This document shows, piece by piece, positions 1 to 64,000 of a stretch of DNA of 64,000 nt. The stretch's first letter is position 1; each line of letters starts with the position of its first letter. Below the pieces are notes generated by a model. It made no database searches, had not been told where the DNA came from, and worked only from the letters and a program-made list of their open reading frames with translations. Source of the DNA: Cladosporium halotolerans (taxonomy: Eukaryota); the NCBI RefSeq assembly GCF_011745625.1, contig NW_027191452.1, positions 1,178,001 through 1,242,000 of the forward strand, given 5' to 3'. Position numbers and translations under genes: made by a program.

Positions 1-98
1 ACCTGAGAGTGACCTCACCCAAGACGCCCCGCCCCATCCTCCGAGATGATTTGACCCGGACCTCCCATAGACACCTCACTGCTGGCTCCCTCAACACC

Positions 99-1730
99 AT
101 GACTGCGTTCCTTTGGCGGGCATTGTTCGCCGTGGTCGTTGTCGTGCTTGTTGCGCAAAACATCCTGCTCTGGCATTCTTCTGGCAAACCATCCGAACCT
201 TCGATTCCTCTACCCAAGAATGGACACAGGCCCTCGAGTCAACCCGAGGAGAGCCACCCAGAGAGCCAAACAACTCTGGTGTCACATGAGTCGAACTGGA
301 CCTATGAGCCTCTGAAACATGCAGAGGACTTCACCCTCAATCGCCACAAGTGCGAGATAGCCTTCCCGGATCTCTGGTACGAAATCGACCGATCCGTCTC
401 GTACTGGAAACACAACATCTCGCGCTCGATCACCGAAGACGACATCTCCCTCGACTGGCGCGAGAATGGCGCCTTCCGGGCCTTGATCCACAGGAACCAG
501 CTTCGCATCATCGAAACAAAGGGCATCTTCACCCTCGAGGGCTCGCAGTTCCCCGAACGTGCAATCGCCGTCTGGCAGCAAATCCACCGCGCCCTCCTCG
601 GCGCCACCGCAGCAGGAGAGACCCTCCCCTCCATTGAGTTCTCCGTGAGCGTGGACGATCGGCCCGACACCCCCGAGGAAGACCCCGAGGACACGCACAC
701 GCTCTGGTCCTTCTCCCGCAAATACGACAACCCCGCGCACGACCGCGCCTGGGTCATGCCGGACTTCAACTTCTGGTCCTGGCGCGGCGTGGCCGGCTCC
801 TTCACCGAGATGCGCGCCCGCGGCAAGCAGCTGGACGAGTACATCGAGGACAAGATCCAGAAGGCCGTGTGGCGCGGCGTGGTCTGGACGAACCCGGACG
901 TGCGCGCGCCGCTGCTCGAGGCGACGCAGGGCAAGCCCTGGGCCGACGTCGTCGAGTTCGACTGGATGACGCACGCCAACTTCATCCCCATGGAGGACTT
1001 CTGCCGCTACGCGCTCCTCGTGCACACCGAGGGCCGCTCGTGGTCCGGCCGCCTGAAGTACCTGCTCAACTGCGACTCCGTCACCATGATCCACGACCGC
1101 GAGTGGACCGCGCACTACTACAGCCTGCTGAAGGACAGCGGGCCCGGCCAGAACTACGTGTCCGTCAAGCGCGACTTCTCGGATCTGAGGGAGAAGGTGC
1201 TGCACCAGCTGACGGACGTGCGCGACGCGCAGAGGATCGCGAACAACGCCGTGGCGACCTTCCGCGACCGCTACCTGACGCTCGCGGCGGAGACGTGCTA
1301 CTGGAGGCGGATGATCCAGTCGTGGAGTGATATTGCGTTCAGCCCGGAGGTCTACGAGGATGTGGAGAAGAATATTACGGGCAAGATGAAGACGAAGCGG
1401 ATGCTGAGGGGCATTGCGTTCGAGGAGATGGTGACGCAGGGTGCGAGGCGGGATGAATACCCGCCTACGCCGAAGGAGGAGGAACCTGCTGAGGGAGAGG
1501 GAGAAGAGGGAGAGGTTGAGGGAGAAGGTGAAGGTGAGGACGAGGGCGAGGGCGAGGGAGAAGGCGAGGGAGAAGGACAGGGCGAAGGCGAGGGCAGCGA
1601 AGCAGAGACGAAAGAGGGGGCTCACGGGACGAACGAGGGCGGGAGCAGCAGTGATGGATCGGACAAGGAAGGCGGAGGAGCAGACGCTCCACAGACCAGC
1701 AGCGCTGCCAAACACGGCCAGACAGGGTGA
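99..1730 (+). CDS. Glycosyltransferase family 90 (CAP10-like / KDELC-POGLUT type) type II membrane protein with acidic Glu-Gly C-terminal tail
   Basis: First ATG in good context at 99 (caccATG); N-terminal signal anchor (LWRALFAVVVVVLVAQNILLW); GT90 motifs WVMPDFNFWSW, KAVWRG, HTEGRSWSGRLKYLLNCDS, NYVSVKRDFSDL, AAETCYWRR; intronless. Confidence 0.85.
   Translation: MTAFLWRALFAVVVVVLVAQNILLWHSSGKPSEPSIPLPKNGHRPSSQPEESHPESQTTLVSHESNWTYEPLKHAEDFTLNRHKCEIAFPDLWYEIDRSVSYWKHNISRSITEDDISLDWRENGAFRALIHRNQLRIIETKGIFTLEGSQFPERAIAVWQQIHRALLGATAAGETLPSIEFSVSVDDRPDTPEEDPEDTHTLWSFSRKYDNPAHDRAWVMPDFNFWSWRGVAGSFTEMRARGKQLDEYIEDKIQKAVWRGVVWTNPDVRAPLLEATQGKPWADVVEFDWMTHANFIPMEDFCRYALLVHTEGRSWSGRLKYLLNCDSVTMIHDREWTAHYYSLLKDSGPGQNYVSVKRDFSDLREKVLHQLTDVRDAQRIANNAVATFRDRYLTLAAETCYWRRMIQSWSDIAFSPEVYEDVEKNITGKMKTKRMLRGIAFEEMVTQGARRDEYPPTPKEEEPAEGEGEEGEVEGEGEGEDEGEGEGEGEGEGQGEGEGSEAETKEGAHGTNEGGSSSDGSDKEGGGADAPQTSSAAKHGQTG
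1491..1595 (+). repeat. Imperfect hexamer repeat (GARGGN)n encoding an (EG)n tract
   Basis: gagggagagggagaagagggagaggttgagggagaaggtgaaggtgaggacgagggcgagggcgagggagaaggcgag..., translating as EGEGEEGEVEGEGEGEDEGEGEGEGEGEGQGEGEG. Confidence 0.9.
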
Positions 1731-2842
1731 AGTGGCCCTTCACGAAGTTGTTCGACATTCATGGCCACGCCCTCTGGACTGCCTCGCCGCTCCTCGGGCG
1801 ATTGTTGCAGCGCATCCGCAAAAGGAGGTAGGCAAGCCAGAAAGCGAGGGATCAGGGAAAGCCGTCATTATCCGACGGCGGAAGTCTCAAGCCGCGATGC
1901 GTTTGATTGCCGATGGGAACATCCACCGAGACCACGGGCCGTGCTCTCCCGCGCTCGTTTCAAAAGAAAAGGCTGAACCCAGCATTCCTAGCTTGCAGAA
2001 GACGAAGAGCGAATGGCGTACGAGCAGAAAGAAACGAACACCAGCCCGCGCGAGGCGGCGATTCGCGCACAGAAGAATCAAGGAGTCTGCATGACGAGAG
2101 GCGAACGGGACGGATTTTTGCATTTACACTAATGATCTTGCTGTTGAGCGTTTGTTGTACATACCAACTGTTGATTTGGATGGCGTTGGCTTTTTGACGG
2201 ATCTACGACAGATCCATGATCCAGGTTTGGATGTTTCGAGTCTTGCGATCCAGAATCTCGGATAAAGTCTGAGAAATTCAAGGGAATATTTAACATCCTT
2301 CTCGGGAATTTCGGTATCTTTCGTCAAAAGCGTGATAAGGAAGAGCTCCAGACACGATGAGGAGAGTCGATGCGACTAGGAAGGGCAAGGTCGAGAACTG
2401 TGTTGAAGGCAATTCGACTGTGCTTCAATTTCACCCATAGAGTGCTAGCCAAGGGGCGGCAATTGGAGCTTAAGAACGAAACTGACAAGAGCCGCGGAAA
2501 CATTTTCTTTTCCGAAGGGCGTGCACATTTAGAAGGAACATGAGGTTATCATTCATTCAATTGTCATGACTTTGCCATCCACTAAGAAGGACATCCAGTC
2601 GCAGGAATGCTTCTATCATTTCCTCTATCGTTTGCGCCTGCTCGGCATGATCGTAGTGCTTGACGACGCGCAATGCGAAGCGCGACATGAAAATGCAACA
2701 ACGGGGCGCGCTCCGTTTCGCCGACACACGGCGCCTCTTCGCTGCTCCCATGCAATTACCGAAAACGCTTGAAACCATGCGGTCCTATTGGAGGAACCGC
2801 ACGACTGGAGAAAACACGCTTGAAGAAAGAGCAAAAGATTGC

Positions 2843-4879
2843 TTAGAAAGAGAAGCCTCCGGGGAAGCCTCCCCTGCCTCCGCCGCCGAAGGGGTTGCCG
2901 CCCCGTCCGCCTCCTCCGCCGCCGTTCATCATGTTGAAGAGCATCTCCGGGTCGATCTGGACACCACCGCCCATGCCGCCCATGCCTCCCATTCCTCCCA
3001 TGCCGCCCGGGAAGCCACCACCGAAGCCTTCGGTCGGGTCCATGAGGTCTGCGCCGGAGTCGAACTGCTGTCTCTTCTGCGGGTCGGTGAGGACCTCGTG
3101 CGCCTCAGAAATGTCCTTGAAGCGCTCCTCGGCCTCGGCGTTGCCGGGGTTCTTGTCCGGGTGGTGCTTGACGGCGAGCTTCTTGTACGCGCGCTTGATC
3201 TCGTGCTCGCTGGCGTCCTTGTCGACGCCGAGGATCTTGTAGTGGTCCTTGCGCTTGCTCTTCTTGAGCTCGAGCTCGGCGTTGCGGATGTCCTTGGCGA
3301 TGTTGGGCTCCTCGGGGTTCTGCTCCTGGATGCTCTTGTACGCCCTCACGGCCTCTTCCCAGTCGCCGCCCTCGCCGAGCGCCTTCGCGCGGGTCTTGCG
3401 CGCCTTGACGTAGGACGGATCGAGCTTGATAGCTTGGTCGCAGTCCTGGATGACCTGATCCCACTGCTTGAGCTTCGTGTAGCACATGGCGCGGTTGTTC
3501 AGGATCTTCGAGTTGGTGCCCTTGTTTGTCGGGTCGATCTCGAGCGCTGATGTGTATACGTCCACGGCTTGCTGGAAGCGGCCGGCCTTGAAGTGCGTGT
3601 TACCCTCCTCTTTGGTCCTGTCCAGCTTCTGCACCATTCTCAGATACTTGACGGCATCCTTGAAGTCCGGGTCGCAGGCCAGCGCTTGCCTGAAGTGCTG
3701 GATCGCCTTGTCGTTTTCGCCCTGCGCGTAGAGCGCGCGGCCTCTGAGCACCAGCGCATCGGGGTCTGCGTTGTTCGACCGCAGCATGCCCATGGCGATG
3801 TTCTGTGCATCTCCCAACGCATTCACGTTGCCCATCTTCAGATACGCTTCACCACGGAGCAGCTTCCACTTGCGCGGCGGCTGGACGGTGAAGCCCAAGC
3901 CCTTCTCGGCCTGATCGATGCCGAACAAGACCATCGATCCCGCGGTGCCTGTCTTCAGATGCTCTTCTGCCTGTGTAATGTGCTGCTTCATCTGCTGCGC
4001 GGGAGCCCTGTCCTTGGCAGACGCAGGCGGGTCTATCCGATCGAACACATCCAATGCTTCCTCTGGGCGTCCGAGAGCTGTGTAAATCCTGGCCATTCTC
4101 AGCAGAACCTTGGCGTTCTTCGGATCGATCTCCTCTGCTTGTTTGCAGTCTTCGAGCGCCAAGACATACTGGTGAGCGGCCATAAATGCTGCAGCGCGGT
4201 TGGACAGGTAGGTCGCAGATTTCTTGTCAGCCTCAATGGCTACAGATCGTTAGCTAAAACGTGACACTGTGACATGCGACAATTTCATTTGACACCCACC
4301 CTTTGTGTACTCTTCGATCGCCTTGTCATACTGCTGGGCCTTGAAAAACTTGTTTCCCGCTTCCTTGCACTTCTCAGCATCCACCGCAGGAGGTGGCGAG
4401 TTCGAGGGCGACCTGTGCGGTGGAGGCGGAGGCGCGGCATCGTCGCTGTGGTCGCCGTTTACTGCGTTTCCGTTGGTGTTGGGGAAAGCCCCGGGCGTTT
4501 GCGGCGCAGGCGTCGATTCCTGCATAGGCTCGCCGGCCTCGTCTTTCGGGCTGCCCATGTTTGCAGAGTTCTGCAGAGCGCTCAAGCGCCTGAGCTCCTC
4601 GGGTGGGAGGTTGAGAGGGTGCGAGTCGGAGGATCGCCTGCGGGCGCCGAAAGTCCTGTTGCGGCGCGGGCTTTTCGGCTGCTTCTCTCGCTCACGCTGC
4701 TGTTCCTTCACGAAGGAACTCCGGCTTTTCTTGTCGGGCGACGACAGCGGGGACCTCGCGGTTTGCGCTTGGACGGGATCCACTGACGGGCGTCGGGGGG
4801 CGTCGATGGAGTCGCCGTGCTTGTCGAGCGGGTGGGGGACGGAGGGCGAGGATTTCTTGCGGGCGAAGATTGACGGCAT
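2843..4879 (-). CDS. TPR-repeat DnaJ co-chaperone (DNAJC7/Tpr2-like), 2 exons (intron 4240-4299)
   Basis: Splicing GTGGGT...CTAAC...TAG joins EEYTK to [18 protein letters not shown]; multiple TPR motifs; J domain with HPD (KHHPDKNPG); G/F/M-rich C-terminus. Confidence 0.92.
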
Positions 4880-5329
4880 CGGAGAGTCGAAGAAAAGGCA
4901 GGGTCACCTGACACAAAAGTCTATCAGGGAATGGCCTGCGTGCACGTAGTGCGTTCGGCGGGAGGGCGGGTAGGCGCAGAGGGAGCACCATTCGAGTGGG
5001 TGAGAGAGCCTCTAGCGCACCGGCTGCCCGCTGCCCGCCCGTGTGGCGTTCGAGAAGCTTCCATCATCAATATCTTGGCGTGGTTGCGATGTCGCCCTCA
5101 CGTGCTCGGTGAAGTGAAGTGTTTCACGCGTCTGTGAAGCATCGCTCGACAAAGGACATCTTCAGTGACATACTCCTCATCATCTGGACCATGCTTGAGA
5201 GCTTGTGAACCAATGGCTCGTGCCATGCCTGCTAGGACTACATACCTACTGTCTTGACGCCCAACATCCGCAGACCGATGATCCTGTGTCTCAGGATCGT
5301 CATCCCGAGCAAAACTATGAATGTTCACT

Positions 5330-7060
5330 TAGTGAAGAGCTCACGGGAAGAGAATCATGTGATTGAACAATGGCACATGTGTATCTGCAGTCATCCGCGC
5401 CTTTACCGTATCGTCTAATTAAACAATACCGCCGCCCCAAGTACACCGTCGCCATACCATCAAGCATGAACATTGCATTGTTCGACCCAAGCTTTACAAA
5501 CATAGTCCAGACAGCGTGGCCCGCAGGAACGATAGCGACGCGTTGGCCGATGCGGCGCGCGACTCAATATGTGTCTGTGAGATATCCTGTGAGGACTGTA
5601 TCAATTTGACAACGCTGTATCCAACGAGCGATAGCGAAACAATAGAAATCCAGAGCGAGTGCCTTCCAGTATTGGCGATAGCGTCAAGCCGAACCACCAA
5701 AAGGCTGCTGCCAGAATCGGTGCGGCGACAAGAAAACCAAATAATTTGTCTTCAGGCTGTGTAGAGGCTCGTTGTCCTGAGCGCGGACTCTGGCGAGATG
5801 CAGGTCCCAGAATCGTGGCAGAAACGTGAGGAAAGCCTCCGCTGAGAATGCTAGATTGACCAGCGAGCACTGCCTTGCGTCGAAACCGAAGCCATCGACG
5901 AAGAGGACGGAGAAGACCTTACCTCGAACTCGCAATAAATGCTCGAGGGACCTAAAAGCTGAATCAGGCAGCTCAGCTAAGAATGCGACGACGTGATTGG
6001 CTCGGATAACCCCGGCGCTAGCTGCGGTACCACAAACACATGCCTCTGCACCCGCTAGATTTATATGTGCCTCGACTTGCCTCGAGGCCTAAAGGTAAGG
6101 TAAACCATCAAAAGTACTGCAGAATGAGCGTATTTACTGGAGAGGCAGGAAGGGATTGGTTTTGCAAAATCTGCGGAAACCAGGGAACTTCTGTGTGCGA
6201 CTGGGAGAGAGTCCTGAAGGTCCAAACTGACGGTCGATCGCCCAGATCTCCCGTTGGAGGATTTTGAGGGCCGGCTTTCCTTCATTGCGAAGCAAAGCAG
6301 CATTGAGAGTCTGGACATGGCTGCTGATAAGCCAAAGACCCCTGGCCTCGACGGGTGTCAGTCAGACTGCTCCTGTTCTTCAGGCGATGAAAGACTGTCC
6401 ATTTCAACGACGATGTGCTGACAAGAGTTGCCGTGGCAGGTCCTATTCCCAGAGCAACGACAGCCCCGCTGATCCAGACTTGAAAGACCCATATCCTTGC
6501 TTCAGCATCGAACATGTCCTCGAGGGTGCTGACCGCAACAGTCGTCGGAAGCGCATTCATGAATGCACATACCACGCGGCCCACGATGATCGCGGCGAAT
6601 TTAGGAAGTCCGACCACAATGATGGAACTTGCAGTGAAGTTAGCACTTCCTAAGACATAGAGCATCCGCCCTCCCCACGCTTCGGCGACAGGCGCCAGCA
6701 GAAGACCGCCGAAAGCCTGTGCCAACAGGTATGTTGTAGTGAAGCACGCGACCGCGCCTCTGGCAAAGAATTAAAGATCTGCGGCTGCTGCAACCGCAAT
6801 CGACGAGCCTGTGTTGCTCACAAGGGTCGTATAAACCTCCATGGAGCAGATTACGGCAGCACAGTACCACTTTCGAATGGTAGACCAGTTCCGCGGGTGA
6901 AGACTGCTGTCAGGCTGGAATGCGACGACTCTGGTATTGCTCACATCGATATCTCGAGAAGCTAGAGCGTCTGCGACCTGACATGGAATCTTGACCAAGG
7001 GGTTTTCTTGGATGCAAGGGTCTCCCGATGAAGCCGAAGAAGCCGAAGACGCCGAAGATA
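5330..7060 (-). pseudogene. Degenerate MFS drug:H+ antiporter (DHA1-like) transporter
   Basis: DHA1-like N-terminal motif HPRNWSTIRKW; in-frame TAA at 6771-6773; continues LAQAFGGLLLAPVAEAWGGR and STLEDMF; the C-terminal half (QPEDKLFGFLVAAP, WISIVSLSLVGYS, AASANASLSFLRA) is split over several frames. Boundaries are approximate. Confidence 0.75.
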
Positions 7061-7747
7061 CCGATACGGATCGTTACGAAGCCGTTTAAGAGGCCAACGA
7101 GCCATCCTTATAACTGCTGCCCTGCGTAGTCACACTTACAGTGTCCACGGTGAGCAATTTTCCATCATGAAAGCACTTGTCGACCTCCGTCCGTGCTACA
7201 CAATCTTTCCTAGAAAGCAAACGCGAGAGTGGGAGCAAATGCAAGCATCATTCTTGACTGCCAGGAGAAAGGAGGCATGACTGCCAAACACTGAGTGATT
7301 TTCTAGGGATCTGGCTGAAAGGAAAGCCAGTGTCATGACTGTTGCCACAACAAGCCCTTAACGGCCTCCATTGAGCACCGATTCGATGTGCACAGCTCTG
7401 AGATCTCGTCGGATATCATCGTGGATGTGACGATGAGGTAACTTCCCCGTAGCAACGGGCACATCCCAGTCATGATTATTTGAGACATATAGTCTTGTAG
7501 CCAAAGAATGTAATTTTGAAATACGACGATCGATCATGACTCCTCAGTGCTACTTGGTGCTGCGTAAGACCAAAAGGCGCACTGAACATTACAGCACAAA
7601 TTTCAGACGAGCTCATGCACCAAGCGTGGGAGTTTCTTTCTAGCTTGTAGCCTTTTGGATTGGTGCTGCTACATAGCGTATGCTAACAAATGCTTACGAA
7701 AATCTTTTTGGTCTGCATAGCTTAACGCTCGATGAATGTATCTGCAT

Positions 7748-10700
7748 CTAAGCCCAGCTCAGCGTCCAGTCCTTAGCCCAAGCGCCCTCCTCAGTCAGGC
7801 TCTCCAAGCCCTTGATGCTCACGACCTTGCTCGTGCTGTTGTACTTGACGTCCGCCGTGCCGTTCAGCTGGGCGCCGTTGAGCGTCACCATGCTGGGCGC
7901 GCTCTGGACACCGAGAATAGTGACATTGGCAAGCTTGTTGCTGTCCTCGTACAAGCCGCGGCCAGAAGCGTAGAGCGAGCCGTTGGTGGCGGTGAAGTCC
8001 ACGAAGAGCGAAGACTCCGGCTCGATGCTCTCGCCGTCGTCGACGTACAGCTGACCTGTGGCCGCGCCGTCGGCGTCCAGCGCGGCGATCAGCGACCACG
8101 AGCTGTTCCTCGATTCGGCCGTCGTGTAGAGGGCTTCCTGCTGGGGCAGGACCGCGCCGCCGCGGATGTATACGGGAATGTGGCCCAGGGGTGCGTCGAT
8201 GGTGTGGTTGACGCCGGGCTGCGCGTCGAAGGCGGCCTGCGAGTACCAGTCGTACCACTTCTCGCCATCGCCGACGCCGGGGAAGACACCGCCACGGCTG
8301 GTGAGGCCTTGGCCGAGAACTGGGGTGATCAGGAGGTTGGGTCCGAGGAGGAACTGGTTGTCAATGGCGGCTAGGGAGGGGTCGTTGGGGAACTCCCAGC
8401 TGAGGGCGCGCATGACGGTGCTGCCAGTGGTGTGAGAGAGGTGGAAGAGCGTGTACATGTAGGGCAGAAGAGAGTAGCGGATCGCCATGGCCTTGCGGGA
8501 GGCTTCGGCGACAGATGCCCAGACGTAAGCTTCTTGCGGGTTAGCGGACAGAGTGTTGTGGTTACGGTAGAATGGGAAGAATGCAGAGACCTATGCAGGT
8601 GTTAGCGACTTTGAACAGCGTCTGGGATAATGTGCGTGATGGCACCACTAAGGTGCGGTCGATCGACACTAAGATGATTATCCCACATACCTGCATCCAT
8701 CTGTTGCAAAGCTCTTCATCCGAGTTACCGCCGAAACCGCAGGTATCGACACCGAACATGGGAATCCCGAACAGGGCGAAGTTCAGCGCCTGGGAAATGC
8801 TGAAGTACATGTATGCGAACAAGCTCGCGTTGTCACCGCCCCAGTGGCCAGCCCATTTACCGGAACCAGCAAAGGTGGAACGTCCAATGATGAACGGACG
8901 CTTGCCAGGGAAAATGTCCAGGAGCGCATGGTATGTTGCATTAAGGATTTGGTGACCGAAGAGGTTGTGGACATCGTACTCTTCGATGCCATCTGCGTGC
9001 GTGGCGTTGGGGCTAACGGCGTGTACGGCCAGGTCGCCGTTGACGTTGTTGATCACGTACGGTGGCTGGTTGACGTTGCGGACGCCAGGCGTGACAGAGG
9101 ACGTGAAGTAGGGCTGAGTAGCGGTCTCTGTGGGAGTCGCTGATGCAACACTCGATGCTTGAGAAGCAGAGAGGGAGGATGCCACGGCTGCCTCAGTGCT
9201 GTTAGTGAGGTTGAATCCCTACATGAAAGAAAATGGTTAGCTTCGGTCCATATCTCCGATTGTTAGTGGAACAAACCTCGGGGTATGTGAAGATCCTCAT
9301 GCTAGGCTCTCCAGGGAGAGCGAACGGGGGATGAACCGGGTTGAGCGACAGGTTCCCAGTGCCGCAAGAGCCAATGCAGAATGAGCTAGCTTCGCTCTGT
9401 ATCATATGTTAGTCGCTTGTTCGTCGGTGGTTCGGAATTTCAACCTCACCATGTCAATCCAGATGCCAGAGAACTTGCTGACATTGTAATGAGCACGCAT
9501 GGAGTCACTCCACCAAGAGACAGCCTCGGAAGTGTGCCAGTCAGGGAAGACGGTGTATCCTGGCCAGACAGAGCCGATGTACTCGGATCCATCCGCGTTG
9601 CTCAAGAAGACGCCACGCTCATGACCATCAGAGTAAACACTGTAGCTGTCGGTGGCATTGTCGGGGTTGGGAATGTAGATAGCCGAGTCCACAATCGGGA
9701 TGTAATGCTGTCCGTTCTTCTCGAGCATGTCGAAGAATGCAACACCGTCCTCGGCGGAGAACGTGTTCGGATCTTGGGTGAAGTCGCGGTATTGGAACAT
9801 GTCTGCGAAAACCGGTTAGAATGAGCTTCAGAAAGTGATACCTCCGATGAAAACTTACAGTCAATATCATGCCAGATAGTCTCCAGGGGAATGCCAGCGT
9901 CCCTATAGGCGTTCACGACATCTGTGGTCTCGCTCCAATTTTTGTAGCCCCAACGGCACTGATGGAAGCCGAAGCCCCAGTACGACTGCATGGCAGGCAA
10001 GCCGACAGCACCGGTCTGGTACTGTTTGGTGACCTCTTCTTGAGTGGGACCGTCGAAGAAATAGAGATCTATCGATCCTCCAAGTGCGCGCCAAGTCAGG
10101 TTGGTCGGAAGCATGAGAGCCTCCATGGCGTGGGCGCTGCGCTGGTAGACACCGTGGCTCCGGCCGATGTAGTCGCCCTTCGCGCTGGCATTTTGCGATG
10201 TGACGAGCTTGTGCGAGCCGTTCTTCTCGTCAATCTCGTAGTACCTAGTGTCGAGATAGAACGGGTGATTGCCGTAGATGTTGCCTAGGTTCTCTCGTCA
10301 GAATTTGTTGCGACGACACGATTGATCCACGCAACGCACCATCAATGGGATCGGCAGCATCGGCAGCATAGAAGGTCGCCGTGAAGTTGTTGCCGAGCTT
10401 CAATCCGTGGATTCTCTCACCCATGCCATAGAGGTTGTAGTTCTCAGGCAGCTGGGTGACGAATTCAATGAACTGGTTCTCGTAGACCAACACGCTACCC
10501 CTCGTATCGTAAAGAACATCTCCAGTCGATTTGCGCACAACCGTGAAGGAGAAGCTAGGATCATTGCTCCAGCTGAACTGAAGATCGATGTTCTCCGTCT
10601 CAGGCTCGGGGACACCCTGTTGCGGCAGGTCGACGAGCTCTGGAGACAGAACGTAATGAGTGATATTGCTGCTGTCCAGATGCAGAGGCTTGATGTTGAC

Positions 10701-11208
10701 GTTCAGACGATGAGCGTCCTGGACGTTGACGGTCAAGTTGAGAGTCTCAATGTCGGTACTAAGAACTTGTTAGTGAAGTTCCACCCGGCGAGCGTTGCGG
10801 TTGTGACTCGCCCATAGACGTTGCACTGCATCTTTATCAGCATCTGTGTTCACGCACAAGCCATTTTCGGGTGCTTACAGGCGCGCCTGCCAGGGTCAGG
10901 ATAGCGGAGAACCCAGTCGCGGTCTTCTCAACATCGCTGGCCGTGTAGCCAGGGCACACGTCTTGAGCTTGCACAGCATGAGGGTCTTGCACATTCGGGA
11001 GCAAGTTTGGCCCAATGTCTGCTGATGCAGGTACTGTGAAAGCGTTGCTGAAAGTCGTAGCCGTGCCATCGATGGTCGCCGTAATCACGCTGTTGGTGGT
11101 CGGGCTTCCTGTGGCGGACCCAGCATATGAGGAAGCGTTCTGTCCCGCAGCAAGAGACGAAGACGCGAGAGCGAGCAGAGCGCTCTTCATTGATCCAAGG
11201 CGCGCCAT
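7748..11208 (-). CDS. Secreted GH31 alpha-glucosidase (AgdA-like), 8 exons; an alternative upstream in-frame ATG lies at 11394
   Basis: Signal peptide MARLGSMKSALLALASSSLAAGQ; spliced motifs CNVYGTDIE, NIYGNHPFY, GFHQCRWGY, IWHDIDYM, catalytic WIDMSE, HWGGDN, GVDTCGF, FYRNHN. Introns at about 10826-10878, 10759-10811 (GC-AG), 10285-10339, 9803-9858, 9397-9449, 9219-9276 and 8591-8690. Confidence 0.93.
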
Positions 11209-12804
11209 GACGGCGGATTCGGATTGGTCAACCAACTGGCGTTGTGGACCGAGTGCCGTAACCGACTGAGGACTTTTCGATGTAGTAAGGGAAGTGCTCA
11301 GAGTGCCCAAGGTGAGCGAAGTGACATAAACGAGAAACGCGATCAAGACACAGCGAACAAGTCGTCCTCGACTCTTATACCATTGACCAGCCATTTTGAG
11401 GCTCCGCTCATCTCCACAGGGGAGGTGATCAGCGTCACGACGTCAACTAGACTGGTGCCGCCGCCGTCCGATCCGCTATATACTTTTGGTCCCTGCCGTG
11501 ACGACCCCGCAAAGTGGAGAAATAGATGGAGGAAGGACAAGAATCGAAGCGAGCGGATGGCGCCGTGAGCTTGATGAGTCCCAAGAGTGCCGCGAGCGTT
11601 TGAACGATGGGGAGCCGATGGTGCACTACATGCGGCGAGGGACCGTGGGACCGTGGCGTGACATGTCAGGTTTTGGTCAAGCGCGCATTAATCGATGACA
11701 TAGGCTCGCCCGCGTGGTAGAGTTTCTGCGAGAAAAGGACCGACAGCTCGAGCGATGTCTCGCTCAAACGGGCACTTGCCGTGGATGAAGTTGGGGTTGA
11801 GTTTGCGCTTGATGCTTGGTCTTGCTTAGGGGATCGTTTGGCACGCGGGACCACCTGGGGATCTGCGGGCGGCGGCTGAGTGTGGATGTCACGGAGCTTT
11901 TGTCGGCGGTTGTGCGTCGTTAGACTGATGAGGCAGATCGTCAATAATCAGAGTCTCCACTGGAGCAGGCTCCATCGAACAACAATGCATTGACTTCTGA
12001 AGCGTGCCGGTTCATGAATGCGCTACACAACGTGATCGCTGGTCTCAACAGCCGTTTGCCGTGCTCCAGTAAAAATTTGGGTGACACCTGACCCGGCTGG
12101 ACGCATGGTACGGTGAAGGAGACCTGATCATATAGGGGACCCTCGGGACAAACACAGACGAAATCAATTGACTCTTCGGCACTTTAGGAAGACGGAGTTG
12201 TTGTGTGCCCAGCATGATCACGATCCGGTATGGTGACAACAGAGCGCGCAGGGAATTTGGCATGAAAGTCTCTTCGTAAGGTTAGTGGTCTAGTGAGGTG
12301 GTAAAGTCTCGTTGTGTATGGGATGTGCTCTGGTACTTTATTATGATATGGGCCGGAGCATAATACTGCTGAATATTCGTCGTCAGATACTGCATCGTGT
12401 CCGTGGAGCCGCTGATGCAATCGTAAATGGGCGATGACTCGGATACTACCGCATAGATCCGGGAGTACAAAAGTTTAATGTGCACGATCATAAGTGCCCC
12501 AGCCAAAAGAGCCGAGTCCCAGGGCAGGAACTGGTGGATACTGGCCAAAATCACGCAGTGGATACGCACTGCTATTAGTTATGGTACTATCGACGCCGCA
12601 ATGGTCAAGACCCACGCGAGATACGAGCTGTCTCTGCGCGTGAGCAAAGCGATGCATATGCTGTTCTAAGCGAGCGTGGGCTCCCAGAGTGCTCAAGCTC
12701 CCTCTGTGCAGTGGTGAAAAGGTCAAAGGAAAAGGGTGGCCCGGAACGCCGCGCTCAGGATATGTACCCAAAGAAACCCCAGGACACAAGGAAATCGAAT
12801 CCAA

Positions 12805-13758
12805 TCAACAACACCTTCCTCGGCTCTTTGGCCGGCCGAGCTTGAACACATCGGCCCAGTCGCCGCCTCCGCCTCCTACACCGCCTTGTCTTCTTCGCTT
12901 GCGCACTGAGCCGTACCCTTCGGACGTCAGGCCGGATCTGATGCTCGACCCGTCGTCGTAGCGATAGTAGTCTGCGTCGCCGTACTGGATGCCTGATCTA
13001 GGGTCATCCGGGTCTATTTCTCCTAGCTCGATCTTCGTCAAGATGGTGCTGGCGAGCTTGTGAAAGACCTCGTCCACGCCTTCACCCGTCAGGGCGCTGA
13101 CTTCCAAGCAGGCAGGTATCCTATTCTGAGACGCCCAATCTGACGCTGTCGAGGCGGGCACTGCTCGACCGGCCTCAGACACGGTGGCACGTTGCTGGGA
13201 CCCCAAGCTGGGCATGAAGGTACTGGAAGCTGTCGAGTGCAGGCTGTTGGGCTCATCCAGTAGATTCGGCCGAACGCTCGCATCTGCCACATCGACTTTG
13301 TTTCCGGTGACCAGGACGGAGAGGTTTGGGCTTGCTAGAGCTCTGGCGTCGCCCAGGAAGGTAGGAAGCTCTTGGAACGATCTGTAGCTGCTGACATCGT
13401 AGACCAGGATAGCGCCGGCGGCGCCGCGGTAGTAGCTCCTGCTCACGCTCCTGAACCGTTCTGTGCCCGCAGTATCCCATAGCTGTAGCTTGATCCTCCT
13501 CCTTCGCACTTGTGTGCCGACCTTGACAATCTTGCTCGCGAACTCCACGCCTATCGTTTGGCTGGAGAGAACCCTCCACTCGTCCTTCACAAAGCGGTGT
13601 AGCAGACACGACTTTCCCGTGCCCGACGGTCCGAGCAAGATGATCTTCGCGAGGTAGTCGTACATGGAGCCCATCTCCTGGCCTTCATCGTGCCCGGATC
13701 CATCGTAGTCTGTGCCAGAGCGCGAGGAAGCCGTCGAGGCTCGCCGGTTCCGCGGCAT
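12805..13758 (-). CDS. ypt4: Rab4-family small GTPase (Ypt4-like), intronless
   Basis: GPSGTGKS, TIGVEFASK, WDTAGTERFRSVSRSYYRGAAGA, GNKVD, EVSAL; C-terminal CC prenylation motif; ATG in aaccATG context. Confidence 0.85.
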   Translation of the reverse strand: MPRNRRASTASSRSGTDYDGSGHDEGQEMGSMYDYLAKIILLGPSGTGKSCLLHRFVKDEWRVLSSQTIGVEFASKIVKVGTQVRRRRIKLQLWDTAGTERFRSVSRSYYRGAAGAILVYDVSSYRSFQELPTFLGDARALASPNLSVLVTGNKVDVADASVRPNLLDEPNSLHSTASSTFMPSLGSQQRATVSEAGRAVPASTASDWASQNRIPACLEVSALTGEGVDEVFHKLASTILTKIELGEIDPDDPRSGIQYGDADYYRYDDGSSIRSGLTSEGYGSVRKRRRQGGVGGGGGDWADVFKLGRPKSRGRCC

Positions 13759-14102
13759 GGTTGCGATGGTCGGCGGAGGATGGTTGCTGTTGCTGGGCGG
13801 GAAGGGGTTCGCGCCTAGTTCCGCCTTGCGAAGAAATACATGCTGGCTCTCAAGCCACAACAGTGGTCGTACACGCCGTCGTGGGACAAACCGCTAAGGT
13901 GACCGTGAGTGACAGGCAGGGCTCAACCCTCGGCCAGTGATACGCATCGGATCATGGCGCCGCCAGTGCCCGCGTGACATAATTTGGCGCCTGAGGCAGC
14001 AGCACGTGGAGATGGCGCCGAGGGCAAGCTTCAGCCGCCCGTGATGAGAGTGGACTTCTACGGTGGACAAGGACGAGCTGCCAACCATAAGGCTGGGCCA
14101 CC

Positions 14103-15968
14103 ATGCCTAAGAAGTACGACTGGACCGACAAACGAGACATCTGCTACAACGTTTACGTCGAGCAGGGGAAACTTTTGCGAGAACTGAAAGAATACCTCTG
14201 TGATGCGCTGGGAGTCGCTCATGAGGACCTTCCATCGTAGGTGTTCATAGGGCTTGCCACAGATGAATGATCCAAGCCAGCATTACGGACCGTTCTAGTG
14301 TATAGTATCTGATTGCCGAACAGAACCCAGACATTTCTCCGGCAGTTCAAACAATGGAACTTTCCACCACGCTTCAACAAGCTCCCAGCGGAGGAGGAAG
14401 CCAGGCTGGTTGAGCGCATCAAACAGCTCTGGGAGCTGAATTACAACAATGGCGAAATGACCGCATTTCTAAACAGTGAAGGCTGGAATCTCACGGAGCT
14501 CCGGCTTGCAACTCTGCGACGCAAACATAGACTCATTTTGAGGGCAGAGTCCAATTACGTCGACAAGGCGCCGCAGCAGGAGGCGACTAATCACGACAAT
14601 GCGGATAATCATCCTTCTGATAATTCACTTGCGCAGCAACACTTTAATTTTGCCGGCCTCCAAGGCCAGCAACAATCTTTGTTGGCCGGAGATCTGCCAT
14701 ACCAGACAGTGTCCGAGCCATACGGCGCAGCACCCTCAACCAGTCCATCGAGCCAGCGGAAACGCGCCCAGGATCTCCAACAGCAGAGCGATGAGCTTCT
14801 GCAGACGAACAAGCGACGCAGACGCATTCGTGGCCTTGGCCCACTGCCCCCAGACGCACCCGGTATGCCGCCGAGATACAAATCCGAGACCTCATTGAAC
14901 GAGTGCAAAGCGTTTCTTTGGCTGGACAACGAGCGGTACCAGGCATTACGCAGACAGTACATGGAAATCTGCAACGAGATGGGCATTTCGAAAAAACGAC
15001 TCTGCGAGCCTGGGCAGTGGGAAGTGAGCAAAGACCGCCTCATCGCGGAGAACGCGCATCTCAATGCAATCATGCACGCTCCCAACCCGGAGCCTGAGAA
15101 GCTCAGCAATGCACTCGAAATCATCTGCGCGGATGTCACGAAGCGCATCCGGGTGATGAACACGCAGATCACCATGCAAGACGCGAACAACGGCCTGCGC
15201 CTCAACCCAACCCAGAGCAAGCAAATCCGGCATCTGTTCTACGAGATCTTGGAGAAAGACGATTACACGTCAAGGCTGGAGTTCGGCGACGAACGGTGGG
15301 AGCAGCTGATTCAGTTGTGGTTCTCCAAGTCTGAAATCTTGGCCCGCATAGAACGTGAGGGCATCGACGAACAGATCCAGAAGTATCTCAATGTTCTCAC
15401 ACGGGACGCAGTCAAACGTCTCACGGATAGCAAGGCCAAGAAAGACCCCGCCAGGCGCGCATGGACCGAAGGCACGTATGGACCGGGCCCCGGAGCCGCG
15501 ACTCGCACGCCTTCAGGGGCAGGCAAGACACCGAAGGCGCCGAGAAGGCCAGCCCAGCGAGGCCGGCAGAGCGCGGGCACAGCAGCCCTGGATCCGACAT
15601 TGAACATGTTCGCGTCGAACCCTCCGGCGCCGTCGCCTTTGCCGCTGCCCATCCAAGCGGAGTTTATCCTGGCCCCCGAGTCGCGGCTGGTGGGCTACCA
15701 TCCCAAAGTGTGGCCGAGCACGCTGGAGACATGCTCGATCGCGGGCGTGCACAAAGCAGGCAGCAACAAGACCGGCGCCGCGCGCATAGGCACTGTCGTG
15801 GGCATACTGAGAGGAGCCGCGGAGGAGAACGACGACCTGGCCGGCGGAAAAGAGACGCAGCGCTTGATTGGGACGCATGACGACCTTGTCGCGTATCTGC
15901 AAGCTGCGAAGGACTCGGCGGGTGGGAAAGTGGTCTTTCTGATTGAGTTGAGAGGGGGGTATGCTTAG
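14103..15968 (+). CDS. Clr5-domain protein; exon 1 14103-14236, intron 14237-14323
   Basis: Exon 1 MPKKYDWTDKRDICYNVYVEQGKLLRELKEYL...LPS splices in frame to TQTFLRQFKQWNF, the Clr5 HTH signature. A second Clr5-like repeat follows (IKQLWELNYNNGEMTAFLNSEGWNLTELRLATLRRKH). Confidence 0.8.
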
Positions 15969-16773
15969 GTAGATTTATGTATGCATTGCGGCCAGATTGC
16001 CTCCGGCAGACATGCAGATGTTCCTCTTCTCGCAGGAGTGTTTCCTTGTAGTAAAGAGGCGTCCAGGAACATCCCGCATAATGCTCTTGTTCCGTAGCAT
16101 CTACACGTGCATGTACACACTACATAGTACTTCAGGCAGCACACGGCCCTGCTGTTACCGAGATCCACTCGATCGCCGGGCAGCTGGTGGCACCGGCGCC
16201 CCCGCCGATCGCATGCCCGCAGAAGCCATCGGCCGGCCAATGGCAGCACACGCCTTGTGAGCCTGGGCTAGAGGCGCGCACGAGGGTCTGCGGTATGGCT
16301 TGCCAGCCGGCGGGAGATGGGCGCATGAGGCGCAGAGATTTAGTTGTTGGCCAGCGGAGGGCGAGGGCGGCAGCGTGGCAGAGAAGAGCGAACGCGGGCA
16401 GGATATTCCATCTTGCCTGCTGGCATGTGCGGCGGCGGGCATCGTCGCCTGCCCGCCCGCGTGCGGCCTGTGCACTTCTGGCCCTTCTGATCGCCGCAGC
16501 CAGCAGTGAGGCGGGACGTCGCCTGGCACCTCTCATCAGCCTGCGTCCGGCGCACACCTTGTCCTGCCTGTCGTCGTGGACGCCTCTCGTGTTGTCTGTA
16601 CACTCCGTCTGTTCGTCCGCACCCCATTGCCGCCTGCCCATCTTGCAGCGCAGCGTGTGCGCGCCGTGGTGCCGTGTGTTTCCTTGCCTCGCTCGTCCCC
16701 GACGCCGCGAAATGACGCCGCTTGAACTCTCTTCGCTCCGCCAGCCTGTCCCGCCCTTCTGCGCCAGGGCCTC

Positions 16774-19700
16774 ATGAATCAACCGGCGCACCGCAGCAGC
16801 GACGCCAGACACACCTCTTCCGCCTTCGCTCTTCACCACCAGCCTTCTCCCCAGTCTTGCGGCCCACCGTGCCCGTCCGCCGCCCTGCCGCACTCACCAC
16901 ACGCCCCATTGCACCGGCAAAGCGGTTCCGCACACCACGCGCCGGACGCGGTCCACTCCCACACACAGAACACTTCACTCGCGCCGCCCGCGGCCTCGAC
17001 ATGGGCTGCGCTCGCGCCTGACAACCACCTCGCCGCCTTGGATCCAGCGCAGAAGACCCAGTCGGCCAGCACCGCTCGCGCCTCGCGGAACCCCGTCGCA
17101 CTTCCACCCGCGCCTGCGTTGCTGCCGCCGCTCAACATCGACCCTCCACCCAAAAGACACAAGAAGCGCACTTCCGACGTGCGCACGCCAGACGCGGCCA
17201 CCGATCAACCACCGATCAAACGTCCGCGGGTAAAACCAGGACTCAAGTATAACCTCGACGATCTTGCATATCCCGGCGCCTTTGAAGGCGCCGCGCTACA
17301 ACCCCCCAGCCCGCTTTTCTTCAGCAACACACCCCGCCGCCAGCGACCGCCGCTACCCGCTCGCTTCTCGAGCTCCGAGGCTGCGGCGAGGATGCTGAGC
17401 AAGGCGCGCAACGAAGAGACGCACGTCAAGACAGTGAGCTTGGCTCGTGGTACGGTCACCACGCCTGGCCCATTCTTCCCCACCTCGGTACCACATGGCG
17501 GTCGTCGCAGTTTGGATAGGAGCTCGACTGGCAGAAGCGACAGCCCTGATTCTGCGCACCGCCTACCTGAAGAATCAAGCCCTCAATCAGGGCTCAATTT
17601 GCAATCCATCGGCATAATAGAGTTGTTGGAGCAGGACGAGAGACCGACATTCATCCTGGACCTCTCCGATACTTCCAATTACGGCCCCGGCCAGATCCAG
17701 CCTCTCTTTACGAATACCTCACTTCGATCCTACGAAGGATTATTCGACTCCGTCGCAGGCACCTCCAGAATCGAGGGAGCGTTGCACGCATCCTTTCTCC
17801 AATTCAAATCATGGCTCCTAAGTGCTGTTGTGAACGGCGAGAGCCTAAGCGTCTGCTTGCCGGCCGTGGCCTATGCTAATCTCACGTGGACGTGTTCCAC
17901 TCTGCGCAAGAGACTACGTATTGTAAGCGGTACTTTCATATCGCCCCCAAGCGCCCGGTCAGCGGCTTCGGCGTCCGTGCCTCGCGATTCTGCGAGCTCC
18001 TCGTCAGGTCCCGTGTCCGTTCCTATGACAGAAGCAGAACCTACCGACTACTTTGGTAGTGCCGCTCGAGCGCGCAGGATCTCCGGGTCGATTAGCCAAG
18101 CGCCTCAATCTGCGCCACCCGTACCGAGTATTGAGAGACGGACGCCAAATAACCTCACGCCAGCCGTTCCAGAGAATGAGCCCGATGTCAGTGAGCAGGC
18201 ACGACTCGACCCTCTAACCCCCTCAAAGTACGTTGTTCATGGAGGGGCGCCTCTGACACCTGCGGTCTCCACTCTGACGGATATTAATTGGTTCAATAGC
18301 CACCTAGCAATCGCCCCGTCATCAAGTCCAAGCTTTGACTGGACACGGATCCCGATTAGCGATGCTATGCCGGAGCACGTTAAATTTGCCCGATCTGTTG
18401 ATTGGGCCTCCACCGCCTTAGGTCCCATTGAAACTTGGAGCGCCGACCTTCGCCAGATGTGCAATTTGATCATAGCCAGTCCGCACCCAGCTGCTTTCTA
18501 TTGGGGCGAAGAACTCATCGCGATCTACAACGAGGCATACATTGAGCTCGCTGGACAAAAGCATCCCTCGCTCATGGGTCAGAGCTATCGTGTGGCATGG
18601 GCAGAGATCTGGGATAACGTTAAGGACGTTTTCGCGAACGCAAAATCCACTGGCGAGGCAACCATGAAGGACGACGACTGCCTGTTTATTAAGCGCAGCG
18701 ACTTCCTGGAAGAGACTTATTTTTCGTGGTCCATCATTCCCATGGTCGGCGGCGACGGCAGCGTGGTGGGCCTGTACAACCCGGCTTTCGAAAAGACCAG
18801 GCGCAAGATCGCCGAGCGTCGCATGCTCACTCTGCGCGAGATCGGCGAGCGCACTGCCTCCGCGAGAGACGTCAAAGGCTTCTGGGCGCAGGTCATGGGC
18901 GCTTTCAGCTACAACCAAGAAGACTCTCCCTTCATGCTGCTTTACTCCGTCTTCGACGAGCCCGACAGCGATACTAGTAGCTTGCATTCGAGCTCGACGC
19001 TCGCCGCGAAACCGTGCCATTTGGAAGGCTCCCTCGGCGTGCCTTCTGGCCATGCGTGCGCGCCCGAACAGCTGGAGCTCCGCAATGGCATGGAAGGCTT
19101 TGCGCCGGTGTTCCGCGAAGTCATGAACACAGACAAGCCTGCGTTGCTTGAGGTCGGATCTGGAGACCTGCCCGAGAGCCTTCTGCGCGGATTGGAATGG
19201 AGAGGGTTTGGTGACCCTTGCAAATCGGTCGTTGTCTGTCCGATCCACCCGACGACGGGCGAAGCCGTCCTTGGTTTCCTGGTTTTGGGGGTCAACCCGC
19301 GCAGGCCATACGATGACGACTACGCCCTCTTCATCCAGTTGCTCAGCAGGCAGCTGGCCACATCCCTTGCTTCGGTCGTGTTGTTCGAAGAGGAGATCAG
19401 GCGCGGCCAGAAGGCGGCCAAGCTCGCGGCGCTGGACCGCATCGAGCTTTCGGAGCAGCTGGCCGCCAGGACTCAGGAGGCGATTGAGAGCGAGACGAAG
19501 TTCACGCGCATGGCTGAATTCACGCCAGTGGGCATGTTCATCGCTAGCTCGGAGGGTAATATCACGTTCGCCAACGACTCCTGGTACGAGATCAGTAGGG
19601 TGCCGAAAGCGCAGGGCGCAGCTGATCGGTGGATCGACGCGGTCAAGGAAGAGGACCAGCAGCTCGTCGAAAAGAATTGGAAGACGCTGGTTGTCGACAC

Positions 19701-21333
19701 AAAGCCGGTAAGCTTCGAGTTCAGATTCAAAGCGCCCTGGCAGGACCGCAGGGGGGACAAGGGAGAGACCTGGGTTCTGTTCTCGAGCTATCCGGAGAAA
19801 GGCAGCGACGGCAAACTTAAGAGCGTTTTCGGCAGCATCACAAACATCTCCGAGCAGAAATGGGCGGAGGGAATACAGACCAGGAAGATGGAGGAGGCAG
19901 TTGAGCTGAAACGCCAGCAAGAGAACTTCATCGACATAACGAGTCATGAAATGCGCAACCCGCTCTCGGCGATCTTGCAGTGCAGTGACGAGATATCAAC
20001 CTCGCTCACGCAGTTCAAACAAAGCGGCAGCACTACGCTGCCAGATGACCTCATTGCGAATTGTCTGGACGCTGCGCAAACTATCAGTCTGTGCAGTCAG
20101 CATCAGAAGCGCATCGTCGATGACATCCTGACTCTCAGCAAGTTGGACTCTCAGCTCCTGCTGGTGACCCCTGTGGACGCGCAGCCTCTGACAGTCGTCC
20201 AGAGAGCTCTCAAGATGCATGAGGGCGAGCTTCAGGCGGCAGACATCCAGATGAAGTTCGTCGTGGATCAGACCTTCCGGGACCTGGAGCTGGATTGGGT
20301 TCGCTTTGATCCTAGCAGAGTGCTGCAGGTCTTGATTAACTTGACGACGAACGCCATCAAGTTCACCACAACCGAAAGCAGGCGCACCATCACGGTCACC
20401 ATCGGAGCGGCTAAGCAGCGCCCCAGTGAGATGCCCGGCGCGCCGGTCAACTACTTCCCCACCCGCAGCAAGAAGCACTCCCTGGACGACAAAGACTGGG
20501 GTGACGGCGAGCGTATCTACGTTCACTTTTCCGTCCAGGACACCGGTCGCGGTCTGAGCCCCGAGGAGAAGAAGATGCTCTTCATGCGCTTCAGCCAAGC
20601 CTCACCTCGCACGCACGTCCAGTACGGCGGCTCAGGACTGGGCCTCTTCATCAGCAGAGAGTTGACGGAACTCCAGGGCGGCGAGATCGGCGTGGAGTCC
20701 GAGGCCGGCAAGGGCAGCATCTTCGCCTTCTACGTCGCCGCCCGCCGCAGCACACCGCCGGCCGAGGACGGCGCCATCGGCCTCGCGAAGCTCGCCAAAG
20801 ACGCCAAAGTCAAGAAAGACATCGCCGTGCTCGCCAGCAAAGAAGTTACATCCGGCGAGCCCGCGCCCGAGCTCGCCCCCGCGCCCGCCCTGCCGCTGCA
20901 GCGCCGCGTGCTCATCGTCGAGGACAACCTCGTCAACCAGCGCGTGCTGCAGAAGCAGCTCAAGAACCTCGGCACCGAAGTCCACCTCGCCAACCACGGC
21001 GGCGAGGCCCTCGAGAAGCTGCGCCAGAGCACCTACTGCGCCTCCGGCGGCGCCCTGCAGCTCGGCGTCGTCCTCATGGACCAGGAGATGCCCGTCATGG
21101 ACGGCCTCACCTGCACCCGCCGCATCCGCGAGCTCGAGCGCGAGGGCGCCATCCGCTGCCACGTGCCCATCATCGCCGTCACGGCCAACGCGCGCCAGGG
21201 ACAAATCCAGACGGCGCTCGACGCGGGCATGGACGACGTCGTCAGCAAGCCGTTCCGCATCCCGGATCTGGTGCCGAAGATCGAGGAGTTGATGGTCAGG
21301 TACCCGATGCCTGAGGGGCCGATTGGAGGCTGA
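16774..21333 (+). CDS. Hybrid sensor histidine kinase/response regulator with PAS/GAF-like sensor region (group XI-like by inference), intronless, 1519 aa
   Basis: H-box ITSHEMRNPL, N-box LINLTTNAIKFT, G1 DTGRG, G2 YGGSGLGLFIS; receiver domain VLIVEDN...VLMDQEMP...VTAN...SKP; PAS/PAC-like segments; no obvious transmembrane helix. Confidence 0.93.
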   Translation: MNQPAHRSSDARHTSSAFALHHQPSPQSCGPPCPSAALPHSPHAPLHRQSGSAHHAPDAVHSHTQNTSLAPPAASTWAALAPDNHLAALDPAQKTQSASTARASRNPVALPPAPALLPPLNIDPPPKRHKKRTSDVRTPDAATDQPPIKRPRVKPGLKYNLDDLAYPGAFEGAALQPPSPLFFSNTPRRQRPPLPARFSSSEAAARMLSKARNEETHVKTVSLARGTVTTPGPFFPTSVPHGGRRSLDRSSTGRSDSPDSAHRLPEESSPQSGLNLQSIGIIELLEQDERPTFILDLSDTSNYGPGQIQPLFTNTSLRSYEGLFDSVAGTSRIEGALHASFLQFKSWLLSAVVNGESLSVCLPAVAYANLTWTCSTLRKRLRIVSGTFISPPSARSAASASVPRDSASSSSGPVSVPMTEAEPTDYFGSAARARRISGSISQAPQSAPPVPSIERRTPNNLTPAVPENEPDVSEQARLDPLTPSKYVVHGGAPLTPAVSTLTDINWFNSHLAIAPSSSPSFDWTRIPISDAMPEHVKFARSVDWASTALGPIETWSADLRQMCNLIIASPHPAAFYWGEELIAIYNEAYIELAGQKHPSLMGQSYRVAWAEIWDNVKDVFANAKSTGEATMKDDDCLFIKRSDFLEETYFSWSIIPMVGGDGSVVGLYNPAFEKTRRKIAERRMLTLREIGERTASARDVKGFWAQVMGAFSYNQEDSPFMLLYSVFDEPDSDTSSLHSSSTLAAKPCHLEGSLGVPSGHACAPEQLELRNGMEGFAPVFREVMNTDKPALLEVGSGDLPESLLRGLEWRGFGDPCKSVVVCPIHPTTGEAVLGFLVLGVNPRRPYDDDYALFIQLLSRQLATSLASVVLFEEEIRRGQKAAKLAALDRIELSEQLAARTQEAIESETKFTRMAEFTPVGMFIASSEGNITFANDSWYEISRVPKAQGAADRWIDAVKEEDQQLVEKNWKTLVVDTKPVSFEFRFKAPWQDRRGDKGETWVLFSSYPEKGSDGKLKSVFGSITNISEQKWAEGIQTRKMEEAVELKRQQENFIDITSHEMRNPLSAILQCSDEISTSLTQFKQSGSTTLPDDLIANCLDAAQTISLCSQHQKRIVDDILTLSKLDSQLLLVTPVDAQPLTVVQRALKMHEGELQAADIQMKFVVDQTFRDLELDWVRFDPSRVLQVLINLTTNAIKFTTTESRRTITVTIGAAKQRPSEMPGAPVNYFPTRSKKHSLDDKDWGDGERIYVHFSVQDTGRGLSPEEKKMLFMRFSQASPRTHVQYGGSGLGLFISRELTELQGGEIGVESEAGKGSIFAFYVAARRSTPPAEDGAIGLAKLAKDAKVKKDIAVLASKEVTSGEPAPELAPAPALPLQRRVLIVEDNLVNQRVLQKQLKNLGTEVHLANHGGEALEKLRQSTYCASGGALQLGVVLMDQEMPVMDGLTCTRRIRELEREGAIRCHVPIIAVTANARQGQIQTALDAGMDDVVSKPFRIPDLVPKIEELMVRYPMPEGPIGG

Positions 21334-22314
21334 GAGAGCGAGAGGCGAGTGGAGTCGATTCGACTCGACGGCACGAAAGGTACGTTGTTTTTTTCACTTG
21401 TTCTGAGCGTTTGCTTTTTTTTTTTTGTGGGGTTTCATCCTGCGGGTTTTGGCATGGCGCGGAGCGTGTCTTTTTGGGACAAAGGGCCGACTAGTTGGGA
21501 TAGATCGGGAGAGAGAACAACGACGACGACTCTGTTTTTGCATTTCTGAGCGAGCAACATGGGCACGGGTGGCGCAAACGGTGGCGGACCGGGGACAGCG
21601 CCGGCTCGGGGCACACGAATTGGACGAGGGGCATGTGGCGTTTTTTCATTTTTGTTATCTCTTTTTCCCTTCTTCTCGGGGTCGCTGGCCTACCGGTTGC
21701 AAGAAAGAGGAGATGTATGAAGGAGGGCATAGCGACTCCCGTCGTGGTTCTAGCAAGCGGGGGACATGGTTGCGCATCCTTTGCAGCTGGCGAATGCCGC
21801 TTTCTACAACTCAACCGCATTCTCGACGACCCCTCTCCGACTGTCTCCGCCTTACGGGTTCTTCTGGACGGCATGTCGCGGAGTCGCGCTCACGCGGGCT
21901 TTTCACAACTTTGCGGACTGGAGGGCGGGTTTCCTGTTTACGATACGAGCTGGTCAGGTGGTTGTTCATGATGGGGTCGGTGTGCACACGGCGGTGAAAA
22001 TCAAAATCAAAATCAAAGGTACGGTCAATAAGAGGACGAAGGCGAGGCGCGGCGAGAGAGCACGAGCGAGGAGGGAAACGGGCGCGCCGTAGTGCACACT
22101 CCAGTCAGGATTAAGGTAGTGAAATGACTCAGTGACTCAAAATCTTTTGATGGTCGTTTCCTTGTGTTTTTCCTCGCTGATCGTAACGGTCGTGGCACGA
22201 ATACCCCTTTCACTTTGGCTTCCCCAATTGCTTGACTTGCGTCCGTCTTAGATGTTCGCTCTCGTCCTCGCCCTCGCTGTCTCTGGCTATCCTACATTGG
22301 CTGAGGCGGGATAC

Positions 22315-23920
22315 TTACGACTTGTACACGTGGATGACGTGAGGGTTGCAGAAGGCCTTGAGGCCGTCGGTGCCCCATTCGCCGCCGATGCCGCTCTCCT
22401 GGTGATGGTGTTAGTATGTGCTGGGTCCATGACAGTTCATTTATGTGGGCTCTTACCTTGTGGCCACCGAAGATAGCCTGAGGAGTCGGCTTCTCGAAGG
22501 AGTTGACGAAGACAGAACCAGCCTCAAGGCGCTTAGCAATCTTCTCGGCGTGCGCGACGTCCTTGCCCCAGACGCAGGCGCCGAGGCCAGTGAGGGTGTT
22601 GTTGGCGCGCGCGATGACCTCCTCCTCGTCGGACCAGGGCTGCGTGGGCACGATGGGGCCGAAGGGCTCCTCGGAGATGATGCGGCTCGCGTTGGGAGGG
22701 TTGTCGATGATGGTCGGCTGGATGAAGAAGCCCTTGCCCGCGGCGACGGACTCGGCGCCCACGGCGAACTTGTACCCGTTCTTGCGCGTGTCGTCGAAGA
22801 ACTCCTTGACCTTCTCGTACTGCATCTGGTTCTGGATCGGGCCCAGCAGCGAGCCGGACTCCGGCGCGCCGACCTGGATCGTCTTGGTGAAGGCGACCAT
22901 CTCCGCCAGGAACTCGGCGTAGATGCTCTCGTGGATGTAGATGCGCTTCGTGGCGACGCAGACCTGGCCGGAGTTCTGGAAGGCGCCCATGACGACCTGC
23001 GGCGCGGTCTTCTTGATGTCGACGTCCGGCAGGATGATGGAGGCGTCGTTGCCGCCGAGCTCGAGAGTGACGCGCTTCAGCGTGCTGGCGCACGCGGCCA
23101 TGATCTTCTTGCCGGTGGCGATGGAGCCGGTGAAGGAGATCTTGGAGATGCCAGGGTGGGCGGTGAGCATTGGCCCGAGCTTGTCATCGCCGCCGACGGC
23201 CTGGACGACACCGGGCTCGTAAATCGACTGGGCGATCTCGACGGCCTTGAGGGTCGTGTAGGGGGTGAAAGGGCTGGGCTTGACGATGATGGTGTTGCCG
23301 GTCAGCAGAGCCGGGATGATTTTGCCCATGGAGAGGACAAGCGGGAAGTTCCTGATGCAAGTCAGATTTTGGTTTGCGTCGAAGATTTGTCAAATCCGAA
23401 AGCGAGGGTGTGTAATACGCACCAGGGGCAGATAGCACCGACGACACCAAGAGGGGTGAAACGGGTGGTCAGGATCTTCTCATCATCCTCGACACGCTCC
23501 TCAGGGAGATCGAGAGTCAGGTGGTGGCCAAAGAAAAGAGGGACGGCGTTGACCTCCCAGGAGGCGAATTGGCGCTGTCAATGGTCAGTTAATGCTCACA
23601 TCCTTTTGGGAAAAGAAGCAAAGTTGGCGCACAGGCTTGCCGGTCTCCTTGCAGAGAAGGGTGGTCATTTCCTCGGAGTGCTTGGACCAGGCCTCGCTGA
23701 ACTTCTGGAGGAGCTCCTTGCGCTTCTCAATAGGCGTGAACCTGTACTTCTCGAACGCCTTCTGGGCACTCTCGACGGCGTCGTCGACATCTTGCTGGGT
23801 CGCAATGGGGACGGGGTAGGACTGCTCGCCGGTGGACGGGTCTACACCGTAGTGCTTGTTCTGGGCATCGCGGGGCTTGCCATCGATGATGTTGGTGAAA
23901 GAGTCCCACTGAATAGACAT
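22315..23920 (-). CDS. NAD(P)-dependent aldehyde dehydrogenase, 4 exons (introns about 23576-23632, 23352-23422, 22399-22457)
   Basis: Spliced motifs KETGKP, PWNFP, FTGSIATG, LELGGND, catalytic GQVCVA, EEPFGP, FGGHKESGIG. Confidence 0.92.
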
Positions 23921-26027
23921 GGTGGCGGATAGAAGAATGATTTTGGGAGGTGTTGGGTTGAGAGGAAGGAAAGTCTAAGGTCTGTGTAGACCTGGCGGCT
24001 GACGACCTTTATGTGAGATAGACACCTTCCAAGGACCCGTCGCGGCGCTAGGTTGAAGTGGTTCAAACGGTTCGGCAGCATTGCATTTGCGTGCACCGCA
24101 TGGCGGGGCATGGGGCTGGCTCAGAGGGGTCGCATTGGGCCGAGGGTCCTCGGTGGGGCAACGTAGGCCCCATCCCGGCAATCGTTCTTGTGCAATTGTG
24201 GCGTAGCAACCGCGGCTTCACTTCCCCCCACGCCATCGTCTTGTCCTGCCCCGAAGATATGCCCGGGCATACAATGTCTGTTCACAGACACTTGTGGTGT
24301 GCAGTGACACGTTGGATGGCAGCACGGTGGACAGCTCCGTGGCAGCGCGCGCACTTACGAGTCTGGACTGCCAAAGGATCAGACTAAGCTGTCGGAGCCC
24401 TCAAGGAAGACCCATCAGCCTCATGCACGCAGGGGTTCTAATGCAGGGCAGCTGATTCCACCGAGTAATGTGCGAGAAAGAAGTACGGGCACTCCAGCTC
24501 GCTTCAAGCCTGCTGCTTATGAAGCTGACAATCGACAAGGGTGTCGTATCTAGGCGGACGAATCCCCTGTTCTGGACACTCGCAGCACGCCTAAAGCCAT
24601 GGGCTCAACTTGAGACGAGCGCTGACAATCTTCAAGGGCCAATGCTCTCTCGTTGCATTGATCGCGCAGGGGCAAAGCCTTGGCTTGATGCTGTGCAGCT
24701 GTAGATTCGCGAGATGTTGCACAGCTGATGAGAGATCGCAAGTGGTGCACAAGATAGCATACGCCGTCCTGGATCTGCTAATACATGCGGCATAGCATCT
24801 AGCCTCGCATCAATCCATAGCTGCGGAGAACTTCAATGACTCAGGTTCTGGATGTGCCAATCGCGTCTCGCTCAGACTGAGCTACGGTCGCTTGCAGTGA
24901 GAATCACTGCTTATAACGCACGAGAGGCACAGATCTAGGAGAATCAATGTGAATCAACACCGCTTGGCCCCAGTGCAATTGATGTTCATTGCACTCAATA
25001 TCTTGCGGCACAAGTCGTTTACGCCTATGGCGCTTAACGCGGTCAATGCCAATGAGACCAGACCGGGGTTGAGTGTACACTTGGGAAGTCAGAAGCGTAA
25101 GGATTCGAACTCTCAAGAAACACAAGTGATACAGAGCCATCACGCTCGAACCTCGCCAAGCGATATTCATAATATACCTTGACAGCATTGCTTGTCCGAA
25201 AGCTTGCAGCGTTCTCTGGTGGGTAAATTTGTTTCAGTAGCAATCGTGATCTTTGAGGCAAGCAGAGATCAGACGCTTCCCCACCTCTCTTGACATCTCC
25301 AAAAAAATACCTCGACTATCTCAAATCTACAGGAGATCACTAGAATGCGCCCACATTCTTCATCCAGAAAGCGGTGGAGCAGGCAACTGACCAGTCCTAA
25401 CGGGAGTCAGAGCTTCGCGAGCGCCGTTTCGCCAGCACCGCCGGCCCCCACATGGTCGCGGTGGGCAAACGCCTTGACATCATCGCGGACCAAACAACCC
25501 CTGCAGTTCACCACGCGAACAGCACACCGACGCCATCGCACTATCCGCGTGTGCATAAACTTGGCGTGCGCTCCAACATTTCCCGCCGCTCCCAAAGCCC
25601 TCCATCATTGGATTGGGCTGCGCTGACCGTGTCAAACCTGCCTAGTCAAGCGCCGCAGCGCCCATTACTCTATCGCGCAGATCGTGAAGATGCGGTGTCC
25701 GTCTCGCTGGCTTCCATTGCATACCGCTTGACGAGCGTAACATACTTGTCCCGTTATTTCCAATTTTTGCAGCGTTCTGTCCCGCGTAACACATACCCAT
25801 ATCGAGCTCCTATTCCATGATCAATCGTTCCATCATATTTCACAGCTTACTCCGCGAGAGCCGACGCTTACATCATTGACGCATGCCCAGAGCTTGAATA
25901 AGAGAACATTCGGCGGTCACAGGGACGAAATAACATCAAGAGTTGGGAAGAAGAGTGTACCCGGCTCTCATCTTTGGGAGAGGCGGACAGAGCCATTGCA
26001 TCTGTGTACACAGGCACCTCCGGCACG

Positions 26028-26744
26028 ATGTTCCACGCAATCCGCGAGTTGCCGTATCGCGTCCTCGTCATGCTGGTCAATATCTTCTTCCCGCCGCTGG
26101 CGGTGATGATGCTGACTGGCCTGGGCGCCGACACCGCCCTCAACAGCTTGCTGTTCCTGCTCGCCGTCATCCCCAGCCATGTGCACGGATTCTATATCAG
26201 CTGGGTGTACTTCTGGCGGCGAAGAAAGGTAGGATCTTGCCCCTCTTGCTGTGCCCGAGACTGATCCCACAATTGACCGAAGCTGATATGAAATGCTGTT
26301 TAGGTCAGGAAGGGACGGTACCCCGGTGGGCCAAAGAGCTTCATTACTTCAAAGGATGTGATCAACGGAGGCTTGAGCGACAGGGAGGTCGCGCGGTTGT
26401 ACAAGCACGACAAGCTAGAGAGGAAGAGCAGCCTACGCAGCGCCAGGAGCAGGAGCAGGAGCGGATCGCGGGGGCGGGGATGGGACGAGACCGCACGCGA
26501 GATGTTGCACAGGCGGCCTGAGAGCAGGGGAAGTAGCAGAGCAGGTGCTGACGCGCATGTTGGCAGGCTGAGGAGGGCGGGAAGCCATCGCAGTGTAAGA
26601 TCTCATGGGCGGGAGAGGGACTTTGAGAGGGAGAGGAGATGGGCTGCACAAGTCGCTTCAGACGGGTACGGACCGGTGCAGGTTCCGGGGAGCGAGGCTG
26701 GATCGAGCGTAGGTCCTGGGAGATGGTCAATGGACCGTATATAG
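26028..26744 (+). CDS. Pmp3/UPF0057 proteolipid-family membrane protein with Arg/Ser-rich tail (intron 26229-26303)
   Basis: LVNIFFPPLAV...NSLLFLLAVIPSHVHGFYI is Pmp3-like; splicing gives RRRKVRKGRYPGGPK and continues in frame to 26744. Confidence 0.75.
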
Positions 26745-27042
26745 TAATGTCGCAGGACGTTGCCCTAGAGCTGTATCCTTGCCTCTCCAACCGAGCCTCG
26801 GGTTTCAACTCTCGATAGGCATCACTTCATGCCCTATGCCCAATGATGTCTGATAGCGCCGACGACCACCCCCACGTGAGCGCTTATCAGCCGGTTTGAG
26901 TTCGATGGACAAGCGGGGCACGATGAACGTCGGAAGCCACCCGACCTCCATCTCTCGCACGCGACACAACCCGAGATAATCTCGAGCTTGCCAGACAGCT
27001 GCATCGGTTCCGTATTCCGAAAGTCGTTCGAGCGATGTTGCT

Positions 27043-29663
27043 ATGGCAGGATCAAGCTCTCCCGCTACCGGCCACCGCCGGACGAGCAGCGGCGTGAAGA
27101 AGCGAGGCAGCGGTAGGGTGACTAACGCGTGCGTTGCCTGATACAAGCTCGTCCGGTCCGTCAGTTCAATGCTAATGTTAATGGGATAGATGCGAACGCT
27201 GTCGACGTCAAAAGATTAAATGCTCAGGCAAAGAGCCTTGTGACGCTTGCCAAAAGAGAAGATTGTTGTGTAATTTCGATGAGCAAAATCAAAAGATTCT
27301 TATCACGCGAGAGTCTGTACAGCCGATTCGAATTGCTGGGAATCCCATGCTAAGATATTGTTAGGCAACTAGCTCAACTTGAAAGAGGTGTCCGACGTAG
27401 CTCGGATGCTGAAGTGCGCGCACGCACAGACAGTCAGTCTAATGTTTTGGATTCCGTGGGCCTTCACACAGCTCTGACTGATGCTGCCCTCAACCTTCCT
27501 GCGAATATTCTCCCTTCATTTGAGAATACGAGTCCGACCGAGAATGGTCTGATTGAGCAGACTCAAGCTCAAGACCCTCCGAATGGCACTCGGGCAACCA
27601 CACCGGACGATCCGGCCCGACTTGGAATCGATCTTGTTGCCGAGACTGAACATGATAGTTGCAACAGAAGCACCACTGGTGACAATCACTTCACGAATCC
27701 CTTGGTGAATGGGCCACCAGCCTTCACCGCCGATGAGTTCGGCCAACAATGTATGTATTTCAACCCGCTGTAATCTTGTATTCGATGTTTGCTGATCCAG
27801 TTTACAAAGCTTACCTCGGAACCTCGTCAAACTGGTCGTTCGGTAGACGCGTACTCGTCATGGTCCATGAGAGTTTGTTCGGTCTAGCCCCTCCTCCAGG
27901 ACGATTGCTTTTCGAAGGTCAAGCATACGATGTCGATTGGCGAGGTGCCAGCGTAGCCAGCATGAACGAGCAAAGTGCGACGGTGATTCTGCCGACGACA
28001 GACTTTGCTTTGTTCCTGATCAACACCGTCAAATTCCGCTGTGGGCAGCTGTTTCACCTGTTCGACGAAGAAAGCTTCATGCAGTCTTTCAGGAAGTTTC
28101 ACAGTAACGAACACCCTAAGGAGCCTGTCGGAGCGCTGTGGTATTCACATTATCTCCTCCTACTTGCTCTGGGAAAGGCTCTGGTCGTAGTGTTCACGCA
28201 AGGAACGAAGCCTCCGGGATCCGAGCTGTTCGTCGAAGGCATGCGGACGATGCCTGACGTGGGTTTGACAGCTTCTGAGCCTATACAGTGCATGGAAATC
28301 CTGTGCTGCGCAGCACTATATCTCCAATGCCTTGACAAGCGTAAGGCAGCCTACAATCAGGTGAGTGATCGACCTTCAGTCTTCTACCAATGCTCTACTA
28401 ACGATCTAATGAGATCGGACGAGCGTTGAGAACCGCGCTTGTCGAGGGCATGCATACAGACATGCGGAATCGAAACCTCGCAGATCCAATGAGAGAAAGG
28501 TGTCGCGAGATCTGGTGGACAATCTACATTCTCGACTCGCATATGTCTGCTCTAATGGGCGTGCCTCAGTCTCTCGCAGAACACGACGTTACGGCTCCTT
28601 TGCCAGAGTTCGCCGCGTCCACTTCAAAATCACTGGCTCTGGGAATACATGTCAAATTGGCGAGGGCAACGTCTTCGATTTTACAGAGTAAGCAAATCGT
28701 TCCAGGCAAAAGCCCTGGATCTTTGACAGGCCTGTCGCTGACGCCACGTGATAGCGATCTATGGAGGGGAAGGCCGTGACCCGAGCAGATTCTTGCACAG
28801 CATCAAAGCTGCTTTACGCAACTTAGCGAACATCCACGACGACCGAGTCGCGAGCTTCCGCATCCATCTTGGTAACAGCAGCATATCCCGGCTCTCTGCT
28901 TATCTTTTGCTATTCCAACATCAGGTAATGGTCTTCTGACCCTGCTACACGAAGGTCATGAGCTGAAGGGCGTATCGACAGTGCATCATTCTCGCCACAC
29001 GACCTTTGCTATTCCATTTCTGGCAGCGAAGACTGGCCTCAATGCGGACAGTGCATATAGCTTCGTCTGGGGGCGCCAGATCTCTTGTTCGAATCTGCCT
29101 GGGAGCAGCACAGCAAATCTTGAGGACATTAGAAGTGCTGCAGTCCCAATCACTTCTCGGTATGATGCCCCTGACCCGAAGCTAGTGATTCATGGCTGAT
29201 CTCCACGACAGAAAGCCTAGTACCGTTCGACCTGGAATCGACCTGGTCCGCGGCAGTCGTTATCCTCGTTGCGAACGCAGTCGACTCGTCACTATCCAAG
29301 AATAGTGAAGAGCTTCTCCGAATTGCCTACGCCGTTCTTTCGGAGATGGTCGCACGGGGAAACCGCGTTGCAGCGTTCTACAAAGAAGAACTCGAGCTGC
29401 TAGAGCATCATCTGCTCCAGCTGGCTTCCGGACTTGGTGCGGCGGGAACGGGCCCGGCGAGTAATAGTAATAGTAATAGCGACGGTGCTGGGGCTTTCGA
29501 TTCTGTCCTCTCGACCGGAGGTGGGTCGCTGCAGGAGTGGTATTTTGATGATGGCATGATTGATGGCGAGCAGCTGATGAGAGCGGCGGATTCGCTCAAC
29601 CTCGACGCGTTTCAGTGGTACACTGAAGACTCGCTCGAGGGATTGGATGCATCGCTGCTGTGA
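27043..29663 (+). CDS. Zn(II)2Cys6 transcription factor, Put3/PrnA-like, about 8 exons
   Basis: Spliced cluster ACERCRRQKIKCSGKEPCDACQKRRLLC followed by linker QKILITRE; YLGTSSNWSF; fungal TF middle homology region (EIWWTIYILDSHMSALMGVPQSL, HQCIILATRPLL, PFDLE); acidic C-terminus. Introns at about 27129-27189, 27313-27364, 27751-27800/27809, 28361-28413, 28688-28755, 28925-28981 and 29160-29211. Confidence 0.88.
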
Positions 29664-29795
29664 TGTATGTGTGTAAAATTCTCATGATACTTGAGGCGAA
29701 GATACTATCAAGTCTCTCAACGGATATCGATTCTAGTTCATCCAAATCATGATTCATGAAACACATAAACTCCAAATCCCACAACCTAGGGAGAT

Positions 29796-31266
29796 CTAAA
29801 CCCGGAACCTCACCACCGCCGCCGTCCTCCGTCTCAGCTCGCCCATATACGCAGCATACCCATCCTTCATCCTCGCCGTCCCGCCCGAGTTCTCCACTGC
29901 ACGTCGCAGGAGGTACTGCATACATTCCTGCACCGAGCCCCAGGTCAAACACTTGTAGACGCGCGGCACCATAGCGGCCCCATTTTCACGTAGTCCGTCG
30001 GCCCGCTGCAAGATACTGCAGCCCAGCTCGTCCGCCATGCCTTGCAGCTGGGCGAAGGTCGGCTTCACTTTCAGCTTGCCGGCCGCGGAAAGCGTCTGCA
30101 TGAGGTCGATCGCGGCGCCGACGGAGGCGGGGTTGTGGCCGGCGAGGAAGAGTTCTACTTTAGGAAGCTTTTCAGGCGGGAGGTCGAGGTTTGTTCCGGA
30201 GAGTAGGTCGTGCACGATGCCGTTGTAGGAGGCGTCAGTGTCTTCCTTCGTGTCATGGATGCGTTCTCTCGGGTCAGAGTCGATGTACGCTCCGCGGACG
30301 AGTTTGATGGCGAGCGTCCAGCCGCCTTGTTTGGCAGCGGCGAGCTGGGCGTTCAGTTTGAAACGGGAGGACTTCAGATATGCTTGCAGGGTGTTGTACA
30401 CCAGCACTGAGCCGTTGACGTTGTACTTGCTCATCAAGTCGACCGTCCAGCGATCGATCCCGTCCTGGACGACTTGCTGCTCGGAGTCGATCCAGATGCG
30501 GCATCCTCGGGCTTTGGCTTTCTCGCAAATCCGGTCCATTGCGTCGACCCATGCGGCTGGAGGCTCTTCGTCGCGCATGAGTGACTTCGTTACTTGCGGA
30601 CCGGCGCCCGTCAATCTGGATCAGAAGTCAGCGAAGCGCTCGCCGAAAGTCGAGGACCACTAACTTGATTCCCATCCAATCCCCCTCGTCCATCATGTCA
30701 AGCGTCTCCAGGTTCCCCTCCCTCCACCGCCCGACCTCAGCCTTGAGCTGCTCCTGGCTCCCAGCTTTCGACCCATCGATCTCCCCCACGCCCGTCTCCC
30801 TCCCATAGCAAAGCACGATGCCCTCGAAACCAATCCGCTTGATCTCCGCTTTCGTCCTATCGATCTCGCGCTTGTTCGTCCCCGCGCAGAAGTGGTTATA
30901 GATAAACAACTTCACCGCGGCCCCGAGCAGCGGGTTCGCGTCCGGGTTGAGGAAGACGGATTTGGAGTTTGCGATCGTCCGCATGACGGACAGGCCTGGT
31001 TGGAAGAGGTAAGGGGAGGAGAACCAGGCGCCGAGGATGAGGTTCCGGAGCAGGTTTGAGGTTGGGAGGCGGTGCAGGCATTGCGGGCTGGTGGGGGCTT
31101 CGGATTGGTTTTCGAGGCTTTTGCGGTGGATGGCTGTGGTGGTCGTTTGGGCTACAGGGCGTTTGAGGGCGGCGGATGTGTGGAATGGGGACGCATGGAT
31201 GAGTTTGAGGAAGGGTGGCGTGCGGCGGTGGAGTGGCATTTTGCTGGTTGTTGCGGACCTGAGCAT
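29796..31266 (-). CDS. put1: Mitochondrial proline (or hydroxyproline) dehydrogenase, Put1/PrnD family (intron 30616-30664)
   Basis: Basic presequence; YNHFCAG, IWIDSEQ, YNTLQAYLK, KLVRGAY, LAGHN, FAQLQGMAD, YLLRRAVEN. Confidence 0.92.
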
Positions 31267-31650
31267 GCTGTTGAAGAGCTCAAGTAAGTGGTGTAGTTGA
31301 TGAGGTGATGTCGATACGGTCAACAACCAGCATCGATCCTCCGTGAATATCGACAGAAGCCAGAAACCATCCCGTTATCACAGAGCTCTTTGTAGATAGC
31401 CATATCAGGACCACCCACCGACAAACGATCCCCCCGATCGAACCGAGCAGGCCGGATCTGCCGGCGAAACCATCGAAGCGAGGCAGCAAGGCAACCTGGT
31501 GCTTCCCGAAGCATATCAAGCTTTCGATGACAGCTTGAAAAGAAATAGCCGTTTCGAGAAAAGCGGTCCCGTGGCGGGATAGCAATATGCCGAGAAAGGA
31601 AGGTCTGCTTGATGCTGGGAGCCCATGATACGGTACGGCTTCTCCAACAT

Positions 31651-31701
31651 CGGACGGCTTCCCGGGGAGTGTCACGCGACAACTGAACGGCTGCGTGGCC
31701 G
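31651..31701. promoter_or_regulatory. Two CGG-N8-CCG inverted repeats upstream of the proline dehydrogenase gene; candidate Zn2Cys6 binding sites
   Basis: CGGacggcttcCCG at 31651-31664 and CGGctgcgtggCCG at 31688-31701. Confidence 0.5.
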
Positions 31702-32190
31702 ACGTGGGGAACTTCTCTGATCGTGTGTGGAGAGCTCGTTTCTGTTTTGGACGCGGAGACCGCGATTGCGTTGATCATACTCGAACATTTTTGTGACGCA
31801 TGGTTGACACGCACAGCTCGAGAGGAGGCGTGGTCTTCCATCGTCGTGACACGGCCGGCTTGGACGCCCGCTGGAGTCTCCTAATATTGATGCGTGATCA
31901 CTCTCTTTTTGACACGAGAAAACAACTCAAAAGGGCCATGGTCGCATATGTCTTATTATCTGCATGACTAAGCCGTTGCATTGCTACGTTTTAACGTGAG
32001 CAAACAATCCTATCGATCATTTACCCCAAAGAAACCAAGTCTACCGTCACACATCGCATTCGGCAACCTTTCGATCACGACCTTCTGTTACACCTTTTTC
32101 TTCACAAAGATCGTCTGCCATAAAGCCGTCTCGCTCGCATCAACAATCTATCGACCTCATTTCCCCCAATGTCCACCCCTCCCCAACTCA

Positions 32191-33999
32191 TCAATAATTA
32201 CTCGGATAAAGCACATCCCCCATCTTATTATACTCCTCCTTCAGCGTCCTCGGCGCCACAAACCGCTGCAGCAGCCCCACGCTGCCCGCCTTATCGCACG
32301 TGCCGCTCGCCCTGCTCCCGCCAAACGTCTGCTGCCCGATGACCGCCGCCGTGATCTTGCAGTTGACGTAGAAGTTCCCCGCCGCGTAGCGCAGCCTGTT
32401 CTCCGCCTTGCGGATCGCGCGCTGGTCGTTGGCGAAGATGTTGCCCGTCAGCGCGAAGCCGCCGCCCTGCCGGTCGATCTGGGCGAGGACGGCGTCGAAG
32501 CCGGCGTCCGGGTAGACGTGGGCGGCCAGCAGGGGGCCGAAGAACTCGGTGTCGAAGATCGGGTGGGCGTCGTCCGTGGTCGCGTAGAGCGTCGGCGAGA
32601 TGTAGTAGCCGACGGAGCCGTCGTAGGTGCCGCCGACGATGGTTTCGAGGCGGGGGTCGGCGTTTGCGGCGTCGATGGCTTTGCTGACGCGCTCGAAGGC
32701 TTTGCGGTCGATGACGGGGCCGGTGAAGGCGGTGAAGTCTTCGGGCGGGCCGACTTTGACGCGCGCGAGCTCCTTTTTCATCTCGGAGAAGAAGAGCTGC
32801 GCTTGGCTTTCGGGCAGGTAGATGCGCGAGCAGGCGGAGCATTTTTGTCCGGCGTACTCGTAGGCGGCGCGGATGGTGTGGCGGGCGGCTTCGGCGATGT
32901 CGGCGGAGGGGTGGACGAGGTGGAAGTTCTTGCCGGACGTCTCGCCGACCATGCGAGGGAGGTCGCGGTACTTCTTCTCGCCTACGCCTTGGGCGGCTTT
33001 GGCGTAGAGTTCGCGGAAGACGTCGGAGGAGCCGATGAAGCTGAGGGCTGAGAATTCGGGGTGGTCGTAGACGGCTTTGGTGATTGTTGGCGCGTCTCCG
33101 TTGACGAGCTGGATCACGCCTTCTGGTAGACCAGCTTCGAGAAGGATGTTGTGGACAAGCTGGCTAGCATAGGCAGTCATAGGCGCGGGCTTCCAAATAA
33201 CGACGTTGCCCATTAATGCCGGGGCTGAGACCAGGTTGCCGCCGATAGCAGTGAAGTTGAACGGCGAAACAGCATAGACGAAGCCTTCAAGCGGCCGCCA
33301 GTCCGTCCGTCCATGATGACCAGGCGAGTTGACTGTCGGCTGCTTGTCGTAGATCTCTTGAGCGAAGGACACATTGTAGCGGAAGAAGTCGGCCAGCTCA
33401 GCAGCGGCGTCGATCTCAGCTTGCCACGCATTCTTGCCCTGACCGAGCATTGTGGCTGCGAGAAGCTCGAAACGATATTTGCCAGTCACCAACTCAGCTG
33501 CTCGCAAGAAGATCGAAGCCCGGTCGTGAAACGGCATGTCTTGCCACTCCTGCTTCGCGGCCAGGGCGGTCTCGATCGATCGTTTGACGTCGGCTTCCGA
33601 AGCTGAGCCATATTCGGAAAATGTCTTTGCGTGCTCCGCAGGGAGATGAGTGGGTGTGAGGGGCTTTGAGGAGTCTACTTTGGCATCGCGGCCGCCGATA
33701 GCAGGGACTTGCTTTGGTAGTTGCGAGCGAAGTGTCTTGAGTGCTTTTGCCAGATGCTCACGCTCTGGCGAGTTGGGTTCAAAATGCAGCTATGAAAATG
33801 TCAGTTGTCTGCGTGAAAAATTGATGGTATTTCGAGTAATTCCTACGTTTGGTTCATTGAATGCTTTTGGAACTCTGTAAGTGCCGGAAGTCAAAGACCT
33901 GACTCCGTACGTCGCTCCGGTAAGATGCAGCTTGGTGTTTGAGCGGCCAGCATTGTTGCGAAGGACGGCACCGATTCGTCCTGCACTTGTGAGCCTCAT
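32191..33999 (-). CDS. put2: Mitochondrial delta-1-pyrroline-5-carboxylate dehydrogenase, Put2/PrnC family (intron 33790-33846)
   Basis: Arg-rich presequence; AFNEPN; GQGKNAWQAEIDAAAEL, SPFNFTAIG, GETSGKNF, catalytic YAGQKCSACS, EFFGP, FGGSRASGT. Confidence 0.94.
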
Positions 34000-34090
34000 G
34001 ATCAATCCTGAAGTGGTTGTATGTGTTGTGCACACAGACATGCCTTCTTTGCATGTTATCGTATAAAAGTGCCGGAGCTCTGATTACCAT

Positions 34091-34167
34091 CGGGTCGCTT
34101 GCCGTCGCCTGGTGGGTGAACGCTGGCTTGAAGCCAACGTTCGCGGTGCCGTCGGATGCGCATCCGA
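34091..34167. promoter_or_regulatory. Two CGG-N8-CCG sites in the divergent put2/oxidase promoter, one of them a perfect 16-bp palindrome
   Basis: CGGgtcgcttgCCG at 34091-34104; TCGGATGCGCATCCGA at 34152-34167; GATA motifs nearby. Confidence 0.55.
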
Positions 34168-34413
34168 TCGATCAACCCCCACACGATGGGGCAGGAGCTC
34201 ATGCATGCGGGGATAGCGATTGAATGCATCTCGATATCGGATGATTGTACGCAGTGCATAGCCGTCTGGGCCTTGATAAAGGCGAAAGGTGTTGCGGGAT
34301 GTGACGTCTGTGAATCATTCGCGCTTGCCTCAGCAGCGCATTAAGCTGCTTTGTTTCTGATACTGACTGTGTCCGCCTAATTCTGTGAACCAAGAAAACC
34401 GCCACAAACGAAG

Positions 34414-35778
34414 ATGCTCACCAAAGACTCACCCGTTATAATAGTCGGAGGCGGAGCATGGGGCCTTTCGACGGCACTTCACATGACCGACGCAGGCCAC
34501 ACCAACATCACCGTCTACGAGCGCGCCGAACAGATCCCCTCGCCGTATTCCGCAGCCTGGGACATCAACAAGATCGTCCGCGCAGAATACGAAGACCCTT
34601 TCTACACCAAGCTGGCACTTGTAAGCGATGATTCCCCACCTCCAGCAGAACAAGAAGCAAAATCTGATCCAAACCCACAGGAAGCAATCCGCGGATGGAA
34701 AACGCCCCTCTTCGGCCCCTACTTCCACCAGACCGGCTACGTCGTGGCCACGACCGGCCGCGCCCCGGCGAAGGCTGTCGAGCACCTGGAGAAAGCCCTG
34801 CTCTCAGTGCAAGCTGACCCGGCGTTCGCGCCCGGCATCAAACGCCTCTCGGGCGCCGCGGACTTCAGAGACTACACGTGGCAGTACTCGGGCCCGCTGA
34901 GCGGGTTCAAGGGCTACTGGAACCGGCTGGCGGGCTATGCGCACTCTGCTGATGCGCTGAGGGGTGTCTGGGAGCACTGCGCGAGGCGGGGCGTGAGGTT
35001 TGTGCTTGGGGAGGAGGCGGGGAGGGTGGAGAGGATGGTCTACCAGGGCAGGAAGTGCACTGGTGTTGCAACTGCGGATGGTCAGACGCATGAGGCGGAG
35101 TTGGTGATATGCGCGCTTGGCGCTCACGGCGCGAGCCTGCTGCCTGATTTGGGGAAGTTTGTTGTTGGGCGGTGTTGGTCGGTGGCGCATGTGCAGCTGA
35201 GCGAGGAGGAGACGAATTTCCTTCGCGGCATTCCGACGACGAATGTGAGGGATTTGGGCTTCTTTTTCGAGCCGGATCCGAAGACGCGCTTGTTCAAGCT
35301 GTGTCCACTCGGTGTTGGCTACACGAATACAAGATCGGATGGCGTCTCTTTACCGCCGCCGGATCGCTTACCGCCGCCGCAAGACTTCATCCCGGCCGAG
35401 GACGAGAAGAAGTTGAGGCAGCTGCTTCGGGAAACGTTTCCCTGGATGGCGGAACGGCCGTTCGTCGAGCAGAAGCTCTGCTGGTTCGCCGACACTGCGG
35501 ACTCAGAGTACTGCATCGACTACGTGCCGGGAACGGACAATTCTGTTGTCGTACTGTCTGGCGACTCGGGTCATGGATTCAAAATGATGCCCGTCTTCGG
35601 CAAGTGGGTGGTCGATCTCGTTGAACAAGGGAAACAGAGCCTGGCCCGCTGGCAGTGGAAGAGTCCCGACAAGGCCGACACTAACTGGGGCGATTCTGTA
35701 AGCTGGCGCATTGGGAAGGGTGCCGAGTTGAGAGATCTCCTAGAGGCGAAGGACAAGCTAGTTCGCGCGCGCTTGTAG
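34414..35778 (+). CDS. FAD-dependent amine oxidase of the sarcosine/L-pipecolate/fructosyl-amino-acid oxidase family, probably peroxisomal (intron 34621-34680)
   Basis: VGGGAWGLSTA dinucleotide-binding motif, SAAWDINKIVR, CWFADT (candidate covalent FAD Cys), GDSGHGFKMMPVFG; C-terminal -ARL matches PTS1. Confidence 0.9.
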   Translation: MLTKDSPVIIVGGGAWGLSTALHMTDAGHTNITVYERAEQIPSPYSAAWDINKIVRAEYEDPFYTKLALVSDDSPPPAEQEAKSDPNPQEAIRGWKTPLFGPYFHQTGYVVATTGRAPAKAVEHLEKALLSVQADPAFAPGIKRLSGAADFRDYTWQYSGPLSGFKGYWNRLAGYAHSADALRGVWEHCARRGVRFVLGEEAGRVERMVYQGRKCTGVATADGQTHEAELVICALGAHGASLLPDLGKFVVGRCWSVAHVQLSEEETNFLRGIPTTNVRDLGFFFEPDPKTRLFKLCPLGVGYTNTRSDGVSLPPPDRLPPPQDFIPAEDEKKLRQLLRETFPWMAERPFVEQKLCWFADTADSEYCIDYVPGTDNSVVVLSGDSGHGFKMMPVFGKWVVDLVEQGKQSLARWQWKSPDKADTNWGDSVSWRIGKGAELRDLLEAKDKLVRARL

Positions 35779-37514
35779 GTGTGTCCCTTGGTAGGCTCAG
35801 AGTAGGCGTCGAAAAGGTCCAATAGTGAGATACCGTAATGCCCTCTTCGGACCGTTCGCCGTAACCCAAAAAAAAGTATAGCTGCAGAGCTTGCCGTGCT
35901 TCGAGAATCACCGGGACCTCTTCCATTAGCGCAGCCACAGGGAGCCTTATCGCGCGGCTCTACAGATTGTCCGACCGAGGACTTACAACGTCATGCCGCC
36001 GATCAGAGGATGTGAGCGACGAACGCCCACCACGTGCCTTCTCCTCTGGGACCCCACCTGCCGGCATTACAAATTCGGAAAACGACTGGAAGATCGTGTC
36101 AAGCGTCCATAGATGCATTTCAGCCCCACGCTTGCAACTCCTGCACGATAGGGCACGGGCAATATAAGACTTGGTCTAAGACAGTCTCGACGATGTCTCG
36201 TCCCTGAAGCTTGTACAGTACAGGGGCACTCATAGAAGCACAGAAGGATCCCAAGGAGGAGTGGACACCCGGTGTGCCGCTGACGGTTGAAAGGGCGCGA
36301 AGGGGCGATTTGGGCGACAATCGCAGCACCCCGGAATCTGCGTGCCGATCGTCGGCCTTACTGTGCCCCACGCAGCGGAAAGGAAGACTCGCCATTTGCG
36401 CGCGGCCAGACTCTCGGCCGGTGACGAAAGTCTGCCGGGAGGCCAGGCCTGGTACCCTTGCAGAGTCATGCAGAGGAGCCTGAGGGTGCCGCTTGACTCG
36501 CCACCGTCAGCTGGACTTTCGGCGACGGCGAGCGCTGGATGCGTGCAGAGTTTTGAGGCGGATGTGCCTCCCATGTGTCGACGGAGCGATGTGTGGCGTG
36601 GCACGGCGCACGACGCGCGAGAAGCAGAGGCAGAGGCAGAGCCCTGTCTTGCCGGGCGGGTGTTCCTGGCTCTGAAAGCTCACACGGCGGCACGCAAGGC
36701 AAGCGGTGCCCCCAGCGCCGCAACATGCGACTGCACGACTGCATCATCGGGCGGGCAGCAGTGGTGGAGGGCGGCGATGGTGGGTGGGACCAGACGTTCT
36801 CGAAGGACGGCGGCATGGGCGGCCGGTGCTACTGCTGCTACTGCGCCATCGCGGTGGGCGAATGGCGGATGCCTGGCGCGGATGGCTGCCTCAGCCGGCG
36901 CTGCACGGGCGCTAGCGCGGGCTCGCCGGGCGATCTGGACGGCTCTCGCAGACGACGCTGCCACCCTGCGCCTTGCGCTGCTGCGCCTGGGCGTCGAGCG
37001 CCCGGCGGCGAGTGCAACAACACGAGCGCCAGTCGGTCCGCAGGGAGGCAGGCGGCGAGGCAGGCGGCGTGTCAGGCTGCGAGCATCGCTGCCCCAGGCC
37101 GGCCAGTCACGCCTCGCTCGTCCATCCCTGTCGCCGCTTCATCTCAACTGTCTCGTGTGTCTCACGTCTCCTGCCGCCGGCGCGGCCAAGCGTCCACCCT
37201 CCACGCCGTCTGGCCCCTCACGCCGTTGGCCCACCCACCCGTGCCACCACCACCGTGCGCCATTCCACACTACCGTGACTACCTTCATCCTGGCTCCTCT
37301 CTTTAAAGTTGCCCGCCCGCCGTGTCCTGCAGCTGCGCGGCCCGCCTGTCAATCCCACGACAATCCCATCCCACCTCCACGCAGATCGGCATTCCCATCC
37401 TCTCTTTCATGCCACACCTCACATAAACCACCACCGCCGCCAGCCACCTGCGCACAGCTCACTCCAGAGCACCGTCTGAACATCCCCGCACACACTACCT
37501 ACACAACCACCACC

Positions 37515-38276
37515 ATGTTCGACGAAAACTTCACCTTCTCGCGCTCGCCCTCGTGGGCCAGCACCGACACCTCCCACACCCGCGAGCCCTCGCGCTCCGT
37601 CTCGCCCTGCTCGCCCACCTTCTCCCTCCCACCACCGCAAGGCTACTCCGTCACCGACCTCGCCGCCGACCTCGACCGCCAGCGCATCCGCCCGGACGCC
37701 CGCATCTGCTACCAGTCCTGCCACTCCTACGCCAACACCACCGACGACGACTCCGCCTGGGCCATCCCGCCCAGCGGCTCCGACTCCGAAGGCGACGCGA
37801 CCTACTACAACTCCAGCCGGCGCCGCACAGCCAGCAGCACAACCCTCTCGCGCTCGCGAACGGGCCCCGCGCGCTCCTACTCGCCCACGCGCCGCGCCGC
37901 GCGCCAGAGCGGCACCCGCATGCTGTGCGCCTCGGGCGCGCACGCGAAGGACATCGCCGCGCTCGTCGCGCGCATGGTCTCGGCCTCCGACCAGTGCTCC
38001 GTGGCCGCGCCGCCGGACAGCCTGCCGCGCGCCGCCGCCGAAGCCGAGGAAGCGGACGACGAGGGCTACAACTCCGCCGGCGGCGAGGAGGCCGGGTCGG
38101 CGTGCTCGTCGCGGCGCAACACGCTGTCGAAGCGCAATTTGGACTATAGGCGGGCGCTGGATTCGAGGACCGGGACGGGCGCGGCGGCGATCTCGAAAGA
38201 CATCCGGTTCCGCGGCGCGAAAGACAAGGGCCACAGGCGGCATAGGAGTTCGGGGGAGAAGGGCGGCGTCGCGTGA
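37515..38276 (+). CDS. Hypothetical Ser/Arg-rich fungal protein (253 aa)
   Basis: Strong Kozak context caccATG; marked GC3 codon bias; MFDENFTFS...SVTDLAADLDRQRI...DIAALVARMV...DQC; family not recognised. Confidence 0.7.
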   Translation: MFDENFTFSRSPSWASTDTSHTREPSRSVSPCSPTFSLPPPQGYSVTDLAADLDRQRIRPDARICYQSCHSYANTTDDDSAWAIPPSGSDSEGDATYYNSSRRRTASSTTLSRSRTGPARSYSPTRRAARQSGTRMLCASGAHAKDIAALVARMVSASDQCSVAAPPDSLPRAAAEAEEADDEGYNSAGGEEAGSACSSRRNTLSKRNLDYRRALDSRTGTGAAAISKDIRFRGAKDKGHRRHRSSGEKGGVA

Positions 38277-39030
38277 AGTCGTGGTCTCGCGATGAACGCC
38301 ACGACCTGACGAATCTCCTTTGAACTCTTGACTCTAACGTGGAATGATGACTTATGGGTAGCGAAGGCGCTGGGGGAGTTTTGCTTGTTTTTTTTTGTTT
38401 TGTTTTTATATCTGTTGCCTATTTGCAACCCCTGTCTCTGGTTGCGAGAAGAGTTCACCACACAGCCGCGCCGAACCCTCAAGAGGGCGGCTGAGCGCGG
38501 CTACACTAGATTCTTCGTAGATTGTACATATCGAATCTCACCAGCCTCTCCTGTGTACCTGTTGCCACAGGCTGCGGAGAGGGATTTTCGAACGCCACTG
38601 TTTCCTCCAGACCCCTCTTCACGTTTCTCCCTGGTTGGTCGTGTGAAAAATCGCCACGTGTGTTGCAGCATCCAGGCGTGCAGAGGTTGGTCGTTGCGAG
38701 TCCAGATTCGTTTCGGCCCTGTTTAATCCCTTCCGCGTAGGATCATTCGTCGTACAACTCCATTCCGCACCGGGTCTGATTCGCGTCTCCGCTAGTCTTG
38801 GGCGATGGCTTTCGTCCGGTGCGCATCCGGCAGAGTGGCTTCTCCCCGGCGGAGCCCCATATCAGAACGCCGCATCTGCTCGCCCCGTCCAGTCTTGCGC
38901 CGGAAGCCTAAGAGGTCCACCACGAAATGTGCTTCCTCTCGCCTGATAAGCCACGGACACAACGCCCAGCTGTCAAGCACACCTTGATTCCCTTCCTTGC
39001 ATCTTTCCTCGTCCTTTTCTCATTCACCCT

Positions 39031-39786
39031 TCAATCGACCCCACCCCTCGCCCCCTCCTCCCAAACCTCCGCCAACGTCCTCCCCTCCCGCCGCGCCCTC
39101 TCCTTCTGCACAATCCGATCCGGCTTCTCGCCCTTCCGCCAGTCCCAGCAGCTCAGCCCCACCGTCGGCACCCGCCGCGCCAGGTCCTGCTGGATCACGC
39201 TCTTGCCGTCCACCGCGAAGCGCCCGTGGTACTCGCTGCGGTCGATCGCGTCGCGGAAGGAGGTGTACGTCGGTTTCGCGGTGAGCTGGAAGATGCGGGA
39301 GGGCTGTGGGGTTGGGGCTTGCGTGGGCGCGAGGAAGGGGAGGGAGGGCGAGGCGCGGGGTGGGCGTGGGAGGGAGCTCGTCGAGAGGGAGCGGGTGGCG
39401 GGCATGCCGAAGGGGCCTTTGGGCGCGGCGGGAGGAGGAGGAGGGGAGGATCGTCTGGTCGGTCGCGGGGTGGGTGCCGGCGCGGGGGCGAGGTGTTCTT
39501 GTGCGTCGACGGCGAGGTTGGTTTCTTCAGGCTCGGGCTCGGGCCCGAAGTGGAAGCGGATCGGGCTGCGCTTGAGGCAGGCCTGCGCGGCGGCCTCTTC
39601 GCGGAAGATCACCAGGCTGGCGTTCGGGTGCGGGTGCGTGTCGTACTTGAGGTTCTTGAAGTACTCGACTTCGCCGAATTGTGAGAGCAGGCGGAGCACT
39701 TCGCGCGATTCGTTGATGCTGGAGGGCCGGGGGAAGAGGCGGAGGTGCACCGCGCGACCGGCGGTCGAGCGGGCGAGAGAGGCCAT
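39031..39786 (-). CDS. Hypothetical protein with degenerate RRM-like N-terminal fold, possibly mitochondrial
   Basis: gccATG start; RAVHLRLFPRPSSINESREVLRLLSQFGEVEYFKNL...ASLVIFREEAAAQ resembles the RNP2/RNP1 arrangement; coding-like codon bias. Confidence 0.65.
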   Translation of the reverse strand: MASLARSTAGRAVHLRLFPRPSSINESREVLRLLSQFGEVEYFKNLKYDTHPHPNASLVIFREEAAAQACLKRSPIRFHFGPEPEPEETNLAVDAQEHLAPAPAPTPRPTRRSSPPPPPAAPKGPFGMPATRSLSTSSLPRPPRASPSLPFLAPTQAPTPQPSRIFQLTAKPTYTSFRDAIDRSEYHGRFAVDGKSVIQQDLARRVPTVGLSCWDWRKGEKPDRIVQKERARREGRTLAEVWEEGARGGVD

Positions 39787-40600
39787 GGCGGGTGCTCGAG
39801 GGATGGAAATGGTTGCGATGGCCTTCAATGGAATTCATGCACGTCTGAAATGCAGGCCGAAGCACGCGGCTCAAAGGCCGAGGCGGGATGCGGGGTGCGC
39901 GTCGTGCTGCGTTGTACGCAGTTGGTAGACTGCCTCATTCCATCCCGGTTGGCCACCGCCCTGCGATCACGATGCTTGGGTACTATCTCCGATCAAGTTA
40001 CCTTGCTCAATTCGCAGTGACATTAGACGTAACCCAGGCGAAGCTTCGATGGATTGACGACAAAGAAGACCAGCCGTAAAAGCTTTCGAAATGGAGGCTA
40101 CGTACTTCGTGAGAAACCGCTACATGATCCCACAATCGAGGCCAACAGGTCCTTAAAATGACACAACCAAGGGCTTGAGACTACATGGACGTGCTTTGAT
40201 AGGCTGTCACTCCAAGCTGAGCCATTGATGGCAAACGGAAATTTCACAATGGTGCTGGGCGGCGATATCTCTCGCCGCTTACCTTTTCGTGACTATAGAG
40301 TCTTCACGATCAAGCATCAGCAACTGCTTTTGGTACAGCACCACCGAGTCACCACGCCAAAGCGAACAAGACACAAGTGTTCTTTGCTAGCGGTAAGGTC
40401 ACCAATTGCCAGGGTAGGTATGGGAAAACAATGGAGTTCGTTCAAGAAACAAACGATGCCGGATGCGGCGATGTCCGACATACAACAAAGCCATGTCAAC
40501 ATGGCTTCCCTGATATCTCCTGCGTTGCCATCCTAGATGACTATAACCCAGAAAAATATCAAGAGATCCCAAACACGTGGCTCAACAGCTCACGATCATC

Positions 40601-42936
40601 ATGGCGGAAGCAAAGAGGCAGGCTTTTATCCTGTTTGAGTTGGAAGCAGCATCTGGTCTGAGACCCATAGGTCCGCGTTCCCATCAATTCCGACCTGACT
40701 CATATGCCTCAGTGCTAACAGATCAAAGATGTCATGCGAGATGCCGCCGAGAGATATGACTCTTGGAGCGAAGAAAAGCAAGACGAGATGTCCGCGGCCT
40801 GCATGGCAGTCAACGCCGCCCGGATAGACCTTCACACCGCTAGCAACCGTGTGCTGGACGAGTTACCAGCAGCCCCAACCCGCAAGCAGATTGAGAATAA
40901 TCGTGCTGGTCTGGCGGCTTGGGCTCGGCGTCATCTGGCAGCTGCGAGCGTCTACGCTGCTGTGAACACGCTTATGGCGGTCCAGAAGCGGCACAAAGTG
41001 AGGCAGACGGACCAGCAAAGGACTGCGAAGTATCAGGAAGGGGTTGCTCGATTGCTCAAAACCCATCAGAAAATGATCGGGGATTTTACTGAGGTCAATC
41101 GTCATGAGCCGGCACTGGCGAAGGGCAATGGGTGGTTTGGAGGTGTTTATGTCGGTGGAGGCACATTTGGGTACGTTCAGCGCTTCATACAATCCGAGAA
41201 ACTGTCCGCTGACTGATGGTCTTCGCGTCGAGCAGGAGCGCATACTTGTGGATCAAACAAAACGAGCACGGCAGAATTATGAACAGGGTCCTGGTCAAAG
41301 ATGCTGATTACACCGGCTTGCAGTCAATCGACTGCGCATGGACGAGGGACTCAAACGGCCGACGACTGCCAACAGAAATAAAGAGCATGTTTGATCTTCG
41401 AGCCCGACAGTGCGACTACATCGTCAAGATCCTCAATTGGCGCGTCCTAGTGCAGGAATACGAACAAACTCTGCACCGCTTGTATATGGAATACCTGCCC
41501 CTAGGAGACATGTACCCATTCATTTGCTCACTCGACGAAAGAGACGAGGTCTGGTATCCGGAGCCTTTCCTGTGGCATGTCTTCGAATGCCTGGCGATCG
41601 CGGGCTTGGTCATGGAGCGCGGTGAAATGCGGGAGAATCCAATGAGCGACTGGGTCCCGATCGTCCACCGCGACATGAAGCTCTCGAACACTTTCCTCGG
41701 CTTGCCCGACAGAAACCGCTTCAGCCGGTATCCGACGCCCAAAATCGGCGATTTCGGCGCCGCGGTCTACGTGCCTGAACCCAACGACAAACCTGCCGAC
41801 TACTACAACGTCGCAGGCACGGTCGAGAATTACGGGGTGGAGCAGAATTACCGTCTTACAAATTGGAGGGTCTCGTCAAAGAGCAACGTCTGGGGCGTCG
41901 CGAACATCGTTGGATCGCTGATTTGGAAGACCGAGGGCTGCGAAAATCTGACCTACGAACAGGCGCAACCCGAAGACCCCGACGAGCCCGAGGCGCTTAA
42001 AGAGCCGCACTTCAGCGATCTGCAAAGGGAGAAGTACAGCGAAGAACTTCTGAACCTCATTGAGAGTTGTATGGCTTACGACCCGGACGACCGGCCTGAC
42101 TTCTCTGCTGTCCTGCGCCGCACCCGTCGCTACATGGCTTCTCGCCCGGATGATGGATCAGACAAACTGCCACCGCGTTTGGACCGCGGTCTCCGATTCG
42201 AGCCGGCCAGCAGTGACAAGTGGGCAGACTTTTTGTTAGACTTGGTGTTCACAGACAAGGTGAGGGTCGAAGCTGTTTGTTTGATCGACAGCATCTAACA
42301 TGAAAACAGTTTCCAATCACCGCGCCGGAAGGCTCGGGTCCTGACGATCTATTGGACGAGGACATAGGAGGTCCCTTTGGAACTCAGGCAGGATCATCCG
42401 ACGACGACAACGACAACGATGATGATAACGACAACCCTCGTCCTGCTCCGCAGCCAACCACCGGTGGCAAGAAACTCAAGTTAAAGATGCCACCCCGCCC
42501 AGGTGGAAATCAACCCCAAGTGAGGCCAGTTTACGGGTCGAAGAAACCTCCGCAACCGCCACCTGCCCAAGAAGACCGCCCTTCACCAGTCAGGAATCCG
42601 CCGCCGGAACCAGCCGCCCAAGGAGACCGTGCCTCGCCACGCAGGGCATCACCACGTAGAGCGTCGCCAACCAGAGTGGAACCAGCTGGCCAAGCACCCC
42701 GCCCTTCACCCAGGGCATCGCCACCACCGGCAGGCCCAGCTGCGCAAGAAGAGCACCCTTCACCCCAAAGGGAGCCGCCTCCGGCAGCACAACCAACGGC
42801 CGCCCTCACGAAGCGTAAGAGAGAGCCAAAACCCGTTGGGGAAGCAGCAGCAGCGCCGAAAAAGCCCAAGAGAGAGCCAAAACCCGTCGAGCAAACAGCA
42901 GCAGCGACTCGGCCCAGGAGATATCCCAAGGCTTGA
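40601..42936 (+). CDS. Divergent Ser/Thr protein kinase with Pro/Arg-rich repetitive tail, 4 exons (introns about 40671-40728, 41171-41234, 42260-42309)
   Basis: Spliced Gly loop GGGTFGSAYLW, VLVKD Lys, HRDMKLSN, KIGDFG, SNVWG, CMAYDPDDRP; exon 1 is less certain because it needs an AAG acceptor. Confidence 0.8.
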
Positions 42937-43117
42937 TGGAGCGGCTCTGTCTCGCTTGTTCCGTACGTGGGTGAAGTGGCCCGGCCGAAACGCCTGATCA
43001 AGTCGTCACTCGGCGAGTAGGCAAATAGCGCATGGATGAAGGGCCGGTGGTAGATTTTGTCTCGAGTTGATCGATGATGGACCAGTTTGTTCTCCTATAT
43101 CAGCCTTTTTGCTCTAC

Positions 43118-43773
43118 CTAGATAGATAATTTCGTCTTAATCAAGATCTCCACCACAACAAATCTCAGACCCGCCTCGGTGAGCTCGAGCGGAACCGCCT
43201 CACATTCCCGCAGAGCATCGCATAGGACCTCATGCATTTCAGCTCGAGTGACTTCTGCTACTGCGGACTGGAAGTGAAGTTTTGCAAAGGAGGGCGAGTC
43301 TGGGGCTCGAAGACTGACGCTCCCGCGCCACGAGGCGGGCTCCCGGCGCATGTGGAAGAGGACCCCGAAGGCGAACGATTGGTAGTAACCTTATAGACAG
43401 AGCCGGGAACGAGCAGGGTGAAGCCTTGGATACGGAGGCTGGTGACGTGCCGCAGTAGACCGCCCGGGATCGCGCTGAGGTCGGACTCGAGTGTTGTGGC
43501 TTCTAGGATGGCGAGGGTGAACTCGCGCGAGAAGTGTTCACGTCTAGCTCTGCGATACAGGCATTGGCTTCCTTAGTGGGTTCTTTGGCATGTAGTGGAG
43601 AGGTTGTTCGTGGGAGGCTCCGTGGCTTTGAGGTTGATGGGTTCGTCTGAGCTGTTCTTGACGGCGAACACCAGCCAGTAGATCTCGTTGCGCAGCTCGG
43701 CGGACAGTGAGAAGAGCGGGCACTTTTGCTGCGTCTGCCATACCATTGAGGGGAGCATAGCTGTGGGAGACAT
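43118..43773 (-). pseudogene. Disrupted member of the fungal F-box-like 'SPLxxLxxELRNxIY' family
   Basis: CPLFSLSAELRNEIYWLVF...TTCQRTH*GSQCLYRRARREHF with in-frame TAA at 43573-43575, and an apparent frameshift before the last segment (43351-43118). Confidence 0.6.
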
Positions 43774-44353
43774 CGTAGCTAAGGGACTAAACGGATCTCC
43801 GCTGAACAAAGTCACGTCGTGTGAATCCAAGTTTATTGATTACCTTATTGAAGCTCAGTATCGATCCTCAATCTTTTGCAGCACGGTACCTATTAATACC
43901 TAGGTGCAACGAAGCATCGAAGTCGCAGCGCCCAATCTAGAGGCGTGGTTGATACCCAACTAATCGGACCGTCTTATCACCTGTGTTGGGCACCATGCCA
44001 GCTAGTGAACCGAAAGCTGAACTGGCAGTCTTTGAAGGCACATCGACTGGTTCGGAGTAAAGAGTATCGATACCTGCATCGAAATCCGCCAAATCTCCAT
44101 TCAACCCGCACGAGGCGGCGCTGAGCCTTCCATTCCATATGTACACGCGCGAGACAAGCAAGGTACCCAAATCGCTCAGGCCCTGCACCCCGACTGACAC
44201 GCCTCCGTCGCTGCGTCTACCCGAACCTGAACCACCCAGCGAAAAGAAAAAGCACGAGACTCCCAAACGGTTTATGATCCCTGCCGAGCGACGCCTCCTC
44301 CAAAACTCCAATACGGGGGAAATCATGCGTACCTTGAGCTGTCGACGTCCGCC

Positions 44354-46463
44354 TCAGCCCGTCCAAGTTGGACCGTCGTCTTGCGGTCTGAGGAAGTCTT
44401 CTCGGACGTTGACCATGCCCGCTTTGCCCCCAACCTTGCTGGCCACGGCGTCGAGGAAGGCTTCGGTCTGGTTGCAGAGCTTCTCGAGAGCGGCGGAAGA
44501 GGGCTTGCCGAGGGAGACTGTGGTAGAATTGTTAGTCTTTCGAAGAAAACAATGCAGGGGGAGGGGCAACTTACCAAGGATCGCGCCGTTCACGCGCTCT
44601 GCGATGCCTACTCTCCCTCTCTTGTCCAGCAAGCTGCCGACGATGCTCTCGCGCGGGTCCACGTAGGCCATGATCGCGAAGACTTCTCGCAACTGGTCTT
44701 TCACTGCCGGCCTGGGGTCACCGCCGAATTCTGCGTGCAGTTCTTGTCCGTACTGTAAAGCAGCGGTGAGATAGTCGTTCGATTTCATCAGACCTGATTT
44801 GTGTAGCGAGGATGTCGATGACTCCATATCTATGTCACCTTCGTGGTGCTGCAGTTGGCTCTGCTTTGCGAATTCGCGGTCCAGCTGGTCGTCCAGCTCC
44901 ATTTGGTTGTCCAGCGCGTCGTCCGTTGTGTGGCCATTGCTGACGGTGCTTGGGGTTGCGGCGACCTGCAGTTCCGAGTAGCGGAGCATCATCTCGACGA
45001 ATTTCCTGCATTTTAATTGGAAGTAGATTTCCTTGTTGCGCTCGTCCAGGAGCACTTGTGGGTAGAAGGTATCGGTGAACTTAATCGCTTTGTCAATGTC
45101 GCCTGCCAGGATTGCTTTGCGGATCTTCTGGCGGTTGACGGTGTGAACGTCGTCTTCAGCGCCGAATAATGTCGATTCAGATTGCGATCCTGGTTTAGAG
45201 AGCGACTTGGAGCGATCTTGTACATCAGTCGCGAAAGCTTTCGATGTTTCTACGTAGCCCTCGTGTGCGAGATACTGGGCGACGAGCTTTTGTATAAGTG
45301 TGCTCTCGTCGTCGGGCGGATGTAACAGCGACACATCTGTCTTGTTAATCTGATCACGGATAAGTCGTCGTTCCTCAGCCATCATGCCGTCGATATCGAA
45401 CACGAATTTGTCGCGGCCGAAGTTGGCTCGTATGTGTTCGCCGGATTTCTTGATGCCAACAGATGGGAAGAGCTGGGTTGCTTTCAGATTGGTGAACGCA
45501 GTGCCTGCAGGGTGTGATCAGAATTGGACGTGTGTGAAGTAGTCACTTTCACTTACCAAGGTGAATGCCATTCTTTGTGAAGAACGCAGTACCCGTCCTG
45601 AAGTTGACGCCACAGCCGATGACATCCAAGGTGACAAACTTGGGACCATATTGCTTCCCATTAGCACTGCAGTTGAAAGAGAACCCGTCGTCACCATGGT
45701 ACGCCCAGCTCTCAGTCTCCCAGCCAGGTAATCGATTTAACGCAGTCTTCCTCCCGGAGAAGCCGATTCCGATCAACCCTTCCTTGCACCTGGATAGGAT
45801 CGTCACCTCATAATAGTAGAGCCCGAACTCTTGAGGCATGGGAAGATCCGTCCGGATTGATGCTGCCTCGTCTGTTGTCTTGCACACGCCAGAGAACCTG
45901 ACTTCACTTCCATCTCCTACCACTTCCAGGCCTACCCACTTATCATCCTCGCTCCACCGACTGGGCAAGCCTCTACTAGTCTTAACATCATCGCCGGCAA
46001 TCGAATGCGAGCCACTCAAAAGCCCTGCTGGCGCTCTTTCCACGACTTCGTGAGCGACGCCTCTGTACGATCCAGACATCTTCCTCGAGCCAGCGTGGCC
46101 CTCTCTTACGTCCCGCCTCTCCTCCAGCTCCGCAATGTGCATCTCCCAGGCGCGTTTCAACTTCTCCATGTGCCTGTTGCCCCGCAAGTAGCTCGGCATG
46201 AAGAAAGGCGGGTGCTGGTCGTGCTCCTCGCAGTCCAGGTTGTCCTCGTATCGCAGCTTGTCGCCGCTCCACCGCATCTTCACCGAGCTCGAACGCTCCT
46301 CCATGCCGCCCTCGAGTTGTCGCTCCTCGCTCCGCTCGCGGGTGTTCTGGTTCGCGATTCGAGCTAGAGACTGGAATCTGGGCGGGACTGCTGGGCTGCG
46401 CTCGGCAGAGGGTCGGCGGCCAGACCCAGGACGGCGCGGCGATGAGTGGAAGGCGCCGCTCAT
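44354..46463 (-). CDS. RanBPM/RanBP10 (Gid1/Vid30-like) CTLH-complex subunit with SPRY-LisH-CTLH-CRA domains (introns 45505-45556, 44518-44574)
   Basis: SPRY motifs YYYEVTI, LPGWETESWAYHGDDG, DVIGCGVNF; LisH LVAQYLAHEGYVET; CTLH RQKIRKAILAGDIDKA; CRA VFAIMAY...VNGAILVSLG. Confidence 0.9.
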
Positions 46464-47423
46464 CGCGGCTTGGTTGCGACGGTGACGTGTTTCCGTGGGC
46501 TAGTTCGTCTTGTAGGAGGTAGCAAGCAAGCAGAGGCCGTGGTGGTGCTGACGGCAAACCGGGCCGACGCAGGTGTCAATCGACGAGGTACCGCTTCGCC
46601 GCGGCAGACGGGGGTTTCGAATACGCGTTGACAGACTGGGACAGGGCGGGCCTGCCGGATGGAGAGGTATGTACAGCGTGCGCGGTATTAGGTCACTGGA
46701 CTGGGCGTGCAGCAACGGATGGGCGGTTTAGACTCGAGCCGAGCGAGCGCCTTCACGGCTTGAATGGTCGGGTGGGTGGTCTTGCTTGCAGCTACCGAGT
46801 CGTACTTTCCTGACCGTTAAGGCTGATGGATAACATGGCGTTATGCAATGAACGCGTAGGCGGAGGTTGATTCCAAGTGGTGTCAGCAGAGCAGGTTGTG
46901 GTGGATCAGAATGGTGGTGTATTGAGCAGCGACCTATGATGTGATGCCTCCGGTTTGGTTCGCCGAGGCGGCGCTTGTCCTTGCCCCGACCTGACGCACC
47001 CCGCCCCCAAGCAGCAGGCGGGATGAGACCAAGAGAGGGCGGTCAATCAACGTGCTGTGCTTCGATGGACTCGGACACGAACGTGATGGCGAAAATATTA
47101 GGAGTGTATTGAGGCAACTCGCATGAAGCGTTAACATGATCAACCGACTTCCAGTGTAATCTACCTTATACTACATTCAAGCCGCAGTGACCCCTTCCAC
47201 AACAGCAACTGAAGATTGCGCCCAGATATCAGCATCATAATGCTTTTGTGCGTAATCAGTAGCGAGCCATGAACGCCTTTTGAACCTCCCAAGCAAGTGA
47301 ATCACAAATCAGTAGCCTGTCCTGTTGGCCAACGCCTCGCTTTATAGTGTTACATCAAAGAAACCAGCCTTTAAGTCGTGTACACGCGCAAGTGTAGACA
47401 TCGTGCGACATCTGTTCGCATGA

Positions 47424-48305
47424 TCAAGTGGCGGCAACCGGGGCCGGCGAGCTTTCCATGCCGGTCATCATGGTCGTGTCACCATGGTCGCCACTCTGGC
47501 TCTTCTCGCTGGGCATTGCGCTGCTGCCCGGAGGCTTGAGTTCACTGGAGCTGTCACTCTTCACTTCGCCGTTGGCATCAATGCCACTGGGGCGAGTAGG
47601 TGCCTTCCAAGAACTCAAGGCCCACGTGGCTCCCGTGAAGGACTTGAGCTGCAGACCCCTCTTCTCCCAACGGCGACATGGTTTGCCTGAGCGGTCAAGA
47701 GCTCTTAAGCCGGCGTTGATGGCGCCAGTGTTAGCCTTGGGACCAAGCTTGTGGGCTGCTGCGTTGGCTGCTTTGGCGTTACCGCCGGTCTCGCCAGAGC
47801 GGTCGATGGTACCATCTGGACTGCAACGATGTTAGTGATGGTTCGTATTGACAAGATCACAAGCTGTGCTGTAGTGCCAGCCCAGCTATTTTGCAAGCGT
47901 TGAAGCCGAGTATACTCACAGTCTAGGCTTCTTCTTCGGACCTGGCCTGCCTTTCTCCCTAGGCGGCGCGTTTGGATCTATCACGGGCGGTGCCCTCTTG
48001 CGACCTGCAACGGCACCGCCGCCTCTCTTGCGCCTGCCGTCAATCTTGGGTGGTGGGGCAAGGGAGTTTGTATCGGGTGTATCGGCACCGGTGGCGGGCA
48101 TTGGTGTTGAAACGGACTCTTCAGATTTGTCTCCGGGAGAGGGCACCGGCGGCGCGATGGAAGGTGTTACGTCGGTGGTTGGAAGTGTCGGGGTCGAAGA
48201 GGACTCCTTTCGCGATGAAGGGCTTGAGACGAGTCTTGCGAGTGCGTCGGGTGCGACGTTGAGGGTGACGATCCTAGTCTTCCGCGATCCCTTGGGCGTC
48301 GCCAT
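47424..48305 (-). CDS. ies4: INO80 complex subunit Ies4 (intron 47821-47919)
   Basis: RIVTLNV N-terminus, PGPKKKPRL, KLGPKANTGAINAGLRALDRSGKPCRRWEKRGLQLKSFTG. Confidence 0.85.
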
Positions 48306-49209
48306 GGCCGACGACGACTTGGTGTATTATTGGTCGTTAGGGCGACGTTGATGCAGAGGTGCGGTGTGTTGGAGTGCTGGGTGCGCAGCGGTGGGCGAGG
48401 GAGCGGTGCCAGGCGCGATGGGCGGCAGCCAAGCGGCAGTTATTGGGGTCCGCGGTGGAATGTCGCAGGCTGAGCGCGGTATATTAGGGCGGTGCCGGGC
48501 GTGAGCGGCGATGCGAGCGGTGGTTGCGGGTGGTGCAGTGATGGAGGGCGACGAGGTGGTGGGCGGGTAGAGAAGAGGGAGCAGAGGCTGCGCATGGGCG
48601 CATGGCCGGGGGAGTGGGAGCGGTCGAGCAAGCTTTCATTGTCTTTGGTCAGTCCTCGTCGCGGGATGATCGGGCGTTGGCTGGCCTGGCTGGCTGGCCT
48701 GCTGGCTGCTGCTCCATCACCGCATCCGAAGAAGTGTGCGCGAAAGCTGCCGTGGCCCCTGCACGCGCGTGGCGCCGCTCTATGCATCGCGTGCACTACG
48801 GCACTATTATTTATTGTTATTGCCACGACGCAGCTTCATAAAATTACCGTGTCATTCGTGTGCTTCCTTGTCAAGCACGCACCCCAGTATCGCTTTCATC
48901 AGGCAATTGTCCCTTCTGCCGAGCTGCACTGAAGAACGGCGTGTTTGCCCCACAAAGCAAATCGCCTCAGGTATCCTGACTTTGTCTCGTCCCGGCGGCT
49001 GCATCCGGCGGCGCGTCCTCGTCTCACGCGCGCGTATCACGATCCGCGCTGACTGATCAGGCACCCAGGCATCCAACGCCTGCCTTCGAGACTTCAACAC
49101 CTGCAATCACATGGCTTGTATTAAGGATCGCCGCAGATGGGCAAAGTAGCCTTCTGCGCTGAGTAATGATGCGGCGGCTCAACAACACTCACCATTCGCC
49201 CCCGGCAAC

Positions 49210-51420
49210 ATGGTGACCAAAGTCCTCTGCGTGGCTGAGAAGCCCTCGATCGCAAAGGCAGTGGCCAATCACCTTTCTGGAGGGACGGCGCAGACAGTGA
49301 GTAACCATTATTGCCAGGATATCAGGCCATCCACGACTGACACACTCTAGCGTAATGTCGTCAATGCCACCTACAACAAGAACTTTCTATTTCCATTCAA
49401 TTTCCCAACATGGGGCCAGTGCGACGTGGTCATGACCTCCGTGTCCGGCCATCTGATCAGCCATGATTTCGAACAGAGATTCAAGAAATGGAGCTCGTGC
49501 GATCCGTCCGCACTATTCGAAGCCAACATCGAGTCCTTCGTCGAAGACGGCAAAAAGGGCATCGCCAAGAACATCGAAACGCAGGCTCGATCCGCACATT
49601 TCCTCTACATCTGGACCGATTGCGATCGCGAGGGCGAGAACATCGGCACTGAGATCCGCGATATTGCGTGCAAAGGCAACTCGCGACTGAACCAGCCGGG
49701 AAAGACTGTCCGCGCTCGATTCTCAAACATCGAGCGTGCGCATATCATGAACGCTGCGCTTCATCCCATTGCTTTAGACGAAGCGCAAGCGAACGCTGTC
49801 GCCTCGAGAATCGAACTAGACCTGAGGATTGGTGCCAGCTACACTCGAAACCTCACCCTCAACGTTGCAAACTTCATCAGTCGGCGAAACGGCAGCGATG
49901 ATAAGCCACAGGTCATTAGCTATGGAAGCTGTCAGTTTCCCACACTAGGTTTTGTCGTCGAACGATATTTCCGCGTCCGCAACTTCGTTCCCGAGGACTT
50001 CTGGAGTATCAAGGTCATGCGCAAGAAGGATGGCATCGACGTGCGATTCCGGTGGGCCCGGGGTCATCTCTTCGATCGCATGGCCGCGACTATCCTCTTC
50101 GAGCGCTGTATTATGGCGAAGAAAGCCCGGGTTACAAAGGTTCAAACGAAGCCCACAAGCAAATGGAAACCTCTTCCTCTCACCACCGTGGAGCTGCAGA
50201 AATGCGGCAGTCGTTTCCTGCGCATGGACAGTCAGCGCGTCATGCAAGTCGCAGAAGCGCTCTACCAGAAAGGCTGGATCAGCTACCCGCGTACGGAGAC
50301 CGATCAATTCGACCGGGGCATGGACCTCCAGGCAGTGGTGCGGAAGCAAACACAAGGCCAGACCCAATGGACGCAGCACGCTCAAGGGCTCATGAATGGC
50401 GAGTTCTCACAGCCTCGCAACGGCCGCAACAACGACAAAGCACATCCGCCCATCCACCCCGTCAACTTCGTCAACCCAACCACCCTCAATCAGGAAGAAC
50501 AGCGCGTGCACGAGTTCGTCGTGCGCCGCTTCCTGGCCTGCTGCAGCAAAGACGCCCAGGGCTCCAAGACCGATATCAGCATCCAGTACGGGCCGGAGAC
50601 CTTCAACACGTCCGGCCTCATCGTCCTCGAGCGCAACTACTTGGAAGTCTACCCGTACGACAAGTGGACGAGCAGTCAGGACCTCCCTGAGTTCCGGGAA
50701 GGAGAGGTCTTCGAGCCCACAGAAGCTAATCTGCATGAAGGCCAGACGAGCCCGCCGGGCTACTTGACTGAACCGGAGTTGATTGGCCTTATGGACGCAA
50801 ATGGGATCGGCACAGATGCGACAATGGCAGAACATATTGCGAAAATCAAAGAACGGAAGTATGTTGATACGAGGCCGCGAGGTCGCCGACCGAGGCAAGA
50901 AGACGACGATGAGGATGAAGAAGCCGAAGTTGAAATTGCGGACGAGGAGCCCGAGCGTGGCGCCGCGCGTGGTAGAGGTCGTGGGCGTGGGCGCGGGAGA
51001 GCGCGAGGCCGAGGAGGCGCTGCGGGTGCTGCTCGTGGTGCCACTACCGGCGTACAGGAGTTCATTCCGACCACTTTGGGCGTAGCTCTCGTGGAGGGCT
51101 ATGAGAATATGGGGTTCGAAACGAGTCTGACCAAGCCATTCCTGCGGAAGGAAGTAAGTTGCTTCGTTTCCCTTCGACATGAGAGACTTCTGCTGACAAT
51201 TGCTTAGATGGAACTAAGGATGAAAGCCATCTGCGAGGGCCGTAAGAACAAGCGCGAGGTCATCCAAGAGAGTCTTGACCAGTATCGTGATGTGTATCTT
51301 CGTGTCCAGCAGCAGCTTCCCGTACTCCATGCTGTAAGTTTCTGATGACGCCGAAGTACGTTTCAATTGACTAACGAAGCATAGGCGGTGCGGAAATACG
51401 TCTTCAACGAGAATGGTTGA
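49210..51420 (+). CDS. top3: DNA topoisomerase III (type IA), 4 exons (introns 49296-49350, 51154-51207, about 51334-51383)
   Basis: Toprim motifs VAEKPSIA and WTDCDREGE; SYGSCQFPTLG; catalytic ISYPRTET; AHPPIHP; GIGTDAT. Confidence 0.95.
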
Positions 51421-51994
51421 ATGCATTTCACCACTTTCTCGATTGTCGTCAATCTCCAGTACTTTTCAGCTCGCAAAGAGCTAAATGAAGAGCATCGGTG
51501 CTCACATAGGCTGGTTCTGTGCACGGCAAGGTTGATCTAGCACAGAAGGCACGTCGATGCTCAGAACTCGCGGTGACTTCCCACGAATGTAGACGACGAT
51601 GTGGTGCTTCACAGAGAACAATGCCCACAAAAAGTGGCCATCAACCAAATTGCAGAGGAAACGGAGGCTCCGGTCAACTTTAGTTGTTGATTGGCCCATA
51701 TGTAGCGTGTGATGGGCTAGGTGTTGATGATATATCAAGCATGTGCGATGTCTGGCATACAGATGCAAGACGCAGACTGTTCAATACTACGATGAATCAA
51801 GACAATCTGTTGATTCGTGCTTTCTCCAGTAGCTTTGCAATGTCTTCTACGTCCGAGCCACGGGTTGCAACTCGAGTGTTTTCACACGCTTCGATGCAGC
51901 TCAGTGACGACGCGAAACTGCGAATCCAAAGCGCAGCGGGGAAACGAAGTCGCACGCCCAACCCCGATCCACGACCCTCGAGCAACCCTGCCTC

Positions 51995-53771
51995 ATGGCG
52001 GCACCATTCCCATACACACACTACGCCTGCCCATGCTCGAGCAGCAGCGGGCCCGTCATCTCCAAGCGCGCCTCGCAGCTCGAGCCTGACGAGGACCAGG
52101 AGACCTTCAACCCGCACGACCCTCGCGCCGCCTACTCGCTGTACCCGCTCGACCACCTCCTGTTCTGCGACGAGTGCTCGCAGATCCGCTGCCCGAAATG
52201 CGTCAACGATGAGATCATAAACTGGTTCTGCCCCAGCTGCCTCTTCGAGGTGCCCAGCAGCGCCGTGCGGAGTGAAAACAACAGGTAAGGATGGTGAGGA
52301 TCTCTTCGAGCAATCGGATGCCCGTATTTGCGCGCCTGATGCTGATGGATGTGCGCGCAGGTGTTCGCGGAACTGCTACAATTGCCCTTCGTGCTCGTCG
52401 CCGCTGCACGTCACGCAGGTGGAGAAGCAGGACGATGGCATGCTCAAGCCTGGCGACGGCAGGACGGGCGACGAAGCGTACTTGCTTTTCTGCCAGTACT
52501 GCGACTGGACGACTCTCGATATCGGCGTACAGTTCAGTCGGCCTACGAAGATCACGGAGCAGTTAAACAAAGCTCGCAAAGCGCGGTATACGGTGCAACA
52601 GCCAGACTCGGAGGACGCGGACAAAACAGTCTCGAAGCAGTTGCGGAATCACGACGATGCTTTCGACAGACTGAGCGTTTTCTACACGGAGCAAATGGAT
52701 GAGACCGGCGAATCAGGGAATTCATGGGGAAGCGCATATGGCTCGCCAGCCAATCTGGCCCGCATCATGAGCTTGTACGGAGGATTAACACACGGTGCAT
52801 TGAAAAAGAGTCGGGAGAAGCCACAGCCCATGCGCGAGGCCGCTGGGGAAGAAGAAGGTCTAGCGACATATTCGCCGAGTGATCAAGATATGGACGAAGA
52901 AACGCTTCAAAAAATGCAGACGCGAGGGTGGGACGAAACAGCTTCTGAGGAGCAAGCACTCTCTACTCCAGCGAACTACGGAGCTCGATTCAAAGACGAG
53001 CTATGGCCGGCTGCCACAACACTACGTACCAAACGCGGCAAGCGCTGCAGGACGTGTCGCCAGTTCATCATCAGACCAGAGCCCAAGTCCGGAAGCGCAC
53101 GGTACAGGATTCGCATCATCGCGCACAACAACATCCCCCGACTATCGTTACGGCCATTACATCCCATCGGGCCTGTTCAGAACCCATCGTTCGTGATGAA
53201 GAGCGACCACGCATACAAGGACCCGATATTACAACCGCTCTCTGCCCAGCAGTTTGTTCTCACGTTACGAAATCCGATTTTCGAAACCGTGAAGATCAGT
53301 CTAGCGACGCCAGCTACGACGCCAGGTCGCGTCGCATCGCGGGTGACGATCCTGTGCCCTTCATTTGAGATTGGACCGGCAGGCGACGTGTGGGACGAAG
53401 CGCTCTCCAGCTCGACGAGCACAATACGTCCCAGCGACGGCGGGAGAAGCGCGGCCATGGCATCTCTGACCGGCACCGCTGAGGGAGAGAAGCAGCCCGA
53501 GGCCGGCAAGATCTGGGAGAAGACGCGCAACAGCACGTCGGTCATCCTGGAAATCGTCCCGGGATCTCTCAGGCCGACCTCTTCGATCGGGCTGAGAGAC
53601 GATGAGGTGAAGGAGACGGTGGAAGAGGCTGAAGACGATGATGTGCTGGAAATCCCTATTTACGTGCGCGCTGAGTGGACTGTGGATGTACATGGTGAGA
53701 AGGGAGGCGAGAAAGAGCCCAAGGAGTTGGGCTATTGGTGCGTCCTCGGTGTTGGACGGATCGCTGCGTGA
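51995..53771 (+). CDS. Dynactin p62 subunit (DCTN4/ropy-2) (intron 52285-52360)
   Basis: LLFCDECSQIRCPKC, CPSCLFEVPSS, RCSRNCYNCPSC, CQYCDWTT, KRCRTC, LRNPIFE. Confidence 0.9.
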
Positions 53772-54148
53772 GGGGTCCACTCTGCCGTAGCATTCCACGA
53801 ATACACATGGTGTATTCGAGCAACTCGCAATGGAATTGTTCACCAATATTTAGATCATTGCCCTACTTCTGGCTTGATCTTGCTCATTGAAATAACAACT
53901 GCTCGGAACACACGTTGTCCGGACGCTTGCAATCCACTTGCACATCAATAGCATCGGTGATTCCGGTCTTTGGTCCCGCATATGCACTGAAAAGCCAGCC
54001 CCGCGTACGTCATGCCTGTTGTGCCGTGGAAACATCATCGCCTAGTCATGGAATAAACAGGACATGCATTAGTTTTCGCCTATTCTGACACTTAAACCCT
54101 GCTCCTAAGAAGCATCCATGCATAACCAACGACGTTCTTTCGCATAGA

Positions 54149-56231
54149 ATGGCAGAAACATCGCTTTCCCCCGCGCAGTCCGCCGCGCTCTTCGACATCC
54201 TCACCCACCGCGAGACCTACCGCGAGATCGAAGACTTCAAGCAGCCAGGCGCGATTCACAAATATGGCCCGCCCTTCCAGGACGACAAGGGCAAAACCAC
54301 CTCGCCCATCCTGCAAACGCTCCTCTCGAAATTCATCCTCCCGCTGCCCGGGCTGCGAAACGTGTCCGTGGAGTTCTGGAAAGTGCGCGTGACCGACATC
54401 ATCGACGAGCTGAGCAAGGCGGAACTCAGCGAGAGCTTCGACAAGGGCATTCTTGGTATCAGAAAGACGCTCGCGACCGCCATCAGCGCGCTGATCGAAT
54501 ACCCGGCGAAAGCATGTCTGGGCGGGCTGCCTGAAGATAAAGAGAGGAAGCCTGGGTCGAGGAAGCAGGAATATGATGTCAAGAACCCCGATGATGTCCT
54601 GAACGCATGGCAGGATTGCCTGCAGGCGATCGTGTACGGCAATCTGATCGATGAGCTGTTCCAAAAGGCGGCGGAGACGGACGACTTGACACAGCATGCC
54701 TCGCTGGTGCAAGGCATGCATGAGTTTGTGCTTGTAAAGTAGGTACGGCCGCCGGCATTGCTGAGCTGGTACTGGGCTCGTGGGAGTCTTTGCTGATTTC
54801 ATTCGCCAGCATTGCATCGATCATGCACTACACACTGGTGCTATCTCCGGAAGGACCGAATTTGCTGCGCATGATTCAAAACGTGCATGGAATGCTGCCC
54901 TACAGCGTGATTCGGCAGACATTGAAGGTTGGAAATGTTGCGACTATGATCAGTGGTGTCATGCGGATCATACTCGCGAAGGTTAGCGTGAGTGCGGTTA
55001 CGAACTGGATTGGACTGAGCTCTGGTGCCGATGAGGGCATGAACCTTTTGCAACAGTAAGCATATTCCTAATGGCATGTTGCTGTGTGACTTGCTGACTT
55101 GACCTCAGGATTATCTCACAAGTCCTTGGTTGGGAGAAGAGGGAGCTCAAGAGCCGCATTGCTAAGATCGAGAAGGGCAAAGACGCTCCGCCTAAAGGCG
55201 TGTTGAATGAGATCAACACCTGGGTCAAGGATCGACCTCGAGAGGAGCATGACGAGTGCCGCAGGCAGAGTAAGGAGCAGGGTCGTTCTATCATCACTGT
55301 GATACTGTCACTATCATCAGAGTCGGCTGAGCTACCGGAGAAACAGCACGCCAGGGCCCTTGAATATCTATCGCTCTCGCTTGGAGTACGAGACCGACAA
55401 GAGATCGTGCGGGTACTCTGCCAGCGTAACCCAGATCACCTCACAGCGGCCATACGAGATGGTGTGGATGCTTATACGCCCATGATCCGCGACGTACACC
55501 AGGCCGTCAACCTGAGCGATACTTTGTGGGACTTTGAGCGCTTCGTCACCGACATGCTCAAGATCAGCAAGCCGCAAGGCAAGAAGGGCGAGGAGAAGCC
55601 GCCCTCGGTCGAAGATTTCGTCGACCTCCTCCACAGGCACCAAACCAGTAGCCACAAGTTCCTGCACCAGGTGGCGAAGAACAGCAAGCCTTTGATGGAA
55701 ACATGGAGGCAGTACGTGCACAAAGCTGCTTCGCAATTCAACGCCAATGAGAAGCCGCCCGAGAGCGCTTCGGTCGTCCCCGATTCTGTGGCAAGCGGCG
55801 GTGCCCGCGAGAAGATGGAAGAAGCGTACTCCAAGCTCGGAAAGGAGGATCAACAGGCCGTCAAATCCGAGCTCGAAGCCTACGACAAGTATTTGAAAGA
55901 CTTGCACACCGCATCGGCAGCCCGAATCAGCGCTGTCATTAAGAAATCGCACTCGACGCCTTATGGTCCTGGCGCGTACCTGGCGCGCTGGCAGCAGCTC
56001 ATGGACTCCACGCCTGTCACGCCCGACAAGCCTAAGGGCCCTGTTCGCTACGGTGGCAGCCGGAGTGTCAAGGAGGCTGGAAGGAAAGATATCGACGGCG
56101 AAGAATCAGGCTTCGTTAACGAGGATGAGGCGGAGAAGGTCGTTGATGAGAGGACGCCTGAAATGCCGAACATTGAGAAGACGGTAGAAATGCTGGGTGA
56201 GAGGTTTAGAGAGATCCTCATTGGCGGTTAG
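54149..56231 (+). CDS. PX-associated (PXB)/DUF3818 domain protein (introns 54739-54809, 55056-55108)
   Basis: LFDILTHRETYREI, SPILQTLL..FILPLPGL, LSESFDKG, HGMLPYSVIRQTLKVGN, MNLLQQIIS. Confidence 0.8.
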
Positions 56232-56505
56232 ACTACACATGTAAATATGTCATATAAGACTACGTAACTTTCACTGGTTGATCCTTGCCGTAATGCCAAA
56301 GAGAGACTCGTGCATACCTTCCTCCAAAGTCGTAAATGTCCTGGCCTTGACCAAAGATCAGGCGGGAGAAAAGGGAAGGCAGAGATCTCACCAAGATTCA
56401 CGTGTTCATGGCAGATGCAAGCTGAGTGATCGTGAATCCTGCGGGACCGGCAAACCTCCAGGCGTCAAGATTCCTAAGTACTATCAACGCTTGAGCAAAA
56501 CCAAC

Positions 56506-57402
56506 ATGGCCATCAACGATTCAGAGGTGCGATGGTGCCTCATAACAGGAGTTTCGGCCGGCGGATTGGGTGACGCTCTGACAACTGAGCTTCTAAAAAG
56601 GCCTGGCTTCCATGTCATTGCCACTGGTCTTGAGCTTGGCCATCTCGACTATCTCGAGGACTCTGCGAATCTTGCCAAAATGCAGCTTGACGTGACATCT
56701 GCCTCGTCTATATCTGCCGCTGTACAGAACATCATCGACCTCACTGGCGGCCGCCTGCACTATCTCGTCAACAATGCTGGCTATGGATTCATGATGCCGC
56801 TACTGGACGCCGGAATGGAAGCAGTGCGGCACAACTTCGAGGTCAACGTCTTTGGGTTACTCGCAGTGACACAAGCTTTCTTCCCACTGTTGAAAGAGGC
56901 GCAGGGCACGGTCGTGAACCAGTGCTCGATTGCTTCATTGCCGCCGGGCAGACAGCCATATATTGGCACCTACTGCGCGACCAAAGCGGCCGTGGCGAGC
57001 CTGAACGACACAATGAGGCTAGAGTTTGCACCTTTCGGTGTCAAAGTCATTTGCCTGGTCACGGGGGATGTGAAGACAGGCTTCTGGACACATACACCAG
57101 CAGCGAAAAGCGGTCTACCTTCGTCCTCGCCGTATGATCAGATTCGTTCCCATGTTGAAACGATGATGCGAGGAGACAGTAATCCACCTGGCCAACATTC
57201 GCGAGAAAGGTGGGCGTCAGCAGTCGTCGGTGACCTCTTGGAATCACGGCCAAATCGGTTTATACGACGCGGTTTTCTCGCGTGGACTATGTATCTGGCC
57301 ACTCTGCTGCTTCCGATATTCTTGATCGATTGGATCTTCACCAAGGCAGCGAAATTGGGAGAATTGAAGCGTAATCTGGACAGTTCGAAGAAGAAACGAT
57401 AG
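56506..57402 (+). CDS. Short-chain dehydrogenase/reductase, Ayr1-like (1-acyl-DHAP reductase family)
   Basis: TGVSAGGLG, LDVT, NNAG, catalytic YCATK, MRLEFAPFGVKV; caacATG start. Confidence 0.85.
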   Translation: MAINDSEVRWCLITGVSAGGLGDALTTELLKRPGFHVIATGLELGHLDYLEDSANLAKMQLDVTSASSISAAVQNIIDLTGGRLHYLVNNAGYGFMMPLLDAGMEAVRHNFEVNVFGLLAVTQAFFPLLKEAQGTVVNQCSIASLPPGRQPYIGTYCATKAAVASLNDTMRLEFAPFGVKVICLVTGDVKTGFWTHTPAAKSGLPSSSPYDQIRSHVETMMRGDSNPPGQHSRERWASAVVGDLLESRPNRFIRRGFLAWTMYLATLLLPIFLIDWIFTKAAKLGELKRNLDSSKKKR

Positions 57403-57423
57403 TCGATTACAGGAATTAGTTGT

Positions 57424-58500
57424 TTACTTGCGCATCTTCTTGTCCATGCGGCGCTTCTTGATATCGAATGCGTCGCCAATGCCATCACCGCGCGGCCCAT
57501 CCTCCGTGGCCCTGCGCTTGCGGCTCTTGTCAAGCGCAGAGTCCTTGCCCTTCTTCCTCGTAAGGTCTCCGATTCTGTCCAAGCTCTCACCAAGGCCCTT
57601 CCATTCCTCTCCACCGTAGTTGGCACGATCCTTCTGCTTGTACTTCGCCAGCTCTTTCTTGCTCTCCTTCGGTAGACGCACGAGGTTTGTCTCTTCGTAA
57701 TTGCGCCTCTCCGCTTCTCTTGCCATCGCTTTTGCGTTCTTCGTAGTGCGGCCACCTGCGACAACATTGCTGCCGATACTGGGCTGAGCCACAGGGTTTG
57801 CAGAGAGCTCGTTGGTAATGTACTCGTCGACGGTAGAGTTGTGTCCGGGTCTGGCCGCGCGCTTCTCTCGCTGTTCGGTGGTGGGCATAGCAGTCGCTGA
57901 GATGCGCGGGGGGCGGTAGACACCGTCTTCATTCTTCCTCGAGTAGCGTCCAACCTTCTCTTGCTCTTCCTCTGCTTGCGGAGCGGCGAAAGCAGCCGGG
58001 TTCGGACGGTAGGACAGCTCGTCAATATCATCACCCGCGGACTCTGCGCTCTCGTCGTCAGAGCCGTCCTCTGAGTCGTCGCTAGAATCTTCCTCAGCCT
58101 TCGCACGACCGTTTGTGGCAAGCTGAGACTTTTGGTTTGCTGCGCGGTCCTCATCCTCGGCCGCCTTGACGACCTTGTCCACTTGGTATTTGATGCGCTG
58201 CTCCAAAGGCCGAACGCCACGGTCAAGGTAGACTCTGTGCTCAACCAGCTTTTTTGTGAGTGTTTCGCTCAGCGCACTGGTCTCATCCGAGTTTTCGCCA
58301 TCTTTGATGCCTCGCAGAACATTCAAATTACGCAAAGCCAGAGTCTGGAGGTAGGCCAGGAAGATCTCATTCTTCGCATCCAATAGAGTAATTCCATTCT
58401 CCGGCGGTAAAAGGCTTGCGGAGTCAGGCAACCCGCTCGTGGCAGCCGCAGCAGATGCTGTAAAGCTGGACAGGACGTCCTTGAGCGATGCGGCCGCCAT
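57424..58500 (-). CDS. lcp5: U3 snoRNP protein Lcp5/neuroguidin (Sas10/Utp3 family)
   Basis: GITLLDAKNEIFLAY, VRPLEQRIKYQVDK, YRPNP, GVYRPPRI, YEETNLVRL. Confidence 0.88.
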   Translation of the reverse strand: MAAASLKDVLSSFTASAAAATSGLPDSASLLPPENGITLLDAKNEIFLAYLQTLALRNLNVLRGIKDGENSDETSALSETLTKKLVEHRVYLDRGVRPLEQRIKYQVDKVVKAAEDEDRAANQKSQLATNGRAKAEEDSSDDSEDGSDDESAESAGDDIDELSYRPNPAAFAAPQAEEEQEKVGRYSRKNEDGVYRPPRISATAMPTTEQREKRAARPGHNSTVDEYITNELSANPVAQPSIGSNVVAGGRTTKNAKAMAREAERRNYEETNLVRLPKESKKELAKYKQKDRANYGGEEWKGLGESLDRIGDLTRKKGKDSALDKSRKRRATEDGPRGDGIGDAFDIKKRRMDKKMRK

Positions 58501-58913
58501 TTTGCGTGGTGGGTCTGGTAGACGTGCAAGTTCGAGGCTGCTTCACATGAAAACCCTCGGAAATTCTTCGACGATCGGCGGTCGGACGATTTTTGACCGA
58601 GGGACGCGCTTCGTCGACTTTTGGCATCTAGGCTCTCGGTCGCGTCTGCCAGCACGGTGACCGTGCGCACCGCACCTCCAACTGAGTATCGCCCACCACT
58701 GATGATTGAAGCAGCGCCAGCACTATCTCTCAGCAATGGTAATGGGAAGTCTCAAACTGCTGGTTATGCGCCACATCACTTGAGACATAATCAACCGCAC
58801 TGCACTCACTCCGACAGTCTGGCAACGAGCCGCATCAACTTGATCGACCAACGTTGTCGATCAATAGCGTAGCATAGCTCTGGCGATCGCTCGACGGGAC
58901 AATTGTCATCGCA

Positions 58914-61175
58914 ATGCCACCAGTCAGAGTTCTCTCTATCTTTGATTGCCAATCCGACGGCGACTCGGCGAGATGGCCAACTCCCGACAAAGGTCTCACT
59001 CGTAACGACGAGCACTTTCTTGACAAAGTCGCAAACGAGAGGTGGGCAAAGGACCGCAGCGAGGCGGATCTTGGTGGGCCGCCGTCAATCGCCACATGGC
59101 GCCTCAACAGACTCCCATCCGGTTTTGCTGGGTTCGAGAAGGGCAGAACTGGCTCCGCACATATCGACAGATTCGTGTACGGTCATCAGCGAGGCGCCTT
59201 CAGATCCATCAATGAGTTCTATCCGCACTTCAAGCATTTGATGGACAACGGCGGGCCCATCGGCTGCCAGTGCAAGCTATGCAGCGCGCAACCGAAGCGT
59301 CCTGGCCAGAGTCGCCGGACGAGTGTTAGTAACGGCATTCGAAGTGTTAGTCCCACTCGAAGATCCAGTCAATTGACGTCGTCAAACCCACCACCATCTT
59401 CTGCGCCACATCGACTACAACCTGCTCATTCAGCGTCCATTTCACAAGCCCGGCCAATCGGTCTTGATCTTATGCCGCACGGCCGCTTACCATCTCCATC
59501 ACCGCCTCGATCGCCGAGGCAGCAATTTGATGAAGAAAGCACGCCAGACGTCTTCCGTGACATGCTAGACAGCCTGGTCAATGCGGAAGCTGGGACTGTT
59601 GTCGATCAGAAGGTAAGTGAGCCGTCATCGCCAGACTGGCAGGTAGGCCACGGCATTCTGGAAGCGTCGCTCGATGACTGGCGAAACATTCCGCGCTTTG
59701 TTCCGCGTACTGGCGAAGTTGTCTTATTTGCACGCGATGTCAGTCCGAATGAGGTGCTAGGATGGGATAGCGCAGAACTCACTTGGCGTAAGTTTGACTC
59801 AAAGGCAGGGAAGATGCTCGCGAGGCCTAGATGGGAAGCGGGTGTGGTCACCCAGATGCCTTTACAACCAGTTGGCGGAAACGACTTAGCCTCGACGCCG
59901 GATTCAAAGAGCAACGTCGCGATCTCTGGCTTCAGACTCGAACCGCTGGCTAAACCTGGAAGCTCAGACAAGCAAATATCCAAGCAGCATCGCTATGTCC
60001 CTCTCCATGGGATAAGACCATTGGTCTATTGGCGTGACTGCCTGAGCGATCTACCTGAGTCTGAATGGCACGAAACAGTAAGGGATGCTTTAGCGACGAG
60101 CAACACTTTCTCTCTCGTTGGTAGGGACAGGTTCACAGGTGACCTCAAGGGACTATCCGGGCCAGAAGCAACGATATATTGCAACGGCGCTTACATCGGC
60201 TCCGAGTTGATTCTGACGGGCGACACCGTGAGGCTTCTTCCCAACCCAGATGAACAGAAGCCCAGCGAAGCGACAGACGCCATGATCATAACCTCAATCA
60301 AATTGCGAATTGTGAAGATCGGCGACGCCGGGAACGATGACTGGGATGACAGCTATCCGTACACAATATGCTTACATGTTAGCGGCAAAGCCTTAACTCT
60401 TGACCGCAAGAGAAGCTTCGACGGGCTCGGGAAAGTACCTATTCTCCCGGGCTCTAGGTTCTTGCCTCCGGGAGTTGAGGGTTATGGCCAGTGGTATCAT
60501 ATGGCCGACCCAAAAAGAACCAGGGCACGCCTCGAGGTACCGTTCACTCGGGTTCTTGGCCGCGTGCATGAGAACATTGCTATGGACACATGGTTCCACG
60601 CGTACGCGTCTTCGGAAGCGTCCATCAAGCCTATGCCAAAACCGGCTCCCCCTGCATCCGATATTAGACGCGGCTTGTCCGGCCTCCTAGAAGCCCGCGA
60701 TTATGCGGTCAACGAAGACTCTCGCATCGACAGAAATGCGGGCAAGTCATGGTTCTGGGCAGACACTCGCGTCGAAGCACTGGATCTTCACGAGGTGAAT
60801 AATCGCTTCGTGGGGGTCAAAGACGAGACCAGGACTCCCAAACAGATGGCGGAATGGAGAAAAGTGCTCAAAGCGCTTGGTGGAGGGAAAAGCGGTCTTG
60901 CTGATTACCACGCTGCTATCAAAAGACGAGAAGCGGAGACCAGGAAGGAGAGAGAGGGCCTGACGGCGGGAAGTTATGGTATGGTTGGAGCAGCTGTGAC
61001 TGTGCCGGTCGGGACGAGTGGGAGCGGAACCGATGTCGATGGGGAGGCACAAGTTTCTGGAGGCAGGGACGACTTGGAAGTGATGGAGGTCGATGAAGAT
61101 GAAAGCGCCGATATCCATGATGTGGCGCGGAAGGCAGGCTTGGACGATACCATAGAACTGTCAAGTGACGAGTGA
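58914..61175 (+). CDS. clr2: Cryptic loci regulator 2 (Clr2) silencing protein homolog
   Basis: SDGD N-terminus, LPSGF..FEK.R...DRFVYGH..FRSINEFYPHF...CQCKLC, PRTGEVVLF, WEAGVVTQ, GAYIGSE..GDTVRL, DTRVEALDL. Confidence 0.8.
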   Translation: MPPVRVLSIFDCQSDGDSARWPTPDKGLTRNDEHFLDKVANERWAKDRSEADLGGPPSIATWRLNRLPSGFAGFEKGRTGSAHIDRFVYGHQRGAFRSINEFYPHFKHLMDNGGPIGCQCKLCSAQPKRPGQSRRTSVSNGIRSVSPTRRSSQLTSSNPPPSSAPHRLQPAHSASISQARPIGLDLMPHGRLPSPSPPRSPRQQFDEESTPDVFRDMLDSLVNAEAGTVVDQKVSEPSSPDWQVGHGILEASLDDWRNIPRFVPRTGEVVLFARDVSPNEVLGWDSAELTWRKFDSKAGKMLARPRWEAGVVTQMPLQPVGGNDLASTPDSKSNVAISGFRLEPLAKPGSSDKQISKQHRYVPLHGIRPLVYWRDCLSDLPESEWHETVRDALATSNTFSLVGRDRFTGDLKGLSGPEATIYCNGAYIGSELILTGDTVRLLPNPDEQKPSEATDAMIITSIKLRIVKIGDAGNDDWDDSYPYTICLHVSGKALTLDRKRSFDGLGKVPILPGSRFLPPGVEGYGQWYHMADPKRTRARLEVPFTRVLGRVHENIAMDTWFHAYASSEASIKPMPKPAPPASDIRRGLSGLLEARDYAVNEDSRIDRNAGKSWFWADTRVEALDLHEVNNRFVGVKDETRTPKQMAEWRKVLKALGGGKSGLADYHAAIKRREAETRKEREGLTAGSYGMVGAAVTVPVGTSGSGTDVDGEAQVSGGRDDLEVMEVDEDESADIHDVARKAGLDDTIELSSDE

Positions 61176-61463
61176 AGCTTCCAAAATTGCAAGCAGCGAA
61201 TCTGTTGCTTGAACAGCAAGATAGTCTGTGGTAACTTGAACTTCAACTTGTCAGAGCATGACGAAGCATAGCCAAAAGGAAAGTGCTACGTGCAATCGAG
61301 CCTTTCGTGGCGCGTTGCATGATCGTTGGACGGCATTGATGATTATTCTATTGTGTATGCGATTCTAGGCATTCGACACACGATGCACCTCATCCATCCT
61401 GGCTTTCCAACCTTCGGCGCTCAAAGACAATATCCAGTGCTCGCTTGACGTCTGGATTATTCC

Positions 61464-62559
61464 TCATGGTGTTCCGATGAGCCATTCTTTGATGCTTCCC
61501 CTGAGAGGCTTCATCGCAGGGTCATCATTTGCAAACGGCGCTAGCTCCAACCCCATCAATCTCGTGATTTCCTGATCGGTGGCCCTAGACAGCATTTCTA
61601 AACGATCAATTTGCTGAGAAGACACCACTGTTCCATCTGATGCCGCTGGCTGTGGGCCTTTCAACAAGGGTCCAAGTTGCGCCATGGCGATGAAGAAAGT
61701 GACAGCAATTTTTCGAAGTAACTCCAGCATTTGGAAAGGGAGATAGGGCGGCCGAAGACTGGTATTGATCAGGATGGGGTTGATCATCCTGCTAAGCGTT
61801 GTCGGAAACTGCGTCCGAGTCATAACATAAAGCTCGATCATGAACAAGGAAGCCATCACCAGATATCGCCAGAACTTGCCGGTTTGGAGCTGGCCAAAGA
61901 CACTCAGAAGGACCAATACTGCGCCGGTGCCGATATAGTAGCCACCCGTGTTCTGGACTCCAGTCATGATGTAGTCGCGAATCGTCTTTGCTTGCTGCCA
62001 CTGCAGGATCTGGGGACCAAAGCGGTCGTATGCGAACCGTTTGGTAGGATCAATCAGAGTGTCTTTAGCCAGCAGCAAGCGTACATAAATCGATTCGACG
62101 GTCGAGCGATCTGGGCCGGAAGCTTTGTCTGGGTGAAATTGAACGGTCCTGTGGTCTGGTCAGATGGTATTGACTGATGAACGGTGCCGTTTTACACTTA
62201 CAATCGCCTAAACCGACTCTGGACCGCCCTCTCTGAAACATCATGAGCGACCCCCAGGTCTTGGTAGAAATCGCCCGCTACCTGCAGCTGATAGTCTGCC
62301 TCATATACGGTGTACAGAAGATAAGAGAGAATCACACAGATGTGGATCCGTCTTCTGTCGCGAACGAAGCGTGGCGACCCAGGTGCCGGTTTGGGGTCCC
62401 CAGCACGAATCAATATTGCGTACAACGCAGTTTGCACGTAGCCTGTTACAAGCTGCGAGCTTGTCAGTGTCTAGTCGTCTCGAATGATGTTAAAGTGTGA
62501 GACAATACCCCAGGCAAGAAATACCATCCCGCCAGCGAGAGCAGGCCGCTCGCCGACAT
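61464..62559 (-). CDS. Membrane-associated DnaJ chaperone (introns about 62453-62508, 62149-62201); C-terminus probably truncated by a 1-bp frameshift
   Basis: Spliced MSASGLLSLAGWYFLPG|LVTGYVQ; J domain DFYQDLGV...FHPDK...KRFAYDRFG; transmembrane segments. Confidence 0.85.
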
Positions 62560-62817
62560 TTTCCTGAATCGGTCTCTATGGAAAGCTATTCGTAACTTCC
62601 ATCGACGTTCTTTGGCCGATGAAAGCTAAACCGCTGGTCAATTGTTTACGTGCGCTTGCTGCTACAATGAACAGAGGCAATGCAAGGGACCAGGTGTCGT
62701 GCGTCGTGTCAGAAGTCGTGGTCGGGTGGACTTTTTCGCCGGCTTCTCCAAGTTGCAGCTCTCGCTTTTGGCTTCGGCAACTTTTTGCGACGAGCTTGCG
62801 ACAAGCAGCTTGCGAAC

Positions 62818-63987
62818 ATGTCCACTGAGAACATGTCGCCCGCCTCAAAAGACAGTGCGGAAAAGATGTCGAAGAAACGAAGAAGAGAAGAAGAGCTGGC
62901 TCAAAGCAAAGACGCGAAGCCCGCGCCCGAAACCGAGTCTACCCCGGCGAAAAAGCAGAAGAAATCGAAGAAGGATCGTGATGCCGCTGTCAAGAAGGAG
63001 CCCACAGAAGAGTCAGTCGAAGTAGCGACACCGGCCAAGGAAAAGAAAAAGAAGAAGAGAAAGGGCACGGAAACGCAGGCCGACGAAGCAGATGCGAAGC
63101 CAGCAGCATCTGGAGAGAATTCCGACAACGGCCAGGAACCGCCTGCGAATGTGGAAGACGAGACGTCGAAGAAATCGAGAAAGAGACAGAAGGACAGTCA
63201 GAACGATGTCGCAGAAAGCAATGGCACCGAGGAGAGCAAACTCATCGTTTCCGAGACCGCAACTACCATCACTGCTATCGACAACAAGCAATTACAGTCT
63301 AGTCCGCCTTTTGTGCAACAGACGACATCGTTCTATCTGGCCCTGTCACCAATTGCTCATGACTTTCCACTGGATGGACTTTGCGCTGAGCACATATCGC
63401 CTCTCCTTCTCACATACTACCCTCCTATGAAGGGCATCGTACTGTCTTACAGCGACCCGCGACTTTCTGAGGCGCCGGAGAAGCGTGGAGTCCAGATAAA
63501 GAAGGAAAAGCGATCAAAAACGGTGCTCGGTCGAAGTGTTGACGAGTATGCTGTCACCTACGTCTGGCTTACTGTGGAATTCCTACTTTTCAAGCCGCAG
63601 CGAGGCACTGTGCTGGAGGGCTATGTCAACCTGCAGAACGAAAGTATTCTCGGTTTGATTTGCTACAACTACTTTAATGCCGGCATTGAGCGTTCGCGGA
63701 TACCAAAGGATTGGCAGTGGGTGGAAGACGAGGCTGCAGAGGTGGATGGGGAGATGACAAGGAAGGGTCGCCGTGAGGCAGCCGGACATTATGTGAACGC
63801 AGACGGCAACAAGGTCGAAGGCAAGATTGTCTTCAAAGTCAAGGATTTCGAAGCCACGGCTGGCGCAGAGACCGGAAGTGGAAGTATCAACATTTACGGC
63901 ACACTGCTGACCGAAAGTGATGACACGAAGGTCGATGAGGAAGTTAAGCAAAAGAGCGCGGCAAGAGGAAGGCCGTCGCGAAGATAA
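62818..63987 (+). CDS. rpa43: RNA polymerase I subunit Rpa43
   Basis: Lys-rich N-terminus; FVQQTTSFYLALSP, HISPLLLTYYPPMKGIVLSY, FLLFKPQRGTVLEGYVNLQNESILGLICYNYFNA, INIYGTL. Confidence 0.85.
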   Translation: MSTENMSPASKDSAEKMSKKRRREEELAQSKDAKPAPETESTPAKKQKKSKKDRDAAVKKEPTEESVEVATPAKEKKKKKRKGTETQADEADAKPAASGENSDNGQEPPANVEDETSKKSRKRQKDSQNDVAESNGTEESKLIVSETATTITAIDNKQLQSSPPFVQQTTSFYLALSPIAHDFPLDGLCAEHISPLLLTYYPPMKGIVLSYSDPRLSEAPEKRGVQIKKEKRSKTVLGRSVDEYAVTYVWLTVEFLLFKPQRGTVLEGYVNLQNESILGLICYNYFNAGIERSRIPKDWQWVEDEAAEVDGEMTRKGRREAAGHYVNADGNKVEGKIVFKVKDFEATAGAETGSGSINIYGTLLTESDDTKVDEEVKQKSAARGRPSRR

Positions 63988-64000
63988 GAGGGGCGCATTG

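Follow-up and report, generated by a model that had tools for sequence, protein, structure and literature searches.

The window analysed here, a 64 kb stretch of Cladosporium halotolerans DNA, carries four adjoining genes that are spliced as modelled and transcribed (Table 1). They encode a Zn2Cys6 transcription factor, a proline dehydrogenase (PRODH), a P5C dehydrogenase (P5CDH) and a flavin oxidase. All 10 modelled introns were spliced out in contigs of run X3, where each of the four genes is present as a spliced transcript. Seven of these introns belong to the transcription factor and were removed in a single contig, although the X3 joints of three are a few bases off and two of those lack GT..AG as aligned; the model given is the only GT..AG model that keeps the frame open. 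The introns of PRODH (30616-30664), P5CDH (33790-33846, also spliced out in RNA-seq runs X2 and X15) and the oxidase (34621-34680, 60 nt, in-frame) account for the rest, and full-length oxidase homologues are 434 aa long. An earlier note on this DNA had described four adjoining genes, with P5CDH and the oxidase diverging from a 414-bp promoter. Domain matches, gene models and X3 splicing bear out the first description, and the ATG-to-ATG gap the second.

Table 1. Genes and promoter features of the cluster (positions in the window)
Feature	Position	Strand	Description
CGG-N7-CCG element	26931-26943		about 100 bp 5' of the transcription factor ATG; candidate autoregulatory site
Transcription factor gene, Zn2Cys6	27043-29663	+	8 exons, 739 aa; PF04082, E 7.7e-9
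PRODH gene	31266-29796	-	2 exons, 473 aa; PF01619, E 3.9e-47
Two CGG-N8-CCG sites 5' of PRODH	31651-31664, 31688-31701		located by pattern scan
P5CDH gene	33999-32191	-	2 exons, 583 aa; PF00171, E 1e-90
Divergent P5CDH/oxidase promoter	34000-34413		ATG-to-ATG gap of exactly 414 bp
Degenerate CGG-N8-CCG site	34091-34104		lines up with the first copy of the palindrome in relatives
Perfect palindrome CGGATGCGCATCCG	34153-34166		CGGATG-N2-CATCCG; candidate site for the cluster regulator
Invariant block GCATGCGGGG	34203-34212		invariant in 5/5 aligned sequences; includes a GCGGGG word
Oxidase gene	34414-35778	+	2 exons, 434 aa; PF01266, E 3.8e-31; C-terminus -ARL

The zinc cluster of the transcription factor reads C-X2-C-X6-C-X5-C-X2-C-X6-C, and the orthologue at the related locus L001 matches PF00172. 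The protein had been called Put3-like; its general Zn2Cys6 plus PF04082 architecture agrees with that name and indicates nothing more specific.

PRODH and P5CDH

The window PRODH falls outside the PrnD clade in trees (SH-aLRT for that clade 98-99), and an AU test rejected joining the two (p 4.5e-6, the group having been defined once the tree was already known). The PrnD clade holds A. nidulans PrnD (Q9P8H9; 42% identity with the window PRODH), PrnD-type proteins of Dothideomycetes and one protein of Cladosporium fusiforme (37% identity). Orthology to PrnD/Put1 was ruled out by the separate clade and the AU result, and we class the window enzyme from its sequence as a paralogue ('PRODH-X', clade A). 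Oxidase orthologues and PrnD-type proteins also occur together in ten species or genera. The suggestion of a second pathway apart from prn is largely supported, by the paralogous clade; for separate PUT1/PUT2 copies elsewhere in the genome the evidence is a PrnD-type copy that concerns PRODH and the congener C. fusiforme only. Canonical PrnD and PrnC would be expected in the present organism, judging from this congener alone.

The window P5CDH is assigned to the ALDH4 type. Among solved structures it comes closest to mitochondrial P5CDH entries (4oe4, E 9.5e-160; 3v9j, E 1e-143), it is 61-67% identical across distant loci and it has no PTS1. The first 45 residues contain 7 K+R in PRODH and 8 in P5CDH, with 0 D+E in both, and the mitochondrial presequences proposed for these enzymes are plausible from this composition.

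The flavin oxidase

The oxidase aligned end to end with Amadoriase II (3djd, E 4.8e-65) and gave E 1.4e-62 with Amadoriase I, against E 1e-6 over the C-terminal part only with monomeric sarcosine oxidase. It has the DAO-type FAD fold with an N-terminal GxGxxG, as the PF01266 match (E 3.8e-31) and the full-length 3djd alignment indicate, and its sequence places it in the fungal fructosyl-amine-oxidase (Amadoriase) branch, clade A. The sarcosine/pipecolate oxidase branch proper was ruled out by the same figures (1e-6 against 5e-65 for the Amadoriase branch), and with it the sarcosine/pipecolate-type assignment of the earlier note.

The oxidase retains Cys335 (FAD-linking), Trp236, Lys276, Gly364 and Arg411 of Amadoriase II, and the flavin-facing Lys residues of the fungal fructosyl amino acid oxidases. 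The cysteine aligned with Cys335 lies in a CWFADT motif and is invariant across the A and B clades; a covalent FAD link is predicted. Glu280, however, is replaced by Leu. Leu occupies the equivalent position in each of the 14 A-clade sequences with the CPLG motif (15 shown), and Met does so in all 11 B-clade sequences. The fructosyl contacts of Amadoriase are Trp, Glu, Gly and a loop Arg (PMC5459902); three of these four are kept in the oxidase and the Glu is lost.

Within the clade, identity is 55% or more over at least five fungal classes. Its members share a C-terminal signal: every A-clade oxidase read to its end (15/15) finishes in -ARL, as the window oxidase does, while those of the B clade finish in -AKL, -SKL or -SKI. 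The PTS1 consensus is (S/A/C)-(K/R/H)-(L/M). The window oxidase fits it and is predicted to be peroxisomal, and the tag noticed earlier is a constant feature of the clade.

Promoter elements

The bare CGG-N8-CCG pattern is common. It occurs 37 times in the window; shuffles gave 26.05 +/- 4.65, and 2 of 100 reached 37. Poisson estimates from the window density give p ~0.025 for two copies in the 414-bp promoter, where they start at 34091 and 34153, and p ~0.10 for two in the 924 bp 5' of PRODH. The pattern is found 5' of PRODH in 5/5 aligned relatives, varying in place and sequence, and the four sites of the shared promoter and the PRODH upstream region have no single common sequence. The earlier observation of the same CGG-N8-CCG 5' of all three enzymes is borne out in part: the sites are present, but they differ from one another and the bare pattern is frequent. 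Upstream of the transcription factor a CGG-N7/8-CCG lies at the aligned place in 4/4 Cladosporium-type sequences (window, L001, L006, L008).

Unlike the bare pattern, the palindrome exceeds chance. The 64 kb window has a single CGGATG-N0-3-CATCCG, and 7 of 8 scanned Cladosporium-type loci also contain it, each time in the P5CDH/oxidase promoter, where it takes the form CGGATG-N1-2-CATCCG. There are two copies each in L001, L004, L005, L006, L007 and L008 and one in L010; none was found in L002, of which only ~160 bp upstream was covered. Elsewhere in the 8 Cladosporium-type loci it was absent, as it was from 18 other loci scanned. A five-sequence alignment of the 414-bp promoter contains conserved blocks, in which CGGATGCGCATCCG aligns across relatives. 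The CreA-type consensus is SYGGRG; the GCGGGG of GCATGCGGGG fits it and may bind CreA.

Linkage and neighbouring genes in relatives

We compared 16 related metagenome loci, from 12 distinct lineages, each with flanks of 6 kb or more in either direction. PRODH and P5CDH were present at all 16 and the regulator at 14, in an order that differs between lineages, while a more distant oxidase group (30-36% identity) had a partner gene in 0/10 loci. The oxidase, P5CDH and regulator trees have the same deep A/B split, as does that of PRODH except for L013. The back-to-back arrangement of P5CDH and oxidase was found only in Cladosporium-type loci, the two genes being placed otherwise in other lineages. 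The linkage of the oxidase with PRODH, P5CDH and the regulator is not chance, and the synteny that had been put forward as a check extends to distant relatives. Of the findings that the earlier note had named as refuting its reading, neither of those checked here applied.

Further genes occur in the clusters of relatives. One encodes an aspartate aminotransferase (E 1.4e-78 to AspC) and another an aldolase of the DHDPS family (E 2.6e-135 to 3qfe, E 8.5e-26 to human HOGA1). A P5C-reductase-like gene is a frequent neighbour, and there are also an amino acid permease and a membrane ORF that is conserved. Aminotransferase and aldolase occur together in L013, L016/L040, L025/L027 and L036. L023 adds a Rieske oxygenase, nearest to CntA (carnitine monooxygenase, E 3e-35), with E 1.6e-28 to 3vca, which we take to be stachydrine demethylase. 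The window cluster and the loci nearest to it, L001-L009, have no aminotransferase, aldolase, reductase, permease or Rieske gene. No PF00324 match was found among the 36 long ORFs of the window, nor any tblastn match there to the permease of the relatives.

In microarray tables comparing hydroxyproline with YPD, a poor comparator, candidate A. fumigatus counterparts were not induced (log2 0.41 to -2.1). These were the second proline oxidase Afu3g02300 and the P5C reductase beside it, one DHDPS/permease pair and one Rieske/oxidase pair.

Discussion

The A. nidulans prn cluster has the order prnA-prnX-prnD-prnB-prnC. Like it, the window clusters a Zn2Cys6 regulator with PRODH and P5CDH, has a divergent promoter with (candidate) regulator sites and probable CreA-type words, and includes one extra gene. 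Unlike prn, it has a PrnD paralogue and no permease corresponding to prnB, and its candidate site, CGGATG-N2-CATCCG, differs from the PrnA site, CCGG-N-CCGG. The extra genes also differ, a predicted peroxisomal flavin oxidase of 48 kDa here and in prn the 40 kDa PrnX, to which PMC5983819 assigns no function. The name 'PrnX protein' is used in A. fumigatus tables (PMC2526178 supplement).

On balance we favour a dedicated catabolic module with its own regulator, apart from prn/PUT, acting on a proline-type imino acid other than, or besides, free L-proline. We infer what binds the palindrome, in which compartments and in what order the steps occur, and which substrate is used, as follows. The Zn2Cys6 factor would bind CGG-N7/8-CCG elements, most clearly the palindrome of the shared promoter, and turn on P5CDH and the oxidase jointly, PRODH as well and probably its own gene, with CreA-type GCGGGG words perhaps contributing carbon repression. 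As it carries a PTS1 and, by prediction, covalent FAD, the oxidase would act in the peroxisome, using O2 to oxidise one of the substrate's C-N bonds and giving H2O2. Most likely it would remove an N-substituent, such as the methyl group carried by N-methylproline or N-methyl-hydroxyproline or a different non-sugar alkyl, to leave proline or hydroxyproline; less likely, it would attack the ring itself and yield (hydroxy)P5C. The paralogous PRODH and P5CDH, with their presequence-like N-termini, would carry the oxidation through, in the mitochondrion, to glutamate or 4-hydroxyglutamate.

The four-gene set probably degrades a modified form of proline, for instance hydroxyproline or N-methylproline, by a route that is probably so far undescribed in fungi. 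The choice of substrate is a guess, because the window cluster has no hydroxyproline-specific or betaine-specific gene. The accessory genes of relatives fit two of the candidates named in the earlier note: the aminotransferase and DHDPS-type aldolase point to hydroxyproline, and the betaine-type Rieske oxygenase in one relative to N-methylproline or stachydrine. Nothing in the window alone points away from plain proline.

One alternative is a plain working proline-utilisation cluster, functionally equivalent to prnA/prnD/prnC, with the oxidase a dispensable passenger like prnX. Regulator, PRODH and P5CDH are what prn contains, no hydroxyproline- or betaine-specific gene is present in the window or in L001-L009, and the highly conserved P5CDH (61-67% across distant loci) may be the sole copy. 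In prnX there is a precedent for a proline-inducible, non-essential extra gene (PMC5983819). We nevertheless consider this explanation unlikely. The PRODH is not a PrnD orthologue, PrnD-type genes exist in C. fusiforme and in ten oxidase-bearing species or genera, and there is no proline permease within the 64 kb. Nor would a passenger be expected to stay linked in 16/16 loci despite rearrangements. That the whole neighbourhood is fortuitous, and the oxidase unrelated to the proline genes, is very improbable: the generic nature of CGG-N8-CCG is all that favours it, and it is contradicted by that same linkage, which spans two ancient paralogous clades in which the gene order varies, and by the conserved palindrome of the shared promoter.

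Two further explanations assign the oxidase a different reaction, and we regard both as improbable, the second slightly less so. One is deglycation, in which a true fructosyl-proline or fructosyl-hydroxyproline oxidase frees proline that is then burnt. The oxidase does resemble the A. fumigatus Amadoriases I and II and the fructosyl peptide oxidases in its end-to-end alignment, FAD cysteine, flavin-facing Lys and pocket Trp/Gly/Arg; the Amadoriases are its nearest solved relatives (E 4.8e-65 for II, 1.4e-62 for I), and the conserved equivalents of Trp236, Gly364 and Arg411 are three of the four fructosyl contacts given in PMC5459902. However, Leu (A clade) or Met (B clade) consistently takes the place of Glu280, identity to the Amadoriases is only modest, and the oxidases form a separate, widely conserved clade always linked with PRODH and P5CDH. 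Deglycation also leaves no role for the Rieske, aminotransferase and aldolase neighbours of relatives. The other explanation is a pipecolate-oxidase-like peroxisomal L-proline or hydroxyproline oxidase, making (hydroxy)P5C in parallel with PRODH, with the P5C-reductase-like gene of relatives buffering the toxic imine. Slow oxidation of L-proline is a property of pipecolate and sarcosine oxidases, which belong to the same superfamily. The window oxidase shares PF01266 and a PTS1 with PIPOX and monomeric sarcosine oxidase, and would share covalent FAD and action on secondary amines or imino acids, but in sequence it is distant from them. The promoter common to oxidase and P5CDH in the window, and the reductase-like gene that often adjoins in relatives, fit such an enzyme. 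Against it, the PRODH reaction would be duplicated, the P5CDH has a mitochondrial look and no PTS1, and the back-to-back arrangement is confined to Cladosporium-type loci.

If the dedicated module is extended to Pezizomycotina as a whole, it would be an ancient imino-acid module of PRODH paralogue, P5CDH, peroxisomal oxidase of a new clade resembling fructosyl-amine oxidases, and Zn2Cys6 regulator, duplicated at least once. It would be an undescribed fungal route for hydroxyproline and N-methylated prolines, with the oxidase acting as a new demethylase of N-alkyl imino acids. We put this forward tentatively, as a possibility that we believe somewhat less readily than the module itself. If it is true, the substrates would stem from plant cell-wall proteins and plant osmolytes (stachydrine, betonicine), and accessory genes, either the aminotransferase and aldolase or the Rieske oxygenase, would fix the substrate of each lineage.

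Both kinds of accessory gene have parallels in known pathways. The bacterial proline betaine/hydroxyproline betaine route runs from proline betaine through N-methylproline to proline and PutA (PMC3950512). Its enzymes include Rieske demethylases and HpbA, a flavin-dependent N-methylproline demethylase. L023 resembles it in that a PRODH-like gene and P5CDH adjoin a flavin amine oxidase and a Rieske oxygenase of betaine type; the fungal route would differ in the protein family of its flavin step and in being split between organelles, and the window has no Rieske gene. The clusters of relatives contain the same four enzyme classes as the mammalian 4-hydroxyproline pathway (PRODH2/HYPDH, ALDH4A1, GOT2, HOGA1), of which the window has the first two only, with no aminotransferase or aldolase beside its PRODH and P5CDH. 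The fungal clusters add the oxidase and the P5C-reductase-like gene, which have no counterpart in that pathway, and the aldolase of relatives is closer to YagE-type aldolases than to HOGA1.

Linkage of the oxidase to PRODH and P5CDH

The oxidase is an integral part of the module. A metagenome contig scan, with an alignment of 26 oxidase orthologues as the query, found 64 loci (given L numbers here). In the oxidase tree, 45 rows, including the window's protein, form clade A and 19 form clade B, each with an SH-aLRT of 99, while a third group is distant (30-36% identity). Synteny was counted over the 54 loci of clade A or B, and 16 of these have at least 6 kb on both sides, representing 12 distinct lineages when organisms recurring across samples are counted once. 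PRODH and P5CDH are present in all 16, as the view of the oxidase as syntenic with both enzymes in related species had predicted, and the regulator is present in 14, both exceptions being one lineage (L016/L040). Of the 36 loci whose flanks total 3 kb or more, 31 have at least one partner; in the five partnerless loci neither flank reaches 3.3 kb. The distant oxidase group had a partner at none of its ten loci, although two of these have 10 kb of sequence to the left and to the right. The order and orientation of the cluster's genes vary by lineage, and the divergent P5CDH/oxidase pair is confined to Cladosporium-type loci. Because linkage persists despite these differences, having been kept through rearrangement, it argues for function.

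The split into clades A and B is seen again in the P5CDH and regulator trees, and also in the PRODH tree, with the exception of L013. At this locus the oxidase, which is identical to an Aureobasidium pullulans protein, the P5CDH and the regulator belong to clade A and the PRODH to clade B, a discordance that suggests gene replacement inside the cluster. Separately, the Dothideomycete portion of clade A in the oxidase tree also takes in (SH-aLRT 97) proteins of Penicilliopsis, Aspergillus caelatus, Mariannaea, Sporothrix and Pseudogymnoascus, a placement that could reflect hidden paralogy or movement of the cluster from one class to another.

A second PRODH lineage

Mould proline catabolism, a textbook case of gene regulation, is known, to our knowledge, as a single pathway with a single PRODH. 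A PRODH-domain search of 1.8 billion representatives, together with name look-ups, supplied references including A. nidulans PrnD (UniRef Q9P8H9). The PrnD clade (SH-aLRT 98-99) contains PrnD itself, a Paecilomyces 'PrnD' and proteins from Zymoseptoria, Baudoinia, Zasmidium, Dothistroma, Fulvia, Aureobasidium and Cladosporium fusiforme, and its branching approximately follows species order. The PRODHs linked to the cluster fall in a clade of their own (SH-aLRT 95-96), itself divided into A and B. Forcing the window's group, named after the tree had been seen, into the PrnD clade changed the log-likelihood by -171.5 units (AU p 4.5e-6). The window's PRODH shares 42% identity with PrnD and 37% with the PrnD-type protein of C. 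fusiforme.

Among the matches listed, an oxidase orthologue and a PrnD-type protein occur together in Zasmidium cellare, Dothistroma septosporum, Lecanosticta acicola, Pseudocercospora eumusae, Meristemomyces frigidus, Hortaea werneckii, Elsinoe batatas, Polychaeton citri and Myriangium duriaei; in Cladosporium they do so at the level of the genus. The second pathway proposed in the earlier note depended on these genes not being the only PUT1/PUT2 copies, and for PRODH in relatives they are not, since fungi with the oxidase orthologue also have a PrnD-type protein. The trees show a second lineage of predicted PRODH in moulds, tied to its own regulator and to an uncharacterised, putatively peroxisomal flavin oxidase in at least five classes of filamentous fungi. 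Linkage and PRODH paralogy together support the same note's view of the cluster as a separately regulated module for a proline-type compound.

Gene models and transcripts

Coordinates of the cluster genes and of features in related loci
Feature	Sequence	Position	Strand	Description
Zn2Cys6 regulator	window	27043-29663	+	PF04082, E 7.7e-9; 739 aa, 8 exons
PRODH	window	29796-31266	-	PF01619, E 3.9e-47; 473 aa
P5CDH, ALDH4 type	window	32191-33999	-	PF00171, E 1e-90; 583 aa
Oxidase	window	34414-35778	+	PF01266, E 3.8e-31; 434 aa, C-terminus -ARL
Membrane ORF (among others)	L030	8087-8872		
Membrane ORF	L025	8215-8985		
Membrane ORF	L013	3615-4373		
Variant cluster	L023	3728-11110		Rieske oxygenase, distant PRODH-like gene, P5CDH, clade A oxidase

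The best solved relatives of P5CDH include the mitochondrial P5CDH entry 4oe4 (E 9.5e-160); the ESM Atlas gave a result at family level only. The N-termini of PRODH and P5CDH have no acidic residues and are rich in K, R, S and T, a composition that would fit mitochondrial import. No amino acid permease was found among the window's 36 longest ORFs. An ALDH gene at 22295-23389 was considered as a further member and rejected, as its identity to the P5CDHs is 25-28% and related loci lack a counterpart of it.

All ten modelled introns are absent from contigs of sequencing run X3, which are 95-99% like the window, with the joints of three regulator introns a few bases out of place. X2 and X15, two runs on record as RNA-seq, likewise show the P5CDH intron spliced out; read depth in the runs is no basis for ranking the four genes, and stretches uncovered in X2 or X15 carry no weight. 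P5CDH and the oxidase are divergent, with 414 bp between their start codons. The regulator and PRODH converge, their stop codons 132 bp apart (29663-29796). A single X3 contig of 4114 nt covers the latter pair and is spliced on both strands, which means that transcripts of the two genes overlap at their 3' ends. A 2766-nt X2 contig (window region 33847-35024) has the P5CDH intron spliced, crosses the shared promoter into the oxidase and retains the oxidase intron. It could represent an extended P5CDH leader, antisense transcription of the oxidase or carry-over of DNA into the library.

Upstream of the regulator lies a small ORF (25900-26264) that by eye resembles the Pmp3 proteolipid family. 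A PF01679 match adjoins the regulator at L006, so local synteny in Cladosporium reaches past the cluster. Beyond the oxidase, 36000-40000 has a G+C content of 0.63-0.67 and long overlapping open frames on both strands; a 661-aa frame there had no Pfam match.

Family and active site of the oxidase

Among solved structures, the oxidase is closest to Amadoriase II (3djd, E 4.8e-65), followed by Amadoriase I (4wct, E 1.4e-62), whereas monomeric sarcosine oxidase matches its C-terminal part only (E 1e-6). This difference places it in the fructosyl-amine-oxidase branch of the sarcosine/pipecolate oxidase superfamily; its earlier description as sarcosine/pipecolate-type is thus right for the superfamily and wrong for the branch. 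Enzymes of the fructosyl-amine-oxidase family oxidatively remove an N-substituent from an amino acid.

The homologue search returned 795 proteins with E <= 1e-10, and the best 120 of the 795 are 55-96% identical to the oxidase. The best named relative, from Cladosporium inversicolor, is 85% identical in unspliced reading and 89% in exon 2. The matches listed come from Dothideomycetes, Eurotiomycetes, Sordariomycetes, Leotiomycetes and lichen-forming classes, at least five classes in all. They are variously named 'FAD dependent oxidoreductase', 'sarcosine oxidase', 'L-saccharopine oxidase' and 'oxygen oxidoreductase', and no characterised orthologue was found among them. One 434-aa PF01266 orthologue from Paramyrothecium foliicola (P0097) is named 'amino acid transporter', probably an annotation slip.

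For residue roles we compared the oxidase with the Amadoriases as described in PMC5459902, where Glu280 is one fructosyl contact. The FAD-linking Cys and the equivalents of Trp236, Lys276, Gly364 and Arg411 are kept. The Glu280 equivalent is replaced by Leu in clade A and by Met in clade B, which would make a sugar substituent on the substrate less likely than a non-polar one. The -ARL ending, picked out in the earlier note as a putative peroxisomal tag, recurs in 15/15 clade A sequences; clade B proteins, where the end was read, finish in -AKL, -SKL or -SKI.

Accessory genes and candidate substrates

Comparison of the neighbouring ORFs within the long loci with Pfam and PDB identified several genes that recur in the clusters of relatives. 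These are an aspartate aminotransferase (AspC, E 1.4e-78), a DHDPS-family aldolase (3qfe, E 2.6e-135; human 4-hydroxy-2-oxoglutarate aldolase, E 8.5e-26), an amino acid permease, and a P5C-reductase-like gene found at L014, L016, L019, L053 and nearly all clade B loci. Entry 3qfe is a fungal protein, presumably from Coccidioides, with no function assigned in the entry. The L016 cluster also has a mitochondrial carrier. In ten clade B loci, and in L013, the space separating PRODH from the oxidase holds a conserved membrane ORF (about 255-275 aa, several hydrophobic stretches) that matches no Pfam family and may be an organelle transporter for the pathway. The accessory genes are absent from the window and from L001-L009; the Cladosporium-type cluster is a bare four-gene core.

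In the variant cluster of L023, the Rieske oxygenase has as its nearest relatives carnitine monooxygenase CntA (E 3e-35) and the stachydrine demethylase 3vca (E 1.6e-28). The PRODH-like gene groups with an Aureobasidium melanogenum 'FAD-linked oxidoreductase'. A trio resembling L023, by names, appears in A. fumigatus tables as Afu8g06440 (fructosyl amino acid oxidase), Afu8g06450 (Rieske protein) and Afu8g06460 (C6 factor).

Two known pathways resemble these clusters. The mammalian hydroxyproline pathway, from pathway knowledge and the abstract of PMC3188589, uses the enzyme classes PRODH, P5CDH, aspartate aminotransferase and DHDPS-type aldolase, and the same four occur in the clusters of relatives, of which the window has the first two. 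The bacterial proline betaine route, as outlined in PMC3950512, runs through a Rieske demethylase, a flavin N-methylproline demethylase and PutA, and L023 shows the same logic with its Rieske oxygenase, oxidase, PRODH-like protein and P5CDH. We therefore favour hydroxyproline and N-methylated prolines as substrate candidates, from the accessory genes of relatives and the chemistry of the oxidase family. No gene in the window excludes plain proline. A division into a proline cluster (clade A) and a hydroxyproline cluster (clade B) was rejected because L013 and L016, both clade A, also have the aminotransferase and aldolase. In an A. fumigatus hydroxyproline microarray, genes that are possibly related were not induced; this gives no support to the hydroxyproline reading, but with their orthology uncertain and YPD as the comparator we count it as uninformative, not negative.

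It is unlikely that the oxidase is the prnX of the canonical A. nidulans cluster: prnX is described in PMC5983819 as a 40 kDa protein of unknown function, and the A. fumigatus tables name a 'PrnX protein' apart from the fructosyl oxidases. The open-access literature searched yielded no description of the cluster or the oxidase clade, nor of any fungal pathway for hydroxyproline or N-methylproline, in agreement with the earlier statement that no functional characterisation was known. If the substrates are hydroxyproline or methylated prolines, the module would account for the ability of fungi on leaf surfaces and in litter to use the cell-wall glycoproteins and osmolytes of plants as food. The same assignment would supply a function for the large group annotated as sarcosine oxidase, saccharopine oxidase or FAD oxidoreductase, and define a new enzyme family, kin to the diagnostic Amadoriases but with a different pocket.

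Candidate regulatory sites

A CGG-N8-CCG motif had been reported upstream of all three enzymes. The pattern is indeed there, but not as one conserved motif: it occurs 37 times in the window (26 +/- 4.7 expected), too often for the bare pattern to carry weight, and upstream of PRODH it is found in 5/5 sequences without conservation of sequence. An everted ATCCG...CGG pair about 200 bp upstream of PRODH is better conserved. In the regulator promoter, CGG-N7/8-CCG is kept in 4/4 sequences (window 26931-26943).

When the window's shared promoter was aligned with those of four relatives, an inverted repeat, CGGATG-N1-2-CATCCG, and an invariant block, GCATGCGGGG, stood out. The repeat has one copy in the 64 kb window (34153-34166, CGGATGCGCATCCG), two each in L001, L004, L005, L006, L007 and L008, and one in L010, in every case solely in the shared promoter; it was not found in 18 other loci scanned. 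The window's site at 34091 aligns with the first copy in relatives, its half-site sequence lost. The cluster regulator may bind these candidate sites. Put3 sites have N10 spacing and the PrnA site is CCGG-N-CCGG; the spacing here is unlike either. GCGGGG words, which presumably fit the CreA/Mig1 consensus, are kept in the regulator promoter (26900-26920, AAGCGGGG, 4/4) and in the shared promoter (34203-34212, 5/5).
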